This document shows, in pieces, positions 1-64,000 of a stretch of DNA of 64,000 nucleotides. How positions within the stretch are numbered: position 1 is the stretch's first letter; each line of letters begins with the position of its first letter. The notes below the pieces were generated by a model that was not told the DNA's origin, did not search any database, and saw nothing but the letters and a program-made list of their open reading frames with translations. Source of the DNA: an uncultured Desulfovibrio sp. (GTDB lineage: Bacteria > Desulfobacterota > Desulfovibrionia > Desulfovibrionales > Desulfovibrionaceae); contig CALBAX010000015.1 of the NCBI GenBank assembly GCA_937926875.1, positions 2,412 through 66,411 of the forward strand, written 5' to 3'. Made by a program: the position numbers and the translations under genes.

Positions 1-76
1 AGGTGCGCACGGGGACCTTCCCGGCGGCGGAACATACCTACAGTATGGATGAAAAAGAGCTGGAAAAACTGTACTG
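1..76 (+). CDS. 3' end of an unidentified upstream gene (partial, ...MDEKELEKLY stop)
   Basis: In-frame ORF running off the 5' edge of the window and ending with TGA at 74-76. It is followed by a terminator hairpin. Confidence 0.3.
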
Positions 77-149
77 AACCGCCGCAGGCTACCGGTGTCC
101 GTAAGGCCCCGCAGTGGCTGCCGGCTCATGAGAGGACTTTGGAATAACG

Positions 150-179
150 AAAAAGCCCCGGCATTGCCGGGGCTTTTTT
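150..179. terminator. Rho-independent terminator hairpin (AAAAAGCCCCGGC-att-GCCGGGGCTTTTTT), bidirectional
   Basis: Perfect 8-bp GC stem flanked by an A-run and a T-run. It lies between the partial upstream gene and the 3' end of the convergent ggt. Confidence 0.6.
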
Positions 180-318
180 ACATCTGTTTGCCTGTGGCCG
201 TCCTGACGGACAACGCATCCCGCACTGCCGCCGCATCCCCGTACGGGAGACTGCAGCGGCCGAATACGGCCGTCATACCGGCAGCCGCTCCACCGGAAAA
301 GAGGACTAACGCCCGGGT

Positions 319-2079
319 CTAATAGCCGCAGGCCAGGCCGTCGCCGCGCGGGTCCGTACCTCCCTGCAGGACGCCGGTCACAGAATCGATGCGGATGGCG
401 CCCGCATGGCCCATGGTATCGGTATAGTCCTCCACCCGGCGCACGGGGTGCCCGCGCCGGGCCAGCTCGTCGGCCACGGCAGCGGGGATGCGGCCTTCCA
501 GCTTGAGGTCGTTGCTGGACTTGCCCCAGGTACGGCCGTACAGCCAGCGGGGCGCGTCGATGGCTTCCTGCGGGGTCATGCCGTAATCCAGAACGCGGGT
601 GGCGATGGCGGCCTGCGTCTGGGGCTGGCCTTCGCCGCCCATGGTGCCGTAGACCAGGAAAGGCTTGCCGTCCCTGAGCAACATGGCCGGGTTCAGGGTG
701 TGGAAGGTACGCTTGCCGGGCTCAAGGCGGTTGACGTGCGCAGGGTCGAGGGAGAAGAAGCTGCCCCGGTTCTGGAGCAGCACGCCCGTGCCCTGGGGCA
801 CGATGCCGGAACCGAAGTCATGGTAGATGCTCTGGATCAGGGAGACGGCATTGCCCTGCCCGTCCACCACCCCCAGCCAGATGGTGTCGCCCTTGGGATC
901 CAGTGGTGCAAGATTTGTGGCGGCCCTGTCCATGCGGATGCGGGCGGCCTGCCGCCTGCCGTAGCCGGCCGAGAGCAGACGATCCAGCGGGATGTCCACG
1001 AAAGCCGGGTCGGAAAGGTAGGTATCGCGGTCGAGGAAGGCCTCCTTGGTGGCCTCGATGATAAGGTGGTAATAGTCCGCGCTGCCTTCCCGTATCTGCG
1101 ACAGGTCGAAGTTGTTGAGGATGTTCAGGATCTCCAGCGAGGCCATGCCCTGGGTGTTGGGCGGCAGGTTCCAGGCCCGGCAGTCGCGGTACGGCACGGA
1201 GATGGGTTCCACCCAGTCGGCCGTATGCCGGGCAAAGTCCCGTGCGGTGAGCAGGCCGCCGTTCTTTTCCAGATCCGCCGCCATGGCCGCGGCGATGGAG
1301 CCCTTGTAGAACTCGTCCGCGCCCTTGTCCGCCAGCAGGGCCAGCGTGGCCGCCAGCTCGGGCAGGCGCATGACCTCGCCCAGCCTGTAGGGCTTGCCTT
1401 CCCTGAGATAGGTGGCCGCAAAGCCCGGATAGCGTTGCAGATCGCGGAATTCCTGATCCGTGGGGTCGGTGTCCACCTCGCTCCAGTACGCCAGTGACGT
1501 GCTGACCGGGAAGCCCCGCTCCGCCAGCTCGCGCGCCGTGTCCAGCAGGGAGGCGAAGGAAAGCTGCGACCCCAGGGCCGACCGGCTGTACTTCCAGGCC
1601 TCGTCCCAGCCCGAGACCACGCCCGGTACGGTATTGGCGGCCAGATAGCCGCGCGCCGGCACCTTGCCCAGCCCCCGACTGCGGTAAAAGTCGATGGTGG
1701 CCTTTTCCCCGGCACGGCCGCTGGCATTGAGGCCCTTCATCTTGCCCGTGCGGGCATCATAGATGAGCCAGAAATTGTCGCCGCCCAGCGTGCACATCTG
1801 CGGATAGACCACGGCCAGGGTGGCGGCCGTGGCCACAGCCGCGTCGATGGCCGTGCCGCCGCGCCGCAGGATGTCCAGACCGGCCTGGCTGGCCAGATAG
1901 TGCGGCGACGTGACCATGCCGTTGCAGCTCATGGGGTTCTGTCTCTGGGAAGGTGTCATGGGCGAGCTCCCTTCCCTGCGTGCTGTCGTGGGGGCGGCGG
2001 CAGCGCTGCTCCGCGCGGCCGGGATGGCCGCCAGCGAGGCCGCGGCCAGTGCCGAATACAGGAACCTTCGTCTTTCCAT
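319..2079 (-). CDS. ggt: gamma-glutamyltransferase (Tat-exported)
   Basis: 586-aa ORF with twin-arginine motif ERRRFLYS at the N-terminus, GGDNFW and other GGT family motifs. ATG at 2079 is preceded by an AGGAGA RBS. Confidence 0.9.
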   Translation of the reverse strand: MERRRFLYSALAAASLAAIPAARSSAAAAPTTARREGSSPMTPSQRQNPMSCNGMVTSPHYLASQAGLDILRRGGTAIDAAVATAATLAVVYPQMCTLGGDNFWLIYDARTGKMKGLNASGRAGEKATIDFYRSRGLGKVPARGYLAANTVPGVVSGWDEAWKYSRSALGSQLSFASLLDTARELAERGFPVSTSLAYWSEVDTDPTDQEFRDLQRYPGFAATYLREGKPYRLGEVMRLPELAATLALLADKGADEFYKGSIAAAMAADLEKNGGLLTARDFARHTADWVEPISVPYRDCRAWNLPPNTQGMASLEILNILNNFDLSQIREGSADYYHLIIEATKEAFLDRDTYLSDPAFVDIPLDRLLSAGYGRRQAARIRMDRAATNLAPLDPKGDTIWLGVVDGQGNAVSLIQSIYHDFGSGIVPQGTGVLLQNRGSFFSLDPAHVNRLEPGKRTFHTLNPAMLLRDGKPFLVYGTMGGEGQPQTQAAIATRVLDYGMTPQEAIDAPRWLYGRTWGKSSNDLKLEGRIPAAVADELARRGHPVRRVEDYTDTMGHAGAIRIDSVTGVLQGGTDPRGDGLACGY

Positions 2080-2231
2080 CGTGCATCTCCTGCTCTGCCC
2101 GACGCCTTTGCCGGATGGCGGCGTCCGGGATGCCGGGTATGATGCAGAAGCTGTGCCGTAAAGATTTTTCCTGTTATCTCAAGCTATTGACAGAACAGAC
2201 AGCAGCAGGGGCCTGTTGTTTTTCGACCCGG

Positions 2232-2280
2232 ATGTGGAAAACAGCATTTTTCCACAGGCCCTGCCGCTGACGGCAGGGGC
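2232..2280. terminator. Tandem inverted repeats (TGTGGAAAA-cagca-TTTTTCCACA and GGCCCTGCCG-ctga-CGGCAGGGGC); possible terminator for the minus-strand helicase-peptidase operon or an operator upstream of ggt
   Basis: Two adjacent palindromes in the 408-bp intergenic region between the ggt start and the M20 peptidase stop. Confidence 0.3.
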
Positions 2281-2487
2281 TCCATCAAAAAATTATCCTG
2301 CGTATACAGGCAATTATAAAAAATATTCCCACATGTAGAAAAATCAGGGCAGCTGCGCACCGCACGGCGGCACACCCCTGTCCCGCGGGCCTGCGGCGCC
2401 TTTCCCGGCCACCGCGACGGCATCTTCCGAACCGTCACTTTCCCCAAAGCCCGCCAGAGCTTGCCCCTCGCATGGCCCGGCCACGCC

Positions 2488-3783
2488 CTAGCCGGCCAGC
2501 TCCCGGCAGACCTTTTCCAGCCAGCGCACGCCGGGCCAGAGCACGGCTTCGTCAAAATCGAAGCCCGGCTGATGGTGCCCGGCCGCCAGATCGGCCCCCA
2601 GGAAGGCATAGGCCGCCAGCCCGCCCTGTGCCTGCGCGGCCCGCATCAGGGTCGTGGCGTCATCGCTGGCGCCCATATCGCCCTGCTCACGGATCCGGGG
2701 CAGCGGGAAGCAGCCCCCGCCCCGGGCATCAGGCGGCAGTTCCCGGGCACAGCGGGCCAGCAGCCCTGCGAAGGCCGCATCGCTCGCCGCCGAGGGCGCA
2801 CCGCCCACCACGTCGAGCTGCCATTCCAGCCCGTGCATGACGGCCGCGCCCGCGATGACGTCCCGGGCACGCCGCAGCATGGCGTCGTTGACCTCGCTGG
2901 TGTTGCCGCGCGTCTCGCAGGCCATGAAGGCCGAGGCAGGCACGGTGTTGCGGCTGCTGCCGCCTTCCAGACGTCCCACGCAGATGCGGCTGGTGCCGTG
3001 GCCATGGCGCGGCAGGGCATGCAGGCCCAGCAGGGCCGACGCCGCGCCCTTGAGGGCATCCCGCCCCTGTTCGGGGGCAGCGCCCGCATGGGCCGCCCGG
3101 CCCGTGAAGCGGACATCGAATTTGCTGGTGGCCAGAAAGGCGCCCACGCCGGTGACCAGATCGCCGCTGTGCGGGGCTCCCAGGCCGATATGCACGGCCA
3201 GGAAATGCCGCGCCCCCGCCACATGGGAGACCATGGCCGCCGCGCCGCGCACGCCTTCCTCGGCAGGCTGGAACAGCAGGCGCACACGCTGCCGCAGGGG
3301 GGCCGCGCCCGGGGCCGTCAGCAGGGCCGCCAGCCCAAGGCCCAGGGCCATATGCCCGTCATGGGCACAGGCATGGCACAGGCCCTCATGCCGGGAGACG
3401 AAGCCCTCGCGTACGGGCCGGTGGGTGGCCTCCTGCGCTTCGGCCAGCGGCAGGGCGTCCATGTCGCAGCGCAGCACCAGCGCCAGCGGCGCGTCCGCCG
3501 GGCCCACATCGGCCACAAGGCCCGTGGTCCGGCCCATGCGCTCCAGCCAGTACGCTTCCAGCCCTTCCGCCAGCGCCCGCTGCCGGGCCCGGGCTTCGGC
3601 CTCGGGCGCGGGCAGGCCCATGCGTGCGGCAGGGTCGATGACCTCCTGCCCCACACGCGGGGCAAGGCCCATGTCCGCCAGCTGCCGGGCCACGAAGCCT
3701 GTGGTCCAGAATTCCGTCCAGCCTTCTTCCGGGTGCCGGTGCAGCTCCCGCCGCCATTGGATGATTTTTTCCGCCGTCTCCAT
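2488..3783 (-). CDS. M20 family amidohydrolase/peptidase (AbgA/hippurate hydrolase-like)
   Basis: Internal ATG (METAEKIIQWRRELHRHPE) at 3783 matches typical M20D N-termini. The upstream 53 codons of the track ORF overlap the helicase gene and are discarded. The helicase stop (TGA, 3786-3788) is 2 nt away, so this looks like an operon. Confidence 0.8.
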   Translation of the reverse strand: METAEKIIQWRRELHRHPEEGWTEFWTTGFVARQLADMGLAPRVGQEVIDPAARMGLPAPEAEARARQRALAEGLEAYWLERMGRTTGLVADVGPADAPLALVLRCDMDALPLAEAQEATHRPVREGFVSRHEGLCHACAHDGHMALGLGLAALLTAPGAAPLRQRVRLLFQPAEEGVRGAAAMVSHVAGARHFLAVHIGLGAPHSGDLVTGVGAFLATSKFDVRFTGRAAHAGAAPEQGRDALKGAASALLGLHALPRHGHGTSRICVGRLEGGSSRNTVPASAFMACETRGNTSEVNDAMLRRARDVIAGAAVMHGLEWQLDVVGGAPSAASDAAFAGLLARCARELPPDARGGGCFPLPRIREQGDMGASDDATTLMRAAQAQGGLAAYAFLGADLAAGHHQPGFDFDEAVLWPGVRWLEKVCRELAG

Positions 3784-3785
3784 CG

Positions 3786-6700
3786 TCACTGCCTGAAATC
3801 CACGGGCACGCGCACGCGCTGCCCGGCCTTGTTGGTGAAAAGCAACCAGCCGTGTTCCAGCCCGAACAGATAGAGCCGCCGCGTCAGGTCCACGTCCTTG
3901 CGGCAGTAGGCGGCGATGTCGTCCAGCCGCCCTTCCTGCCACCAGCGCAGGGCTTGCAGGCCGTCGGCGCTCTTGGGCTCGTCCAGGGTCGCCTGCCCCA
4001 GATTGTCCAGGGACACACGGTACTTGAGACTGTCCTGCACCCGGCGCAAGAGGTCAAGGCCCGGCAGGGCCCGCAGGTCGAAGGGCGCGAAGGCCGAGAG
4101 CACCGCGTAGTCGAAGCGGAAGGAATTGAAGCCCACCACCAGCCGCGCGGCCCGCATGCGGGCAAAAAGCTCCGGCAGGGCCTCCTGCGTATAGGTGAAG
4201 AACTCGTCGGCCCGGCTGTCATAGGCCACGGCGATGCTCACGCCCATGCGGTCGGCCCTGTTCCAGCCACCCACCTCGGCGGCGCTGCGCCGGGTCTCCA
4301 CGTCGAAGACCAGATAATGTCCCGGCGGCCTGCCCACCGCGCCCACACCGGGCTCAAGGCGGCCGGAGGCGTTGCCCGCACCACCGGCAGGGGCGGCAGG
4401 AGCCGTAGGCTCCACAGAGGCTGCCGATGCCGTGGCTCTGCCGGCCCCCTGCTCTTCCGGCAGGGAGGCCATGTGCGGGGAGGCGGCCTGCCCGTCAGCG
4501 TGTCCGGCCCCGCCGGCAGCGCCGGAGGCCGCCGCTTTCGGAACAGCGGCCGGACAGGAGGATCTTTTGTCCGCAGGCTTCCCGGCCGCGGGGAACGACC
4601 TGGCCTGCGGCCCGCCGGAATCGGCAGGAAGGCCGTCCCTGCGGCTCCCGTCGTTCCTGCCCTGCGCAGGGGCGCCCCCGGCGGACGCGGCCTCATCCCT
4701 GCCGGTGCCGCCATCCACCGTCAGGGGGCCCGGCCCGGCCTGTCCCGCAGGTACCGCCGGGGCCGTGGCGGGGGCCTGTCCGGCCCAGGCCGCCATGATG
4801 GCCGCCATGTCCGGCACGGGCGGCGGCACCGGGGCCGCGGGCTCGTCCACGGGCCGGGGCGGCAGCAGTTCCGGCGGCGGGCTGATGCGCAGGTCGGCGC
4901 ACAGGGCCTCGCCCTCGGCATCCCCGCCGGGCGCCAGCAGATCGCGGATCAGGCGCAGGGCCCCGGCCTTGCTGATGGGCCGGTTGCCCGAACCGCACTT
5001 GGGCGAATGCACGCAGGAGGGACAGCCGTCCTCGCAGGGGCAGGCCTCGATGACCGCCGCGCAGACCTCCAGCAGCTCGCGGGCATGGCCGAAGGCCTGA
5101 CGCGTCAGGCCCGCGCCCCCGGGCAGGCCGTCATAGATGAAGACGCAGGCCAGACCGGTCTGGGGATGGAGCGGGATGGAGATGCCGCCAAAGTCGTTGC
5201 GGTCGGCCATGACCAGCAGGGGCAGCATGCCGATGGCCGTATGCTCGCAGGCATGGATGGAGCCCATGAAGTGCACGAAATCCTCTTCCAGACGCTGGCG
5301 GCAGCTCTCGGGGATGACGTACCACAGGCCCTCGGTCTCGAAGACCTGCGGCGGCGCTTCCAGCGGCACGATGGTCAGCAGGCGGTTGTCGCGCGTGCTG
5401 CGCTTCTCGTAGCCGGTGATGGTGTCGATGATGCGCAGCCGCCCCCGGCAGACCACACCGCGCCCCAGGGGACGGCGCTCCAGCTCTTCGAGGATGTCCG
5501 TGCTCTTGTGGCCGCGCACCCGCGTGAACCAGTCCGTTTTGGCCTGACGGGCCCGTACCCGGCCCGCTGCCGGATCCATCTCCTCGATGACATAGCTGCG
5601 CCCCCGGTGCAGGTAGACCGCGCCCGCATGGGTCTCGCGCCAGGCCCGGAAACCGTCCACGGAACCGATGACCGTGCCTTCGCTGTCCTCGATGACGAAG
5701 CTCTGGCCCGTCCCGCGCAAGTCCACCAGCCGCTGCGGCCGCTTGCGGGCGGCCAGCCACTGGCTGCCGTCGGCAGAGAGCAGCAGGCGCCCCTGGCCCG
5801 CCAGGGCGCGCAGGGCCTCCTGCGCCGGGGCCGGGGCCAGCCAGGGGTCGCGGGCGGACAGGGGCAGCTCGGCGGCCGCGCATTCCAGATGCCGGGCAAG
5901 GATGACCTCGTTCCAGGGATTGACCACGGCCTTTTCCGCCGGGCGGCTGAAAAAGTCCTCAGGGTGGCTCATGAAATACTGGTCCAGCGCGTCCTCGCCC
6001 GCCACCAGCACCACGGCCGATTCCTGCTGTGCCCGGCCCACGCGCCCGCCCCGTTGCAGGGTGGACATGATGGTGCCCGGATAGCCCACCAGAATGCAGA
6101 CATCCAGCCCGCCGATGTCGATGCCCAGCTCCAGGGCGCTGGTGCTGACCACGGCCAGCAGTTCGCCCGAAGCCATGCGGGCTTCGATCTGGCGGCGTTC
6201 CTCGGGCAAGAAGCCCGCGCGATAGGCGGAGATGCGGCCCGCCCACGGCCCGGAAAGGCTCCCGGCCCACAGGCTGACCAGCTCGGTCATGCGGCGGGAA
6301 CGGCAGTAGACGATGGTGCGCAGCTTGCGCGCCAGCGCGGCCCGCAACAGGTCGATGGCCGCCGTGGCCGGGCTCTGGTCGGGATCGAGGAAGACGTAAT
6401 GCCGTGCGCCCTGCGGCGCGCCGGACTGGTCCACCACCACGGGCGGCTGGCGCCCGGGCAGCAGGTCGAGGCCGGAGAGCGAGGCGGCCAGCTCGCCGGG
6501 ATTGCCCACCGTGGCCGTGCAGAACACATAGGACGGCGTGGCGCCGTAATGGGCGGCCAGCCGGTTGAGGCGGCGGAACACGCCCGCCATGTGCGCGCCG
6601 AACACGCCGCGGTAGGTATGGGCCTCGTCCACCACGATATGGGAGAGCCCGGCCAGGAAGGGGGCCCACTGCTCATGGTGCGGCAGCAGGGCCAGATGCA

Positions 6701-7193
6701 GCATCTCGGGATTGCTGATGAGCACCGTGGGCGGGTCACGGCGGATCTTGCGCCGGAAATGGTCACTGGTGTCGCCGTCGTAGAGGGCGGCCGTGGGCCG
6801 GGCCTCCCCGGGCCAGCCGGAGACCAGGCGTTGCAGCCCGGCCAGCTGGTCCTGGGCCAGGGCCTTGAGCGGGAAAAGATAGAGGGCGCGGGCCTCGCTG
6901 TCGCGCAGATGGCGTTCCAGCACCGGCAGGTTGTAGATCAGGCTCTTGCCGCTGGCCGTGGGCGTGGCCACCACCACGGAATGCCCGGCGCGGATGTGAT
7001 CCGTGGCCAGGGCCTGATGGCTGTAAAGGCCGCTCAGGCCGCGTTCCTCCAGCGTGCGCCGGATGGCCGCGGGCCAGGGCAGGCGGCTTTCCGCATACAC
7101 GGCCGCACGCGCGGGCTCGCAGCGGTGATGCCGTACCTGCGGCCCCAGCTTGTCCGAGGCCAGCAGGGCCCGGACATATTCAGCGACGCCCAT
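3786..7193 (-). CDS. DEXH-box helicase with DUF1998 (MrfA/YprA-like) fused through a long low-complexity linker to a DnaQ-like 3'-5' exonuclease (MrfB-like)
   Basis: Walker A TPTASGKS and VVDEAHTY box; helicase C region; four-Cys CPCEDGCPSCVHSPKCGSGNRP (DUF1998 zinc finger). About 200 aa Pro/Ala/Gly-rich linker, then exonuclease motifs FDVET (Exo I), GFNSFRFDYAVL (Exo II) and YCRKDVDLT (Exo III). ATG at 7193. Confidence 0.8.
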   Translation of the reverse strand: MGVAEYVRALLASDKLGPQVRHHRCEPARAAVYAESRLPWPAAIRRTLEERGLSGLYSHQALATDHIRAGHSVVVATPTASGKSLIYNLPVLERHLRDSEARALYLFPLKALAQDQLAGLQRLVSGWPGEARPTAALYDGDTSDHFRRKIRRDPPTVLISNPEMLHLALLPHHEQWAPFLAGLSHIVVDEAHTYRGVFGAHMAGVFRRLNRLAAHYGATPSYVFCTATVGNPGELAASLSGLDLLPGRQPPVVVDQSGAPQGARHYVFLDPDQSPATAAIDLLRAALARKLRTIVYCRSRRMTELVSLWAGSLSGPWAGRISAYRAGFLPEERRQIEARMASGELLAVVSTSALELGIDIGGLDVCILVGYPGTIMSTLQRGGRVGRAQQESAVVLVAGEDALDQYFMSHPEDFFSRPAEKAVVNPWNEVILARHLECAAAELPLSARDPWLAPAPAQEALRALAGQGRLLLSADGSQWLAARKRPQRLVDLRGTGQSFVIEDSEGTVIGSVDGFRAWRETHAGAVYLHRGRSYVIEEMDPAAGRVRARQAKTDWFTRVRGHKSTDILEELERRPLGRGVVCRGRLRIIDTITGYEKRSTRDNRLLTIVPLEAPPQVFETEGLWYVIPESCRQRLEEDFVHFMGSIHACEHTAIGMLPLLVMADRNDFGGISIPLHPQTGLACVFIYDGLPGGAGLTRQAFGHARELLEVCAAVIEACPCEDGCPSCVHSPKCGSGNRPISKAGALRLIRDLLAPGGDAEGEALCADLRISPPPELLPPRPVDEPAAPVPPPVPDMAAIMAAWAGQAPATAPAVPAGQAGPGPLTVDGGTGRDEAASAGGAPAQGRNDGSRRDGLPADSGGPQARSFPAAGKPADKRSSCPAAVPKAAASGAAGGAGHADGQAASPHMASLPEEQGAGRATASAASVEPTAPAAPAGGAGNASGRLEPGVGAVGRPPGHYLVFDVETRRSAAEVGGWNRADRMGVSIAVAYDSRADEFFTYTQEALPELFARMRAARLVVGFNSFRFDYAVLSAFAPFDLRALPGLDLLRRVQDSLKYRVSLDNLGQATLDEPKSADGLQALRWWQEGRLDDIAAYCRKDVDLTRRLYLFGLEHGWLLFTNKAGQRVRVPVDFRQ

Positions 7194-7489
7194 GACGGGC
7201 CTCCCTTGCGATCATGCCCCCGGACGCTACGCCGCCTGCCGTCAAACAAGGCCGGGCATGGCGTGATGCTCTCCCGAAAGACACGAAGCCCCCCGCAGGC
7301 AGTCCGGACTCGTCTCCGGCAGGCCGTGCCCGGAACCGTTGTCCGGTCAGGGGGCAAAGATGCTCCCGGCCCGCGCGCCGGGACCTCTGCTGTCCGCAGC
7401 CTGCCTGTACTGCTCCGGGGCAGCAGCCATGGGGCCGCGCCTTTTGGGGCAGCCTCCCGGCCTTACGCGACCGCAGCGGCACCCGGCCG

Positions 7490-7528
7490 GGAAGGAAAGC
7501 AAAGACAGGGAGGGACACTGCCCCTCCC
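7490..7528 (-). terminator. Candidate terminator hairpin (GGGAGGG-acactg-CCCTCCC) downstream of the TtuA-like gene
   Basis: 7-bp GC stem followed on the minus strand by a U-rich tract (UGUCUUUGCUUUCC). Confidence 0.35.
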
Positions 7529-7556
7529 CGCCATGATCTCTTGGGGGCAGCCAAGG

Positions 7557-8519
7557 CTACTTGCTGTCCTTGAGGGCTTCACGGATGCGGCACACGCCGC
7601 ACATGTCGCCGGACGAGGTGGGATAGCCGCAGCTGGTGCAGGGCGCCAGTTCCACGCCCTCTTCCGCCTCGCGGCGGGCGAACACCGGCCGGGCACGGGC
7701 CAGGAAGCCCTGGTAGAAGTCCAGCTTGCGGCCGGGCATGGCCGCTTCCAGACGCTGCAACAGGGCCTTGAGCGTGCTGAAGCTGGCGCCGGGGCTGTAG
7801 GGACAGGGGGCGTAGTGATGCTCGATGCCCATGAGGAAGGCGTAATTGGCGGTCTCGAATTCCGACAGGCGCCACAGGGGCTTGACCTTGCGGGCAAAGC
7901 CGTCCTCGCCGTCCAGGCGCGGGCCCTGGTCCGAAAGATAGGCCGTGTCCCAGCGCAGGGTATTGCTGAACAGGCGCGCCACCTCGTCGTCCAGGTTGTG
8001 GCCCGTGGCCAGGGCATCGAAACCTTCGTCCAGGGCCACCTTGTTGAAGAAATGCCGTTTGATCTTGCCGCAGGCCGAGCAGACGGGACGGTTGAGGCGC
8101 TCCTTGACCAGCGGGATGGCCAGGCCCTCGGCGGCCAGTTCCTTGACCATGAGCTTCAGGCCGTGCCTGGCGCAAAAGCGTTCCACCACGCCGCGGGCCA
8201 CGGGCGAGGATCCCGGGATGCCCAGGTCGATGTGCAGGCCGGTGACGTCATAGCCCTGCCGGGAAAGCTCCAGCATCAGGGCCAGCGAATCCTTGCCGCC
8301 CGACAGGGCCACCAGGATGCGTTCGTCACGGGTGAAGAGCTTTTGGCCTTCGATGCCCTTTTCCACCTGACGGGCAAAGAATTTGAGGTAACAGTCGGGG
8401 CAGAAGGCGGCGTTGTGGCTGCGCAGGGCCACCACGGCCGTCGCCTTGCAGATCTTGCATTTCAATGGCGTCTTCCTTGGAAAGAGTGGATGCCCCGGCG
8501 TGCTCCGGCGGCATGTCAT
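7557..8519 (-). CDS. PP-loop ATPase, tRNA thiolation protein TtuA/Ncs6-like (TIGR00269-type) with N- and C-terminal CxxC zinc ribbons
   Basis: SGGKDS PP-loop; CKICK...CPDC near the N-terminus and CTSCG...CGVC at the C-terminus. Start taken at the internal ATG (MTCRRS...) at 8519. The upstream 60 codons of the track ORF run through a repeat element. Confidence 0.65.
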   Translation of the reverse strand: MTCRRSTPGHPLFPRKTPLKCKICKATAVVALRSHNAAFCPDCYLKFFARQVEKGIEGQKLFTRDERILVALSGGKDSLALMLELSRQGYDVTGLHIDLGIPGSSPVARGVVERFCARHGLKLMVKELAAEGLAIPLVKERLNRPVCSACGKIKRHFFNKVALDEGFDALATGHNLDDEVARLFSNTLRWDTAYLSDQGPRLDGEDGFARKVKPLWRLSEFETANYAFLMGIEHHYAPCPYSPGASFSTLKALLQRLEAAMPGRKLDFYQGFLARARPVFARREAEEGVELAPCTSCGYPTSSGDMCGVCRIREALKDSK

Positions 8520-8611
8520 GGCAAAAACAGGAAAAAAGCCCGCACGGGGCCTTTCCTGTATAAAAAACATCCTGGCCGCCGTCCAGACGACGGCCAGCGG
8601 GAGCAATATAT

Positions 8612-8685
8612 GGGGGAGGGAACCCCTTTTGCTTGCGGCAAAAAGGGGTTCCCTCCCCCATCCCCCCTCCTTCCCCAAAACCCGC
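8612..8685. repeat. GC-rich palindromic intergenic element, copy A (short form)
   Basis: Perfect 19-bp inverted repeat GGGGGAGGGAACCCCTTTT / AAAAGGGGTTCCCTCCCCC (8612-8630 and 8641-8659), 10-nt loop, then tail ATCCCCCCTCCTTCCCCAAAACCCGC. Confidence 0.7.
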
Positions 8686-8850
8686 ACATACAAATTCAAT
8701 AAAACCGGAATGTTCCGTGAAGGGCTGAATATTTCCCTGTATGGAGCTCTTCATCATGGGCATCTGCCATGGGCTCTCCCGGATAACGTGCGCTGGGGAA
8801 GAGGAGTTTGAGGGAAGGGGGCCCCTTCCCTCTACAAATATTTTATGACG

Positions 8851-9801
8851 CTAGAACGGCGTGCCGGTGGCCAGCATGTGTTCCAGCAGGGCGGCACGCA
8901 GCCAGCGGGCCACGGGGCCGGGACGGCCGGCGTCGGGGCCCTGGCCGATGGGGCGGCCCTCGAAGTGGCTGATGCCCACGCACAGGCTGGCGCTGGTGAA
9001 GAGCAGCATCTCGCGGGCAGTGAAGATCTCTTCGCGGCGGATGGGGCGCTCCACCACGGGCAGGCGCTGCGGTGCGATCCTGCGGGCCGCCAGCATGGAG
9101 GTGCCGGGCAGGATGCGGCGGCCTTCGGGACAGCACAGGCGGCCCTCGGCATCCACGATGCCCACATTGGCGATGGCGGCCTCGCCCAGATGGCCTTCCT
9201 CGTCAAAGGTCACAGCCACGTCCATGCCCCGCTGCCGGGCCTCGGCGGCCATGAAGACGTTGGGCAGATAGTTGGTGCTCTTGATGCGGGCCAGATATTC
9301 CTGCTTGGGCGGGATGGCGCTGGCAAAGGCCGTGAGGCCCTTCTCGTAAAAGGCTTCCGTGGGCAGTTCCTTGCGCAGGGCCACGATGTAGAGGCTGGAC
9401 CGCGGGCACTCCTCGGGCGAGACGCCGAAACCGCCGGGCCCGCGGCCCACCAGCACGCGGATGTCGCCATGATCGGTGCCCGAAGCGCGGGCCACGTCCA
9501 GGATGCGGGCGCGCAGCCCGTCCCACGAACAGGGCGGCAGCAGGGAAAGGGCGCGGCTGCCGTCGCGCAGGCGGGCCAGGTGTTCTTCAAGGGCAAAGAT
9601 GCGGCCCTCGCGGTAGCACAGGCTCTCGAACAGGGCATCGCCCCGGTGGCACATGTGGTCGTCCAGGGGCAGGAGCAGGCAGCGCGCGTCACGGCAGACG
9701 GCGTCCACACGCGCATCATAAAAGGCCAGGATCTTGTCGGCCCCGGGCCGGGGCGCAGCCATCAGGGCCGCCGTCCAGGCATCGGCATCCAGAATCTTCA
9801 T
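8851..9801 (-). CDS. class IV aminotransferase (aminodeoxychorismate lyase / branched-chain or D-amino-acid aminotransferase family)
   Basis: 317 aa from the internal ATG at 9801 (MKILDADAW...) with fold-type IV features. The upstream 58 codons of the track ORF are discarded. Confidence 0.7.
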   Translation of the reverse strand: MKILDADAWTAALMAAPRPGADKILAFYDARVDAVCRDARCLLLPLDDHMCHRGDALFESLCYREGRIFALEEHLARLRDGSRALSLLPPCSWDGLRARILDVARASGTDHGDIRVLVGRGPGGFGVSPEECPRSSLYIVALRKELPTEAFYEKGLTAFASAIPPKQEYLARIKSTNYLPNVFMAAEARQRGMDVAVTFDEEGHLGEAAIANVGIVDAEGRLCCPEGRRILPGTSMLAARRIAPQRLPVVERPIRREEIFTAREMLLFTSASLCVGISHFEGRPIGQGPDAGRPGPVARWLRAALLEHMLATGTPF

Positions 9802-9985
9802 GGCATCCCCGCGAAAGGCCGTCCCGCACGGGAGCGGCCTGTTGTGGTTGTGGATCGGGGCAGGGCCCCTGCCGGCGTCAGCCGCCGGTGAAACGTCTTT
9901 TTCTAGCACGAACGGCGGCGACGGGGAATACCTTGCCCTGCTGCCGGAGGACATGCCCGTGCCTTCGCGCCGCACGGCAAAAAGC

Positions 9986-10062
9986 AGGGGGAAGGACCTG
10001 CCCCGCCACGGCGGGAACGGGCCCCTCCCCCTTTGTTGCTGTCCGTATCCTGTCGCTGCGGG
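9986..10062. repeat. Possible degenerate copy of the GC-rich palindromic element family
   Basis: AGGGGGAAGGACC ... CCCCTCCCCC followed by TTGTTGCTGTCCGTATCCTGTCGCTGCGGG, which resembles the internal core of the long copies (GCTGTCCGT shared). Confidence 0.3.
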
Positions 10063-11109
10063 CTAGGACATGAAAACGTTCTTGTCGGGCACGCGCACCA
10101 GGTCGCGCTTGAGCAGTTCCTCGGCGATCTGCACGGCATTGAGGGCCGCGCCCTTGCGCACGTTGTCGGCCACGATCCAGAGGTTCAGGCCGTTCTCGAT
10201 GGTCTCGTCCTCGCGGATGCGGCCCACGTAGGTCTCGTCATCGCCCACGCAGTAGGCGGGCATGGGGTACATCTTTTCGCGCGGGTTGTCGAAGACGCGC
10301 ACGCCGGGGGCCTGCGAGAGCAGGATGCGGCATTCCTTGGCGGTCATCTTCTTGTGGGTCTCGATGTTCACGGATTCGGAATGGCAGTAGAACACGGGCA
10401 CGCGCACGCAGGTGGCAGTCACCTTGACCGTGGGATCGTTGAAGATCTTCACGGTCTCGTTGACCATCTTCATCTCTTCCTTGGTGTAGTCGTTCTCCAG
10501 GAAGACGTCGATGTGCGGCAGCACGTTGAAGGCGATGCGGTAAGGATAGACCTTGTTCTCGGGCTCGCGCATGTTGAACAGGTCGCGGGTCTGGCGTTCC
10601 AGTTCTTCCAGGCCCTTCTGGCCGGTACCGGACACGGCCTGGTAGGTGGAGACCACGATGCGCTTGATGCCCACGGCGTCATGGATGGGCTTGAGGGCCA
10701 CCAGCATCTGGATGGTGGAGCAGTTGGGGTTGGCGATGATGCCCTGATGCCCTTCCAGATGTTCGGGGTTCACTTCGGGGACCACCAGGGGGCAGCGGTC
10801 GTCCATGCGCCACTGGGAGGAGTTGTCCACCACCACACAGCCGGCATGGGCGGCATGGGGAGCGAATTTTTCGGAAGTGCTGCCGCCGGCGGAGAAGATG
10901 GCGATGTCGATACCTTCGAAGACATCTTCCTTCAGTTCCTGCACCACCAGCTCGTCATCGCCGAAAGGCACCTTGGTCCCGGCGGAACGGGCCGAGGCGA
11001 AGGCGCGCACTTCCGTGGCCGGGAACTGGCGAGCGTGCAGGGTTTTCAGCATTTCACGGCCCACGGCGCCCGTGGCGCCCACAACGGCAACAGTCAACTT
11101 CTTGCTCAT
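10063..11109 (-). CDS. asd: aspartate-semialdehyde dehydrogenase
   Basis: 348 aa, MSKKLTVAVVGATGAVG Rossmann N-terminus; conserved Asd core including the active-site Cys region (IIANPNCST). Confidence 0.95.
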   Translation of the reverse strand: MSKKLTVAVVGATGAVGREMLKTLHARQFPATEVRAFASARSAGTKVPFGDDELVVQELKEDVFEGIDIAIFSAGGSTSEKFAPHAAHAGCVVVDNSSQWRMDDRCPLVVPEVNPEHLEGHQGIIANPNCSTIQMLVALKPIHDAVGIKRIVVSTYQAVSGTGQKGLEELERQTRDLFNMREPENKVYPYRIAFNVLPHIDVFLENDYTKEEMKMVNETVKIFNDPTVKVTATCVRVPVFYCHSESVNIETHKKMTAKECRILLSQAPGVRVFDNPREKMYPMPAYCVGDDETYVGRIREDETIENGLNLWIVADNVRKGAALNAVQIAEELLKRDLVRVPDKNVFMS

Positions 11110-11648
11110 GCTCTTCTCTCCATGCAGGGCAAATCAAAGGCTATACGGGGTCTGCAGCAGCATCATTCCGGCCCGGCCCCTAAAGAAACCTGACTATAGC
11201 GGGCATCATGGCAAAAGGGAAGATGTGACGGTGCATCTGTGCTGACAATTTTGGTGTGAAAAATTACACAGTTATCCTGCAATGCCTTGGCCGTTCACCG
11301 CCCTTTTTTCCGACAGCGCGGCATGGGGCGGCGCAACACACTGAAATCGAAACGATTTTCCGCTTCCTTCCCGCAGTGCCGCAAGCCGTCAGGCCCCTTC
11401 CCCGGCAGGACAGCCGCAGGCAGCGACCGGTGTTGCCTGCCCCGGCGTGCCAGGCGGCCCCGACCGGACAGCGCGAATGGTGGCCCGGCCACAGGAAAAA
11501 AGGACACTGCCGGGATACGGCCGGGGAAGCCGGCGCGGGCAGGGCGCAAAGGCGGGGGAACCCCTTGGAGGCCTTGCTGCCGCCCTTCCGGGCGGTGCGC
11601 CGCACGCAGAAAAAACGCCTCCCGTCCGTTTCCGGCGGGCCAGGAATG

Positions 11649-11678
11649 TTGACCGTTCCGGCGCAAGCTCCTATACTT
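11649..11678 (+). promoter_or_regulatory. Candidate sigma70-type promoter (TTGACC-18 nt-TATACT) giving a leaderless pyrK transcript
   Basis: The -35 and -10 hexamers are near consensus. The -10 ends 5 nt before the pyrK ATG at 11684, and there is no Shine-Dalgarno sequence upstream of that ATG. Confidence 0.4.
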
Positions 11679-11683
11679 GCGCG

Positions 11684-12493
11684 ATGACACAACCTAGCTC
11701 CTGCCTACTTACGGTGCTGGATCTGGTCCCCTTCGGCCAGACCGGCCAGGAAAGCCGCTTCTTCGCCCTGCGCCTCACCCGCCCCGACTGGCCGTCGTGG
11801 CGTCCCGGCCAGTTCGTGATGGTGCGGCCCACGTCGTTCGGTCTCGAGATGCCCTGGGCCCGTCCCTTCGGCATCTGCCACATGACCTCCCGCCACCTGA
11901 TCTGCTTCTTCCAGGTCGTGGGGCGCGGCACCCGTCGCATGGCCGAACTCAAGGCCGGTGACACCGTGCGCGTCTGGGGGCCTTTGGGCAACGGCTTCGC
12001 CATGGAGCCCGATACCCCCACCCTGCTGCTGGCCGGCGGCATGGGCATCGTGCCCTTCGTGGGCTATGTGAGCGAGCACCCCAAGCCGTGGAACGTGACC
12101 ATGCTCTTTGGCCATCGCGAGCCGCTGAGCTGCTACCCCGTGGACAGCATCAACGAGCATGTGCCCCTGGACAGCCTGCGCGAGACCGTGCCCGGCGACC
12201 TGGACAACTTCATCTTCACCATCCAGGAACGCATGCGCGAATACGCCGAGCAGAAGGGCCTGATCCTGGCCTGCGGCCCCCTGCCCTTCCTCAAGACCGT
12301 GCACGGCTTCGCCCGTGAGCTCAACGCCCGCGTGCAGCTCTCGCTGGAAAACCGCATGGCCTGCGGCGTGGGCGCCTGCCTGGGCTGCGTGACCCGCACC
12401 ACCGGGGAATGGCCCGTGGCCGACAAGCGCAACGGCCTTGTCCAGACCTGCAACCACGGCCCCGTGTTCTGGGCCAACCAGATCGAGCTCTAG
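11684..12493 (+). CDS. pyrK: dihydroorotate dehydrogenase electron-transfer subunit
   Basis: Internal ATG (MTQPSSCLLTVLDLVP) at 11684; FAD/NAD-binding ferredoxin-reductase fold; C-terminal CGVGACLGC 2Fe-2S motif. Confidence 0.9.
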   Translation: MTQPSSCLLTVLDLVPFGQTGQESRFFALRLTRPDWPSWRPGQFVMVRPTSFGLEMPWARPFGICHMTSRHLICFFQVVGRGTRRMAELKAGDTVRVWGPLGNGFAMEPDTPTLLLAGGMGIVPFVGYVSEHPKPWNVTMLFGHREPLSCYPVDSINEHVPLDSLRETVPGDLDNFIFTIQERMREYAEQKGLILACGPLPFLKTVHGFARELNARVQLSLENRMACGVGACLGCVTRTTGEWPVADKRNGLVQTCNHGPVFWANQIEL

Positions 12494-12506
12494 GCCGGGG
12501 GACAGC

Positions 12507-13448
12507 ATGAACCAGCACTCTATGGATCTTTCCGTCACCCTCAAGGGGCCCACGCAGAGCCTGCACCTCAAGAACCCGGTGCTCACGGCTTCCGGCACCT
12601 TCGGCTACGGCATGGAATTCGCCCCCTACGGCGACCTGACCAGCCTGGGCGGCATCATCGTCAAGGGCCTGTCCCTGCTGCCCCGCGACGGCAACCCCTG
12701 CCCGCGCATCGTGGAGACCACGGCCGGCATGCTCAATGCCGTGGGCCTGCAGAACGACGGCGTGGAAGCCTTCTGCAAGGAAAAGCTCCCCCGCCTGCCC
12801 TGGCAACAGCTGCCCGTCATCGCCAACCTTTACGCCACCTCCCCCGCCGAATTCGGCGAGCTGGCCGCCCGCCTCAATGAAGAGGAAGGCGTAGCCGCGC
12901 TGGAAGTGAACGTCTCCTGCCCCAACGTCAAGAGCGGCGGCATCCTCTTCGGGCAGGACCCCAAGCTGGCCGCGGCCGTCACCCGCGCCGCCCGTGACGC
13001 GGCACCCGACAAGCCGCTCATCATCAAGCTTTCGCCCAATGTCACGGACATCGCCCTCATGGCCCGCAGCGTGCAGGACGCCGGTGCGGACATGATCTCG
13101 TGCATCAACACCCTTTCGGGCATGGCCGTGGACGTGGCCCGGCGCACGCCCCGCCTGGCCAACGTCATCGGCGGCCTGTCCGGCCCGGCCATCAAGCCCG
13201 TGGCCCTGCGCTGCGTGTGGCAGGTCTGCAAGGCCGTGGACATCCCCGTCATCGGCCTGGGCGGCATCTGCTCCGCCGAAGACGTGCTGGAATTCATCCT
13301 GGTGGGCGCCCATGCCGTCCAGATCGGCACGGCCAACTTCATCAGCCCCGACCGCGCCTTCGAGATCGTCAAGGAACTGCCCGTCGTCTGCCACCAGCTG
13401 GGCGTGACCAGCCTGGACGAGCTGCGCGGCTCCCTGAAGACGGCCTAA
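12507..13448 (+). CDS. pyrD: dihydroorotate dehydrogenase (class 1B) catalytic subunit
   Basis: MNQHSMDLSVTLKG start at 12507. TIM-barrel DHOD motifs (NTLSGMAVD, GLGGI) are present. Confidence 0.9.
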   Translation: MNQHSMDLSVTLKGPTQSLHLKNPVLTASGTFGYGMEFAPYGDLTSLGGIIVKGLSLLPRDGNPCPRIVETTAGMLNAVGLQNDGVEAFCKEKLPRLPWQQLPVIANLYATSPAEFGELAARLNEEEGVAALEVNVSCPNVKSGGILFGQDPKLAAAVTRAARDAAPDKPLIIKLSPNVTDIALMARSVQDAGADMISCINTLSGMAVDVARRTPRLANVIGGLSGPAIKPVALRCVWQVCKAVDIPVIGLGGICSAEDVLEFILVGAHAVQIGTANFISPDRAFEIVKELPVVCHQLGVTSLDELRGSLKTA

Positions 13449-13622
13449 CGCACGTCCGCTCCTTTTCCCGTGCGGGAGGGTACCGTAAGGCGCTCTCCCG
13501 CGCGGTGTTTTTTGTCCGGGGCCCGCGCCGTGGCCCGGCCCCGCCTGCCGCGCCACGGCGCCTGCCGGGACGGCCCCGAAAAACCAACCGCAACAGGGCG
13601 GCAGCCCCTGCAAGTCTGCTCC

Positions 13623-14768
13623 ATGGAGGCCCGCGTGGCAGAACTGAGCATCATCCCCGTCAACACTGCGGAAGACCTGGACCGCTTCGTGGAACTGCCC
13701 TGGAGCATCTACACGCCGGATTCCCTCTGGGTGCCCAACCTGAAAAAACAGGATCGCGAGCTGCTCTCGCCCGGCGAGCACCCCTTCTGGAATACCGCCC
13801 GGCGCGAACTGTTCCTGGCCCTGCGCGACGGCCGCCCCGTGGGCCGCATCGCGGCCATCGTGGACGAAAAATACAACGCCTATGCCGGCGAACGCTGCGG
13901 GGCCTTCGGCTTTTTCGAATGCCGGGACGACCGCGAGGCCGCCCACGCCCTGTTGCAGGCCGCCCACGACTGGCTGCGCCGCCAGGGCATGGCCTTCATG
14001 CGCGGGCCCCTCAACCCGTCCACCAACTACACCTGCGCCATGCTGGTGGACGGCTTCGACGAGGCCCCCGCGCTCATGATGCCCTGGAACCCGCCCTACT
14101 ATCCCGCCCTGCTGGAATCCTGGCACATGCGCAAGGAGCAGGACCTGTTCGCCTACCTCATCGAGCGCGACAAGCTGCACGTGGAGGACTGGCTCAAGGA
14201 CGAGATCCGTCACCTCAAGGAACAGGAGCGCTTCACCTGCCGTGTCTCCTCCAAGGCCACCCTGGCCGAGGACATCCGCATCATGCTGGACCTCTACCGC
14301 ATCTCGTGGGCCGGCAACTGGGGCTTCGCGCCCCTTTCCGACGGCGAGGCCGATGTGCTGGTGAAGGAGCTCAAGGGCCTGCTCGATCCCGATTTCTTCG
14401 TCCTCTTCTTCCACGATGGCGAGCCCGCCGCGGGCATGGTGGCCCTGCCGGACTTCAATCCCCTGCTCAAACGCCTCAACGGCAAGCTGGGCCTCAGCGC
14501 CCTGTGGCACTACTGGCAGGCGCGCGGCGAGATGCGCGGCAAGTACCGCATGATGCTCTTCGGCATCCGTGAGGAGTTCCGCCTGCTGGGCCTGCCCCTG
14601 CTCCTGCTGGACTACATGCTGGAACAGGCCCGCCGCCATCCCGAGTTCTGCCAGGTGGAAGGCTCGTGGGTGCTGGAAGACAACATGGCCGTCAATGACC
14701 TCATCGAAGACTTTTCCGGGCGGATCACCAAACGTTACCGCCTGTACCGCAAGGAGATCGTGTCATGA
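13623..14768 (+). CDS. acyl-CoA N-acyltransferase (GNAT superfamily) protein, about 380 aa
   Basis: Internal ATG at 13623 (MEARVAELSIIPVN). Long GNAT-like fold. Its stop overlaps the start of the next gene (ATGA). Confidence 0.5.
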   Translation: MEARVAELSIIPVNTAEDLDRFVELPWSIYTPDSLWVPNLKKQDRELLSPGEHPFWNTARRELFLALRDGRPVGRIAAIVDEKYNAYAGERCGAFGFFECRDDREAAHALLQAAHDWLRRQGMAFMRGPLNPSTNYTCAMLVDGFDEAPALMMPWNPPYYPALLESWHMRKEQDLFAYLIERDKLHVEDWLKDEIRHLKEQERFTCRVSSKATLAEDIRIMLDLYRISWAGNWGFAPLSDGEADVLVKELKGLLDPDFFVLFFHDGEPAAGMVALPDFNPLLKRLNGKLGLSALWHYWQARGEMRGKYRMMLFGIREEFRLLGLPLLLLDYMLEQARRHPEFCQVEGSWVLEDNMAVNDLIEDFSGRITKRYRLYRKEIVS

Positions 14769-15817
14769 GCCATAGCGCCGATACTCCCCTGATCACGCCC
14801 GCGCCCTGGCTGGACGGCAAAAAGGTCGTCGTCACCGGCGGCACCGGCTTCGTGGGCCGCCACCTGCTGCCCCAGCTGGTGGCTGCCGGGGCCCGCGTCA
14901 CCTGCATCACCCGCGCCACGTCCCGCCGCGACCATCTGCCCGCCGGGGTGGAAGTTGTCCGCGCCGACCTGCGCAGCGGCGCCGGGCTGGAAGAAGCCCT
15001 GCGCGGCCAGGACATCTGCATCCACATGGCCGCCCTGCTCTTCGGGCTGGGCTGGCAGGACTATCTGCGCGCCAACAGCGAGGCCGCCCGCGCCCTGGCC
15101 ACGGCCTGGCAGCGCCTCGACGCGCAGGGCCAGGCCCCGCAGCGTCTGGTGCTGGTCTCCAGTCTGGCCGCCAGCGGCCCCTGCGACACTCCCGCCGGCA
15201 GGGGCGACGACGCGCCCGGCGCGCCCGTGTCCGCCTACGGCTGGTCCAAGCTCATGGTGGAACAGATCCTGGGCCGTGCCCTGGGCGATCGCATGGTCAC
15301 CCTGCGGCCGCCCATCATCTACGGCTCCGGCGACCGCGGCCTGCTGCCCGTGTTCCAGGGCCTGCGCTGGGGCGTGGCCGTCACGCCCGGCCTGTTCCGC
15401 CGCTTCCCGGTCTCGGCCGTGCATGGCCGCGACGTGGGCCGCGCCATCGTCTGCTGCTGCCGCCCCGAAGCGCACGGCGTCTACCACGTCAACGACGGCG
15501 GCTGCTACGCCATGGCCGACGTTTACCGCGCCATGGCCCGGGCCATGGGCAAAAAGGCCTGCATCCTGCGCCTGCCCCTCTGCTTCCTGGGCCTGACCGC
15601 GCTGCTGTCCACGCTGGGCGGCAGCCTGCTGGCCGCGCTGGGACGCAAGGGCCGCGCCCCCAACTGGAATCTGGACAAATACCGCGAAGCCCGCCAGTCC
15701 GGCTGGACCTGCGACGCGTCGCGCCTGCGCGAGGAACTCGGCTATGCCCCCGCCCTCACGCTCGACCAGGGCATGCAAGAAGCCGTGGAAGGCTACAGGC
15801 GCGAGGGCCTGCTGTGA
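14765..15817 (+). CDS. NAD-dependent epimerase/dehydratase (SDR family)
   Basis: VVVTGGTGFVGRHL Rossmann motif and a YxxxK-type region (SAYGWSK). Stop TGA overlaps the GTG start of the ABC-F gene. Confidence 0.75.
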   Translation: MSHSADTPLITPAPWLDGKKVVVTGGTGFVGRHLLPQLVAAGARVTCITRATSRRDHLPAGVEVVRADLRSGAGLEEALRGQDICIHMAALLFGLGWQDYLRANSEAARALATAWQRLDAQGQAPQRLVLVSSLAASGPCDTPAGRGDDAPGAPVSAYGWSKLMVEQILGRALGDRMVTLRPPIIYGSGDRGLLPVFQGLRWGVAVTPGLFRRFPVSAVHGRDVGRAIVCCCRPEAHGVYHVNDGGCYAMADVYRAMARAMGKKACILRLPLCFLGLTALLSTLGGSLLAALGRKGRAPNWNLDKYREARQSGWTCDASRLREELGYAPALTLDQGMQEAVEGYRREGLL

Positions 15818-17820
15818 AAATAACCATCCAGGAACTGTCCAAGTCCTTCGGCGGACGGGACATCTTCAACAATTTCTCGCTGGAAGTGGATTCCGGCGTG
15901 CGTTTGTGCGTCTGCGGCCCCAACGGGACCGGCAAGTCCACCCTCCTCCGCCTGCTGGCCGGCGTGGAGCCCGCCGACGGCGGCCGTGTCATCCTGCCCA
16001 GGGGCTGCCGCCTGGGCTTCGTGGAACAGGAGCTCTCCGAAGAGGCCCTGGACACGCCCCTGCTGACCTATGTGCTGGACGTGCTCCATGACTGGAACGA
16101 GTTCTGGGCCGAGTGGGAAGACGCCGCCCGGCAGAAGGACGAGGCGCGCCTGACCCAGCTCATGCACCGCCAGGCCGAACTGGAAGCCACCCACGGCTAC
16201 AATCCCGAACACCGCGCCAAGGCCGTGCTCTCCGGTCTGGGCTTTGCCGAAAGCAAGTGGCTGCGCACCCTGCGCGAGCTCTCCGGCGGCTGGCGCGAAC
16301 GCGCCAAACTGGCCCGCGTGCTCACCGCCGGGGCCGACGTGCTGCTGCTGGACGAACCCACCAACCATCTGGACATGGAAGCCGTGGAATGGCTGGAGTC
16401 CTTCCTCATGGACTTCAAGGGCGCCCTGGTCTTCGTGGCCCACGACCGCGTGTTCATGGACCGCGTGGGCACGCACGTGCTCTATCTGGGCCTGTCCCGC
16501 CCGGTCTTCCGCAAGGCCACCTACACCCAGTTCCTCTCCCTCCAGGAGGAATACAACGCCCAGCGTGAACGCGAGGCCAAGGCCCTGCAGGACGAGCTGG
16601 CCCGCAAGATGGCCTTCGTGGAACGCTTCCGCGCCAAGGCCACCAAGGCCCGTCAGGCCGGTTCGCGCCAGAAGATGGCCAAAAAGCTGGAAAAAGAGCT
16701 GGAAGATTACCGTCCCGAGCCCAAGCGCAAGGAACTGAACTTCACCTGGCCCGAAGCCCCGCACATGGAAAAGGTGGCCCTTGCCGCCGCCGATCTGGCC
16801 TTCCACTTCCCGGACGGCAAGCAGATGTGGCCGCCGCTGACCTTCACCCTTTACAACGGCCAGCGCGTGGCCCTGGTGGGGCACAACGGCTGCGGCAAGT
16901 CCACCCTGCTCAAGCTGCTGGCCGGGACCCTGGAACGCTGCGGCGGCAACGTGGTCACCGCGCCCCAGATGCGCCTGGGCTACTACACCCAGCACCAGAT
17001 GGACACCCTGCGCCCGGACACCACCGTGCTGGGCGAGATCCGGCGCCTGTCCGACCCCCGCACCACCGAAGAAGAGCTCATGAGCGTGCTGGGCCTCTTC
17101 CTGCTGGGGCAGGAATACTTCGACCGGCAGGTGAGCAAGCTCTCCGGCGGCGAGAAGAGCCGCCTGGTGCTGGCCAGCCTGTTCCTCAAACGCTGCAATT
17201 TCCTGCTGCTGGACGAACCCACCAACCATCTGGACCTCGAAAGCCGCGAGGCCCTGGGCACGGCCCTGCAGAAGTTCGACGGCACCCTGCTCATGGTGGC
17301 CCACGACCGCTGGCTGCTCTCGCAGGTAGGCGCCGAGGCCTGGGCCCTGGACGAGAAAGGCATCACCGTCTACCCCGACTTCGCCAGCTACGACACGGCC
17401 CGCCGCGCCGCCCTGGAGAGCGGCAGCGTCAGCCCCGGCCTCAACGCCTCCAACAAGGCCGAGAAGCCCGACAACGCGCCCCGCGCCAACCTCTCCCGCG
17501 AGGAGCAGAAGCGCCTCAAGCGCGAGCAGGCCGAACGCCGCAACGCCCTGCACAAGGAGCTCAAGCCCCTGCAGCAAAAATACGCCGCGCTGGAAGGCCA
17601 GCTGGGAAAGGCCATGGACGAGCAGTCCGACGTGGAGACCCAGCTTGCCGATCCGGCCGTCTATGCCGACGGTGCCCGCTCCACCGAGCTGCTCAAACGC
17701 TTCAACGAGCTGCGCGACCTGACCGAGCGCCTCATGGAAGACATGGCTGCCCTGGAAGAGCAGATCGCCGCCATCGAAGCCAGGCGCGCCGATATCGACA
17801 GCATGGGGGATCTGGCATGA
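15814..17820 (+). CDS. ABC-F family ATPase (two tandem ABC domains, no transmembrane domain)
   Basis: Two Walker A (GPNGTGKST, GHNGCGKST), two LSGG signatures and a C-terminal coiled-coil. GTG start at 15814 overlapping the epimerase stop. Confidence 0.85.
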   Translation: MKITIQELSKSFGGRDIFNNFSLEVDSGVRLCVCGPNGTGKSTLLRLLAGVEPADGGRVILPRGCRLGFVEQELSEEALDTPLLTYVLDVLHDWNEFWAEWEDAARQKDEARLTQLMHRQAELEATHGYNPEHRAKAVLSGLGFAESKWLRTLRELSGGWRERAKLARVLTAGADVLLLDEPTNHLDMEAVEWLESFLMDFKGALVFVAHDRVFMDRVGTHVLYLGLSRPVFRKATYTQFLSLQEEYNAQREREAKALQDELARKMAFVERFRAKATKARQAGSRQKMAKKLEKELEDYRPEPKRKELNFTWPEAPHMEKVALAAADLAFHFPDGKQMWPPLTFTLYNGQRVALVGHNGCGKSTLLKLLAGTLERCGGNVVTAPQMRLGYYTQHQMDTLRPDTTVLGEIRRLSDPRTTEEELMSVLGLFLLGQEYFDRQVSKLSGGEKSRLVLASLFLKRCNFLLLDEPTNHLDLESREALGTALQKFDGTLLMVAHDRWLLSQVGAEAWALDEKGITVYPDFASYDTARRAALESGSVSPGLNASNKAEKPDNAPRANLSREEQKRLKREQAERRNALHKELKPLQQKYAALEGQLGKAMDEQSDVETQLADPAVYADGARSTELLKRFNELRDLTERLMEDMAALEEQIAAIEARRADIDSMGDLA

Positions 17821-18218
17821 CCTCCATCGTCGTGGCCGGCGGCATCATCTGGCAGGACGACCACCTGCTGGCCGCCCTGCGCCCGCAAGGCAAGCCCATG
17901 GCCGGTTACTGGGAGTTCCCCGGCGGCAAGCTCGAACCCGGCGAGACCGCCGAACAGGCCCTTTGCCGCGAGCTGCGCGAGGAGCTGGGCATCAGCGTGC
18001 GCGCCTGCCGGCTCTGGCAGATCGTGGAGCATGATTATGCCGAGCGCGACCTGCACGTGCAGCTGCACTTCTTCCACGTCACCGCCTTCGACGGCACGCC
18101 CTGCGCCCGGGAACGTCAGGAGCTGCGCTGGGTCACGCCCTCCCAGGCTCGTGACCTGCCCTTCCTGCCCGCCGACGCCGATCTGGTGGCCGGCCTGCCC
18201 GCCTGCGCTCCGCGGTAG
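17817..18218 (+). CDS. Nudix hydrolase (MutT/8-oxo-dGTP diphosphatase-like)
   Basis: Nudix box GGKLEPGETAEQALCRELREELGI. ATG at 17817 overlaps the ABC-F stop (ATGA). Confidence 0.8.
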   Translation: MTSIVVAGGIIWQDDHLLAALRPQGKPMAGYWEFPGGKLEPGETAEQALCRELREELGISVRACRLWQIVEHDYAERDLHVQLHFFHVTAFDGTPCARERQELRWVTPSQARDLPFLPADADLVAGLPACAPR

Positions 18219-18234
18219 ATGCACATCGTTTTGT

Positions 18235-18314
18235 GGGGGAGGGGGACCCCTTTTCACTAGCGCGAAAAAAGGGGTCCCCCTCCCCCACGCCCCCACCCTT
18301 CCCCAAAACGCGCC
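18235..18314. repeat. GC-rich palindromic intergenic element, copy B (short form)
   Basis: Perfect 20-bp inverted repeat GGGGGAGGGGGACCCCTTTT / AAAAGGGGTCCCCCTCCCCC with 12-nt loop, then tail ACGCCCCCACCCTTCCCCAAAACGCGCC. Confidence 0.7.
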
Positions 18315-18320
18315 TTCACG

Positions 18321-18358
18321 GCCTGTGTCCCTGCGGGGACACAGGCTTTTTGTTTTTT
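18321..18358 (+). terminator. Rho-independent terminator of the pyrK...nudix operon
   Basis: GCCTGTGTCCC-tgc-GGGACACAGGC stem followed by TTTTTGTTTTTT. Confidence 0.8.
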
Positions 18359-18672
18359 GGGGGCCTTGTTTCCCCAATGTTCTAAAAAACATATTGCTTA
18401 CTATACTGCGGGTGCCCTCGATCCGCACAAGCAAAGGGACATCTGCCTCCATTGGGCAACCTTGGAGAGCTCCCAACGCCGCGCGCTCCAGCCTGCCCCG
18501 ATAGTTCCCGTCCTGTTCCGGGCCATTGCGTCCGGGCCGGACGGCGGCTAAGATGTCCCCTTGTCCCCAAAGCCTCGCCCGGCGCCAGCGCACGATGCCA
18601 TGCCCTGTGTCCGCCAGACGGGGACCTGCCATACCGGCCTGAAGAAAAGTTTTTGGAAGGGTTGGGGGGTCA

Positions 18673-18746
18673 GGGGGGAAGGGGGACCTTTTTGGAAAAA
18701 GGTCCCCCTTCCCCCCGCGCATCCCTCCCCGCCCTTCCTGCAAAGG
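18673..18746. repeat. GC-rich palindromic intergenic element, copy C (short form)
   Basis: Perfect 21-bp inverted repeat GGGGGGAAGGGGGACCTTTTT-GG-AAAAAGGTCCCCCTTCCCCCC, then tail GCGCATCCCTCCCCGCCCTTCCTGCAAAGG. It ends 8 nt before the pepP ATG. Confidence 0.7.
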
Positions 18747-18754
18747 AACCCCGC

Positions 18755-19834
18755 ATGAACACGCCCTATGCTGCCCGACGCGACCGCCTGCGCCAACTGA
18801 TGCGCGCCCGCGGTCTGGATGCCCTGCTGGTGAGCCACGCTGCCAACCGTTTTTACCTTTCCGGCTTCGAGCTGCATGACGTGCAGCTCAACGAGAGCGC
18901 GGGACGCCTGGTCATCTGCGCGGACGGGCGGGACTGGCTCTGCACGGACGCCCGCTACAAGGATGCGGCGGCCCGGCTCTGGGACGAGGACCACATCCTC
19001 ATCTACGGCCCGGATGCGGCCACGGAGATCGGCCGGCTCATGCGGCGTTGCGGCAGCCGCCTGGGTCTGGAGGCGGAGATCGTGAGCCTCAATTTTGCCC
19101 GTTCGCTGGGCCGTGCCGTAGGCCGCGGCGCACATCTGCAGGCGGCCGACGGCCTGGTGGAAGAGCTGCGCGTCATCAAGGACGCGGACGAGATCAAAGC
19201 CCTGGAGCGTTCCTTCGCCCTCAACCACGCCATGCTGCGCTGGCTGGAGGAGAGCCAGCTTCAGCCAGGCCGCAACGAAGCCGAGCTGGCCTGGGCCATC
19301 GAAAAATATTTCCGTGACAACGGCGCCTCGGAACTGGCCTTCCCGTCCATCGTGGCCGTGGACCGGAACGCGGCCCTGCCCCACGCCATCCCCGGTGAGA
19401 AGAAGCTGCCGGACAATGGTCTGGTGCTGGTGGACGTGGGCTGCCGCGTGGACGGGTACTGCTCCGACCAGACGCGCACCTTCTGGGTGGGCGACAGGCC
19501 GCACAAGGAGTTCCGCGAGACCATGAAGCTGGTGCGTGATGCCCAGCAGGCAGCCCTGGACAAGATGCGGCCGGGCCTGCCCCTGCACGAGGCCTATACG
19601 CTGGCGCGGGGCGTGTTCGCGAAGGCAGGCGTGGAAGCCTGGTTCACCCACGGCCTGGGCCACGGCGTGGGCCTGGAGACGCACGAGGCCCCCAGCCTGG
19701 GCCGCCGCGGCGACAAGGTCCTGCAGGAAGGCATGGTGGTCACGGTGGAGCCCGGCCTCTACTACCCGCAGTGGGGCGGCATCCGCTGGGAGTACACGGT
19801 GCTCATCACGGCCGACGGCAACCGCATCCTGTAG
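18755..19834 (+). CDS. pepP: Xaa-Pro aminopeptidase (M24 family)
   Basis: Internal ATG at 18755 (MNTPYAARRDRLRQLM). Creatinase N-terminal domain plus M24 metal-ligand region (HGLGHGVGLETHE). AAGGA RBS. Confidence 0.85.
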   Translation: MNTPYAARRDRLRQLMRARGLDALLVSHAANRFYLSGFELHDVQLNESAGRLVICADGRDWLCTDARYKDAAARLWDEDHILIYGPDAATEIGRLMRRCGSRLGLEAEIVSLNFARSLGRAVGRGAHLQAADGLVEELRVIKDADEIKALERSFALNHAMLRWLEESQLQPGRNEAELAWAIEKYFRDNGASELAFPSIVAVDRNAALPHAIPGEKKLPDNGLVLVDVGCRVDGYCSDQTRTFWVGDRPHKEFRETMKLVRDAQQAALDKMRPGLPLHEAYTLARGVFAKAGVEAWFTHGLGHGVGLETHEAPSLGRRGDKVLQEGMVVTVEPGLYYPQWGGIRWEYTVLITADGNRIL

Positions 19835-19842
19835 GAGGCGCC

Positions 19843-20361
19843 ATGTCCCTGATCTATCTTGTGGGCCCGCGGGCCTGCGGCAAGACCACGCTGGGCAAGG
19901 CCCTGTCCGAAGTGCTGGACGTGCCCTACTGCGATACGGACCACCACCTCTGCCAGCGTCTGGGCATGGACGTGGCGACCATGGTGGACCGCTGGGGCTG
20001 GGAGGGCTTCCGCAGCCGCGAGAGCGAATCCCTGCGCCTGGCCAGTGAGGAACTGGCGGGCCGTGGCGTGGTGGCCACCGGCGGCGGCATGGTGCTGGCC
20101 GAGGCCAACCGGCGCTACATGCGCGAGCATGGCCGGGTCTTCTTTTTGTCCGCCCCGGCGGAGGTGCTGGCCGCCCGCCTGCGGCGCAACCCGCTGGAGG
20201 CCCAGCGCCCCAGCCTCACCGGCAAGAGCCTGGATGACGAAGTGCGCGAGGTGCTGGAAGCCCGCCTGCCCCTGTACCGGGACGCGGCCCATCACGAACT
20301 GGACGCCCGCCAGAGCATCACGGAACTGTGCCTGGCCGTGCGGACCCTGCTGCGCCATTGA
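19843..20361 (+). CDS. aroK: shikimate kinase
   Basis: MSLIYLVGPRACGKTT Walker A, 172 aa. AGGAGG RBS at 19833-19838. Confidence 0.85.
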   Translation: MSLIYLVGPRACGKTTLGKALSEVLDVPYCDTDHHLCQRLGMDVATMVDRWGWEGFRSRESESLRLASEELAGRGVVATGGGMVLAEANRRYMREHGRVFFLSAPAEVLAARLRRNPLEAQRPSLTGKSLDDEVREVLEARLPLYRDAAHHELDARQSITELCLAVRTLLRH

Positions 20362-20428
20362 CCATCACGGGGAGCGTGTCACGCCATAGTGGCCTGAGGC
20401 GCTCCCCGTGCGTTTGTTTGGAGGAGAC

Positions 20429-21490
20429 ATGCCTGCCTGCCCGCTGGTGACCGTCCTGCTGCCGGTCTGGAACGGCGCTTCCCTGCCCCTGACGTCAGAG
20501 GGGGAAGAGCCCCTGCGCGTGGCCATCCGTTCCCTGGCCCGGCAGGAAGCCGCTCCGGGAGCCCCCGTACCGGACTTCGAGGTGCTGGCCGTCGATGACG
20601 GCTCCACTGACGGCACGGCAGCCCTGCTGGATGCCCTGGCGATGGAATATCCCTGCCTGCGCGTCCTGCACCGGCCGCATGAGGGTCTGCCCGGCGCGCT
20701 CAACGCCGGTCTGGAGGCCGCCCGGGGCGAGCTCATCGCCCGCATGGACGCCGATGACGTCTGCCATCCGCAACGCCTGGCCCTCCAGGCCGCCTGGATG
20801 GCAGCCCATCCCGAAACGGGCCTGCTGGCCACGCGGGTGCATTTTGGCGGCGACCGGGAGACGGCGCGCGGCTTTGCCCACTTCGTGGACTGGCAGAACG
20901 GCCTGCTGGATCATGAGGCCATCAGCCGCAACCGCTTCCGCGATACGCCCGTCAGCCATCCTTCGGTCATGTTCCGGCGCGGGCTGCCCCAGCTGCACGG
21001 CGGCTATGCCGACGGTTTTTTCGCCGAAGACTGGGAACTGTGGCTGCGCTGGCTGCACGCCGGTGTGCGCATGGCCAAGCTGCCGCAGGAACTGCTGGTC
21101 TGGAACGACCCGCCGCACCGGGCCACCCGCAGCGACAGCCGCTATTGCGAGGCCGCCAACAACCGGTTGCGCGCCCTCTGGCTGGCCCGCTGGCTGGAGC
21201 GCCACAACCCCTGGCATCCGCAGGTCTATCTGCTGGGCGCGGGCAGGGTGGCGCGCCGCCGTCTGGCCCCCCTGTGGGAAAGGGGCGTGCAGGTGGCCGC
21301 TTTCGTGGACATCGACCCCAAAAAGATCGGGCAGAACGTGCACGGCGTGCCGGTCATCGGCCGTAACGGACTGCCCGGGCCGGGCCGCTGTTTCCTGCTC
21401 AATGCCCTCACCGCCCACGGTGCCGACGAGGACGCCGCCCGCTGGCTGGCCGCTGCCGGCTACGGTCCAGGACAGTGGCTGCTGGTCTGA
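20429..21490 (+). CDS. family 2 glycosyltransferase (GT-A) with a C-terminal Rossmann-like (NeuD/PglD N-domain or CoA-binding-like) extension
   Basis: GT2 motifs (VDDGSTDGT, MDADD) in the N-terminal 230 aa. C-terminal 120 aa carry VYLLGAGRVARR...VAAFVDIDPKKIGQNVHGVPVIG. GGAGGAG RBS before the ATG at 20429. Confidence 0.7.
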   Translation: MPACPLVTVLLPVWNGASLPLTSEGEEPLRVAIRSLARQEAAPGAPVPDFEVLAVDDGSTDGTAALLDALAMEYPCLRVLHRPHEGLPGALNAGLEAARGELIARMDADDVCHPQRLALQAAWMAAHPETGLLATRVHFGGDRETARGFAHFVDWQNGLLDHEAISRNRFRDTPVSHPSVMFRRGLPQLHGGYADGFFAEDWELWLRWLHAGVRMAKLPQELLVWNDPPHRATRSDSRYCEAANNRLRALWLARWLERHNPWHPQVYLLGAGRVARRRLAPLWERGVQVAAFVDIDPKKIGQNVHGVPVIGRNGLPGPGRCFLLNALTAHGADEDAARWLAAAGYGPGQWLLV

Positions 21491-21574
21491 GCGGTCCCGG
21501 ATGCGCCCCGAAGCGTGAACCGCTGTCCAAAAATTGACGGCTCCTGTCTCGTTCTGTCATCTCCTGCCCCGATG

Positions 21575-21615
21575 GCCGTGCATTTTTCCCTGGATGCACG
21601 GCTTTTTTATTTTTT
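21575..21615 (+). terminator. Rho-independent terminator after the GT2 gene
   Basis: GCCGTGCAT-loop-ATGCACGGC followed by TTTTTTATTTTTT. Confidence 0.7.
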
Positions 21616-21720
21616 ACATAATATTTTGAAATAATTTGTTTTTCATAAAAACACATAAAAAATATCATAAAATTGTTTGTGCAGATGCGAAGACTTTGCG
21701 AATTTTGTCACCAATACCCT

Positions 21721-21749
21721 TTGACATAACCCCTTGTTGAGGGTATTTT
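21721..21749 (+). promoter_or_regulatory. Candidate sigma70 promoter of the atp operon (TTGACA-17 nt-TATTTT)
   Basis: Consensus -35 and a good -10 in an AT-rich tract 45 nt upstream of the atpF' ATG. Confidence 0.45.
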
Positions 21750-21793
21750 ATAAAAGCTTTGAACATCACACCGTCCAGAGGGAGGATACGGTA

Positions 21794-22213
21794 ATGTTGG
21801 ACCTTAATATCACCTTGGTTTTCCAGTTGGTGAACTTCTTCATTGCACTGTACGTGCTGAACCTCCTTCTGATTCGCCCCATCCGCGAAATCATCCGCAA
21901 ACGCAAAGCCGTCATGGACGATATGTCCGGCGAATCCGAATCCTACGAATACCAGGCCGAGCAGCGCCTTTCCGACTATGACAGCCAGCTGACCCGCGCC
22001 CGTCAGGATGCTGGCCAGAACCGTGAAAAGGCCCGCGAAGCCGGCGCCGCCGAACAGGCCAGCCTGGTAGCTGAAGCCCAGAAGCGCGCCCAGGAGATCA
22101 TTGCCGAGACCCGTCGCAACCTGCAGGCCGAAGCCGATGCTTCCCTGAAGGAGCTGCGCGGTCAGGTCGCCACGCTCTCCGGCCAGCTGGCCGAGCGTGT
22201 GCTGCGTGGCTAG
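21794..22213 (+). CDS. atpF2: ATP synthase F0 subunit b'
   Basis: GGAGGA RBS; one N-terminal transmembrane helix (ITLVFQLVNFFIALYVLNLLL) then a charged coiled-coil. Confidence 0.85.
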   Translation: MLDLNITLVFQLVNFFIALYVLNLLLIRPIREIIRKRKAVMDDMSGESESYEYQAEQRLSDYDSQLTRARQDAGQNREKAREAGAAEQASLVAEAQKRAQEIIAETRRNLQAEADASLKELRGQVATLSGQLAERVLRG

Positions 22214-22361
22214 TACGCCGTTTCTGCCACTGTGCCACGCGCGGGCTCGGTGGTTTTTCGGGCGGTCTTCGGACCGCGAGGGTAAAGAATCAAGAGAAAC
22301 CCAATCAAGGGGGTGGGCTTTGAGCAAATGGAAACACGCTGGGCTGGGCTTGACGCGAGTT

Positions 22362-22907
22362 ATGGTGCCTGTCCTTGCGCTTACGCTGCTTTTCGCCGTG
22401 GGGGCGCAGGCCTCTGAAGGGCATGACGCGCCGCGCTGGGGCGACTTTGGCTGGCGTGTGCTCAACTTCATCATCTTCGCCGGTATCCTGTGGTACTTCG
22501 TGGGCGGTCTGGCCCGCAAGTTCTTCTCCGGCCGCCGCGCCCGCATCAGCCAGGACCTCCAGGATCTGGAAGCCCGTCGCGCTGAAGCCCAGAAGCGCCT
22601 GGATGAAGTGGAAAAGCGCATCAGCAACCTTGAGTCCGAACGCAAGGCCATCCTCGACGAGAGCCTCGCCCAGGCCGAAAGCGTGAAGCAGGCCGTCGTC
22701 GAAGAAGCCAAGCGCCAGGCCGAACAGATTGTGCAACAGGCTCGTCGCACTGCCGAGAACGAAGGCCGTACCATGCTGGCCGAAGTGCGCGCCGCCATTG
22801 CCGATGAGATTGTGGACGCAGCGGAAAAGGTCCTGGCTGAAAAGCTGACCGCCGCCGAGCATGAAAAGCTCATTACCAACTCCCTCAACAAGGTGGTGCT
22901 CCATTGA
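22362..22907 (+). CDS. atpF: ATP synthase F0 subunit b
   Basis: ATG at 22362 (MVPVLALTLLF). An alternative TTG at 22320 with a GGGGGTG RBS is possible. Transmembrane helix plus coiled-coil. Confidence 0.8.
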   Translation: MVPVLALTLLFAVGAQASEGHDAPRWGDFGWRVLNFIIFAGILWYFVGGLARKFFSGRRARISQDLQDLEARRAEAQKRLDEVEKRISNLESERKAILDESLAQAESVKQAVVEEAKRQAEQIVQQARRTAENEGRTMLAEVRAAIADEIVDAAEKVLAEKLTAAEHEKLITNSLNKVVLH

Positions 22908-23455
22908 CGGACGCGATAGTTGCTCGCAGATATGCCGGCGCCATATTTGCGCTGGGCAAACAACAAGGGGATGAGGCCCTCTCGCGTTACGGGAGCGATC
23001 TCGCCGCGCTGGGAGACATGCTTGCCGCCTCGCCGAAGCTGGACGCCGCGCTGAAAAGCCCGGTCATCAGCATCGATGAAAAAAAGGCTGTGATGGGCAA
23101 GCTGCTCAAGAAAATCAAGGCGGACAAAACCGTCAGCAACTTCTGCCTGCTGTTGGCCGACAAAGAGCGTCTGGCTTATCTCGGCGAGATTGTCGGCTGG
23201 TACGGCAAGTTGCTTGACGACGCCAAAGGAATTATCCGTGGTACGCTCACTACCGCCGTGGAGCTTACGGATAACAAGCAGGCCGAACTCAAGGCCGAGC
23301 TTGAAAAGAAGGCGGGGGCGAGCATCGAGCTTGCCTTTGATGTGGATGCTTCCATCCTTGGGGGCGTGGTGCTCAAGGTTGGTGATCGAGTGCTGGACGC
23401 AAGTCTGCGCGCGCAGTTGGCGATCCTTCGGGAGACATTCAAGAGGGGTGAATAG
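22904..23455 (+). CDS. atpH: ATP synthase F1 subunit delta
   Basis: TTG start at 22904 overlapping the atpF stop; OSCP/delta-like sequence. Confidence 0.85.
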   Translation: MTDAIVARRYAGAIFALGKQQGDEALSRYGSDLAALGDMLAASPKLDAALKSPVISIDEKKAVMGKLLKKIKADKTVSNFCLLLADKERLAYLGEIVGWYGKLLDDAKGIIRGTLTTAVELTDNKQAELKAELEKKAGASIELAFDVDASILGGVVLKVGDRVLDASLRAQLAILRETFKRGE

Positions 23456-23458
23456 CAC

Positions 23459-24967
23459 ATGCAGATCAAAGCTGAAGAGATAAGCAAGATCATTGAAGAT
23501 CAAATCAAAAACTACGAGCAGCGCGTAGAAATGAGCGAAACCGGCACCGTGTTGTATGTCGGTGACGGTATCGCCCGCGTCTACGGGGTTCAGAATGCCA
23601 TGGCCATGGAACTGCTGGAATTCCCCGGCGGCGTCATGGGTATGGTGCTCAACCTCGAAGAAGACAACGTGGGTGTCGCGCTGCTCGGCTCCGATGTGGG
23701 CATCAAGGAGGGCGATCCTGTCAAGCGTACCGGCAAGATCTTCTCCGTGCCTGTGGGCGACAAGGTTATGGGCCGCGTGCTCAACCCCCTTGGCCAGCCC
23801 ATCGACGGCCTCGGCCCGGTCGAAGCCGAAGAAGTCCGCCCGGTGGAAATCAAGGCCCCTGGTATCATCGCGCGCAAGAGCGTGCATGAGCCCATGCCCA
23901 CGGGTCTGAAGGCCATCGACGCCATGACTCCTATCGGCCGCGGCCAGCGTGAACTGATCATTGGCGACCGTCAGACCGGCAAGACCGCCGTCTGCATCGA
24001 CGCCATCCTGGCCCAGAAAGAAACCGACATTCACTGCTTCTACGTGGCCATCGGCCAGAAGAAAGCGTCTGTCGCCCTGGTGGCCGACACCCTGCGCAAG
24101 CACGGTGCCATGGAATACACCACCATCATCTCGGCCACCGCTTCCGACCCGGCTCCCTTGCAGTACATCGCGGCTTACACCGGTTGCACCATGGCCGAGT
24201 ACTACCGCGACAACGGCAAGCATGCCCTGATCATCTACGATGACCTCTCCAAGCAGGCTGTGGGTTATCGCCAGATGTCCCTGCTGCTCCGTCGTCCTCC
24301 CGGACGTGAAGCTTTCCCCGGTGACGTGTTCTACCTGCACTCCCGCCTGCTGGAACGCGCTGCCAAGGTGAGCGACAAGCTCGGTGCCGGTTCCCTGACC
24401 GCCCTGCCCATCATCGAAACGCAGGCCGGCGACGTGTCCGCCTACATCCCGACCAACGTCATCTCCATCACCGACGGTCAGGTGTACCTGGAACCCAACC
24501 TGTTCAACGCCGGTGTGCGTCCGGCCATCAACGTGGGCCTGTCCGTGTCCCGCGTGGGTGGCGCCGCCCAGATCAAGGCCATGAAACAGGTTGCCGGTAC
24601 CATGCGTCTGGACCTGGCCCAGTACCGCGAACTGGCCGCTTTCGCCCAGTTCGGTTCCGACCTGGACAAGGCCACCAAGGCCAAACTGGAACGCGGCGCC
24701 CGTCTGGTGGAACTGCTGAAGCAGCCCCAGTACCAGCCCATGCCCGCCCAGGAACAGGTGGCTTCCATCTACGCTGCTACCCGCGGCTACATGGACGACG
24801 TGCCGGTGGATCAGATCCGTCGCTTTGAAAGTGAAATGCTGGCCTTCATGCGCGATACCCGCAAGGACGTGCTGGACGCCATCAAGGATAAGAAAGTCAT
24901 TGATGAAGCTGTGGAAAAGGCGCTGAACGAGGCGATTACCGCCTTCAAGCAGGGCTACCAGGCTTAA
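23459..24967 (+). CDS. atpA: ATP synthase F1 subunit alpha
   Basis: 502 aa, GDRQTGKT Walker A, highly conserved alpha-subunit sequence. Confidence 0.97.
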
Positions 24968-24984
24968 CGCCGGGGGATACCCAT

Positions 24985-25866
24985 ATGCCTTCACTCAAAG
25001 ACGTAAAAATGAAAATCGTGGGGGTCGGCAAGACCAAGCAGATCACCAAGGCCATGAACATGGTGGCCTCGGCGAAACTGCGCGGCGCGCAGGCCCGCAT
25101 CGAACGCTTCCGGCCGTATGCCGGCAAGTATCGCCAGGTCCTGGCCGAGCTTGCCCGCAAGGTGGAGGGCACTGCCCATCCGCTGCTGGCCGAGCATGAG
25201 GAAAAGAAAAACTGCGCCATCGTGCTGGTCACGTCCGACCGCGGTCTGTGCGGCAGCTTCAACGGCAACATCATCACCACGGCCCTGAAGCTCGCTGCTG
25301 ACAAAACCAATGCCGGCATGAAGGTCACCTTCGCCTGCATGGGCCGCAAGGGACGCGACGCTGTGCGCAAGGCCGGCTACGACATCATGGTCGCCTACGG
25401 TGACCGTATGGGCAGCCTGGACTTTTCGCTGGCCAGCTCCATCGCGCAGGAAGTCATTCACGGCTACGAAACCTTTGCTTTTGATGAAGTCTGGATGGTG
25501 TACGGCGAGTTTGTGTCCATGGGGCATCAGCCCCCGCGCACACTGAGCCTGCTGCCCCTGGCTGCCCCTGAGGCGGAAGCGGAAGAAGGTCAGGAAGCTG
25601 CCCACTGCGAGTACGTCTACGAACCGCAGGAAGAAGCCCTTCTGGCCGAGCTGCTCCCCCGCTACATCAAGGTTCAGGTCTACCGGGGAATGCTGGATAC
25701 GTCTGCCAGTGAACACGCTGCGCGTATGGCCGCCATGGACAACGCGACGCGTAACTGTAACGAGATGATCAATACGTTGACCCTGCTCTACAACAAGACA
25801 CGGCAGGCTTCCATCACCAGCGAACTCATCGACATCGTCGGCGGCGCAGAAGCGCTGAACGGGTAA
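24985..25866 (+). CDS. atpG: ATP synthase F1 subunit gamma
   Basis: 293 aa; conserved gamma N-terminus (MPSLKDVKMKIVGVGKTKQITKAMNMVASAKLR) and C-terminus. Confidence 0.95.
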   Translation: MPSLKDVKMKIVGVGKTKQITKAMNMVASAKLRGAQARIERFRPYAGKYRQVLAELARKVEGTAHPLLAEHEEKKNCAIVLVTSDRGLCGSFNGNIITTALKLAADKTNAGMKVTFACMGRKGRDAVRKAGYDIMVAYGDRMGSLDFSLASSIAQEVIHGYETFAFDEVWMVYGEFVSMGHQPPRTLSLLPLAAPEAEAEEGQEAAHCEYVYEPQEEALLAELLPRYIKVQVYRGMLDTSASEHAARMAAMDNATRNCNEMINTLTLLYNKTRQASITSELIDIVGGAEALNG

Positions 25867-27300
<1,434 letters not shown>

Positions 27301-27309
27301 GGAGCGCCC

Positions 27310-27711
27310 ATGAGCATGCTGCAACTGGAAGTGGTGACACCTGACAAGACCGTTGTCAGCGCTCAGGTGGAAATGGCCGTGTGCCCCGGCGTCATGGGTG
27401 AGTTTGGCGTGCTGCCGCATCACGTCTCCCTGCTCTCTGCCCTCAAGATTGGCAACCTGCGCTATACTGAAGGCGGCAAGCAGCACAACGTGTTCATCTC
27501 CGGCGGCTTTGCCGATGTGAACAACAAGGTCCTGACCGTGCTGGCGGAATCGGCCGAACTGGCCGAGGATATCGACACCGCCCGCGCCCAGGCCGCCAAG
27601 GAGCGCGCCGAAAAGCGTCTGGCCAGCCAGGCCGATGATGTGGACCATGCCAGAGCGGAAGCCGCTCTGCAGCGCGCCGTCGAGCGTCTGCATGTGGCCC
27701 AGTTGCGCTAG
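27310..27711 (+). CDS. atpC: ATP synthase F1 subunit epsilon
   Basis: 133 aa, typical epsilon sequence; followed by a terminator. Confidence 0.9.
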   Translation: MSMLQLEVVTPDKTVVSAQVEMAVCPGVMGEFGVLPHHVSLLSALKIGNLRYTEGGKQHNVFISGGFADVNNKVLTVLAESAELAEDIDTARAQAAKERAEKRLASQADDVDHARAEAALQRAVERLHVAQLR

Positions 27712-27737
27712 CGGCAATCAGTCTCCTGATTAAAAAC

Positions 27738-27774
27738 AAGCCGCATTGCGGGAAACCGCAATGCGGCTTTTTCA
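27738..27774 (+). terminator. Rho-independent terminator of the atp operon
   Basis: AAGCCGCATTGCGG-gaaa-CCGCAATGCGGCTT followed by TTTTC. Confidence 0.75.
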
Positions 27775-27856
27775 TGCCCGAAAATTTTTGTACAAAAAAT
27801 TTTTTGTTATACAAAAAATAGTTTACAAACAAAGGGCTACCCCGTATATTCACCTC

Positions 27857-28552
27857 ATGGAGTCCCACATGGACAAGAAAACTCTGCTGGAAAATTTGTG
27901 CAGGATCGCCGACGGGCTGGTCGCTTTTTGGGGGCGTGATTACGAGATCGCCATCCATGACCTCAGCCGCCTTGAATCCTCCCTGGTCCATATCGCCGGC
28001 GAAGTGACCAAAAGGGCCCCCGGAGCACCGGCGACCGATTTCCTCATCGACCACCTGAGCCGCTATGCCGCCGATGCGCCGGATGTACGCCCCTACCGGG
28101 CCCAGGGCCGGCATGGCGAACCCCTGCGCGGGTCACTGATCTACATCAAGGATGACAAGGGCGTGCCTGTCTTCGCCATGTGCATCAACCAGAACATCTC
28201 CCGCCAGATGGCCGCCATCGCCGCCCTGGAAGACCAGATCCGTACGGCCCCCGCCGAAGACAGCCGAAACGACGGTACCCAGGAGACCTTCGCCGCCACC
28301 TCGGAAGAGACCATGGAAGCCATCGTCCGCAAGGTGTTGCAGCAATTCGGCAAGCTCCCCACGGAGCTGGACAGGGAAGAGCGCATCGCCCTGATAGCCC
28401 AGTTCGACCAGCACGGAGCCTTTCGTTTCAAGGGTATGGTCGAACACATCGCCTCCATCATGGGCATCTCGAAATATACGCTCTACAGCTATCGCAAAGC
28501 GTGCCGCCAGGGCCCGGCCAACGGCCCGCAGCATCCCGAACTGCCTTCATAA
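27857..28552 (+). CDS. YheO-like transcriptional regulator (YheO-type PAS-like sensor domain plus C-terminal HTH)
   Basis: ATG at 27857 (MESHMDKKTLLENLCRIADGLVAFWG). C-terminal helix-turn-helix (HIASIMGISKYTLYSYRK). The upstream 37 codons of the track ORF are discarded. Confidence 0.6.
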   Translation: MESHMDKKTLLENLCRIADGLVAFWGRDYEIAIHDLSRLESSLVHIAGEVTKRAPGAPATDFLIDHLSRYAADAPDVRPYRAQGRHGEPLRGSLIYIKDDKGVPVFAMCINQNISRQMAAIAALEDQIRTAPAEDSRNDGTQETFAATSEETMEAIVRKVLQQFGKLPTELDREERIALIAQFDQHGAFRFKGMVEHIASIMGISKYTLYSYRKACRQGPANGPQHPELPS

Positions 28553-28596
28553 CACGTGGAGGACTGCTCCACGTAAACATTTACTGGAGGTGCTTC

Positions 28597-30042
28597 ATGC
28601 CAGTCCCGAACCGCCCCGAGAGCGAATACAACGCGGCCCTCAAGATGTGGGGAGGAAAGTGGGGGGCAGCCATCCCCCTGCTCCTGCTCATCTGCGGCCT
28701 CTTGTGGCTGTCCCTGCACGGGCCGGCCACGCCCAAGAACTTCTGGAGCATCGGCTTTGCCGCCATCTGCATCGGCCTTTTCCTCTCCAGGACGCCCAAG
28801 GAATACTGCGCGACCATCCTGCGCGGGTTCAACAACAAGAGCGTCGGCGTGCTGTGTGCCTCCTGGATCTTCGCCAGTGTCTTCGGCCAGATCATGCAGG
28901 CCGGCGGCATCATCGAAGGGCTGCTCTGGTTCGGGCTCAACGTGGGGGCCCAGGGCAGTGTGTTCACCGTCATCACCTTCCTGGCGGCCATGCTGTTTTC
29001 CCTGGGCACCGGCACCGCCAACGGCACCATCCTGGCGCTGACGCCCGTCATGTTCCCGGCCGGCGTCTTCCTTGGGGCGGATCCCGCCTTCCTGGCCGTG
29101 GCCATCCTCTCCGGCGGCGCCCTGGGGGACAGCTATTCCCCCATCTCCTCTTCCAACATCACCGTCGCCTTCACCCAGGACGCCGACATCCAGAAGATAA
29201 CCCGGACCCGTGCGCCCCTGGTCTTCACGGCCGCCGCCATCTCCGCCATCGTCTTCGCCTGCTTCGGCGGGGGCGGCACGGTCTCCACGCCGCCCCAGTT
29301 CGCGGCCTCCATGTCGCCCACCTGCCTGCTGCTCCTGCTCGCCTTCGGGATCGTCATCGTGGCCTCTCTCCTGGGGCGCCATATCATCGAATCCCTCACC
29401 TGGGGCATTGCCGCGGCCATCGTCATCGGCCTTGCCATAGGCCGCCTCAGCCTGTCGGATCTGCTCCATCCCGTGACCACCGGCGGCATGAGCAGCGGCC
29501 TGCTCGAGAACGGCGTGAGCGGCGTCACGGGGGTCATCATCTTCATCCTCTTCATCCTTGGCGTGATCCAGCTCGTCATGGAAAGCGGCATCATGGAAGA
29601 CATCGTCAACTGGGTGCAGAAGACCTTCATCAAGACGGCCCGTCAGGCCGAGATCACGATCATCGCCTCCACGGTGCTGATCACCATCCCCATTTCCGCC
29701 AATGTCCCCGCGGAAGTCCTGCTGGGCACGACCTTCGTCAAGCCCCTGTCCCAGCGCTTCGGCATCGCCCCCGAACGCGCCGCCGACCTGCTGTGCTGCT
29801 CGGCCTGCACGATCTTCTACATGCTGCCCTGGCACATCGTCTGCGCGCTCTGGTTCAATACGGTCAGCCATGCCGCCGCCGAATACGGCCTTGCCAGCCC
29901 GCCCATCACCTCCGCGCTCCTCATGCCCTATGCCTGGGCCCTGCTGCTCGTCCTTTTCCTTTCCGCCATCACGGGATGGCAGAAGCGTATCCCGCCCCAA
30001 GGTCTTTCTTCCAAGGAGCAAAATGATGCCGTCTCCCGCTAA
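28597..30042 (+). CDS. NhaC-family Na+/H+ antiporter-like transporter
   Basis: 481-aa polytopic membrane protein. GGAGG RBS 6 nt upstream of the ATG at 28597. Hydrophobic segments and Gly-rich loops typical of the NhaC/MleN family. Confidence 0.6.
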   Translation: MPVPNRPESEYNAALKMWGGKWGAAIPLLLLICGLLWLSLHGPATPKNFWSIGFAAICIGLFLSRTPKEYCATILRGFNNKSVGVLCASWIFASVFGQIMQAGGIIEGLLWFGLNVGAQGSVFTVITFLAAMLFSLGTGTANGTILALTPVMFPAGVFLGADPAFLAVAILSGGALGDSYSPISSSNITVAFTQDADIQKITRTRAPLVFTAAAISAIVFACFGGGGTVSTPPQFAASMSPTCLLLLLAFGIVIVASLLGRHIIESLTWGIAAAIVIGLAIGRLSLSDLLHPVTTGGMSSGLLENGVSGVTGVIIFILFILGVIQLVMESGIMEDIVNWVQKTFIKTARQAEITIIASTVLITIPISANVPAEVLLGTTFVKPLSQRFGIAPERAADLLCCSACTIFYMLPWHIVCALWFNTVSHAAAEYGLASPPITSALLMPYAWALLLVLFLSAITGWQKRIPPQGLSSKEQNDAVSR

Positions 30043-31354
30043 CCTCCTTACGGATTTCATCCTCAGGCAGACGTATGCCGATCTTCCCGGACCGATCCGC
30101 CACCAGGCAAAGCGCTGCCTGCTGGACAGCATGGGCGCCCTGTCCGCCGGTGCGGTCACGCCGCTGGCCCGCCTGACCGCCCGCACGGCTGAACGTTTTT
30201 TCCAGGGCGGGGAATGCACCCTGATCGCCAGCGGCAAGAAGGTCTCCCCCCTGGGGGCCAGCATGGCCAACGGCTTCGCGTCCAATGCCCTTGATGTGGA
30301 GCACGGCTACCGGCCCGCCCAGGGACGCCCCGGCGCGGCCCTGACGCCGGTGATGCTGGCTGCCGCCGAGATGGCGGAAACGCCTCCCTCGGGCACGGAC
30401 ATGCTGGCTGCCGTGGCCGTGGGCTACGAGGTGGGGATGCGCTCCGGCATGTACTGGAACCGGGATCATGCCCGCGTCTATACTTCCGGCCTCTGGGGCG
30501 CCATCGGCGCCGTGGCTGCCGCCGGCCGTATCCTCGGCCTGGAGGAAGACGTCCTGCTCCAGGCGCTGAACTGCGCCGATTACCACGGCCCGGTAGGCTT
30601 CATCGCCCGCGGTGTGGCCACCCCCTGCATGGCCAAGGACGGCGTCGGCTGGGGGGCCCATACGGCCATGATGTCCATCCTGCTGGCGCAGGCCGGCTTC
30701 ACTTCCCCCCTGCTGGATTTCGACGCCGCGCTGGCCGAAGAACTGGGAAGCCGCTGGCGCATGGCGGATCTGTACTTCAAGCCCTACTGCTGCTGCCGCT
30801 GGGCACAGGCCTCCATCGCAGGCGCGCTCAAGATCGTCAGGGAAAACCGCCTTGCCGTCAGCAACATCCGCCGTCTTGTCATCCATACCTTCTCCAAGGC
30901 GGCATCGCTCAGCCGCGAGCACCCCACGCATACGGACGCGGCCCAGTACAACATCACCTACCCCATCGCCGTGGCCCTGCTGGACGGCCAGATCAGCGGG
31001 GCCCAGGTCCTGCCGCCGCGCATCTTCGACAAGGACGTCCTGGAGCTTGCCGACATGATCGAAGTAGTGGTGGAAGACCGCTTCGAAGAGCGCTTCCCGG
31101 CCCGGACGTTCTCCGAAGTCTGCATCACCACCACGGACGGCAGGGAGCTGCGGTCCGGGGAGCTGGAGCCCCAGTGGGAACCTGCCGACAGCCCCTCCGA
31201 TGAAGAGCTGCTGGACAAGTTCACCCGCCTGACCGCCCCCGTCTTCGGTGAGCAGGAATGCGCCCGCATGCGGGAGGCCATCTGGCATGCGGAAGATCTG
31301 GACAATGCGCTGGACATCTGGCCGCGCACCCTTGCCCGCCATATCGAGGAGTAA
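30023..31354 (+). CDS. MmgE/PrpD family protein (2-methylcitrate dehydratase superfamily)
   Basis: 443 aa; AAGGAG RBS; starts inside the 3' end of the transporter gene (20-nt overlap). MmgE/PrpD N- and C-domain conservation. Confidence 0.75.
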   Translation: MMPSPANLLTDFILRQTYADLPGPIRHQAKRCLLDSMGALSAGAVTPLARLTARTAERFFQGGECTLIASGKKVSPLGASMANGFASNALDVEHGYRPAQGRPGAALTPVMLAAAEMAETPPSGTDMLAAVAVGYEVGMRSGMYWNRDHARVYTSGLWGAIGAVAAAGRILGLEEDVLLQALNCADYHGPVGFIARGVATPCMAKDGVGWGAHTAMMSILLAQAGFTSPLLDFDAALAEELGSRWRMADLYFKPYCCCRWAQASIAGALKIVRENRLAVSNIRRLVIHTFSKAASLSREHPTHTDAAQYNITYPIAVALLDGQISGAQVLPPRIFDKDVLELADMIEVVVEDRFEERFPARTFSEVCITTTDGRELRSGELEPQWEPADSPSDEELLDKFTRLTAPVFGEQECARMREAIWHAEDLDNALDIWPRTLARHIEE

Positions 31355-31358
31355 GCCT

Positions 31359-31733
31359 ATGGACATGATCCAGAGCACAGGGGCCCCGGCGGCCATCGGT
31401 CCCTATTCGCAGGCCGTGGATACCGGCAGCACCGTCTACCTGAGCGGCCAGATCGGCCAGGACCCCGCCAGCGGGCAGATCGTCGCCGGCTTCAAGGCCC
31501 AGACCATCCGGGCTCTCGAAAACCTGAAAGCCGTGCTTGCCGCTGCCGGCATGACGCTCGAAAACATGGCCCAGGTCGATGTTTTTGTGACGGACATGCG
31601 CAACTTTGAGGACTTCAACGCCATCTATTCCACCTACTTCCCCACCTACAAGCCGGCACGACTGTTCGTCGAGGTCCGGGGGCTCTGCCCGGGAGCAGAG
31701 GTCGAGATCCGCGGTATCGCATGCAGGCGGTAG
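31359..31733 (+). CDS. ridA: RidA/YjgF family reactive enamine/imine deaminase
   Basis: 124 aa, MDMIQSTGAPAAIGPYSQAV...; canonical RidA. Begins 5 nt after the PrpD-like stop. Confidence 0.85.
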   Translation: MDMIQSTGAPAAIGPYSQAVDTGSTVYLSGQIGQDPASGQIVAGFKAQTIRALENLKAVLAAAGMTLENMAQVDVFVTDMRNFEDFNAIYSTYFPTYKPARLFVEVRGLCPGAEVEIRGIACRR

Positions 31734-31752
31734 CCCCGCCGGCATGAGACCG

Positions 31753-31797
31753 GCCTGCCCGGGAACGGTTCCGCACAACTCCGTTCCCCGGGCAGGC
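31753..31797 (+). terminator. GC-rich hairpin after ridA (possible terminator, no U-run)
   Basis: GCCTGCCCGGGAACGG-12 nt loop-CCGTTCCCCGGGCAGGC. Confidence 0.35.
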
Positions 31798-31902
31798 TCC
31801 ATCCCCCTCCCCCGGGCGGACACGGGGGGCAGCATGGACTTTGGCCCTGTTTTGGCTTATCAAGATACTCTTCAATCTTCGTAACCCAATGCAGGATATA
31901 CC

Positions 31903-33708
31903 ATGCCCAGTCTGGATCATATTCGCAATTTCTGCATCATCGCCCATATCGACCACGGCAAGTCCACCCTTGCCGACCGCATCCTTGAGCTGACCAAGGT
32001 CGTCAGCCAGCGCGAGGCCCGCCAGCAGTACCTGGACAGGATGGATCTGGAACGCGAGCGCGGCATCACCATCAAGGCGCAGACCGTGCGCATCCCCTAT
32101 GTGGCCGCTAACGGAGAGGAGTATGAGCTGAACCTCATCGACACGCCCGGACACGTGGACTTCAACTACGAAGTTTCGCGTTCCCTGGCCGCCTGCGAAG
32201 GCGCGCTGCTGGTGGTGGACGCCACCCAGGGCGTGGAGGCCCAGACACTGGCCAACGTCTACCTGGCGCTGGACCACGACCACGAGATCGTGCCCGTGCT
32301 GAACAAGATCGACCTGCCCAGCGCCGAGGTGGACCGCGTCAAGGAAGAGATCGAGGAAGCCATCGGCCTGGACTGCACCGACGCCCTGCCCGTGTCTGCC
32401 AAGACCGGCCTGGGCGTGGACGCCGTGCTGGAAGCCATCGTCCACCGCCTGCCCGCGCCGGGCGGCGATCCGGACGCCCCCCTCAAGGCCCTGATCTTCG
32501 ACTCCTGGTACGACAGCTACCAGGGCGTGGTGGTGCTCTTCCGCGTGGTGGACGGCCGGGTGAAGCTGGGCGACATGGTGCGCCTCATGAGCACCGGCAA
32601 GGAATATGAAGTGCTGCGCCTGGGCGTGTTCTCGCCCGAGGCCACGGACGTGAAGGAACTGCACGCCGGCGAGGTGGGCTTCCTTTGCGGCAGCATCAAG
32701 TCCCTGGGCGATGCCCGCGTGGGCGATACCATCACCCTGGCGGCCAATCCGGCCACCGAGCCCGTGCCCGGCTTCAAGGAAGTGAAGCCCATGGTCTTCT
32801 GCGGCCTCTACCCCTCGGAATCCGACGATTACGAGAACCTCAAGGCCGCGCTGGAAAAGCTCCAGCTCAACGATGCCGCCTTCAGCTTCGAGCCCGAGAC
32901 CTCCCAGGCCCTGGGCTTCGGCTTCCGCTGCGGCTTCCTGGGCCTCTTGCACATGGAGATCATCCAGGAACGTCTGGAACGCGAATTCGAGGTGGACCTC
33001 ATCGCTACGGCGCCCTCGGTCATCTACCGGGTGGACACCACCGACGGCAAGACGCTGGAGATCGACAACCCGGCCCACCTGCCCGACTCCACCAAGATCA
33101 AGGCCCTTTACGAGCCCTATGTGAGCATGGACATCCACGTGCCCAACGAATACGTGGGCAATGTCATGAAGCTCTGCGAGGACAAGCGCGGCACCCAGAA
33201 GAACCTGCACTATCTGGCCGCCAACCGCGTGGTGGTGACCTACGAGCTGCCCTTCGCCGAGATCGTCTATGACTTCTTCGACCGGCTCAAGTCCTGCACG
33301 CGCGGCTACGCCAGCATGGACTACCAGCCCATCGACTACCGCGAATCCGATCTGGTGCGCCTGGACATCCTGCTCAACAGCGAGCCCGTGGACGCCCTGG
33401 CCGTCATCGTGCACCGCGACCGCGCCTATACCTACGGCCGCTCGCTGGCCCTCAAGCTCAAGCGCACCATCCCGCGCCAGCTCTTCCAGGTGGCCATCCA
33501 GGCGGCCATCGGGCAGAAGATCATCGCCCGCGAGACCGTGTCCGCCTTCCGCAAGGACGTGACCGCCAAGTGCTACGGCGGCGACATCACCCGCAAGCGC
33601 AAGCTGCTGGAAAAGCAGAAGGAAGGCAAAAAGCGCATGAAGCGCATGGGCAACGTGGAGCTGCCGCAGGAAGCCTTCCTGGCCGCCCTCAAGGTGGGCG
33701 ACGAGTAA
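31903..33708 (+). CDS. lepA: elongation factor 4 (LepA)
   Basis: 601 aa, [12 protein letters not shown]1 motif; conserved LepA C-terminal domain. Confidence 0.97.
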
Positions 33709-33730
33709 GCGGCGTTTTCTGTACGGACGT

Positions 33731-33762
33731 AAAAAGGCCACCCCGCAGGGTGGCCTTTTTTC
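33731..33762. terminator. Bidirectional rho-independent terminator between convergent lepA and the membrane-protein gene
   Basis: AAAAAGGCCACCC-cgca-GGGTGGCCTTTTTT. Confidence 0.75.
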
Positions 33763-33838
33763 ATGCATCACGACCGGACAGGGCCGGGCAGCACATGCTG
33801 ACGGCCTTGCTGGCGCCCGCCCCCTCCCGGCCGGTCCG

Positions 33839-34942
33839 TCAGCTGGCGGCTTTCTTCTTCCCGGCCGGAGGACGGGGCATCGTGCGCCGGGCCCGGCGTT
33901 CCGCGGCGCCGAACACGCATTCTTCCCGCGCCACGGGCAGGGCGTCCTCCCGGATCTTGCGGCGCTGCCGCCAGGCTTCCAGATGCGGCTTGCCGTAAAG
34001 CACGCCCTCACGCGGTTCCGGGGCCTCCGGCACCTTGCCGTAGGAAGGGGGCAGGTGCTCCGTCTCGCGGGAAGAGGCGGGCAGCTGGGGGCCACGCAGG
34101 GCCGCGGGCCGGAAATATCTGGTGGCCCAGGTCAGGGCCAGCACGTAGGCGGCCGCGAACAGGCTGGCGGCCGTGTCCCACGGCGGGGTGGCCGAAAGGG
34201 CCAGGCGCATCATCAGCGTGCCGATCACGAAGCCGGAATTGCGGAACACGGCATGGAAGGACGGCATGTAGCGCTGCGAGATGAGGACCAGCGCGATGTC
34301 GGCGAAGATCAGCACCGTATAGATGGTCTCGAAAAAGCGCATGTCCTCGCCGGTGTGGATATGGATCCAGGCGTCCCGGATGCCGATGCCCAGGAAGATG
34401 GCGAACAGCGTCAGCGAGAGCAGCTTTTTGCTGATGACGAAACGCATGCGCATCTCCGGGCTCTGGATGTAGGCATAGCTGGAAGCCAGCCGCCCGTAGA
34501 TGCCCAGGGCCACGAAGATCCCCAGGGCCCCCAGCGCCGTGACCGCGATGTGGATGACGGGATCGAGGTTCCCGGCGATGCTCACCGGTTCGGGCAGGTG
34601 TGCCAGTTCCTTGAAGGCATTGCGCAGCAGGATCAGGGCCAGGATCTCGAACTGCTTGCCCACGGACCGTGAAAAGGACGTGGAGATGATGAAGATCAGG
34701 CTCATGACCTCCAGGCCCAGGATCAGGGTGAAGGCCAGCTGGATGGCGCTGAAATGGCTGTGGGGCGTCAGCTGGGCCAGGGCGGGCGGCAGCATGCCCT
34801 GCCGCTTGAGCTCCACGCAGCACAGGGCCGCCACGTAGATCCAGAAGATGACCAGCGCCACCTTGCGCTGGACGTGGGCACGCTCCCAATTGTGGTGCAG
34901 CCAGTCAAAAATATCTGTGAGCCATTGCAGCTTGAGCAGCAT
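33839..34942 (-). CDS. hypothetical integral membrane protein with a basic cytoplasmic C-terminal tail
   Basis: 367 aa, about 7 predicted transmembrane helices; AAGGAGA RBS before the ATG at 34942. I do not recognise a family. Confidence 0.55.
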   Translation of the reverse strand: MLLKLQWLTDIFDWLHHNWERAHVQRKVALVIFWIYVAALCCVELKRQGMLPPALAQLTPHSHFSAIQLAFTLILGLEVMSLIFIISTSFSRSVGKQFEILALILLRNAFKELAHLPEPVSIAGNLDPVIHIAVTALGALGIFVALGIYGRLASSYAYIQSPEMRMRFVISKKLLSLTLFAIFLGIGIRDAWIHIHTGEDMRFFETIYTVLIFADIALVLISQRYMPSFHAVFRNSGFVIGTLMMRLALSATPPWDTAASLFAAAYVLALTWATRYFRPAALRGPQLPASSRETEHLPPSYGKVPEAPEPREGVLYGKPHLEAWRQRRKIREDALPVAREECVFGAAERRARRTMPRPPAGKKKAAS

Positions 34943-35206
34943 GGGGAATCTCCTTTCCGGGGATCAGGTGTGGCGCACAGCATCTTTCAAGTTCGGGAAA
35001 ATGTAAAGAGGACAAGGCATGGCAGTCATGACAGGAATCGTTCCTGAAGCTTTTTTTCCCCGCCTTGTGCCACAACGGCCCCAGCATGGGGACGCGCTTG
35101 CCTTGCGCGGCCAATAGCAGTAAAAAACAAGGTTTCTCCACTTGTGCATCCGGCCCGCCAGGTCCGCGCACAAGGAAAATGCAGAAGACAACGAGGTACC
35201 TACGCC

Positions 35207-38200
35207 ATGGCTCACAAGGGTCCGCACATATCCATCTCGCCTGACTATGTGGTCAACCGCATCCTGCGTATCAATATCGACGACTTCGCGGAGTGGCCCG
35301 AGTCTGTGCGGCATCTGGCCATTGCCATTGCCGAAGAACTGTTCCTGGTGGCCTACAACCCCTTCATCAACGTGGAGACCGTGCGCAACAGCGTGCACGC
35401 CCGCTTCGAGCGGGAATCCATGGCCCTGGCCCACTATTTCGCCAACGCCATCGGCGAAGGCATCACCATGTTCTGGTCCGCCTACGAGGCCGAACGCAGT
35501 TTCCGCGAAGAACTGATCTCCGCCCTGCGCAACATCCTGCCTGGCGAGTGCATCCTTTCCTCGCCCTCCGCCCTGGTGGCCTCGGCCACGGACGCCACGG
35601 ACCTGCGCATGGAACTGCCCCTGCTGGTGGTGGAGCCCGACAGCGCCGAACAGGTGGCGGCCCTGGTGAAGCTGGCCAATGACATGAAGTTCGCCCTCAT
35701 CCCGCGTGGCGGCGGCTCCGGCATGACCGGCGGCGCCGTGCCCGCCCGCAAGCGTACCGTCATCGTCAGCCTCACCCGCCTGACCAAGATCGGCCCCATC
35801 GACCTTGAGGACATGACCGTCACCGTGGAAGCCGGCGCCATCACCCAGAACGTCATCAAGGCCGTGGATGCGGCCGGGGCGCTCTTCTCCGTGGACCCGG
35901 CCTCCAAGCAGGCCTCGTCCATCGGCGGCAACGTCTCCGAGAACGCCGGCGGCCCCAGCGCCTTCGAATACGGCACCACCCTGGACAACCTGCTCTGGTG
36001 GCGCATGGTCACCCCCACGGGCGAGATCATCAGCGTGGAACGCGAGAACCATCCCCGCCACAAGATCCTGCCCGAAGAAACGGCCGTGTTCGTGGTCAAG
36101 GACATCAGCGGCGGCGTGCGCAACGTCATCCACCTGCGCGGCGACGAGATCCGCCTGCCCGGCCTGGGCAAGGACGTGACCAACAAGGCCCTGGGCGGCC
36201 TGCCCGGCATGCAGAAGGAAGGCGTGGACGGCATCATCACCGAAGCCTGCTTCATCATCCATCCCAAGCCCAGGTTCAAGCGCGTCATGGTGCTGGAATT
36301 CTTCGGCCGCTCCATGCACCCCGCCGCCGTGGTGGTGCGCGAGCTGGTGGGCCTGCGCAACCGCATCCGCCAGGAAGGCGACTACGCCCACCTGTCCGCC
36401 CTGGAGGAATTCAACGCCAAGTACGTGCAGGCCATCGACTACAAGCGCAAGTCCCAGAAGTACGAGGGCCTGCCCATCTCGGTCATCATCCTCCAGGTGG
36501 ACGGCGACGACCCCTACCTGCTGGACAAGTGCGTCAACGACATCGTCTGCGTGGTGGAAGAACAGGACAACGTGGACATCATCGTGGCCCAGGACGACAA
36601 GGAAGGCGAGCGCTTCTGGGAAGACCGGCACCGCCTGTCGGCCATCGCCAAGCGCACGTCCGGCTTCAAGCTCAACGAGGACGTGGTCATCCCCATGGAC
36701 CGCATCCCGGATTTCGCCCTCTTCCTCGAACAGCTCAACCTGGAATGCACGGCCCAGGCCTACCGCTACGCCTTGCAGGAAGTGGGCCGTCTGCCCGGCT
36801 TCCCCATGGAAGACAAGGAATTCAACCGCGAGTTCTCCTTCGCCTCCAAGGTGGCGTCCGGCGACAACCCGCAGGCCGAGCTTTCCGATACCGAGCTCTG
36901 GAAGCGGGCCGAAGCCTTTTTGGCCGGCATGGGCCAGAAGTATGCCCATCTGGACAAGAAGATCTCCAAGATCCGCGATTACATGGAAGCCAGCCGCATC
37001 GTGGTGGCCAGCCACATGCATGCCGGTGACGGCAACTGTCACGTGAACATCCCGGTCAATTCCAACGACGCCCACATGCTGGAAGAGGCCGAAGAGACCG
37101 CGGCCCGCGTCATGGCCGAATGCCAGGAGATGGGCGGCGAGGTCTCCGGGGAACACGGCATCGGCATCACCAAGATCTCCTTCCTCGGCAAGAGCAAGAT
37201 GGACGCCCTGCGCGCCTTCAAGGAACGCGTGGACCCCCGCGACGTCATGAACCCGGCCAAGCTGGTGCATCGCGAACTGCCCGTGCGTCCCTTCACCTTC
37301 TCCTTCAACCGGCTCATCAACGACATCCACGCCAGCGGCCTGCCGGACAAGGAAAAGCTCATCAGCCTGCTGTCCACGGTGCAGGTCTGCACCCGCTGCG
37401 GCAAGTGCAAACAGGTCTGCTCCATGTGCTATCCCGAGCGCTCCATGCAGTACCATCCCCGCAACAAGAACATGGTGCTGGGCATGCTGCTGGAGGCCGT
37501 CTATTACTCGCAGGTCAACAAGGGCACCATCGACGACAACCTGCTGCGCTGGCTGCGCGACCTGGTGGAACACTGCACGGCCTGCGGCCGCTGCCTGGCC
37601 AACTGCCCGGTCAAGATCCCGTCCGGCGAAGTGGCCCTGACCCTGCGCTCCCTGCTGGAGCACGAGAACGCCGGCGGGCATCCCATCAAGAAACGGGCCC
37701 TGGAGTGGCTGGTGCAGGACGTGTCGTCCCGCGTGCCCAAGGCGGCCAAGATGGCTTCGCTGGGCCAGAAGGTGCAGAACAAGCTGCTGGGCATGGTGCC
37801 CTCCATGTGGAAGCAGCGCATGCAGAGCCCCATCTTTGCGGGCAGCGGCCCCAAGATGGGCTATACCAACCTTTATGAATCCCTGCGTCTGCACCGCGGT
37901 TCCGTGTTCGCGCCCAGGGAAGTGACGCCGGGCATGCCCTGCGTGCTCTACTTCCCCGGCTGCGGCGGCTCGCTCTTTTATGACCGCATCGGTCTGGCGG
38001 CCATCATGCTGCTGCTGCACACCGGCCACGCCGTGGCCGTGCCGCCGCGCCACCTGTGCTGCGGCTATCCCCTGCTGGCCGCGGGCATGGATACCGAATA
38101 TGAAGACAACATGGCCCAGAACCGCCAGTATCTGGCCTCCATGCTGCGCAACCTCGTCAAGCAGGGCTTCGACGTGCGCTACCTGGCCACGGCCTGCGGT

Positions 38201-38773
38201 TCCTGCCGTGACAGCCTGGCCCGCATGAAGCTCGACGAGCAGTTCCCGCAGCTGGAACAGAAGGACGTGAGCCAGATCGTCCTGCCCCTGCTCCAGCACG
38301 AGAGCATGGAAGCCCCGGTGGCCCCCGGCACCAGCGTGCTCTACCACGCGGCCTGCCACTGCGAATGGGCGGGCGTGCCCACCCTCAAGGGACAGGCCCA
38401 GCTCACCGGCGCCCTGGAACAGCTCTGCAAGGTCAAGGTCAGCACCATCCCCGGCTGCTGCGGCGAATCCGGCATGGGCGCCGTGACCTCCCCCACCATC
38501 TACAACCTGTTGCGCGCCCGCAAAAAGGAACGCCTGGCCCAGGCTTTCGAGCCCCAGCCCCAGACCGGCGCCTGCTACGCCGGGCCCATCCTGGTGGGCT
38601 GCCCGTCCTGCAAGATCGGCATCGCCCGCTGCCTCATCCAGCTCAAGGAAAAGCACCCCGTGCTGCATGTGCTGGAATGGCTGGCCAACCAGGTGGACGG
38701 AGAGGACCGCCGCCAGCGCTTCCGCCGCCGGGCCAACGAGACCCGCGGCGACGTGCGCATCGTCCAGAGCTAA
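35207..38773 (+). CDS. YdiJ-like multidomain FAD-linked oxidase / Fe-S oxidoreductase (DUF3683-FAD_binding_4-4Fe4S-CCG domains)
   Basis: 1188 aa. FAD-binding PCMH domain (ALIPRGGGSGMTGGAVP), FAD-oxidase C-terminal domain, two ferredoxin-like CxxCxxC(x)3CP motifs and two cysteine-rich CCG motifs (CCG...C and GCCGESG). Confidence 0.8.
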   Translation: MAHKGPHISISPDYVVNRILRINIDDFAEWPESVRHLAIAIAEELFLVAYNPFINVETVRNSVHARFERESMALAHYFANAIGEGITMFWSAYEAERSFREELISALRNILPGECILSSPSALVASATDATDLRMELPLLVVEPDSAEQVAALVKLANDMKFALIPRGGGSGMTGGAVPARKRTVIVSLTRLTKIGPIDLEDMTVTVEAGAITQNVIKAVDAAGALFSVDPASKQASSIGGNVSENAGGPSAFEYGTTLDNLLWWRMVTPTGEIISVERENHPRHKILPEETAVFVVKDISGGVRNVIHLRGDEIRLPGLGKDVTNKALGGLPGMQKEGVDGIITEACFIIHPKPRFKRVMVLEFFGRSMHPAAVVVRELVGLRNRIRQEGDYAHLSALEEFNAKYVQAIDYKRKSQKYEGLPISVIILQVDGDDPYLLDKCVNDIVCVVEEQDNVDIIVAQDDKEGERFWEDRHRLSAIAKRTSGFKLNEDVVIPMDRIPDFALFLEQLNLECTAQAYRYALQEVGRLPGFPMEDKEFNREFSFASKVASGDNPQAELSDTELWKRAEAFLAGMGQKYAHLDKKISKIRDYMEASRIVVASHMHAGDGNCHVNIPVNSNDAHMLEEAEETAARVMAECQEMGGEVSGEHGIGITKISFLGKSKMDALRAFKERVDPRDVMNPAKLVHRELPVRPFTFSFNRLINDIHASGLPDKEKLISLLSTVQVCTRCGKCKQVCSMCYPERSMQYHPRNKNMVLGMLLEAVYYSQVNKGTIDDNLLRWLRDLVEHCTACGRCLANCPVKIPSGEVALTLRSLLEHENAGGHPIKKRALEWLVQDVSSRVPKAAKMASLGQKVQNKLLGMVPSMWKQRMQSPIFAGSGPKMGYTNLYESLRLHRGSVFAPREVTPGMPCVLYFPGCGGSLFYDRIGLAAIMLLLHTGHAVAVPPRHLCCGYPLLAAGMDTEYEDNMAQNRQYLASMLRNLVKQGFDVRYLATACGSCRDSLARMKLDEQFPQLEQKDVSQIVLPLLQHESMEAPVAPGTSVLYHAACHCEWAGVPTLKGQAQLTGALEQLCKVKVSTIPGCCGESGMGAVTSPTIYNLLRARKKERLAQAFEPQPQTGACYAGPILVGCPSCKIGIARCLIQLKEKHPVLHVLEWLANQVDGEDRRQRFRRRANETRGDVRIVQS

Positions 38774-38793
38774 ACGAGAGATGACACTGATAT

Positions 38794-38924
38794 GAGAGGG
38801 GAAGGGGACGTTATCGCTGCTGTCGCTGTCCGTCGCTTCCTCCATGGCGCCGGACACGGCCCTGCGGGCCACCTCCGGCGGCGTCCCCCTCCTCTCCCAT
38901 GCTCCCCCATCCTTCGAAAAACGC
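38794..38924. repeat. GC-rich palindromic intergenic element, copy F (long form with internal core)
   Basis: Arms GAGAGGGGAAGGGGACG ... CGTCCCCCTCCTCTC enclosing a 70-nt core homologous to copy E (shared CACGGCCCTGCGGGCC and GCTGTCGCTGTCCGTCGCTTCCT). Tail CCATGCTCCCCCATCCTTCGAAAAACGC. Confidence 0.65.
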
Positions 38925-39002
38925 TCACAGGAGCCTGAGGGCTCCACGGCCCTGCCCGCCGCCATGCGCTGCCGCATGACGCACAGGCCCAAAGGAAACG
39001 CC

Positions 39003-39506
39003 ATGGAAAGAAAGGAAGTCACCCGCATGCTGGTGGGTGTCCGGCCCCAGGGGCAGGGCACCATCCGCGTCGTGGGCGCCAAGCTGCACGGCATCGTGGT
39101 CACGGAATCCAAACTCAACTACCACGGCTCCATCACCATCGACACCGACATCCTCGAAGCAGCCAGCCTGCTGCCGCTGGAATACGTCTACATCTGGAAC
39201 AAGCACAGCGGCTCCCGCATCGAGACCTATGTGCTGCCCGGCCCGCGCGGCAGCGGCGTGGTCTGCCTCAACGGCGCCGCGGCCCGTACCTGCCAGGTGG
39301 GCGACGAGATCATCGTGGCCTCTTCCCGCGAGATCCCCGTCAGCGACTATCACGAGGGCTTCTCCTGCCGCGTGCTGACCTTCGACCAGAACGGCGGGCT
39401 GCCCAACCGCGTGGCCGAAAAGCTGGAATACCGCGTGGCCGCCAAGGACGACGGCACGGAATTCGTCATCATGGACATGGGCACCGGTCAGGAATGGATC
39501 GGCTAG
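39003..39506 (+). CDS. panD: aspartate 1-decarboxylase proenzyme
   Basis: [21 protein letters not shown] (Gly-Ser self-cleavage site) and VCLNGAAAR motifs. The start is uncertain: ATG at 39003 or 39027, both with an AGGA-type RBS. Confidence 0.85.
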
Positions 39507-39523
39507 ACAGGCTGTTTTGACAT

Positions 39524-39612
39524 GAAAGGGAAGGGAGCTTGACCGCCGCTGCCGCTCCTGTGGCTTCCGGCGGGAAAACCTCCCCTTCCCCCTCATGCTC
39601 CCCCATCCTGCA
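39524..39612. repeat. GC-rich palindromic intergenic element, copy G (intermediate form)
   Basis: Arms GAAAGGGAAGGGAG ... CTCCCCTTCCCCCTC with a shortened core (GCTGCCGCTCCTGTGGCTTCC). Tail ATGCTCCCCCATCCTGCAAACGGCGCGC is nearly identical to the tail of copy F. Confidence 0.6.
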
Positions 39613-40204
39613 AACGGCGCGCACAAGGGACCTGGCGTTTCCTCTGCGCCGCCCCGCTGATGGCCACCGCCCCCCCATGACGGCAGGACACCGCGGACAC
39701 GGCCAGCCTCCCCTTCGTGCCTTCCCCATCTGCCCCGCTCCCCACAGCACAGGAGCCCACCGGGCATTGCCCCGCTCTTTTCCCACCGGGCCCGCTCCCC
39801 CGCAGCACCGGGGGACCATCCGGACGCGCGCAGTCTGCCGTGCCACATCACCTGCCCATCCTTCTGCAAAAAGCGCGTTGGGGGAGGATGGGGGCTCGGG
39901 GGGAAGGTGGGCCCCCTGTGCGCCAGCCAAGGGTCCCTTCTTCCCCCGAAACCATCCATGTCTGCCCTCCTGTCCGCACTTGCGAAAGCAGCAACGGATT
40001 TTTATACTTGCATGTTGGCCGGGCGACCGCATGGCATGCCGCCATGTCCCGCGGCCCGGGGCCGAAAACGCCCGTCACGGCGCGAGAGCGCGCGTTCCTC
40101 CCCTGTTCCGGCAGGAGCCATGCACGCGGGGAAACGCTGTCCACGCGCCTGTCCGGGCCCGTTTTTCACTATCTCACCGCTCCAGCCGAGCAGCAGAGGA
40201 AGTT

Positions 40205-41515
40205 ATGAGCTATACCAAGGAAGATGTCTGGAAATATCATGCGGAGCCCCGCCCCGGTAAGGTGGAAGTGCTGCCCTCCAAGCGGGGCGAGACCCAGGAC
40301 GACCTGACCCTGGCCTATTCGCCCGGCGTGGCCGACGCCTGTCGCGCCATCGCGGCCGATCCCGCCGCCGCGGCCAGCCTCACCGCCCGCAGCAACCTGG
40401 TGGCCGTGGTCAGCAACGGTACGGCAGTGCTGGGCCTGGGCAACATCGGCCCCCTGGCGGGCAAGCCCGTCATGGAAGGCAAGGGCATGCTCTTCAAGAT
40501 GTTCGCCGACGTGGACGTCTTCGACCTGGAGCTGGCCACCACCGACCCCGACGAGCTCATCAACGTGGTCAAGACCCTGGAGCCCACCTTCGGCGGCATC
40601 AACCTGGAAGACATCAAGGCCCCCGAATGCTTCTACATCGAACAGAAGCTCAAGGAGATCATGAACATCCCCGTCTTCCATGACGACCAGCACGGCACCG
40701 CCGTCATCTCCGGCGCGGGCCTCATCAACGCGGCCCATATCGCCGGCCGCAAGATGGAAGACATGAAGGTCGTGGTGGTGGGCGCCGGCGCCGCCGGTAT
40801 CGCCTGCGCCAACTTCTATGTCAGCCTGGGCGTCAAGCGCGGGAATATCTGGATGTTCGACAGCAGGGGCCTGATCCACAAGGGCCGTCAGGACACGCTG
40901 CATCCCACCAAGGTCGCCTTCGCGCAGGAAAAGGACGCCAGCCTGGCCGAAGCCATGCAGGGTGCCCATGTGTTCCTGGGCCTGTCCAAGCCCGGTCTGG
41001 TCACGCAGGACATGGTGCGCAGCATGGCCCCGCATCCCGTGATCTTCGCCTGTGCCAACCCGGTGCCCGAGATCACCTACGCCGAAGCCAAGGCCGCCCG
41101 TGACGATCTGCTCATGGGCACCGGCCGCTCCGACTGCCCCAACCAGATCAACAACGTGTCCGGCTTCCCCTTCATCTTCCGCGGCGCCCTGGACGTACAG
41201 GCCACGGAGATCAACGAGGCCATGAAGCTGGCTGCTGCCGAGGCCCTGGCCATGCTGGCCCGCGAAGACGTGCCCGAAGAAGTGAGCAGGGCCTACGGCG
41301 GCAAGAAGTTCAGCTTCGGCCCCGACTACATCATCCCCAGCCCGCTGGATCCGCGCATCATCGAATGGGTGACGCCCGCCGTGGCCCGTGCCGCCATGGA
41401 AAGCGGCGTGGCCCGCGCCCGCATCGAGGATCTGGACGCCTACCGCGCCGGCCTGCGTGAACGCGTGGCCCGCATGCGCCGCCGCGCCGACGCTGCCCGC
41501 CTGGCCAACGATTAA
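40205..41515 (+). CDS. maeB: NAD(P)-dependent malic enzyme (short form, no PTA domain)
   Basis: 436 aa; malic-enzyme N-domain and NAD-binding domain ([16 protein letters not shown]). GAGGAAG RBS before the ATG at 40205. Confidence 0.85.
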
Positions 41516-41534
41516 GACAGACGGCCCCCATCTT

Positions 41535-41590
41535 AGGGAGCTTGTTGGGGGAGGCTGCCGCCTCCCCTTTCTTCATGCCCGGCGCAGTCC
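41535..41590. repeat. Deletion-derivative copy H of the GC-rich element, doubling as a terminator hairpin after maeB
   Basis: GGGAGCTTG...CTGCCGCCTCCCCTTTCTTCATGCCC parallels copy G (GGGAGCTTG...CTGCCGC...CCTCCCCTTCCCCCTCATGCTCCC). Contains hairpin GGGGGAGGC-tgc-CGCCTCCCC followed by TTTCTT. Confidence 0.5.
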
Positions 41591-41725
41591 GGCATCCCGG
41601 ACCATAGCCCGTCATAACGCCACGATGCCCCCGGAAGGCACGAAAACGTTTTTTCCTGACCATAGATGCCTCTTGCGTCCGGAAGGCGGACAGGGCATTC
41701 TGAACGCAAAAAAAGGAGTTCCCTC

Positions 41726-42136
41726 ATGGCAGACATCACCGCCAAATATCTCGGCGACCTGCGCGTGGAATGCGTGCACCAGCAGAGCGGTACCGTGCTC
41801 GTCACTGACGCCCCCAAGGACAACAACGGCAAGGGCGAGGCCTTCTGCCCCACCGACCTCTGCGCCACGGCCCTGGCCGCCTGCGCCATGACCATCATCG
41901 GCATCTACGGCCGGAACCACGGCGTGGACGTGACCGGCACCACCATCGAGATCAGCAAGACCATGAGCGCCAACCCGCGCCGCATCGGCAAGATCGAGAT
42001 CATCTTCAACATGCCCGACCGTGACTTCTCCGAAAAGGAAAAGACCATGATCGAACGGGCCGCCCACACCTGCCCCGTGCACCTGAGCCTGCACCCCGAG
42101 ACCGAGCAGGTCTTCACCTTCAAGTGGAGCCGCTAG
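41726..42136 (+). CDS. OsmC/Ohr family peroxiredoxin
   Basis: 136 aa with the two conserved Cys (FCPTDLC...HTCPV). AAAAGGAG RBS. Confidence 0.85.
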   Translation: MADITAKYLGDLRVECVHQQSGTVLVTDAPKDNNGKGEAFCPTDLCATALAACAMTIIGIYGRNHGVDVTGTTIEISKTMSANPRRIGKIEIIFNMPDRDFSEKEKTMIERAAHTCPVHLSLHPETEQVFTFKWSR

Positions 42137-42159
42137 GGCCCTGCGGCAACGCGCATGAC

Positions 42160-42189
42160 ACAAAAGGGAGGATCCTGTCCTCCCTTTTT
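42160..42189. terminator. Bidirectional rho-independent terminator (AAAAGGGAGGA-tcctg-TCCTCCCTTTTTTT)
   Basis: 7-bp stem flanked by an A-run and a T-run; directly after the OsmC-family gene. Confidence 0.75.
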
Positions 42190-42401
42190 TCATGCCTTGC
42201 GGCAGCCGTCAGAGGCGGCGGTGGATCAGGCCGCCTGCCCCCCTGATGGCTGCCAGCGGCCAAAGTATGCGGCCAGCCTTGTTTCATCTCCTGGCCCTTT
42301 CGTCCCCCCTCTCCCTTCAAGACCGTGCGGCAGGATGCCGCGACAGCGGGCTCTCGGGAACGCCCTGCCGGGCCGGCGGGAACGGCCGGGGCCGGAAACG
42401 G

Positions 42402-42436
42402 AAAAAGCCCGTCCCCTGCGGGGGACGGGCTTTTTG
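42402..42436. terminator. Bidirectional rho-independent terminator (AAAAAGCCCGTCCCC-tgc-GGGGGACGGGCTTTTT) downstream of apbE
   Basis: 12-bp stem with flanking A-run and T-run, 20 nt past the apbE stop. Confidence 0.75.
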
Positions 42437-42455
42437 CATCCATGAACGATCGATA

Positions 42456-43484
42456 TCAGGCTTCCGCAGGCCAGCGACGGGAGACCTGCAGGCGGCCGTC
42501 CCGGCGCAACAGGCCGCAGGCGCAGCCCGAGAGGCTGTCGGCCAGGGGCAGGGCTTCCCCGGCGGGCAGGACAGACAGGCCGGTGGCCAGCGCATCGGCC
42601 TGCATGCAGGTGGCGGCCAGCACGCTCATGCTGCCCAGCACAGGGCTGCGTCCGGTGGACGGGTCCAGCAGGTGGTGGTGGCGCCCCGTGGCGTCATAGT
42701 GCATCTCGTAACCGCCGGACGTGGCGATGGCCTGATTGTAGAGCTCCAGCACCTGCGGGTAATGGCCGCGCTTTTCCGGGTCTTCCACGGCCACGCGCCA
42801 GAACACGCCCGGAGCCTTGTGGCCGCGCGCCAGGATGTCGCCGCCGGCATTGATGAGATGGTTCTCGCAGCCCGCACGCAACAGCACGGCGGACATGGCA
42901 TCCACGATATGCCCCTTGGCGATGCCGTCCAGGGTCAGGCCCATGCCCTGCCGTTCCAGGCGCATCCCGTCGCGGCCGGCATACACGGCATCGCTGTCCA
43001 CCAGGGCCAGGGCCTCGCGCAGGTCGCTCTCGGCCAGCTCCAGTTCGCCTTCGGGATTGCTGCGGCTCTCCAGCAGGCGCACCAGGGGCAGGACCGTGGC
43101 GTCGAAGGCGCCGCCGGTCAGGTGGCAGATGCCATGGGCCCGCTGCCAGACATTGAGCAGCTCGGGCGGCACGTCGCGCAGGCTGCCCTGGCTGTTGAGC
43201 ACGCCCAGGGGGGCCGCCGCGTCATGACGGGTCAGCAGGGTCTCCAGACGGCGCCCCTCGGCGAAGGCCAGATCCATGGCGTCATGGGCCTGGGTGGACG
43301 ACGAACAGGCCACGGTGATGCTCACCATGGTGCCCATGAACAGGGCCGTTTGCTGCGCGGGCACGCCAGCGCCCGTCACGGCCCGGGCGGGCGCAGGCTC
43401 CAGGACAGAGGCCGCACCGGCCAGCAGCAGGCCGCTGCCGGCCAGCGTCCAGCGCAAAAAATCTCGGCGAGAGGTCTTAGGCAT
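42456..43484 (-). CDS. apbE: FAD:protein FMN transferase (flavin transferase), Tat-exported
   Basis: SRRDFLRW twin-arginine signal; ApbE family core. Last gene of the rnf cluster; overlaps the rnfB stop by 8 nt. Confidence 0.85.
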   Translation of the reverse strand: MPKTSRRDFLRWTLAGSGLLLAGAASVLEPAPARAVTGAGVPAQQTALFMGTMVSITVACSSSTQAHDAMDLAFAEGRRLETLLTRHDAAAPLGVLNSQGSLRDVPPELLNVWQRAHGICHLTGGAFDATVLPLVRLLESRSNPEGELELAESDLREALALVDSDAVYAGRDGMRLERQGMGLTLDGIAKGHIVDAMSAVLLRAGCENHLINAGGDILARGHKAPGVFWRVAVEDPEKRGHYPQVLELYNQAIATSGGYEMHYDATGRHHHLLDPSTGRSPVLGSMSVLAATCMQADALATGLSVLPAGEALPLADSLSGCACGLLRRDGRLQVSRRWPAEA

Positions 43485-44409
43485 TGCAGTTCTCCTGTGC
43501 GGGGCGATCGTTCTTTCCGGTCACAGGCACGGTGCCGCCCCCAGCAGCGCCGTCGCCATCGCTGTCATCCTTCATCCTGGCCACGTTGGCGGCCTCGATG
43601 CCCGTGGGGCAGGTACGGCGCAGGATGTGGCGGGCACAGGCATCCACGCAGGCCTCACCGCAATCGGGCCCGTAAGAGACACACTTGATCTGGTCCACCA
43701 CCATGCGTCCGGCCACGTTGCTCACGGCCTTGGCCGGGCAGGCCTTGGCACAGCGGCCGCAATTGATGCAGCCCGCGTCACAGACTTCGGTCACGGCGCG
43801 CAGCTTGTCGCGCGTATTGCAGAACACGGCCACGCGATGGCGGCGCGGCACCAGTTCCAGTACCCCGCGCGGGCAGGCCGTCACGCACATGCCGCAGCCC
43901 GTGCAGCGGGTCATGTCCACACGCACCACCCCGTCCTTGACCTGCATGGCGTCGAAGGGGCAGACCTGCACGCAGTCACCGAAGCCCATGCAGGACCAGT
44001 GGCAGGTATCGGTGCCGCCGCGCAGCATGGCCGCCGCCGCGCAGGAGGGCATGCCCTGGTACTGGTAGCGCAGGGCCACGTTGCCGGCCAGCTTGTCACA
44101 GCGCCGCAGCGAGAACAGGGGCTCCGCCTCGGCCACGGTCTTGCCGGTCAGCTCGCCCACGGCGATGGCCGTATCGGCACCGCCCGCGCAGCATTTGTTG
44201 GCCGGGATGTCGGGATCGGAGACCACGGCCGCGGCGTAGCCCTCGCAGCCGGCAAAGCCGCAACCACCGCAGTTGGCCCCGGGCAGGACCTCCAGCACGG
44301 CCTCCACCCGCGGGTCTTCCTTGACGTAGAAGACGCGCGAGGCGATGGACAGCAGGATGGCGGCCACGAGCCCCAATCCGAACAGGGTGATGATGGAAAC
44401 GAAAACCAT
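43477..44409 (-). CDS. rnfB: Rnf complex subunit B (polyferredoxin)
   Basis: N-terminal membrane anchor, CGGCGFAGC motif and multiple CxxCxxCxxxCP 4Fe-4S motifs. ATG at 44409 (MVFVSIITLFGL) with an AAGGAGAGG RBS. Confidence 0.85.
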   Translation of the reverse strand: MVFVSIITLFGLGLVAAILLSIASRVFYVKEDPRVEAVLEVLPGANCGGCGFAGCEGYAAAVVSDPDIPANKCCAGGADTAIAVGELTGKTVAEAEPLFSLRRCDKLAGNVALRYQYQGMPSCAAAAMLRGGTDTCHWSCMGFGDCVQVCPFDAMQVKDGVVRVDMTRCTGCGMCVTACPRGVLELVPRRHRVAVFCNTRDKLRAVTEVCDAGCINCGRCAKACPAKAVSNVAGRMVVDQIKCVSYGPDCGEACVDACARHILRRTCPTGIEAANVARMKDDSDGDGAAGGGTVPVTGKNDRPAQENCNA

Positions 44410-44458
44410 ATATGCCTCTCCTTGCCGCCCAGCGGCAGTCAAAAGCCCGTAGTCCGCG

Positions 44459-45034
44459 TTATTGCGCCATGCCCTTGAAGCCCATGAAAGCCAGCGACAT
44501 CAGGCCGGCCATGATGAGGGCGATGGGCGTCCCGGCCATGGCCTTGGGCAGACGGCAGGTATCCAGCCGCTCGCGGATGCCCGCCATGAGCAAAAGGGCC
44601 AGAGTGAAGCCCACGGCCGAGGCCGCGCCGTACAGTACGGAAGTGAGCAGGTCGTATTCCTCGCGCTGCACCAGGATGGCCACGCCCATGACGGCGCAGT
44701 TGGTGGTGATCAGCGGCAGGAAGATGCCCAGGGCCGCATACAGGGGCGGCACCATCTTCTTGAGGAACATCTCCACGAACTGCACCAGCGAGGCGATGAC
44801 CACGATGAAGACGATGGTCTGCAGGTAGCCCAGGCCGAAGGGCTCCAGCACGTAACGCTGCATGAGCCAGGTACAGGCCGTGGCCACGATGATGACGAAG
44901 ATCACCGCGCCACCCATGCCCAGGGCCACCCCTTTTTCCTTGGAGCAGCCAAGGTAGGGGCAGTTGCCCAGGTACTGGGCCAGCACGATGTTGTTGACGA
45001 AGATGGCCGAGATGAAAAGCTGGAAGATATCCAT
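44459..45034 (-). CDS. rnfA: Rnf complex subunit A
   Basis: 191-aa polytopic membrane protein, MDIFQLFISAIFVNNIVLAQYLG... typical of RnfA/NqrE. Confidence 0.9.
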   Translation of the reverse strand: MDIFQLFISAIFVNNIVLAQYLGNCPYLGCSKEKGVALGMGGAVIFVIIVATACTWLMQRYVLEPFGLGYLQTIVFIVVIASLVQFVEMFLKKMVPPLYAALGIFLPLITTNCAVMGVAILVQREEYDLLTSVLYGAASAVGFTLALLLMAGIRERLDTCRLPKAMAGTPIALIMAGLMSLAFMGFKGMAQ

Positions 45035-45061
45035 ACGCGCATCCTTGCGAAAGCCCGCGGG

Positions 45062-45742
45062 CTACTGTTCCTGACGCTGCTGGAGCATGCTGCACGCCTT
45101 GCAGCCGCCGCAGCTGGAGGTTTCCACCACCTGGCCGCCCTTGCGGCGCGCCTGCCAGACATTGATGACGTTCATGGTGGCCAGGATGAGGCCCAGGCAG
45201 ATGAAGGCGCCGGGGGCCTGGACCATGATGGCGAACGGCTGGAAGCCGTCCCACATGACCGGGTGCCCGAACCAGGTGCCGTTGCCCAGGATCTCGCGCA
45301 GCGAGCCCAGGAAGGTCAGCGACATGGTGAAGCCCAGGCCGATGCCCAGGCCGTCGGCCACCGAGGCGGCCACGCCGTTCTTGGCGGCGAAGGCCTCGGC
45401 TCGGGCCAGGATGATGCAGTTCACCACGATGAGCGGCACGAAGATGCCCAGCTGCTGGTAGAGCGGATAGGCATAGGCCTGCATGAGCAGTTCCACCGCC
45501 ACCACCAGCGAGGCCGCGATGACGATGAAGCAGGCGATACGGACTTTCTTGGGGATGATGCCGCGCACCATGGAAATGATCATGTTGGAGAGCACGAGCA
45601 CGAAAATGACCGCCGCACCCATGCCCAGGCCGTTGTTGGCGGAGTTGGTGACCGCCAGCGTGGGACACAGACCAAGCACCAGCCGGAAGGGCGGCAGGTC
45701 CTTCCACAGCCCCTTGGTGAATTCTTGCATGACGCTGCTCAT
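45062..45742 (-). CDS. rnfE: Rnf complex subunit E
   Basis: Internal ATG at 45742 (MSSVMQEFTKGLWKDLPPFRLVLGLCPTLAVT), RnfE/NqrD family; GGAG RBS. Confidence 0.9.
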   Translation of the reverse strand: MSSVMQEFTKGLWKDLPPFRLVLGLCPTLAVTNSANNGLGMGAAVIFVLVLSNMIISMVRGIIPKKVRIACFIVIAASLVVAVELLMQAYAYPLYQQLGIFVPLIVVNCIILARAEAFAAKNGVAASVADGLGIGLGFTMSLTFLGSLREILGNGTWFGHPVMWDGFQPFAIMVQAPGAFICLGLILATMNVINVWQARRKGGQVVETSSCGGCKACSMLQQRQEQ

Positions 45743-45752
45743 GGCCGGCTCC

Positions 45753-46331
45753 TTATTTGTTGCCCCAGGTCTTGAGGATTTCAGGCTTGAGGGCCTTGTA
45801 GGCATCGGCGGCCAGGTTCACGGCCGTCACCGCTCCCGAAGAAGAGATGGTGGCGCCGGAGATGCCGTCGATGCTGCCCCCCTGGCTCTTGAGGCCCACC
45901 GGCGCGGCGATGCCCCTGAACTGCCCGGTGAAGCCGGGCTCCGCGATACGCATGCCCAGGCCGGGCGTCTCCTTGAGGGTGGTGGTACCGATGCCCGCCA
46001 GCGTGTCGTTGGCCACATTGAAGCCCACCATCACGCCCACGTCACCGCCGTAGCCCTTGCCCTTGGCTTCCAGGGCCACGCCCACCAGCTTCCCGCCGCG
46101 CATGGCGGGAAAGACCAGCACCCGGCCCTTCTCGGTCTCGAAGGCCTTGCGGTCGGCGATGGGCTGGTTGTCGATACCAGTGAACACTCCGGCAATGGCC
46201 GGACCCTGCACATAGGTCAGCACCTGTTCCTCGATGACGGGCGCAGTGACCATCTTGAGGTAGGACAGGGCAAAGCCCGAAAGGCCGCACAGGGCTGACA
46301 GGACGACGATCATTCGCAGGATATCGGCCAT
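45753..46331 (-). CDS. rnfG: Rnf complex subunit G (FMN-binding)
   Basis: 192 aa with N-terminal anchor and an SGATISS FMN-attachment motif. Confidence 0.85.
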   Translation of the reverse strand: MADILRMIVVLSALCGLSGFALSYLKMVTAPVIEEQVLTYVQGPAIAGVFTGIDNQPIADRKAFETEKGRVLVFPAMRGGKLVGVALEAKGKGYGGDVGVMVGFNVANDTLAGIGTTTLKETPGLGMRIAEPGFTGQFRGIAAPVGLKSQGGSIDGISGATISSSGAVTAVNLAADAYKALKPEILKTWGNK

Positions 46332-46333
46332 GG

Positions 46334-47293
46334 CTAGCGCACTCCAAAAGGTTTGGGCCGGATGGAATCCAGCAGCGGGGCCACCAGATTGGCCAGCAGG
46401 ATGGCAAAGGGCACACCGTCAAGGTAGATGCCGTACTTGCGGATGGTCATCACCAGCGCGCCGCCCAGCAGACCGTAAAGGAACATGGGCAGGGGGCGCG
46501 ACGGCGCGTTGGCCGGATCGGTGATGAGGAAGAAACCGCCCAGCATGACCGAGCCCGTGCACAGATGGAACAGGGGCGACGCGTCAGTGGCGGGGCTGTT
46601 CATGCAGAAGAGCGCGGCCAGACCGGCCACCCCGGCAAAGAAGCCCAGGGCGATCTGCCAGCGGATGATGCCGCGGGCCGCCAGCAGGGAGCCGCCCAGG
46701 AAGAGCGCCCCCACCTGCCCGGCGCCAAGGCCGTTGATCTGCTGGCCCAGCAGCAGATCCTGCAGGGGGATGCGGCCGGCATCGGCCCAGCCGAAGAACT
46801 TGAGCCGCACCAGCGGGTCCACCATGGACGCGGCATTGAGCTGCACGGCATTGGGTTCCATGAACAGGGGGAAGGAGACGAAGAGCACGGCCCAGCCCAC
46901 CACGGAGGTGTTGACCGGATTGGCGCCCAGACCGCCGAATGCCATCTTGCCCAGGCTGATGGCGATGAGCGGCGCCATGACAGCGATCCACCAGGGGGCG
47001 TCGGCCGGCAGCATGAAGGCCAGCAGCAGGCCGGAACAGGCGGCCGTATAATCATCAATGGCCAGCTCGCGGCCCATGAGTTTCTGACAGGCGGCCTCGG
47101 TGAGCACGGCCACGGCCACGCACAGGGACATGACACGCACGGCGGGCAGGCCCCAGGTCCAGACGGCCCCGATGACGGCGGGCAGCAGGGCCGCGAGGGT
47201 CATCAGGCTCTGGCGGCGCACGGTGCGCCCGCAATGCCAGTACGGCGGGGCGCTCATGGCCAGCAAAACGGAAGATTGAGCGGCAGCGGGCAT
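46334..47293 (-). CDS. rnfD: Rnf complex subunit D
   Basis: 319-aa membrane protein. SAPPYWH aligns with the SSPYTH N-terminal motif of RnfD/NqrB. ATG overlaps the rnfC stop (ATGA). Confidence 0.9.
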   Translation of the reverse strand: MPAAAQSSVLLAMSAPPYWHCGRTVRRQSLMTLAALLPAVIGAVWTWGLPAVRVMSLCVAVAVLTEAACQKLMGRELAIDDYTAACSGLLLAFMLPADAPWWIAVMAPLIAISLGKMAFGGLGANPVNTSVVGWAVLFVSFPLFMEPNAVQLNAASMVDPLVRLKFFGWADAGRIPLQDLLLGQQINGLGAGQVGALFLGGSLLAARGIIRWQIALGFFAGVAGLAALFCMNSPATDASPLFHLCTGSVMLGGFFLITDPANAPSRPLPMFLYGLLGGALVMTIRKYGIYLDGVPFAILLANLVAPLLDSIRPKPFGVR

Positions 47294-48564
47294 CAGTTTT
47301 CTCCTTCCTTGGCTTCGGCGGCAGGCTGCGCCGCGGGACGCAGCTCCCGTTCTTTCAGACGGCGGGCCTCATCGGCCTGGGCCAGCTTGTGCTTGGCCAG
47401 ACGGATGTATTGCAGGACCGGACGGCGGGCGATGCAGACGTAGCCGCACAGGCCGCATTCCAGACAGCAGTCCACGTGTTCGTCGCGGCAGCGCTCGTGC
47501 AGGGCGAATTCCGCGTTGCGGCTCAGCATGCTGGGGCTCAGGCGCGCGGGACAGATCAGCACGCAGGCGCCGCAGTTGATGCAGGGGCTGTGGCCTTCCA
47601 TGGGCGGCACGGTACCGGCCTCCACCACGAAGACGCCCGTGGCCCCCTTGGTGATGCTGCGGTCCAGACGGTCGATGCTCTCGCCGCGCAGCGGGCCGCC
47701 GCGCACCAGGGTGTCGCCGCTGTTGAGCTTGATGTGGGCGAATTCCAGCAGCTCGCCCAGCATGCTGCCTTCCTTGACGATATAGTTGCCGGAGTGGGTG
47801 TAGCTGCCCAGGGTGATGACCGACTCGATGAGCGGCAGACCCGTGCGGGCCACGCGCCCCAGGCTCCAGACATTGTGGAGCCCCACCACGCCCACGCCTT
47901 CGGGATTTTCCTTGCCGGTGATGCTCTTGACCAGCAGGGCATTGACGCTGGCCGGATAACGGGCCGTCACGCGCACCACTTCCACGTCGTCGAAGTGCAG
48001 ATGCAGCTCGCTGGGCACGGCCAGCAGGATGCGTTTGGCCGGGGAAAGACGGCGCAGCACGGCCAGACCGGCCCGCAGCGTGCTCTGGTGGGTCAGCAGC
48101 ATGGGCTCGGCCCAGGTGACGCCGGGATCGGGATTGAGGCCGTTGATGATCAGGGTCTCGCACTGCTGGCCCAGGCTCTTGGTGTTCAGGCCCAGGCTCT
48201 TGAGCAGCACGGCCAGCTCCTGGCCCGTACGTTCGTCATTGATCAGGTCCACTTTCTCCACGCTGTCGGCCAGGGCGCGCAGGGCCTCGTCGGGCTCGAT
48301 GGCCTCCACGAAGAGGCTGCGCTCGGTCACGTCGGTGATGCGGCCGAAGATGGGCGAGAACGCGTCCCCCTTGAGCGGCGACGGATGCACCGCCAGGCGC
48401 ATGCGCGGGTAGACCAGGGCTTTCTTGGTCACGCCTTCCACGAGCTTGTAGCCTTCGCGGTTGAGGCGCACGCGGCGCGGTTCCGGGCCGTCGCTGTACC
48501 TTTGCGTCACCCCGTACACCAGGTGGAAACGCGGGTCCTTCAACATCTGGAATACTTCTTTCAT
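47293..48564 (-). CDS. rnfC: Rnf complex subunit C
   Basis: Start taken at the internal ATG 48564 (MKEVFQMLKDPRF), which leaves a 10-nt gap after the dhcA stop. Two CxxCxxCxxxCP motifs near the C-terminus. Confidence 0.85.
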   Translation of the reverse strand: MKEVFQMLKDPRFHLVYGVTQRYSDGPEPRRVRLNREGYKLVEGVTKKALVYPRMRLAVHPSPLKGDAFSPIFGRITDVTERSLFVEAIEPDEALRALADSVEKVDLINDERTGQELAVLLKSLGLNTKSLGQQCETLIINGLNPDPGVTWAEPMLLTHQSTLRAGLAVLRRLSPAKRILLAVPSELHLHFDDVEVVRVTARYPASVNALLVKSITGKENPEGVGVVGLHNVWSLGRVARTGLPLIESVITLGSYTHSGNYIVKEGSMLGELLEFAHIKLNSGDTLVRGGPLRGESIDRLDRSITKGATGVFVVEAGTVPPMEGHSPCINCGACVLICPARLSPSMLSRNAEFALHERCRDEHVDCCLECGLCGYVCIARRPVLQYIRLAKHKLAQADEARRLKERELRPAAQPAAEAKEGEN

Positions 48565-48574
48565 ACCCGCCTCG

Positions 48575-49387
48575 CTACTTGGTATGGCACTGGGCACACT
48601 TGTCCTTGCCGAAGGGGCCCTTGCCGAGCTTTTCATGACAGCCCATGCACTGGCCGTGGAAGGCGTCCATACGGCCGGGGATCAGCTTGTCCGGCGTCTT
48701 CTTCACATGGCAGACCGTGCAGTCGGCATACAGGGGATCCACCTTGCCCTTCACGGCCGCCTCATCCTTGCGCGTGGGCTTCAGCTCATGGCAGGAAGCG
48801 CAGTCCTTGGCCTTGCCGAACAGGTCCTGATGGCAGGCCACGCAGCGCGCGTGCACGGCATCGGCCAGCACGGGCGGCGTGCCGGGCTCGGCGGCCTTGC
48901 CGGTCGGCCGGGCCCCGGCGTCATGGCAGTTGGCGCAGCTCTGCGGTTCGGGCTCGATGGCCGTGTCGGCATGGTGGCAGGAGGTACAGTCAACGCCGAA
49001 TTCCTCGCTGTGCTGCTGGTGCCCCCAGTCCTTGGCCGCCAGTTCGTAGTGGTGACAGGTGACACAGCTTTCCGCCGGATAGCTCTTGGCATGCCCCGCC
49101 TTGAAGGCATCGTCCAGGGCCACGCCGTGACAGCTGGCACAGGCCATGGCCTTGTCGGGCGTCTTCTGGAGGCTCTCATGATGGCAGGTGGCGCAATCTT
49201 CCTTGAGCAGACGGCTGTGCTGCTGATGGTCGAAGACCACGGGACCGCCTGCATTGTCGAACAGGATGCGACGCGTGGCAGGTTCCTTGTCCCCCGCGAC
49301 CGGGCCCGCCGGCAGCAGATAGCCGGCGATCCCCGTCACGGCCAGGACGGCCGTCAGGATGGCGATGGAAAGGTAACGTTTTTGCAA
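48575..49387 (-). CDS. dhcA: decaheme cytochrome c (DhcA-like), membrane-anchored
   Basis: Ten CxxCH heme-binding motifs counted in 270 aa; N-terminal signal anchor. TTG start at 49387 with a GAGGGG RBS. Directly precedes rnfC, as in Desulfovibrio vulgaris. Confidence 0.85.
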   Translation of the reverse strand: MQKRYLSIAILTAVLAVTGIAGYLLPAGPVAGDKEPATRRILFDNAGGPVVFDHQQHSRLLKEDCATCHHESLQKTPDKAMACASCHGVALDDAFKAGHAKSYPAESCVTCHHYELAAKDWGHQQHSEEFGVDCTSCHHADTAIEPEPQSCANCHDAGARPTGKAAEPGTPPVLADAVHARCVACHQDLFGKAKDCASCHELKPTRKDEAAVKGKVDPLYADCTVCHVKKTPDKLIPGRMDAFHGQCMGCHEKLGKGPFGKDKCAQCHTK

Positions 49388-49659
49388 TGCCTTGCCCCTC
49401 TTCCAAAAGGTGAACGGGATGGACCTCCGGCGCCACCGGCCGGCAATCCCTCATGCCGGGCCAGCACGGAAGCGCCGCTGCGCCCTTGCCGGCTCCGCAG
49501 CCTTCTCCCCGGCGGCCTTCCCCACAGGGAGAACGCCCTCTTCAGGGTACGCACCGAGACCCGCTCCCCAAAACGGAGAGCACCGGCCCGAAGGCTGCCT
49601 TCCTCAGGCTATTCATGGAATATGTTGCAAAGGACGGGCCCGGGGCCCGCCCCTGATGC

Positions 49660-51018
49660 CTACACGACGAAACGGCCGTCCCGGGCCACCTCGTCCCGTA
49701 CGATCTTGAACAGCACGGGGCTCAGCAGCAGGACGCCGGTAAGGTTGGGCAGCGCCATAAGGGCGTTGCAGGTATCGGCCAGGAGCCACACGGCATCCAG
49801 GGCCAGGACGGACCCCACGCCCACCGCCAGGCAGTAGACCAGGCGGAAGACCATCTGGGCCCGGTCGCCGAACAGGTAGATGGCGCAGCGTTCACCGTAC
49901 ACGCACCAGCCGAGGATGGTGGTGAAGGCGAAGAAGCTCAGGCAGATGGTGACCGCGAACTGGCCCACACCAGGCAGCGCCTGTTCGAAGGCCATGGAGG
50001 TCATCATGCTGGCGGCGGAGGAACCGGCCGTCCAGGTACCCGTCACCAGGATCACGAAGCCCGTCATGCTGCAAACGATGATGGTATCGATGAAGACATC
50101 GAGCATGCCGATGGAGGCCTGCACCAGGGGAGTCTCGGCCGTGGAGGCCGCGTGGGCCATGGGAGCGGTGCCCAGGCCGGCTTCATTGGAGAAGATGCCG
50201 CGGGCCATGCCCTGGCGGATGGCCATCATCACCGTGGCCCCCACGAAGCCGCCGGTGGCCGCCGTGGGCTGGAAGGCATCGGAGATCACCCACCAGAACA
50301 CGGAGGGGACCTTTTCGATGTTCATGCCGATGATGAGCAGGCACATGAAGACATACATGATGGCCATGAAGGGCACGATCTTGCCCGCCACGGCACCGAT
50401 GCGGCGCACGCCGCCCAGCAGCACGGCCACGCACAGGCCCACCAGGATCAGGCCGCACAGCCACGCGGGCAGGCCGAAGGTGCCGGAGATGTTGTCAGTG
50501 ATGGCCTTGGCCTGCACCATGCCGCCCGTACCGATACAGGCGCAGATGCCGAACACGGCAAAACAGGTGCCCAGCCAGATCCATTTGGGGCCCAGGCCGT
50601 TCTTGATGAAGTACATGGCACCGCCCACCCAGTTGCCGGCGGGGGTCTTTTCACGGAAATGCACGGACAGCAGCACTTCGCTGAACTTGGTCATCATGCC
50701 CACCAGGGCCGTGACCCACATCCAGAACAGGGCGCCGGGGCCGCCCACGGCGATGGCCAGGGCCACGCCCACCACGTTACCGGTACCGATATCTGCGGCC
50801 AGAGCAGTCATGAGGGCATTCCACGGCGAGATCTCGCCATGTTCGGACTGATGGGACCGCCCCTGCCACAGGCACTTGTAAGCTCGTACCCAGTTGCGGA
50901 AGGAGAAAAAGCGCAGCGCGATATTCAAATAGATGCCCGTGCCTACCAGCAGCACCAGCATGACCGGACACCACAAAAAGCCGTTAAAGGTTTCCAAAAG
51001 CTTGTACAGCTGCTCCAC
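49660..51018 (-). CDS. alanine/glycine:cation symporter (AGCS family)
   Basis: GTG start at 51018 (VEQLYKLLETFNGFLW...) matches canonical AGCS N-termini. GAGGA RBS. The upstream 34 codons of the track ORF are discarded. Confidence 0.8.
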   Translation of the reverse strand: MEQLYKLLETFNGFLWCPVMLVLLVGTGIYLNIALRFFSFRNWVRAYKCLWQGRSHQSEHGEISPWNALMTALAADIGTGNVVGVALAIAVGGPGALFWMWVTALVGMMTKFSEVLLSVHFREKTPAGNWVGGAMYFIKNGLGPKWIWLGTCFAVFGICACIGTGGMVQAKAITDNISGTFGLPAWLCGLILVGLCVAVLLGGVRRIGAVAGKIVPFMAIMYVFMCLLIIGMNIEKVPSVFWWVISDAFQPTAATGGFVGATVMMAIRQGMARGIFSNEAGLGTAPMAHAASTAETPLVQASIGMLDVFIDTIIVCSMTGFVILVTGTWTAGSSAASMMTSMAFEQALPGVGQFAVTICLSFFAFTTILGWCVYGERCAIYLFGDRAQMVFRLVYCLAVGVGSVLALDAVWLLADTCNALMALPNLTGVLLLSPVLFKIVRDEVARDGRFVV

Positions 51019-51120
51019 TTTTCCATCCTCCCGGGGCTCGCCCCTGTCCTCTCGTTGATGTCTCCCGCCCGGACAGCCCTCTGCATCCGGCCGGAATATC
51101 CGTGCCACAGCGGATGGCAC

Positions 51121-51501
51121 GAAAACACGTTAGCACGCTTTCAGCATCGCTGCAAAGGGCCGGACTCTGCTTCATGCCGATTTTACACGAAAAAATGCGC
51201 ACCTTGTTACGCAATGCACATAGTCCGACCATGACTGTTCACCCAAACAGTCAAAACTCTTTCCATACACTTTAAGAAATAACGAACAAGCCAAACAAAT
51301 GAACATCATAAAACTGCATATAAAGCAAAATATACTTTAATTTTTTGTGTTACTGCGTCAAAAGTACATCGTTGATTAAAGTCAATATACGACCAGACCT
51401 CTCTGCCATCAATGTGACAAAGCTTTTCATCCTGCACATCCCCGGCAGCTTCAGGCCATCACATTTTTGTGATACCTCCGGGAAAATTTCCTGAAAAATT
51501 T
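51121..51501. other. AT-rich non-coding tract marking the left edge of a low-GC island
   Basis: 380 bp with markedly lower GC than the flanks (A/T runs, TTTTTAAAAAATTTTTT) and no supportable ORF. Confidence 0.5.
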
Positions 51502-52464
51502 TTAAAAAATTTTTTCCTGCGGCCTTTCGGGGACATTTTCCAGGCCGATACGATGGCGGACAACATACTGGGGCCGTCCCTTGACCTCCTGGAACACACG
51601 CCCAAGGTATTCCCCCACGATCCCCAGAGAACACAATATCAGGCCGCCAAGGCACAACGTCACCACCATCAGTGAGGCATACCCCGGGACATCCACGCCC
51701 CAGACAAGCGTTTTGAAGATGAGGTACCCGGCATAGGAGAATCCGGCCAAAGCCACTATCATCCCCAGATAGCTCCACAAGCGCAACGGCAGCGTGCTGA
51801 AGGAAGTGATGCCGTCCAAGGCAAAGTTCCACAGCTTCCACCCCGGCCATTTGCTGTTGCCGGCCACACGGGCCGGGCGTTCGTACTCCACGATGGCGCT
51901 GCGGAAACCAACCCAGCCGTACAGGCCCTTGGTAAAGCGCACACGTTCGGGCAAGGCATTCAGGGCATCCACCACCATGCGATCCATGAGCCGGTAATCC
52001 CCGGCATTGGGGACGACGCGCCCCTTGGTCAACCGGTTGAACAGCCGGTAGAACAGGCCGGCGCTCACACGCTTTGCCCAGCTGTCCGCATCACGCCGGG
52101 AACGTACGCCTATGACCGTTTCATAGCCCTGCTCCCACAGGCGCAGGAACTGTTTCAACAGAGCCGGCGGATCCTGCAGATCCACATCCATGGGCACGAC
52201 AGCATCTCCGCGGGCCGCCTGCAACCCCGCGGACAGAGCCAGTTCCTTGCCGAAATTGCGCGAGAAGGAGATGCCGCGGACCCGCGGATCCCGGGCATGG
52301 AGCCCTTCGATGATCTCCAGAGTCCTGTCCGTACTGCCATCATCGACGAACAGGATCTCCAGCTCATAGGGCTCGTCACGCAAAACTTCCTGCACGGCCT
52401 CGTAAAACAGCGGGATGGCCTCTTCTTCATCAAGGACCGGAACGATCAGGGAAAGCAGTTTCAT
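51502..52464 (-). CDS. polyprenyl-phosphate glycosyltransferase, GT2 (GtrB/ArnC/DPM1-like) with two C-terminal transmembrane helices
   Basis: LIVPVLDEEEAIP, DDGSTD and DVDLQDP (DxD) motifs, plus C-terminal hydrophobic helices (LMVVTLCLGGLILCSLGIVGEYLGRVF). GAGGAG RBS. Confidence 0.8.
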   Translation of the reverse strand: MKLLSLIVPVLDEEEAIPLFYEAVQEVLRDEPYELEILFVDDGSTDRTLEIIEGLHARDPRVRGISFSRNFGKELALSAGLQAARGDAVVPMDVDLQDPPALLKQFLRLWEQGYETVIGVRSRRDADSWAKRVSAGLFYRLFNRLTKGRVVPNAGDYRLMDRMVVDALNALPERVRFTKGLYGWVGFRSAIVEYERPARVAGNSKWPGWKLWNFALDGITSFSTLPLRLWSYLGMIVALAGFSYAGYLIFKTLVWGVDVPGYASLMVVTLCLGGLILCSLGIVGEYLGRVFQEVKGRPQYVVRHRIGLENVPERPQEKIF

Positions 52465-52555
52465 CTATTGTCTCCTCACATGTCTGCGCCTATAGTGTCT
52501 TTGACACGGACAGCACGATGATACGATGACCTGTCCATAACAACCATTTTTCTAT

Positions 52556-53731
52556 ATGCGCCAGTCTACAGACAATTTCCTTGCTCTGAGCCTGTTCTTG
52601 CTCTTTTTTTCAAACTTCATCTATTCCGTTGTCTATTTCTATAACGACTTCCCCAATGGTTATGCATGGGGAGAACTTTTCATAAAATATACTGACGGCT
52701 TCGTACGCAGGGGGCTGACAGGCTACCTGCTGTATCATGCTGCGAGCTTTTTGAATGTCCATATCGTGTGGACGGCCTGCATATCGCTTGTTTACATCCT
52801 GTTTTTCATAAAGGCATATTCTTTCATCAGGGAAAACGTAAGCTATTTCTTTACGATAGTCCTGTTCTTCTCTCCGGCCCTGCTGGCATTCCTCGTCAAG
52901 GATCCTGACCTCTTCGGCCGCAAGGACATCCTCTTCCTGGCCCTGCTGGCCATCATCATGGCCAAGGCCAGTACCATCATCATCTCACCGGGAAAGCGGG
53001 GAAAGGCCTGGCTGACCATCGCCCTGTGCTATCTTGTGGCCTTCCTTATCCACGAGATCACACTGTTCTTTGCCCTGCTGCCGGCCCTGCTCGTCCTGCG
53101 CGCCAATGAAAAGCATACGCTGGCCACCGTGGCGGCCATCGGTGCCGTCTTTCTGTTGAGTGCCCTTTTTGCCGTCCATTTCCAGGGGACAGCCGCCATG
53201 CGCGAAGCCATGTTCCACGACTGGCAGGCCCTCATCCCGGATTTCACCACACAGGGAGGCATGCGCTTCATCGGCAAGGATCTTTCTTCCCACGCCACGC
53301 CCTTCCCCTGGCTCCAGAATGGCAACCTGCGCCTTTCCTACATCGCCGCCTGGCTGCTGGCCCTGCTCCCCCTGGGGCTGCTCATGTACGTCTACCGCTT
53401 CCATACGGTCTGCACGGACGTCCTGGGCCGGGGCATGACCTGGCTCGCCTATGGATGCGCCATATTCCCTGCCGTGATCCTGACCTTCATGATCAACGAC
53501 TTTGGCCGGACGATCTCATACAGCTGTCTGATGTTCCTGTTCTTTGCCCTGCATATCCTGCGCATCTATCGCGACCGCCACGGGGATCTGCCGGTCCGTC
53601 CCTGCTTCACACAGCTGCATTTTGCGAATACCCCTGTCCTCATCGGCAGCCTGTATTACCTGCTCTGCTGGAAGCTCTACCATTATGTCCCGCTGAGCAT
53701 GGAACCCCGCATCATTTCCCTGTCGTTCTGA
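52556..53731 (+). CDS. polytopic membrane protein; candidate cognate GT-C/GtrC-like glycosyl-transfer enzyme. I do not recognise a family.
   Basis: 391 aa, at least 9 transmembrane helices. The first 350 nt are strikingly AT-rich relative to the genome. Divergent from the GT2 gene with a 91-bp spacer. Confidence 0.6.
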   Translation: MRQSTDNFLALSLFLLFFSNFIYSVVYFYNDFPNGYAWGELFIKYTDGFVRRGLTGYLLYHAASFLNVHIVWTACISLVYILFFIKAYSFIRENVSYFFTIVLFFSPALLAFLVKDPDLFGRKDILFLALLAIIMAKASTIIISPGKRGKAWLTIALCYLVAFLIHEITLFFALLPALLVLRANEKHTLATVAAIGAVFLLSALFAVHFQGTAAMREAMFHDWQALIPDFTTQGGMRFIGKDLSSHATPFPWLQNGNLRLSYIAAWLLALLPLGLLMYVYRFHTVCTDVLGRGMTWLAYGCAIFPAVILTFMINDFGRTISYSCLMFLFFALHILRIYRDRHGDLPVRPCFTQLHFANTPVLIGSLYYLLCWKLYHYVPLSMEPRIISLSF

Positions 53732-53885
53732 TCCTCTCCCGACGATCACGGGAAGGCGCGCCACGCGGCGACAGCTGCCGCACAACAGAGGAATGCCCCT
53801 TCCCCGGCATCCGTCCGCACCGTCTCCAAAGCGGTCACCCACGGATCTTTCCCCGGATTTCCCTGCCTGTACAGGGGAAACGTAC

Positions 53886-53916
53886 AAAAAAGGGCAGCCC
53901 GAAGGCTGCCCTTTAT
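53886..53916. terminator. Bidirectional rho-independent terminator between the convergent membrane-protein gene and purB-pyrE
   Basis: AAAAAAGGGCAGCC-cgaa-GGCTGCCCTTTAT. Confidence 0.7.
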
Positions 53917-54022
53917 CGATCAGTGTATCCCCGGTCCGGGACAGGTCTGGAAAAGAACCCCGCTGAGGCGGCCGTCCCGTCTCCTCCCCGGGACATGCCG
54001 GGAACGCCCAGAGGGAACGGCC

Positions 54023-55900
54023 TTAGGAGCGGGCCATCTCCACCAGTTCCTTCCGGGTGAAGAGGGAGTGCAGTTCGTAACCGGCTTCCTTCAGCTTCTC
54101 GCGGCCGCCTTCTTCGCGGTCCAGGATGCAGCACACGGCCACGATGTCCAGACCGGCAGCGCGCACGCGGTCACAGGCCTTGAGCAGGGAGCCGCCGGTG
54201 GTCACCACGTCTTCCAGCATGGCCACCTTGTCGCCGGGCTTGAAGTTGCCCAGGCCTTCCACGAACTGGCCGGTGCCATGGTCCTTGGCTTCCTTGCGCA
54301 CCAGCAGGCCGTTGAGGGGGCGGCCCAGCTCGTGCGAGATGGCGGTGGTGGCGGAGACCAGCGGGTCGGCGCCCATGGTCATGCCGCCCACGCCCACCAC
54401 GGGAACGTCCTTGAGCAGGTCGTTGAACAGCGTACCGATGAGCCAGGAACCTTCGGCATGCAGGGCGGTCACGCGGCAATCGAAGTAATAGTCGCTGCGA
54501 CGGCCGGAAGCCAGGACGAAGTCGCCTTCACGGTAGGACTTTTCCACCAGCAGGCGGGCCAGACGACGCTTGATCTCCAGGATGGACTGCTGCACGGGAG
54601 CCTCCTCATTGCCGAAGACGCGCTTGTAGATGACGTCTTCGTATTTAAGGTAGTAGGTGGGGTCGAAAAGTTCGGCAAGCTGGGCATCGCCCAGACGTCC
54701 ATGCATGTCGGGATCGGCGCACACCAGTTCGGGGAAGGGCTTGCGGGTCTCCCAGCTCTGCATGGCCAGACGCTGCACGGCCTCATAGGCCTTCTGGCGC
54801 GGCAGGCCGGTGGCGATGAGGGCCGTCAGCACGCGCTGGGAGAAGTACAGGCCGTAGGAACGTTCCATGTTCTCCTTCATGCGCTCGGGCTTGACCACCA
54901 GGCCGTCCAGCAGGCGGCACAGGCGGTTGAGCACGTAGTCGGCCAGGATGGTGGAATCGGGCATGATGACGCGTTCCACGGACGAGTGGCTGATGTCGCG
55001 CTCGTGCCACAGGGCCTGGTTCTCCATGGAAGCCACGGCATTGCTGCGGATCAGGCGGGCAAGACCGGCCATGTTCTCGGCCGAGATGGGATTCTTCTTG
55101 TGCGGCATGGCCGAGGAGCCCTTCTGGCCCTTGGCGAAGCCTTCTTCCACTTCCAGCACCTCGGTGCGCTGCAGATGGCGCAGCTCCACGCACAGGCGTT
55201 CGATGCCGCCGGCCAGGATGGCCAGGGAGGTGAAGAAGTGGGCGTAGCGGTCGCGCTGCACGATCTGGGTGGAGTGCGGGTCCACGGCCAGGCCCAGGCG
55301 GGTCAGGGCCTTTTCCTCCAGTTCGGGGGAAAGGAAGGCGTAGGTGCCCACGGCACCGGAGATCTTGCCCACGCGCACGCTCTCGATGCCGGCCTTGACG
55401 CGCTCCAGATGGCGCTGGAACTCGGCGTGGAAGCCGGTCATCTTGAGGCCGAAGCTGGTGGGTTCGGCATGGATGCCGTGAGTGCGGCCCATGCAGAGCA
55501 CGCCCTTGTGCTTGCGGGCCAGGGCTTCCAGAGAGGCCAGCACCTTTTCGATGTCTTCCACGATGAGCTTGCCGGCCTGCATGAACAGATAGCCGTTGGC
55601 GGTGTCCACGATGTCGGAAGACGTGCAGCCCAGATGGATGTAGCGGGCGTCGGGGCCCACCTTTTCTTCCAGCGAGGTGAGGAAGGCGATGACGTCGTGA
55701 CGGGTGGTCTGCTCGATCTCGAGGATGCGGTCCACGTCGATGTCGGCCTTTTCCCGGATGGTCTTCACGGCCTCGGCGGGCACGCGGCCCAGTTCGGCCC
55801 AGGCTTCGCACACGGCCACTTCCACAGCCAGCCAGGCGCGGTAACGGTTCTCCAGGGTCCAGATGCGGCCCATGGCGGGCCGGGTGTAGCGCTCAATCAT
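54023..55900 (-). CDS. purB: adenylosuccinate lyase fused in-frame to orotate phosphoribosyltransferase (PurB-PyrE bifunctional ORF)
   Basis: ATG at 55900 (MIERYTRPAMGRIW...) with a GAGGT RBS. The PurB domain runs through ...YKRVFGNEEAP and continues without a stop into a complete PyrE domain (VQQSILEI...GRRSDYYFD...RKEAKDHG...TTGGS). The upstream 60 codons of the track ORF are discarded. Confidence 0.8.
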   Translation of the reverse strand: MIERYTRPAMGRIWTLENRYRAWLAVEVAVCEAWAELGRVPAEAVKTIREKADIDVDRILEIEQTTRHDVIAFLTSLEEKVGPDARYIHLGCTSSDIVDTANGYLFMQAGKLIVEDIEKVLASLEALARKHKGVLCMGRTHGIHAEPTSFGLKMTGFHAEFQRHLERVKAGIESVRVGKISGAVGTYAFLSPELEEKALTRLGLAVDPHSTQIVQRDRYAHFFTSLAILAGGIERLCVELRHLQRTEVLEVEEGFAKGQKGSSAMPHKKNPISAENMAGLARLIRSNAVASMENQALWHERDISHSSVERVIMPDSTILADYVLNRLCRLLDGLVVKPERMKENMERSYGLYFSQRVLTALIATGLPRQKAYEAVQRLAMQSWETRKPFPELVCADPDMHGRLGDAQLAELFDPTYYLKYEDVIYKRVFGNEEAPVQQSILEIKRRLARLLVEKSYREGDFVLASGRRSDYYFDCRVTALHAEGSWLIGTLFNDLLKDVPVVGVGGMTMGADPLVSATTAISHELGRPLNGLLVRKEAKDHGTGQFVEGLGNFKPGDKVAMLEDVVTTGGSLLKACDRVRAAGLDIVAVCCILDREEGGREKLKEAGYELHSLFTRKELVEMARS

Positions 55901-55907
55901 AGGTACC

Positions 55908-56240
55908 TCACGCGGAAGGGGTCGACGAGGAAGAGGCGGCGGCAGGAGCCGAGCCTCCGGAAGTGCTGCTGGCAGTGCTGCCGGAAGAAGTGGGACTCGT
56001 CGACGGGGAGGCGGAAGAAGAAGGGGTGGACGTGCTGTTCTCGTCCTTGATGCCCTTGCGGTAGCCGTAATCGCTGACATACCAGCCGCCGCCCTTGAGC
56101 ACGAAAGACGTGTGCGACATGACCCGCGGCGAGGGGGTGCCGCAATCAGGACAGGGCTCCTGGGCCTGCATGTCGGTCACATGGGTCCATTCTTCAAAGA
56201 CTTTCTGACAGTTGGGACACTGATATTCGTAGATGGGCAT
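55908..56240 (-). CDS. FmdB-family zinc-ribbon protein with a Ser/Thr/Pro-rich C-terminal tail
   Basis: MPIYEYQCPNCQ...CPDCG zinc ribbon at the N-terminus; low-complexity STP tail. Ends 8 nt before the purB start. Confidence 0.65.
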   Translation of the reverse strand: MPIYEYQCPNCQKVFEEWTHVTDMQAQEPCPDCGTPSPRVMSHTSFVLKGGGWYVSDYGYRKGIKDENSTSTPSSSASPSTSPTSSGSTASSTSGGSAPAAASSSSTPSA

Positions 56241-56354
56241 AGCTATAACGCCAAGAACGGCCACGACAGCCCCTTTTTTTGTCCGGGGCCATCGGCCGTT
56301 GTGCTGAAATTCGCGGCTCCCCGCAGGGAACCGGCAATGAACTGTCCGCGGAAA

Positions 56355-56462
56355 CTAGGCCTTGGCGGCCTTGGCTTCACGCACGCGCTGCTTCAGACGT
56401 TCAGCGCGACGATGACGGCGGCGATCCAGTTCCTTTTTACGCTCAATCTTCTTGTGAGCCAT
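56355..56462 (-). CDS. small very basic protein (35 aa, MAHKKIERKKELDRRRHRRAERLKQRVREAKAAKA), hypothetical
   Basis: Strong GGAGGA RBS 5 nt upstream of the ATG at 56462; about 50% Arg/Lys. No family assignment. Confidence 0.4.
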   Translation of the reverse strand: MAHKKIERKKELDRRRHRRAERLKQRVREAKAAKA

Positions 56463-56659
56463 GATGTCCTCCACGGGGGAGATGCCCCCATTAATTTTTG
56501 GTAGAAAAGCATATCCCAAAGGTTTCGCAAAGTCCAGCATGCAGACTGAAGACCACGGCCCTGCCCGCGTCATCCTGCCTTGCGTCCCGGCTGTGCGCAC
56601 AGGCACGCCCGGGGAAGACCCGTTGCCAGCGCCCCGCTTCTTGCCTACACTGCGCGGTC

Positions 56660-57139
56660 ATGAAGAAAGTCATCATCTATACGGACGGCTCCTGCCTGGG
56701 CAATCCCGGCCGGGGCGGCTGGGCCGCCATCCTCTGCCTGGTGGGCAGCACGGCCCGCCGCGAGCTGGTGGGCGGCGCCCGCCTGACCACCAACAACCGC
56801 ATGGAACTGGGCGGCGTCATCGCGGCCCTCTCCGCCCTGCGCGAAGCCTGCGAGGTGGACCTTTACACCGACTCCAAATACGTCTGCGACGCGGTGGAAA
56901 AGGGCTGGCTGGCCGGCTGGCAGAAGCGCAACTGGATCAAGAGCGACAAGAAGCCCGTGCTCAACGTGGACCTCTGGAAGCAGCTCCTGCCCCTGCTGCG
57001 CACCCACCAAGTGACCTTCCACTGGCTGCGCGGCCATGCCGGGCACCGCGAGAACGAGCGCTGCGACGAACTGGCCCGCGCCTTCGCCGCCGGCCCCGAC
57101 CTGCCCGAGGACACGGGCTTCACGGCCGCCCAGGCCTGA
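56660..57139 (+). CDS. rnhA: ribonuclease HI
   Basis: MKKVIIYTDGSCLGNPGRGGWAAIL...TNNRMEL...HAGHRENERCDELA are canonical RNase H motifs (DEDD). The upstream 54 codons of the track ORF are discarded. Confidence 0.9.
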   Translation: MKKVIIYTDGSCLGNPGRGGWAAILCLVGSTARRELVGGARLTTNNRMELGGVIAALSALREACEVDLYTDSKYVCDAVEKGWLAGWQKRNWIKSDKKPVLNVDLWKQLLPLLRTHQVTFHWLRGHAGHRENERCDELARAFAAGPDLPEDTGFTAAQA

Positions 57140-57154
57140 TCCCGCGCCCTGCCC

Positions 57155-58141
57155 ATGAACGATATTTTTTCCCCTGATACGCTGCATTCCCTGGCCCTGC
57201 TCTGGAAAGGCCTGCTCTGGCCCCTGCTGCGTCTGCTGCTGGGCCTGTGCGCGGGCCTGCTGCTGGCCAATCTGCTGGAGGCCCTGCGCTGGACGCGCCA
57301 TCTGGCCCGCCTGGCCACCCCGCTGGCCCGGGCCGCCCATCTGCGCGACGTGGCGGGCGCGGCCTTCTCCCTGGCCTTCGTCTCCCCGGCCGCGGCCAAC
57401 GGCCTGCTTTCCGAAAGCCACCAAAAAGGCGAGATCGACGGCCGGGAACTCATGCTGGCCAATCTGTTCAACAGCTTCCCGGCCTATCTGGTCCACACGC
57501 CCACCATTTTCCTGCTCACCTGGCCCGTGCTGGGCTGGCCCGCCGTGGTCTATGTGGGCCTGACCCTGCTGGCCGCCGTGGGCCGTACCGGCCTGACCAT
57601 CGCCTTTTCCCGCCGCCTGCTGCCCGCACCGCCGCAGGGCTGCCTGGCCTGCACGGCCGCGACTGACGGCGAGACCGGCTGGCGCGCCGCCGCCCGCAAG
57701 GCCTGGAAGCGCTTCCGCCGCCGCGTGCCCAAGCTGGTCTGCTTCACGGTGCCCGTCTACATCATCATGTATCTGTTGCAGCGCTACGGCCTGTTCACCG
57801 CCGCCGAGGAGTGGCTGGCCATGCACATGGAATGGCTGGCCTTCCTCAAGCCCCAGGCCATGGGCATCATCGTGCTGCACCTGGCCGCCGAACTGGGCGC
57901 GGCCCTGGGCGCCGCGGGCAGCGTACTCCAGACCGGCGGCCTTGAAGCCCGCGACGTGGTGCTGGCCCTGATGGTGGGCAACATATTGTCCACGCCCATG
58001 CGGGCCATCCGCCACCAGCTGCCCGCCTACGCCGGTTTCTACCGCCCGGCCCTGGCCCTGCGCCTGATCCTGGCCAACCAGGGCCTGCGCGCCGTCAGTA
58101 TGGCCGTGGTCACCCTGCTGTACTGGTGGGTGGCGTTTTAG
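57155..58141 (+). CDS. membrane protein with nucleoside-recognition (Gate) domain (SpmA/SpmB-like)
   Basis: 328 aa, multiple transmembrane helices, two Gate-like repeats. Confidence 0.55.
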   Translation: MNDIFSPDTLHSLALLWKGLLWPLLRLLLGLCAGLLLANLLEALRWTRHLARLATPLARAAHLRDVAGAAFSLAFVSPAAANGLLSESHQKGEIDGRELMLANLFNSFPAYLVHTPTIFLLTWPVLGWPAVVYVGLTLLAAVGRTGLTIAFSRRLLPAPPQGCLACTAATDGETGWRAAARKAWKRFRRRVPKLVCFTVPVYIIMYLLQRYGLFTAAEEWLAMHMEWLAFLKPQAMGIIVLHLAAELGAALGAAGSVLQTGGLEARDVVLALMVGNILSTPMRAIRHQLPAYAGFYRPALALRLILANQGLRAVSMAVVTLLYWWVAF

Positions 58142-58150
58142 TAAGGAACA

Positions 58151-58233
58151 GGCGAGGGGGAGAAGGAAACCGTTTGGAAAAACGGTTCTCCCTCTCGCCC
58201 TCGCGCTCCCCCTTTCCCTTCCCAAAACTTTTA
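58151..58233. repeat. GC-rich palindromic intergenic element, copy D (degenerate short form)
   Basis: Imperfect inverted repeat GGCGAGGGGGAGAAGGAAACCGTTT-GGAAA-AACGGTTCTCCCTCTCGCC, then tail CTCGCGCTCCCCCTTTCCCTTCCCAAAACTTTT (shares CCCTTCCCAAAAC with copies A and B). Confidence 0.6.
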
Positions 58234-58328
58234 ACAGGGGACAGCGCGGCAAGGAGCAGGTAGTGTCCCGCCACTCCTTGCTCTCCCCGGCAACCGCGCT
58301 GCCTGACTTCAAGCATAAGGAAACGACC

Positions 58329-58580
58329 ATGAGCGAGACTCCCCGCCACATCCACTGCGTCAAACCCGAACACACCGGTGCGCGCGTCACCGTGCGTCTC
58401 CAGCCCGAGGACCACTGGCTCTCCATCCCCCGCCCCAAGACCTCCCGCCAGCTGCTGACGGCCCTGGGGCTGGCCGAGGAATGTGCCCTGGTGGCCCGCG
58501 ACGGCGAACTGCTCACCCCCGACCGCCAGATCTGGCCCAACGACGAGCTGCTGGTCCGCAAAGTCGCCAGCGTGGGCTAG
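58329..58580 (+). CDS. small hypothetical protein, possibly ThiS/MoaD-like beta-grasp (83 aa)
   Basis: AAGGAAA RBS 6 nt upstream of the ATG at 58329. Pattern ...TSRQLLTALGL...VARDGELL...NDELLV resembles sulfur-carrier folds but lacks a C-terminal GG. Confidence 0.4.
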   Translation: MSETPRHIHCVKPEHTGARVTVRLQPEDHWLSIPRPKTSRQLLTALGLAEECALVARDGELLTPDRQIWPNDELLVRKVASVG

Positions 58581-58597
58581 GCCCGCGGAGGCCGGTC

Positions 58598-58999
58598 ATG
58601 CCCACGCGGGGAGCCATCCTCACCTACGTCAGGAAGAAGTTCGGCACGGAACCGGAATACCCCTGGGCCCGGTATCCGCACTATGCCGTCCTGCGCCACC
58701 AGCAGGGACGGAAGTGGTACGCCCTGATCATGGACGTGCCCCCGGACCGGCTGGGCCTGGATGGAGACGGACCGGTGGAGATCATCAACCTGAAATCCGA
58801 CGGCGTCCTGGATCTGCTCATCAGCGGGACGCCGGGCATCCTGCCCGCCTACCATATGGATAAAAGGCACTGGGTCTCCATCCTTCTGGACGGGGGCATC
58901 ACGCCCGAAGAGCTGTTCGCGCTCATCGACGAGAGCCACGCCCTGACCGGCGGCAGGGCTGACGGCCCCCGCCGCCACAGGATGCCCCTGGTGAAATGA
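58598..58999 (+). CDS. MmcQ/YjbR family DNA-binding protein
   Basis: 133 aa; similar to E. coli YjbR (KRHWVSILLDGGI... cf. NKAHWSTVYLDGSL). Confidence 0.65.
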   Translation: MPTRGAILTYVRKKFGTEPEYPWARYPHYAVLRHQQGRKWYALIMDVPPDRLGLDGDGPVEIINLKSDGVLDLLISGTPGILPAYHMDKRHWVSILLDGGITPEELFALIDESHALTGGRADGPRRHRMPLVK

Positions 59000-59079
59000 C
59001 ATCTACGGGGCCGGGAAGGCCCCCTGCCCTTCCAGCCCCTCGTATCGACATTTGCCCCGTTGCATGGTACTTGCGGCAG

Positions 59080-59742
59080 ATGTTCGATTTTGCATTCAAC
59101 GCGCAGCGTTTCGCCGTCTACCTGATCCCCACCCTGCTCGGCATCATCATGCATGAAGTGGCCCACGGCTGGATGGCCTCCCGCAGGGGCGACCAGACCG
59201 CCCGCTTCATGGGCCGCCTGACCCTCAATCCCGTCTCGCATTTCGACGCCCTGGGCGCGGCCGTGTTCCTGCTCACCAGCCTGGGCACGGGCTTCATCTT
59301 CGGCTGGGCCAAGCCGGTGCCGGTCAACGTGCGTAACCTGCGCGACCCCGCCCGCGACATGATGTGGGTGGCCCTGGCCGGGCCCGTGACCAACTTTCTG
59401 CTGGCCATCGGCTTTGCCCTGGTCCTGGGCGCTGTGGTGGCCTTGCTGCCCGGCCCCGACATCTCGGACACCACGCGCTACTTCCTGCTCATGCTGGTGG
59501 CCGGGGTGAACATCAACCTCTGCCTTGCCTGGATCAACCTGCTGCCCATCCCGCCGCTGGACGGCAGCAAGATCGTGGCCTATTTCCTGCCGCCGCGCGC
59601 CGCCTGGGCCTATATGAGCGCCGGGCGCTACGGCTTCATCATCCTGGTGCTCCTGCTGGCCACGGGCCTTTTGGGGCACATCCTCGGGCCTCTCATCGGC
59701 GGGGGCAGCGATTTGCTGCTTTCGCTTGTCGGTATCAAGTAA
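59080..59742 (+). CDS. site-2 protease family zinc metalloprotease (peptidase M50B)
   Basis: HEVAHG zinc motif 24 aa after the ATG at 59080, as in YwhC-type M50B proteins. An alternative ATG at 58996 overlaps the previous stop. Confidence 0.75.
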   Translation: MFDFAFNAQRFAVYLIPTLLGIIMHEVAHGWMASRRGDQTARFMGRLTLNPVSHFDALGAAVFLLTSLGTGFIFGWAKPVPVNVRNLRDPARDMMWVALAGPVTNFLLAIGFALVLGAVVALLPGPDISDTTRYFLLMLVAGVNINLCLAWINLLPIPPLDGSKIVAYFLPPRAAWAYMSAGRYGFIILVLLLATGLLGHILGPLIGGGSDLLLSLVGIK

Positions 59743-59770
59743 GTAACGGAACTTCTAAAGGAATCTTGCA

Positions 59771-60763
59771 ATGAGCACTGTTCGTCCGCGTACGGTTTCG
59801 GGCATGCGTCCCACCGGGCCGCTCCATCTGGGTCACTATTTCGGCGTCCTCAAGAACTGGGTGGAACTCCAGAACAGCGAGGAAGCCTACTTCTTCGTGG
59901 CCGACTGGCACGCCCTGACCAGCGATTATGCCGACCCCTCCAATATCGCCACCAACGTGGAAGAAATGGTCAAGGACTGGGTGGCCGCCGGCCTGGACCC
60001 CGAAAAGTGCGTCATCTTCCGCCAGAGCTCCGTCAAGGAACATGCCGAACTGAGCCTGCTGCTCTCCATGATCACCCCTGTTTCCTGGCTGGAGCGCAAC
60101 CCCACCTACAAGGAACAGCAGCAGCAGATCACCAACAAGGACCTGGGCAACGCGGGCTTCCTCTGCTACCCCGTGCTCATGGCCGCGGACATCCTCATGT
60201 ACCGGCCCCACGGCGTGCCCGTGGGCGAAGACCAGCTGCCCCACATGGAGCTGACCCGCGAGATCGCCCGCCGCTTCAACTACCTCTACGGCGGCAACTT
60301 CTTCCCCGAGCCGCAGGCCATGCTCACCCCCGCGGCCAAGTGCCCCGGCCTGGACGGCCGCAAGATGTCCAAGAGCTACAACAACGGCATCTTCCTGCGT
60401 GACACCATGGCCGACATCGAGCCCAAGGTGCGCGGCATGTTCACCGACCCGGCCCGCCTGCGCAAGAGCGATCCCGGCAACCCGGACGTCTGCAACCTCT
60501 TCCCCTACCATGTGCTGCTGGCCAGCCCCGAGGAGCAGGCCGAGATCCGCACCGGCTGTACCGGCGCCAGCTTCGGCTGTGTGGAATGCAAGAAGCGCTT
60601 CCTGAAGAACCTGGAAGCGTTCCTGGCTCCCCTGCAGGAACGCCGCGCCGCTCTGGCCGCCCGTCCCGGCGCCGTGGCCGAGATCCTGGCCGCCGGCAAC
60701 GAACGCGCCCGCGCCTTCGCCTCCGCCACGCTGGCCGAAGTGCGCACCAAGATGGGGCTGTAA
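59771..60763 (+). CDS. trpS: tryptophan--tRNA ligase
   Basis: 330 aa, PTGPLHLGHY (HIGH) and KMSKS motifs. Confidence 0.95.
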   Translation: MSTVRPRTVSGMRPTGPLHLGHYFGVLKNWVELQNSEEAYFFVADWHALTSDYADPSNIATNVEEMVKDWVAAGLDPEKCVIFRQSSVKEHAELSLLLSMITPVSWLERNPTYKEQQQQITNKDLGNAGFLCYPVLMAADILMYRPHGVPVGEDQLPHMELTREIARRFNYLYGGNFFPEPQAMLTPAAKCPGLDGRKMSKSYNNGIFLRDTMADIEPKVRGMFTDPARLRKSDPGNPDVCNLFPYHVLLASPEEQAEIRTGCTGASFGCVECKKRFLKNLEAFLAPLQERRAALAARPGAVAEILAAGNERARAFASATLAEVRTKMGL

Positions 60764-60768
60764 GCGCC

Positions 60769-61206
60769 TTGAAGTGGGTAGGTATCGACTACGGCCTGGC
60801 CCGCACGGGCCTGGCCGCCACCGACCCGGAAGGCATCATGGCCTATCCGCTGACCACCATCCGTCTGGCCGACTACGCCAACCGCAAGGAATTCCTGGCG
60901 GCGCTGGCCGGACGGATCCTCGAGGAGCGCCCTGACGCCGTGGTCATGGGCCTGCCCCTGCTCACCGACGGCACCGAGAGCATGACCACCCGGCAGGTGC
61001 GCAACGTCACCGAGCGCCTCAAGCGCCGCGTGCCCCTGCCCTTCTATTTCATGTCCGAGCTGCTCAGCTCCGAGGCCGCCGAGCACGAACTGCGCGAGGC
61101 GGGCCGCACGGGCCGCCGCTGCAAGGCCGTGCTGGACCAGCAGGCCGCCGTGCGCATCCTGGAGTCCTTCCTTTCCCTCAGCCCTGACCAGCGGAGACCG
61201 GCATGA
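60769..61206 (+). CDS. ruvX: Holliday-junction resolvase-like nuclease RuvX/YqgF
   Basis: TTG start (MKWVGIDYGLARTGLAATD) 5 nt after the trpS stop; YqgF fold motifs. Confidence 0.75.
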   Translation: MKWVGIDYGLARTGLAATDPEGIMAYPLTTIRLADYANRKEFLAALAGRILEERPDAVVMGLPLLTDGTESMTTRQVRNVTERLKRRVPLPFYFMSELLSSEAAEHELREAGRTGRRCKAVLDQQAAVRILESFLSLSPDQRRPA

Positions 61207-62249
61207 AGACCGTACTGCGCATCGTGGCTGTCCTTTTCCTGCTGGCGGCTGCCGCTGCCGGCTGGGCGGGATACGAGGCCTGGACCTTCCTCAAGACGCC
61301 CCCGGCCACACCGGGGCAGGAAGCCTTCTTCGACGTGGAGCCCGGCGCCAGCGTGCGCCGCGTGGCCGGCAAGCTGGAAGAACGCGGGCTCATCACCGAT
61401 GCGCGCAAGTTCCTGCTGCTGGCCCGCTACAAACAATGGGACAGCCGCCTGCAGGCCGGACGCTTTGCCCTCAATACGGGCTGGCTGCCGGAACAGGTGC
61501 TGGATACCCTGGTCAACGGCCAGCCGGTGCTGTTCCGCGTCACCGTGCCCGAGGGCCTGACCTGGTGGCAGACCGGCAAGGTGCTGGAAGACGCCGGGCT
61601 GGTGCGCTTCGAGGACTTCCGCGCCGTCATCACGGACCCGGCCTTCTTGCGTCATTACGGCATCCCCTTCGATTCGGCCGAGGGCTTCCTCATGCCGGAC
61701 ACCTACCTGCTCAAGAAGGCCGACGTGCCCGACAAGGCCCAGGCCCGTGCCGTGGCCGGCCGCATGGTGGACAATTTCTGGCGCAAGGGCGACGCCCTCT
61801 GGCCCGGCGGCAAACGGCCCTCCCGCGACGAGCTGCGCCGCCTGGTGATCCTGGCCTCCGTCGTGGAGAAGGAGACCGCCTTTGCCGACGAGCGGCCGCG
61901 CGTGGCCGGCGTCTATGCCAACCGCCTGCGCATCAACATGGCGCTCCAGGCCGACCCCACGGTCATCTACGGGCTGGGGCCCGGCTTTGACGGCAACCTG
62001 CGCCGCCGCCATCTGGACGACGCCAACAACATCTACAACACGTACCAGCGTCCCGGCCTGCCGCCCGGCCCCATCTGCTCGTTCGGCGCCAGTGCCCTGG
62101 CCGCGGCCATCACGCCCGAAGAGCACAAATACCTCTATTTCGTGGCCATCACCGACGGCGGCCGTCACGCTTTTTCCACCAACCTCGACGATCATAACCG
62201 CGCCGTGCGCCAGTACCTCAAGAACCGTCGCGCCCAGCGCCAGCAATAA
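61203..62249 (+). CDS. mltG: endolytic murein transglycosylase MltG (YceG-like)
   Basis: N-terminal transmembrane helix and YceG domain; ATG overlaps the ruvX stop. Confidence 0.9.
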   Translation: MKTVLRIVAVLFLLAAAAAGWAGYEAWTFLKTPPATPGQEAFFDVEPGASVRRVAGKLEERGLITDARKFLLLARYKQWDSRLQAGRFALNTGWLPEQVLDTLVNGQPVLFRVTVPEGLTWWQTGKVLEDAGLVRFEDFRAVITDPAFLRHYGIPFDSAEGFLMPDTYLLKKADVPDKAQARAVAGRMVDNFWRKGDALWPGGKRPSRDELRRLVILASVVEKETAFADERPRVAGVYANRLRINMALQADPTVIYGLGPGFDGNLRRRHLDDANNIYNTYQRPGLPPGPICSFGASALAAAITPEEHKYLYFVAITDGGRHAFSTNLDDHNRAVRQYLKNRRAQRQQ

Positions 62250-62263
62250 CAGGAAGGCAGGTC

Positions 62264-62500
62264 ATGAAGTATTTGATCATGGAAGATTTTTCCGGCCAGC
62301 CCGTGCCCTTCATCTTTCCCCGCCGCGTGGACCACGCCGACATGCGCGACCAGCTCCCTTACGGGCAGGTCATCTCCGCCGGTGTGGTGGAACACGGCCC
62401 CGAGGGCTTCGTCTGCCACGGCGGCAACGCCGAACTCAATGTCAAAGCCCGGCCAGAGGAAGACGCGGCCATCATCACCGAGGCCCTGCGCGTCCGGTAA
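62264..62500 (+). CDS. small hypothetical protein (78 aa)
   Basis: AGGAAGG RBS 6 nt before the ATG; no recognisable family. Confidence 0.4.
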   Translation: MKYLIMEDFSGQPVPFIFPRRVDHADMRDQLPYGQVISAGVVEHGPEGFVCHGGNAELNVKARPEEDAAIITEALRVR

Positions 62501-62530
62501 GGCCATATCTGCGAAGGACGGGGAAGGATC

Positions 62531-62668
62531 TTTGAGGGGGACCCCCTCATCCCTGCTGTCGATGCCCGTAGCTTCCTGCGTCGCAACGGGCACGGCCCTG
62601 CGGGCCGCCATCCGGTCGCTGCTAGCGCGAGAGGGGTTCCCCCCTCAAACTCCCCTTCCCCAGCGCGC
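62531..62668. repeat. GC-rich palindromic intergenic element, copy E (long form with internal core)
   Basis: Arms TTTGAGGGGGACCCCCTC ... GAGGGGTTCCCCCCTCAAA enclose an 80-nt core homologous to copy F. Tail CTCCCCTTCCCCAGCGCGC. Confidence 0.65.
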
Positions 62669-62726
62669 TTTCATAACAGGACATCCCTCCAGCTCATGGG
62701 AGGGCATATCCCTGTCAAAACCAAAC

Positions 62727-62768
62727 GCGCCCGCGAGAACTCCGTCTCGCGGGCGCGTTTTATTTTTT
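62727..62768. terminator. Bidirectional rho-independent terminator between convergent genes
   Basis: GCGCCCGCGAGA-actccg-TCTCGCGGGCGC followed by GTTTTATTTTTT (and AAACC upstream). Confidence 0.8.
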
Positions 62769-62912
62769 CCGGGGAAAATATCCTCCCCCTTTATCAGGGC
62801 GCCGGGGAAGGCCTTCGTGTACCGGCAGCAACCGGGGGCCAAGAGGCCCTACCCGTCACGTGATGCAGAAAGCTGCGGACATCGGCAGCAGGCCCCTCAA
62901 AAAAACATCATC

Positions 62913-63689
62913 TCAGCGATCAAAAAAGCCGCTGACCGTCCCTTCCACTATCCCGGCACCACCGAAGCCGTGGGCATCCAGCACCTGCATCACCTGCGGC
63001 CACAGGCCGTCAGGCAGGACAGCCGCCTGCAGGACAGGGCCCGGCGTCAGGCGCAGACGGAAATCCCCCAGGCCGGGCAAGGCGGCCAGGTCGGCTTCGG
63101 CAGCGGCCAGACGGGCCAGCAGGGCCGGTTCAGGATGCATGCCGTACGCCAGCCGGGTCAGCAGGCAGGGCCGGGCGGCCTGCTGCGGATCGTCCAGTCC
63201 CCAGGCCGCGCCCAGATCGCGCAATTCCTGTTTGCGGAGCCCGGCCAGCGCCAGGGGCGAGAGCACGCCCGCCTCGCGCACGGCCCGCTGTCCGGGCCGG
63301 AAGGCGGTCAGGTCATCGGCATTGCTGCCGTCACAGAGGATGCGGCAGCCGCCCGCGGCGGCCAGGGCTTCGCGCAGACGGCGCATGAGGGCCCGCTTGC
63401 AGGCATAGCAGCGCTCCCGGCTGTTCACCGCCACTTCAGGCAGGGGAAGGGGATCGTGCCGCACTTCCAGCAGGGGCAGTCCCTGTGCCCGGGCCCAGCG
63501 CCGCGCCGCCGCGCTCTCGGCCTGCGGCACATGCGGCCCCGTGGCGTGCAGGGCCAGCACGTCGCAGCCCGCACGCCGCAGGGCGAAACAGAGGAAACGG
63601 CTGTCCAGCCCGCCGGAAAAGGCCACGGCCAGCGGCCAGTGCCGCAGCACGGGCAGCAGGGCCTGCCAGCGGGCTTCGGGGGCTACCAC
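62913..63689 (-). CDS. PP-loop ATP pyrophosphatase, LarE-like (TIGR00268 family)
   Basis: SGGLDS PP-loop and CLLTRLAYG (cf. LarE CSVSSRFPYG). Start uncertain: GTG at 63689, 1 nt after the hisF stop. Confidence 0.65.
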
Positions 63690-64000
63690 GTCAGGCGGAC
63701 CTTGGCGCCCTTCCCGGCCATGACTTCCTTGCACTGGCGGATGGTGTACTGCCCGTAGTGCACGATGGAAGCGATGAGCGCCGCCGAGGCACCGCCCTTG
63801 CTCACGGCATCGTACATGTGTTCGGGCGCGCCCGCACCACCGGAAGCGATGACCGGGATGGACACGGCGTCCACGATGGCCCGGGTCAGGGTCAGCTCGT
63901 AGCCGTCACGGGTGCCGTCGGCGTCGATGGAGTTGATGCAGAGCTCGCCCGCGCCCAGCTTCTGGCATTTGCGCGCCCATTCGATGGCGTCGATGCCCAT
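63683..64000 (-). CDS. hisF: imidazole glycerol phosphate synthase cyclase subunit HisF (C-terminal part; 5' end beyond window)
   Basis: ...[23 protein letters not shown]... is conserved HisF C-terminal sequence; the ORF runs off the 3' edge of the window. Confidence 0.9.

Follow-up and report, generated by a model that had tools for sequence, protein, structure and literature searches.

An apparently undescribed, lineage-wide family of palindromic intergenic repeats in the Desulfovibrionaceae

The NUDIX and M24 peptidase locus

Two members of the repeat family considered here, copies B and C, lie between a NUDIX gene and an M24 peptidase gene (18755-19834) in the window, by which we mean the whole 64-kb stretch of DNA that was analysed. 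Copy B begins 14 nt past the NUDIX stop codon (18216-18218). Its arms (GTGGGGGAGGGGGACCCCTTTT / AAAAGGGGTCCCCCTCCCCCAC) form a perfect 22-bp inverted repeat, a C-rich tail follows directly 3' of the stem (Table 1), and its predicted RNA fold has an energy of -50.4 kcal/mol (z -5.8). Directly downstream of the repeat, and outside it, is a canonical intrinsic terminator, and a terminator scan of the plus strand reported the hairpin of this terminator and not copy B. The terminator is kept almost unchanged in the sister lineage L179. Since there is a separate terminator downstream of it, copy B is placed inside the 3' UTR.

In copy C the imperfect palindrome is longer and has C-rich or G-rich sequence to either side, and its hairpin stops 38 nt short of the M24 peptidase ATG at 18755. 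A protein identical to this M24 peptidase is encoded on human-gut metagenome contigs, whose gene calls fit the window. The clusters next in similarity, at about 70% identity, bear the label uncultured Desulfovibrio, which assigns the window to an uncultured Desulfovibrionaceae species of the human gut. In species at about 70% protein identity we found no comparable orthologous B and C sites, synteny being broken upstream of the M24 gene.

Copies in the window

The window holds nine secure copies and two or three borderline ones, in agreement with the family of at least eight GC-rich palindromic elements that had been proposed from the letters of the DNA. Copies A, B, C, D, G, H, J and K were recovered with E-values from 2e-18 to 4e-3 by R1, a covariance model that, like an accompanying profile, was made from the copies of other genomes only, and copy F was recovered by a long-form profile. 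When checked against gene calls, every copy in the window is intergenic, again as predicted. The long G-run/C-run inverted repeats of the original prediction are also present, with perfect arms in A, B and C; chance alone, given the base composition, would supply about 4e-6 perfect hairpins of at least 21 bp in 64 kb. The C-rich tail is indeed conserved: the motif CCCTTCCCCAAAAC has five matches at no more than two mismatches, compared with 0.7 expected, a number reached in 0 of 100 shuffles, and ATGCTCCCCCATCCT occurs exactly at 38899 and 39595, in the tails of copies F and G. A direct-repeat finder run over the whole window returned chance coding matches only, and a tRNA/tmRNA scan found none.

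Table 1. Repeat copies, borderline sequences and neighbouring terminators in the window. Scores are in bits, with E-values where available; distances are from the stop codon of the gene named.
Feature	Form	Position	Strand	Arms or hairpin	Loop or B module	Tail or flank	Score	Neighbourhood
Copy A	short	8607-8694	+	8610-8630 / 8641-8661 (perfect, 21 bp)	loop GCTTGCGGCA	8662-8685	67.5 bits	inverted relative to surrounding minus-strand genes; convergent with copy D
Copy D		8777-8836	-	short hairpin 8810-8832		8809 down to 8777, AAACTCCTCTTCCCCAGCGC	31.4 bits, E 7.6e-7	18 nt past class IV aminotransferase gene (minus strand, stop 8851-8853), co-oriented
Family-like G-run/C-run arms (borderline)		9986-10032	-	GGGGGAGGGGCC ... 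GGTCCTTCCCCC		without tail	13.5-14 bits, E 0.04-0.05 (model extent 9981-10074)	about 30 nt past asd on the minus strand; T-run directly after
Copy B	short	18231-18322	+	18233-18254 / 18267-18288 (perfect, 22 bp)	12-nt loop CACTAGCGCGAA	18289-18313, ACGCCCCCACCCTTCCCCAAAACGCGCC	74.3 bits, E 1.6e-18 (R1)	see text
Canonical intrinsic terminator		18320-18358	+	12-bp stem (18320-18347)		T-run		directly downstream of copy B
Copy C	short, two-tailed	18637-18747	-	18673-18693 / 18696-18716 (perfect, 21 bp)		canonical tail reads on minus strand, 18637-18672 (AAAAGTTTTTGGAAGGGTTGGGGGG on plus); second C-rich flank 18717-18747	72 bits minus (18637-18719), 54.6 bits plus	see text
Possible degenerate copy (borderline)		31756-31828	+	hairpin		C-rich flank TCCATCCCCCTCCCCC	14.9 bits, E 0.023	
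Copy F	long	38794-38924	+	5' arm 38794-38810, 3' arm 38882-38896	B module 38811-38881, degenerate	38897-38924	E 2e-6 (long-form profile)	begins 20 nt past a gene of ~1190 aa (stop 38771-38773)
Copy G	long	39522-39629	+	5' arm 39524-39537, 3' arm 39579-39594	B module truncated	39595-39622	17.7 bits, E 0.004	begins 17 nt past a panD-like gene (stop 39504-39506)
Copy J	short	39862-39951	-	hairpin ~39899-39950		plus strand 39862-39898 is the G-rich complement of the tail	56.6 bits	convergent with copy G
Copy K	short	58151-58240	+	hairpin ~58151-58204 (RNA fold)		remaining tail to 58240, ends AAAACTTTTAA	41.7 bits, E 1e-9 (R1 match 58153-58240)	outermost arm repeat begins 9 nt past a stop codon (58139-58141); AACAGG on either side
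Copy H	long	62531-62676	+	5' arm 62531-62548, 3' arm 62631-62649	B module ~62549-62620, loop GCTAGCGCG	62650-62676	131 bits (long-form profile); R1 match 62628-62679, +, 20.1 bits	begins 30 nt past a 78-aa gene (62264-62500)
Canonical terminator		62723-62770						downstream of copy H
Degenerate B-module-like sequence (borderline)		62806-62891	-				E 0.005 and 9e-4	inverted, downstream of copy H

Anatomy and folding of the unit

The basic unit is about 85-90 nt long and combines a G-run/C-run hairpin of 19-25 bp with a C-rich, G-poor tail of about 30 nt. The 5' arm is G-rich (GGGGRAGGGRRMCC...) and the 3' arm C-rich, and the stem is often preceded by a T-rich leader, in which T makes up about 45-50% of positions -8 to -3. 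With the side of the tail setting the orientation, the loop of the gut subfamily is almost always GCYNGCGCG, with two clear exceptions, and the loops of copies A and B are versions of it. We considered and rejected a widespread flip-flop of the loop, as tail-oriented loops nearly always have this one sequence and inversion must therefore be occasional.

The tail consensus is CCAAGCCCCCCATCCCTTCCCCAGCGCGCTTTTA in gut Desulfovibrio and NNNCCCCCNCCCTTCCCCAAAAACTTTTAA in Solidesulfovibrio; the four tails that were counted contain 46-62% C and 4-12% G. On the strand opposite the tail and 3' arm there are five G-tracts, as read from 18267-18309. The original prediction had noted the lack of a consistent U-run, which is correct for the position next to the stem, but the tail itself characteristically ends in GCGC(GC)TTTT or, as in copy K, in AAAACTTTTAA.

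Long forms differ from short ones by a B module of about 75 nt (GCTCTGCTGTCGATGCCCGTAAGGCTCCTGCGTCGCCTAACGGGCACGGCCCTGCGGGCCGCCTTTCGGTCGC) between the 5' arm and the loop, predicted to fold into two small covarying hairpins. A unit may have no B module (short form), one (long form) or two in tandem. In the window the long forms are F, G and H, the first two of them degenerate. RNA folds were predicted for six window copies: those of B, A, C and K reach -43 to -50 kcal/mol with z-scores from -3.5 to -6.4, and the signal relative to shuffles is weaker for copy J (z -1.4) and for the long-form copy H (z -2.7). The tail is unpaired in the predicted folds.

Orientation and position relative to genes

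All copies had been predicted to share one orientation, with their tails on the plus-strand right side whatever the direction of the neighbouring genes. Neither half of this claim survived. Judged by the tail side, copies A, B, F, G, H and K read on the plus strand and D and J on the minus strand, while C scores better as a minus-strand copy. Six copies (B, D, F, G, H and K) each lie 9-30 nt past a stop codon and are co-oriented with the gene that ends there. The other three (A, C and J) are inverted partners of these stop-adjacent copies, with the tails of each pair facing each other, and the degenerate sequence inverted downstream of copy H follows that copy in the same manner.

The same relationship is found in other genomes. 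In 118 loci, 128 copies could be oriented with confidence, and the gene 3' ends no more than 150 nt away fall on the hairpin side in 56 cases and on the tail side in 10 (p = 7e-9), whereas gene 5' ends near copies show no such side bias (13 vs 11). Gene ends were called with a GC3-based caller that was checked on the window against public gene calls. The distance from stop codon to element is mostly 2-35 nt. Neighbouring pairs in which both orientations are clear (n=21) comprise 12 convergent, 3 divergent and 6 tandem arrangements, the excess of convergent over divergent pairs having p = 0.035, and their spacing is 37-670 nt. Orientation, then, tracks the upstream gene: a copy turns its hairpin side towards the stop codon of a gene that reads in its own direction.

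Two settings are seen: copies lie past a stop codon and ahead of a terminator, or they separate genes that have no terminator we could recognise between them. Given their location between stop codons and real terminators, they are presumably transcribed. The orientation bias could reflect selection on the transcript, in which the sense tail is C-rich and its antisense rich in G-tracts, or it could reflect directional insertion.

Distribution among genomes

The family extends well beyond the window, as the prediction had anticipated. A degenerate two-arm pattern matched at least 118 stretches when contigs of one genome per species were scanned, and among the matches listed nearly all are from Desulfovibrionaceae, namely Desulfovibrio, Mailhella, Bilophila, Solidesulfovibrio, Desulfolutivibrio and Nitratidesulfovibrio. 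An nhmmer model found 172 copies in the loci retrieved from many genomes. Carriers with a complete genome include Solidesulfovibrio sp. DCME (NZ_CP188261.1), Nitratidesulfovibrio sp. HK-II (NZ_AP036014.1) and D. caledoniensis (CP195092.1), as well as Bilophila wadsworthia and D. piger. Many of the pattern matches are located at contig ends. Some bins labelled Firmicutes, with 57-65% GC, have genuine family tails. Matches to the pattern in Streptomyces and Sphingomonas were set aside, as the tail is absent from them and they look like chance.

Neither a collection of viral contigs scanned with the hairpin pattern nor a plasmid collection searched with copy B contained a match, so that these scans give no sign of a vector. 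At gathering scores the whole window has no match in Rfam, and below threshold the only matches around copies B and C are to generic hairpins resembling miRNA precursors. In the literature on Desulfovibrio intergenic repeats we found no paper describing the family. A paper on "intractable" hairpin gaps in the finishing of a Desulfovibrio genome is tangential only. The family is thus lineage-wide and, as far as Rfam and the papers searched go, apparently undescribed.

Stem conservation and concerted evolution

In 42 copies from other genomes, 14 of the 21 stem pairs show compensatory double changes. Cells are paired in 96.9% of cases, compared with 83.7% after shuffling, and there are 137 double-change cells compared with 43; the observed values were reached in 0 of 500 shuffles. 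When the partner column is shifted by one, pairing falls to about 80%. The seed pattern imposed no complementarity, and the strongest covariation is in pairs outside the pattern. The inner hairpins of the long form covary as well. Among stem mismatches, G.T (20) and A.C (16) are equally common, and on this basis constraint at the RNA level is not distinguished from constraint at the DNA level.

Some copies are kept at orthologous sites across Solidesulfovibrio species. Between orthologous Solidesulfovibrio copies the differences are paired changes, and each copy resembles the paralogues beside it in the genome it comes from. Copy B in L179 has arms that differ at several positions and are still largely complementary, while its flanks are well conserved. 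The copies behave like a concerted multigene family.

Turnover between strains

Close strains could be compared among 50 gut-metagenome loci, which were obtained by scanning for relatives of the large gene that precedes copy F. Copy J is present in five assemblies (L136, L139, L140, L144 and L151), where the site reads ...ccttctGAAA[83 nt tail + hairpin]GAAAccagcc..., and is cleanly missing from four others (L135, L138, L141 and L146), in which a single GAAA remains at the junction ...ccttctGAAAccagcc... The assemblies with and without J diverge by 0.2-0.6% over 2.7 kb of flank. Copy J is also present in the outgroups, the window among them, which makes the event a precise loss of exactly one unit.

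Other changes involve parts of the unit. At the F site, strains have either a short or a long allele, the two differing by one B module between TT and TT. The loop at F is inverted between lineages (CCAGCGG vs CCGCTGG), and the loop at C is GG in the window and CC in L179-L181; these inverted states are consistent across several independent assemblies per lineage. A block of about 330 nt containing copy G is wholly absent from L147 and L174, and other related strains have the full long form there. Close strains thus differ at the DNA level by the gain or loss of whole units and of B modules and by the inversion of loops.

The presence and absence of the whole of copy J in near-identical strains agrees with the part of the original prediction that regarded the repeat as mobile, but the classical features of a MITE are lacking in this genome. 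A general target-site duplication in particular finds no support, as the flanking direct repeats of 43 copies are no longer than those of permuted pairs. Individual copies do have flanking repeats, such as GAAA at J and AACAGG at K. The one clean polymorphism is a loss and not a gain, and the 4-nt GAAA flanking J may represent no more than microhomology.

Ends of the unit and the search for a mobilising enzyme

A tblastn search of 1.23 Mb of retrieved DNA with approximate IS608 TnpA and E. coli RayT queries found no RAYT/IS200-like genes. Open reading frames between paired copies, inspected by eye, have no recognisable transposase-like product and look non-coding or like unrelated genes. The core ends (GGGG... 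/ ...GCGCTTT) are not inverted repeats of each other. An alignment of 42 sequences has no column corresponding to a GTAG tetranucleotide at the foot of the stem; the foot is GGGGRAGGG, following the T-rich leader. The family thus lacks the GTAG head of a REP/REPIN and the terminal repeats of a classical MITE. Together with the variable spacing of its pairs, the negative RAYT search of 1.23 Mb and the irregular flanking repeats of 43 copies, this leads us to place it outside both.

Several gut Desulfovibrio MAGs contain a related element of 234 bp in which the core is embedded, with an inverted repeat of 17 bp at its termini (TAGGGCCTGTTAACAC ... GTGTTAACAGGCCCTAG). On the left, the element runs into the gene before it and shares that gene's TAG/TAA stop codon, and its junctions are CTAG/TA-like. 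The 17-bp terminal repeat is absent from the window even at three mismatches, and a full-length profile of the element matches the window copies only over positions ~27-144, which is the core. The 234-bp element looks like a composite that captured a core, not an ancestor of the window copies.

Interpretation and alternatives

We consider it probable that the hairpins are lineage-wide, non-autonomous, modular palindromic repeats of the Desulfovibrionaceae, of the general kind represented by REP/BIME elements or by pneumococcal BOX. Units would be spread and removed by a DNA-level process that depends on the hairpin, candidates being enzymatic single-strand transposition, or gene conversion together with palindrome-stimulated slippage. 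Once placed, copies would be transcribed within 3' UTRs or intercistronic RNA, and the very stable stem (-42 to -50 kcal/mol) in the transcript would be expected to block 3'-to-5' exonucleases, as REPs do. The orientation bias would then stem from selection on the transcript, in which a sense copy presents its C-rich tail and an antisense copy a run of five G-tracts.

The tie to gene ends might instead mean that the units are cis-acting 3'-UTR modules selected by the host, serving as portable Rho-loading (rut-like) sites or as transcript-end stabilisers in the sense orientation only. This reading, which is compatible with mobility, is possible although we would not expect it to be the correct one. 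It accounts well for the hairpin side facing stop codons in sense (56 vs 10), for a tail that is C-rich, G-poor and predicted to be unpaired, for orthologous retention with compensatory changes across Solidesulfovibrio species, and for conservation of the sequence across genera. However, good intrinsic terminators stand within 10-50 nt downstream of B and H, making termination redundant there, about one third of the window copies (A, C and J) have the other orientation, J was lost without visible compensation, and the stem mismatches show no asymmetry between G.U-compatible and A.C types. Typical rut sites are, moreover, longer than 30 nt, and the 30-nt tail falls below that length. A bolder proposal, and a rather unlikely one in our estimation, is that of a directional element, seamlessly mobilised by a hairpin-dependent single-strand enzyme without kinship to known RAYTs. 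Such an element might be inserted by a mechanism that reads gene ends, for example one linked to the termination of transcription or translation, or to T-rich tracts lying one way round; or it might be a portable sense-strand RNA module that sets mRNA 3' ends, in which case the hairpin and a C-rich loading platform would be used genome-wide by the Desulfovibrionaceae.

The remaining explanations fare worse. The window copies would be decayed internal fragments of a transposase-mobilised MITE if the 234-bp element with its 17-bp terminal inverted repeats were ancestral. That the core is embedded in this element in several MAGs, with the left end over an upstream stop codon, and that the leaders of G and H, read from the sequence, weakly resemble that left end, would fit. 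The idea is nonetheless improbable, as the window lacks the terminal repeat and aligns with the core of the element alone, Solidesulfovibrio and Bilophila carry the core without these ends, and the unit lost at J is exactly the core. A binding or structural site acting at the DNA level, whether for a nucleoid protein, for gyrase (as reported for BIMEs), or as a cruciform or G-quadruplex, would agree with the symmetric mismatch spectrum, with loop inversions that imply a DNA hairpin or cruciform in vivo, and with the five G-tracts opposite the tail and 3' arm; but DNA structure alone can hardly explain the strong tie to the direction in which the neighbouring gene reads, the repeat has no known protein partner, and we think this very improbable. 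Least credible, and largely refuted, is the notion of ordinary intrinsic terminators that look alike through GC-rich composition. The copies are stable hairpins downstream of genes, and one family-like hairpin (9986-10032) has a T-run directly abutting it and so may act as a terminator. Against this, 25-35 nt of C-rich tail separate the stem from any T-run, the stems are 19-25 bp, conservation across genera extends beyond shape to loop, tail and sequence, some copies precede gene starts or form inverted pairs, and B and H have canonical terminators of their own downstream. The initial view that these are not simple terminators but a dispersed REP/MITE-like family was sound on this point.

Implications

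The Desulfovibrionaceae include abundant sulfide producers of the gut (Desulfovibrio, Bilophila) as well as model sulfate reducers, and we found no intergenic repeat family described in them. Model R1 aids annotation by flagging false open reading frames and false start codons that read through the repeats. Long open reading frames do read through copies, so that the spurious protein annotation envisaged in the original prediction is plausible, but two over-long M24 database proteins that were checked are C-terminal frameshifts and give no evidence of it. Contig breaks and homopolymer errors in assembled metagenomes also find an explanation in the family, and unit loss, long and short alleles and loop inversions offer strain-level markers. 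If the tie to stop codons and gene direction is functional, it would suggest that mRNA 3' ends are commonly shaped in this manner in the lineage. Clean loss, together with loop inversions, makes the family a natural system for hairpin-driven genome instability.

Comparison with known systems

CRISPR, integron attC sites and retrons were considered and rejected, the copies being scattered between housekeeping genes, where there are no arrays, no cassettes and no reverse transcriptase. As a lead, the ends of IS200/IS605-type single-strand transposons, with their subterminal hairpins, are similar to the units described here in being asymmetric and hairpin-marked, with neither terminal inverted repeats nor regular target duplication, and the seamless excision expected of IS200/IS605 has a counterpart in the precise loss of J. 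IS200/IS605 elements have a hairpin at each end, however, whereas the unit here has one large hairpin and no established conserved cleavage tetranucleotide, and no TnpA/RAYT was found in the 1.23 Mb searched.

Enterobacterial REP/BIME elements and Pseudomonas REPINs are likewise high-copy extragenic palindromes located in 3' UTRs or intercistronic regions, upstream of real terminators, with frequent inverted pairs, compensatory stem changes and an expected protection of upstream mRNA. The present family differs from REP and REPIN in having no GTAG head, a longer stem (19-25 bp) of G-runs and C-runs, an asymmetric 30-nt C-rich tail inside the unit, and an orientation tied to the upstream gene. 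In place of the fixed doublet of REPINs there is a pair spacing that varies from 37 to 670 nt, and the search of 1.23 Mb turned up no RAYT.

The Correia (NEMIS) elements of Neisseria and the ERIC/IRU elements of enterobacteria are also small intergenic repeats with long hairpins and indel polymorphism between strains. Correia and ERIC elements are transcribed into mRNA, and their effect can depend on orientation. Both have terminal inverted repeats, and Correia also has a TA duplication, whereas the core described here has neither and has a one-sided tail.

In the BOX elements of Streptococcus pneumoniae (boxA-boxB(n)-boxC), as in this family, zero, one or two internal modules stand between constant ends. 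Both are intergenic and non-autonomous, with a predicted stable multi-hairpin structure. The two belong to different phyla and have no sequence relationship, so that the likeness is one of design only, and unlike in BOX, the constant ends here are the two arms of one long hairpin that carries the module in its loop.

Terminators and flanking repeats in the window

Bidirectional-type canonical terminators, with an A-run before the stem and a T-run after it, are common in the window, so this genome is not short of ordinary terminators. Downstream of asd lies a hairpin whose G-run/C-run arms are like those of the repeat family; it directly precedes TGCTTTTTG and has no C-rich tail. This hairpin may be a family copy that has been co-opted as a true terminator. 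At copy K, a short form of the repeat, the hexamer AACAGG is found on either side. The pair could be a target duplication or could have arisen by chance, the latter being possible because such repeats show no general enrichment.

The region of copies B and C

A gene block that runs from dihydroorotate dehydrogenase through epimerase, and that in the window is extended by the ABC-F and NUDIX genes, has the opposite orientation with respect to the M24 peptidase gene from that seen in relatives at about 68% protein identity (L127 and L128). One of the inversion breakpoints lies within the intergenic region bearing B and C. The spacer between these copies shares essentially no homology with sister lineage L179, even though its flanks on both sides are well conserved (the terminator on one side and about 250 nt before C on the other), and it looks like a replaced segment. 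Copies B and C are also the exact sites of metagenome contig ends or of runs of G/C miscalls, and their hairpins are a cause of assembly breaks and sequencing errors.

Repeats in other genomes

A second intergenic repeat, GAGCATTTTC(C/A)GTTTGAAACGC ... GCGTTTCAAAC, unrelated to the hairpin family, occurs in the same gut Desulfovibrio MAGs as the 234-bp MITE described below and is found repeatedly beside hairpin-family copies; the intergenic regions of these MAGs are mosaics of several repeat families. Genuine tailed copies are present on contigs of 56-65% GC in bins labelled Firmicutes, which represent either mis-binned Desulfovibrionaceae DNA or a broader host range.

Coordinates and loci of the features discussed (L numbers denote loci or contigs from other genomes)
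Feature	Location	Remarks
Canonical terminators	150-178, 33731-33760, 42402-42435, 62723-62760	A-run, stem, T-run
Hairpin after asd	9986-10032	minus strand
Inverted block	11684-18218	
B-C spacer	18375-18520	
AACAGG at copy K	58142-58153, 58234-58239	
Contig ends or miscall runs at B, C	L002:1-60, L002:480-560, L005:400-427, starts of L180-L184	
Second repeat	L115, L110, L064, L102, L082, L055, L035	flanks of hairpin-family copies
Tailed copies, Firmicutes-labelled bins	L021, L024, L099, L103, L104	Christensenellaceae
	L074, L109	Clostridia
	L089, L105	Eubacteriales
234-bp MITE	L091:99-330, L095:3321-3550, L101, L048, L023, L020, L115	gut Desulfovibrio MAGs

In other gut Desulfovibrio MAGs the hairpin-plus-tail core is enclosed by a 234-bp MITE, absent from the window, whose terminal inverted repeats are 17 bp long (TAGGGCCTGTTAACAC ... 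GTGTTAACAGGCCCTAG). At the left, this MITE overlaps the TAG or TAA stop codon of varied upstream genes, and its junctions resemble CTAG/TA targets, which recalls IS630-type insertion.

Follow-up and report, generated by a model that had tools for sequence, protein, structure and literature searches.

Just past a 78-aa open reading frame (ORF) in the 64-kb stretch of DNA analysed here (the window, about 65% G+C) lies an element, named E, whose G-rich and C-rich arms enclose a core that recurs elsewhere in the same stretch. The question raised by this locus is what kind of element it is, namely a decaying MITE, a small RNA gene, a local duplication or a repeat of another type. The analysis indicated that E is probably a nearly intact member of a BOX-like mosaic repeat family with an optional, amplifiable core. 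The family is mosaic, non-coding and interspersed, and is confined to Desulfovibrio piger and its close relatives from the gut; it can with reasonable confidence be placed, as a new case, among the ordinary interspersed repeats of bacteria and not among RNA genes. D. piger is the principal sulfate-reducing bacterium in the human gut, and the last 4.3 kb of the window were 95.6% identical to D. piger ATCC 29098 (L030).

Copies of the repeat in the window

The preliminary description of this DNA had reported homologous cores in E and F, with coordinates that proved correct, and the two cores were 82% identical in a 61-nt alignment (blastn E = 1e-12). This likeness is genuine and lies well past chance level. 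The same description listed E, F and G as the core-bearing copies; all three are real, but a third full core, in E' on the minus strand, had been overlooked (Table 1). With a covariance model of the core, which was built from family members, the next best match in the window after E, F and E' scored 16 bits. E' sits 14 nt past the TGA stop codon (62913-62915) of a minus-strand 273-aa ORF, and its left arm was mostly gone through an 8-nt deletion, while the alleles of other strains were more canonical. The gene upstream of F codes for a 1188-aa FAD/Fe-S oxidoreductase.

Five further copies in the window were hairpins without a core, and their loops measured about 2-22 nt. These loops equal the core-flanking linker of full copies: loop caCTAGCGCGAa of copy A corresponds to gCTAGCGCGAg in E, and CTAGCGCGA serves as copy A loop and as E linker. 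The view that long, shortened and hairpin-only forms make up one element family was upheld. In other strains, copy A was represented by a divergent allele in which the arm changes compensate each other. A 463-aa ORF upstream of copy A was discarded, and the 133-aa mutT was taken as the real gene.

Table 1. Features of the repeat family and its surroundings in the window
Feature	Position	Strand	Evidence or remark
Stop codon TAA of the 78-aa ORF (62264-62500), left edge of E	62498-62500	+	
E leader, "U-like" module	62501-62533	+	Outer stem in minimum-free-energy fold
E left arm, G-rich, GAGGGGGACCCCCTC	62534-62548	+	Sequence and fold
E core cassette B, 71 nt	62553-62623	+	Covariance model, 97.7 bits
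Hairpin 1 of E core, TGCCCGT/ACGGGCA, 16-nt loop AGCTTCCTGCGTCGCA	62563-62592	+	
Hairpin 2 of E core, CGGCCC-TGC-GGGCCG	62593-62607	+	
E right arm, C-rich, GAGGGGTTCCCCCCTC	62631-62646	+	Fold and arm covariation
E tail, C-rich, aaactCCCCTTCCCCagcgcgcttt	62647-62671	+	Tail kept in 58 family copies
Bidirectional intrinsic terminator between convergent genes, distinct from the repeats	62723-62775		16-pair stem then T-run
E', degenerate full-length copy (core 62820-62895)	62783-62912	-	Covariance model, 52.0 bits
F, full-length yet diverged copy (TAA 38771-38773; left arm 38794-38809; core 38817-38885; right arm 38883-38896; tail to 38924)	38771-38924	+	Covariance model, 58.1 bits
G, core internally deleted (panD TAG stop 39504-39506; left arm 39527-39537; residual core 39538-39579; right arm 39580-39594; tail)	39504-39620	+	Strain comparison
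Hairpin-only copy, loop GCTTGCGGC	8610-8661	+	Loop is the junction in the "TTTG" subtype when B is missing
Hairpin-only copy, directly past the TAG stop of the minus-strand gene 8851-9975	8785-8835	-	
Hairpin-only copy A, loop caCTAGCGCGAa, 14 nt past the TAG stop of mutT (17817-18218)	18233-18288	+	
Hairpin-only copy, 2-nt loop, upstream of the gene starting at 18755	18673-18716	+	
Hairpin-only copy, flipped loop resembling the reverse complement of the usual linker	39899-39947	+	Compare the L120 flip at the E locus

Architecture of the repeat family

A full unit runs from the upstream stop codon through a leader of about 30 nt, a G-rich arm, the B units and a C-rich arm to a C-rich tail with a short T-run. 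The leader directly follows the stop codon (for example, TAGGGCCTGTTAACACTATTCGTAAGTTGTT), the G-rich arm occurs in at least three subtypes (ending in GGGAAACCCCTC, ending in GGAAACCCCCTT, and GAGGGGGAAGGAACCCCTTTG), and the tail reads CCCCCCatCCCttCCCCagcgcgcTTT. The left edge is TA(G/A), and many right ends read TTT(T)A-T. The core, B, is 68-71 nt long with the consensus CTGCTGTCGATGCCCGTAGCTTCCTTCGTCGCAACGGGCACGGCCTGCGGCCGCCATTCGGTCGCTGCT, contains two small hairpins and is flanked by CT dinucleotides; a second loop variant, B2, also exists. A unit contains no B, one B or a tandem of up to at least three with a 68-nt period, and head-to-tail arrays with this period were found in L025 (2.6 copies), L088 (at least 2.8) and L043 (2), while B occurred without arms in L039, L080 and L148.

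A protein-coding core was rejected, as the 68-nt period is not divisible by 3 and the E and F cores differ non-synonymously in every frame; the core lies within an ORF solely in prophage L148. AT-rich DNA past the truncated cores of L082, L092 and L111 was considered as an insertion sequence or intron and dismissed, being the tyrS 3' flank in L082.

Distribution among Desulfovibrio genomes

An exact scan for a 19-base core pattern, with one genome per species, gave more than 117 stretches among the matches listed, and at least about 105 of those listed were in assemblies of the D. piger clade. The clade members with the core were D. piger, strain ET209, Ca. D. intestinigallinarum, D. gallistercoris, D. 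intestinavium and several MAGs. A dozen matches to the pattern in unrelated taxa were coincidences in coding sequence. At least 12 assemblies carried the core, and the five best represented held at least 13-21 loci each, all copy numbers of the family being lower bounds. The full element had no BLAST match among plasmids and GenBank phages.

The covariance model gave 123 core matches in 100 sources, and 13 of the 123 were truncated where the contig or the stretch examined ended. Many matches to the core pattern also lay at contig ends, as is to be expected of a dispersed repeat. The intergenic regions of D. piger are crowded with a previously undescribed mosaic repeat that breaks assemblies, and a literature search returned no paper describing repeats of this species. 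The core was almost invariant across species whose flanking genes were 12-20% different, which requires that a master copy be conserved, that conversion still go on or that B itself be under selection. The family probably amplified in several sister species.

Position relative to genes and stop codons

The orientation of neighbouring genes was assigned with a crude GC3-based caller for the 96 core-bearing elements with enough upstream sequence. A co-oriented coding ORF ended no more than 110 nt upstream of 57 of the 96, and only opposite-strand coding was seen at 3. The neighbouring genes are syntenic housekeeping genes such as ruvX-mltG, hisF, panD, mutT, ahcY and tyrS. The likeness between copies begins exactly at the upstream stop codon, and the codons before the stop are unrelated. 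Stop codons adjoining the elements were TAG in 33 cases, TAA in 17 and TGA in 3, compared with 156, 100 and 107, respectively, elsewhere in the same loci. Within the window, a stop codon immediately precedes E, F, G, E' and the copies at 18233 and 8785.

Orthologues that have the element and orthologues that lack it ended at the same codon, as with the TAG of L068 and the TGA of L036, and the ahcY orthologues of L060 and L019 likewise had the stop codon at the same position. The family supplies the stop codons of many genes. A gene seldom abuts the right end: 48 of 53 copies had no coding region within 150-330 nt, which ruled out the right end as the Shine-Dalgarno sequence and ATG of a downstream gene.

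As judged from these positions, the elements lie in predicted 3' UTRs, between the stop codon and the terminator. E and E' are assigned to two 3' UTRs because the terminator between them is separate from both elements. An element placed between the stop codon and the true terminator would be transcribed within the 3' UTR. The likely effect on the cell, by analogy with REP/BIME, BOX and Correia repeats, would be that of a strong 3'-UTR stem-loop altering mRNA 3'-end stability or read-through.

Strain polymorphism and decay

Ten metagenomic D. piger contigs coded for an identical 78-aa protein, yet the E locus was found in four states. B was present in the window, L118, L121, L122, L124, L125 and ATCC 29098. 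It was absent from L119, L126 and L127, in which GAGGGGGGAACCCCT is joined directly to CTGCTAGCGCGAGAGGGGTTCCCCCCTC. L120 had the same hairpin with its loop reverse-complemented, and in L123 the hairpin had collapsed to a single arm by deletion between CCCCTC repeats. Judged by the flanking sequence, the strains lacking the core make up a single clade, so that one gain or one loss of B accounts for the pattern; the B junction showed only 1 nt of microhomology.

The shortened core ascribed to G in the preliminary description was confirmed by comparison with the same locus in L131 and L136, which hold 27 nt more of the 3' half of the core (ACGGGCACGGCTCTGCGAGCCGC); as these alleles are longer, G in the window is an internal deletion. 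The F locus was fixed and slowly diverging in all ten strains examined. Within D. piger the E core changed at a rate similar to that of its non-coding flanks (about 4 differences per 75 nt between the window and L118, counted by eye), and there was no sign of purifying selection on the E core in place. In sister species, orthologous gene ends carried different subtypes or hairpin-only forms, which points to high turnover.

Comparison of strains shows that B comes or goes as a unit, that loops become inverted, that hairpins collapse and that internal deletions arise in cores. The family makes 3'-UTR length polymorphisms between strains, and the repeat loci are usable as strain-typing markers. 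In D. piger proper, the core-bearing F, E' and G of the window would be ageing relics.

The nested series of forms had been read as MITE decay. Some of that reading held, as the internal deletion of G, the hairpin collapse of L123 and the point-mutated relics F and E' were all seen; the family is, however, neither a classical MITE nor a product of decay alone. It is not a classical MITE because the likeness runs about 30 nt past each arm and the true ends are not mutual inverted repeats, and the series is not decay alone because the core also occurs in tandem at a 68-nt period, without arms and as a present/absent allele at the E locus. MITE-type terminal inverted repeats were not found at the element ends, the outer ends being the stop codon and leader on one side and the C-rich tail on the other. 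A search for a target-site duplication found no close filled/empty pair (L068 and L036 shared just 85% identity), and the loci examined contained no long repeated segment that carried a transposase.

Secondary structure and the RNA-gene question

E folded at -79 kcal/mol as RNA (z = -4.1), with similar results for the other strand and for DNA parameters. In this fold the arms form a long stem with the two small hairpins of B at its tip, and in the minimum-free-energy fold an outer G-run of the leader (GGGGAAGG, 62520-62527) pairs with the tail. The left and right arms of the same copy paired better than shuffled partners (17.4 vs 13.4, permutation p < 2e-4). Self-palindromic arms, which had been noticed in E, are in part a chance feature of the present strain: the left-arm sequence of ATCC 29098, GAGGGGGGAACCCCTC, complements the right arm GAGGGGTTCCCCCCTC exactly, and the left arm of E in the window is a mutated form of GAGGGGGGAACCCCTC.

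Across 102 distinct copies, 98% of the cells of the core stems were paired in an alignment that was fitted to the model and is biased towards structure, compared with 26-44% in slid controls. Double (compensatory) changes were found in 5 of 12 core stem pairs (13 cells), a level that none of 500 shuffles reached. The compensatory stems included GTCCGT/ACGGAC (F and several B2 copies), CGGTC/GACCG (L008), CAGCC/GGCTG (L056) and GCCTGT/ACAGGC (L111). The predicted core hairpins are, on this covariation, conserved as hairpins. In some copies (L057, L104) the 16-nt loop of hairpin 1 was swapped for 3-4 nt.

The mismatches in the core stems were G.U in 12 cases and C.A in 16, balanced between strands, so that neither strand is favoured. 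The window and four copy-rich loci gave no match to the Rfam 15 families at gathering score, and none of the Rfam searches gave a match at E <= 10; around E there were only sub-threshold matches, the strongest of them on the terminator hairpin. No promoter-like site was found near E. A small structured RNA had been offered as an alternative for the core. The structural part of that suggestion stands, as the stems keep pairing through compensatory changes, but an independent RNA gene is unsupported in view of the balanced mismatches, the lack of an Rfam family and of a promoter-like site, and the decay and loss in place. For annotation, members of the family are to be recognised neither as small-RNA genes nor as CRISPR-like arrays.

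Loss, decay and tandem amplification fit hairpins that are needed for, or made by, propagation at the DNA level. The family may spread, or may have spread, as DNA, through a trans-acting activity or through recombination between copies, and its hairpin-prone DNA would drive rearrangement by slippage, template switching or recombination between arms. The mechanism of spread and the 3'-UTR effect are proposed with less confidence than the assignment of E to the family.

Hairpin 1 in Desulfovibrio phages and prophages

IMG/VR viral contigs also contained the core pattern and the 20-nt hairpin-1 loop, GTAGCTTCCTTCGTCGCAAC. Exact copies of GTAGCTTCCTTCGTCGCAAC numbered 78 in hosts and 19 in viral sequences. 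In 10 of 13 viral stretches, TTGCTGTC was followed by the GTAGCTTCCTTCGTCGCAAC loop in a different stem, CTTCAtCC/GGcTGAAG, and one copy in L160 had the stem CTTTAtCC/GGcTAAAG around the phage loop. In most of these 10 stretches the loop closes a conserved intergenic element of about 115 nt, the other hairpins of which co-vary (GCCCGC/GCGGGC vs AGCAAGC/GCTTGCT). The element occurred up to four times per contig, sometimes directly before a Shine-Dalgarno sequence and ATG. It had no Rfam match, and its 5' motifs were absent from about 0.9 Mb of host loci. The Mu-like prophage L148/L149 carried a near-consensus, arm-less core at the 5' end of its Mu-like protease I gene; the Pfam domain of the protein begins at residue 55, and the core spans about 20 codons before the domain.

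The sequences suggest that the hairpin-1 loop may have a sequence-specific partner, and the conservation of the loop in phages within a different stem hints at a role beyond that of a purely selfish repeat. The core, or at least hairpin 1 with its loop GTAGCTTCCTTCGTCGCAAC, could accordingly be read as a functional RNA or single-stranded DNA hairpin that is bound by a host or phage protein and whose copies are kept for that role; possible variants are an anti-Shine-Dalgarno-like CUUCCUU loop acting on translation, and a processing or anti-termination site. This reading is consistent with the compensatory changes in the core stems, with a loop that is exact in 78 host and 19 viral copies in spite of a different phage stem, with the intergenic phage copies, some of which directly precede a Shine-Dalgarno sequence and ATG, with the strong co-orientation of host copies with transcription, and with a core consensus nearly identical across species. 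It is nevertheless considered unlikely, as the core is present or absent among strains sharing identical neighbour genes, F, E' and G decay in place, L057 and L104 replace the whole 16-nt loop by 3-4 nt, and tandem arrays, balanced G.U and C.A mismatches and the lack of an Rfam family all argue against it. The small share of probability that it retains is owed mainly to the loop common to the phage element.

A more specific and quite doubtful proposal is that the host repeats and the element of about 115 nt in Mu-like and other (pro)phages of Desulfovibrio have a recognition hairpin in common, made up of (C/T)TGCTGTC, a stem whose sequence is free and the loop GTAGCTTCCTTCGTCGCAAC, and that a single protein acts on both, be it a nuclease, a recombinase or an RNA-binding regulator of phage or host origin. 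If true, a shared recognition hairpin could explain the invariance of the core across species and the exact start at TAG/TAA, and the host copies would be landing pads, decoys or regulatory sites and not junk. The phage hairpin is the sole thread that could lift the family above the ordinary.

Comparison with known repeat systems

For the preferred reading, that of a mosaic interspersed repeat, pneumococcal BOX appeared to be the closest analogue, in a comparison that covered architecture. In BOX, the boxA and boxC ends pair, and boxB, which folds independently, may be missing, present once or repeated in tandem; strains differ in the length of the element, and the stop codon of 36 genes is encoded by BOX (PMC3049150). 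BOX of S. pneumoniae and S. suis thus resembles the Desulfovibrio family in its pairing end modules, its optional or tandem middle, its length polymorphism and its supply of stop codons. It differs in belonging to another phylum and in base composition, the Desulfovibrio family having about 70% G+C, and on both grounds homology to the boxA, boxB or boxC sequences is unlikely. The association with stop codons and orientation is stronger in the Desulfovibrio family (57 vs 3) than in BOX, and BOX has reported terminal inverted repeats, target duplications and a candidate insertion-sequence partner, whereas the true termini of the Desulfovibrio family are not inverted repeats. The family offers a second system, phylogenetically remote from pneumococcal BOX, for the spread of modular hairpin repeats and their effects on mRNA ends.

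Correia elements occur in a full form of about 150 bp and an internally deleted form of about 105 bp, and are present or absent between strains (PMC2649163). The Correia elements of Neisseria are like the present family in having inverted-repeat arms around a conserved core and in having long and short forms. They have 26-bp terminal inverted repeats, TA insertion and an IHF-binding core, none of which was found in the Desulfovibrio family, and they lack the tandem core arrays and fixed stop-codon link of the latter.

The ERIC/IRU elements of enterobacteria are imperfect palindromes about 127 bp long, located in transcribed stretches between genes, in which internal deletion gives shorter copies and insertions of about 70 bp at fixed internal sites give longer ones. 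To our knowledge, neither tandem inserts nor a stop-codon boundary has been reported for ERIC, and its hosts are taxa unrelated to Desulfovibrio. An integron attC site was rejected, as the leader GTTAACA has C and not a purine at the sixth base, there is no GTT core at the right end, and the genes around the elements are syntenic housekeeping genes.

REP/BIME and REPIN-RAYT systems, known from enterobacteria and pseudomonads, share with the family their extragenic, hairpin-forming mosaics of modules in 3' UTRs and a near-invariant, vertically inherited master. The units of the Desulfovibrio family are much longer than REP/BIME, with a cassette of 68-71 nt and no 5' GTAG tag on the arms. The GTAG and CGTC tags of REP have been described (PMC3733652). 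No such tag was found next to a palindrome in the present family, the arms of which start with G-runs; both tetranucleotides, GTAG and CGTC, are instead located within the hairpin-1 loop.

It was also weighed whether a REPIN-RAYT type of system is at work, with the arms or core hairpins as the REP sequences that a REP-associated tyrosine transposase, itself present in single copy, duplicates. The elements are inverted, hairpin-forming, extragenic and high in copy number, with a near-invariant "master" across vertically related species, and the GTAG and CGTC tetranucleotides in hairpin 1 and the CT dinucleotides flanking the core would agree with such an origin. It is very improbable all the same: a motif search found no HUH...Y ORF in about 1 Mb, a small part of each genome, and tblastn with IS200 TnpA and E. 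coli RayT queries gave no match in 1.01 Mb. In addition, GTAG is within the loop instead of on the 5' side of the palindrome, REPINs are far shorter and less mosaic than these elements, and Desulfovibrio is unmentioned in the main text of two REP/RAYT surveys. A weak tblastn match in L058, considered as a RAYT or IS200 protein, was a response regulator with two REC domains.

That the likeness of E and F is local duplication or chance in GC-rich DNA only, as the presence of just three full cores in the 64-kb window might have suggested, has a practically negligible probability, since the further core copies looked for beyond E and F numbered more than 100 in at least 12 assemblies and the three full cores had covariance-model E-values of 2e-20 to 5e-10, against 0.07 for the following match in the window.

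Core and hairpin sequences in viral contigs

The core of the elements, an optional cassette of two hairpins between the arms, was also found without arms. A near-consensus armless copy was present in a Mu-like prophage (L148, likewise L149), where it lay within or at the 5' end of the protease I gene (PF10123), and an ATG within this core could be the start codon of that gene. The neighbouring Phage_tail_S gene was followed, after its stop, by an antisense copy of hairpin 1, the first core hairpin. Another locus, L152, contained a 48-nt unit in tandem (at least 3 copies), which corresponded to the hairpin-1 part of the core only, CTCTGCTGTCGCCATCCGTAGCTTCCTTCGTCGCAACGGCTAGCGCAT.

A conserved intergenic element of about 115 nt was observed in Desulfovibrio-like (pro)phages among IMG/VR viral contigs, where a single contig held as many as 4 copies. 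The order of its parts was GGTAGCCGTT, a hairpin, then TTACGGATAGCGACAGCG...GCTGTC...GTAAC...TTGCTGTCTTCATCC-GTAGCTTCCTTCGTCGCAAC-GGCTGAAGC, and the last of these was the 20-nt loop sequence of core hairpin 1 on another stem. The first hairpin of this element showed covariation, and the element had no Rfam family. One viral contig, L160, carried four hairpin-1 elements together with a Type II hammerhead ribozyme. The ribozyme matched Rfam RF02276 at 63 bits, above the gathering score of 37 for this family.

Table. Locations of the observed features; L-numbers denote stored comparison loci.
Feature	Position in the window	Comparison loci
Armless core		L148:1561-1638(-), L149
48-nt tandem array		L152:7178-7293(-)
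~115-nt phage element		L148:1888-2062(+), L151, L155-L160
Hammerhead ribozyme		L160:4739-4804(-)
Right-arm hairpin module		e.g. L019:~1270-1330(-), L097:~1120-1185(-), L004, L011, L033, L040, L041
~150-nt repeat		L105:1230-1650, L011:6100-6260; flanks of many loci (L003, L017, L054, L057, L060, L075)
Flipped loop	39899-39947	L120 vs L119 (strain alleles of the locus of copy E)
Palindromic variants		L029:6-93, L097:5921-5996, L025:631-709
mutT locus	18219-18500	L138-L144
Variable C-rich DNA	39595-39890	L131/L136 vs rest
78-aa ORF	62264-62500	
Low G+C region	50001-54000	

Additional modules and rearranged hairpins

Many elements carried an additional optional module in the right arm, a hairpin of about 35-45 nt (GGCCCAGCCTTTCC...GGAAAGGCGTTCCCGTAGT) that occurred in both orientations. 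Another repeat family, with units of roughly 150 nt (AGAGCGTTTCACCTTTGAAAAAGGTGAAACGC...GTTTCAAACTGAAAATGCTCTAG), often adjoined the hairpin elements, and its CTCTAG end then stood at the left edge of the element in place of a gene stop codon.

The loop between the arms was found in two orientations, reverse-complemented in place (CTGCTAGCGCGAG versus CTCACGCTAGCAG), which suggests that the inverted arms recombine with each other or allow template switching from one to the other. There were also palindromic variants, in which a left half (the arm with the initial ~40 nt of core) was fused to a reverse-complemented left half, forming one long perfect hairpin, CTGCTGTCGATGCCCG...CGGGCATCGACAGCAG.

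Strain variation

Comparison of the mutT locus revealed two allele classes, which differed by about 35% plus indels in the hairpin element and ~140 nt beyond the terminator, with mutT and the terminator stem near-identical between them; the element region looks as if it was replaced through recombination. The ~300 nt of C-rich non-coding DNA from copy G, which has an internally deleted core, to the next hairpin copy varied strongly among strains, those with a longer G core differing from the rest.

Small ORF, stop codons and base composition

An ORF of 78 aa lay 3' of mltG and matched no Pfam family. The public assembly index contained the identical protein in 17,910 blocks, and this small, uncharacterized protein is therefore very conserved.

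Even where no core-bearing element was nearby, TAG was the commonest stop codon in the Desulfovibrio comparison loci (156 of 363 gene calls, crude calls from a rough gene caller), and hairpin-only copies may be the source of many stops. One region of the window had a G+C content of 0.57, lower than the ~0.65 elsewhere, and may be foreign or mobile DNA.
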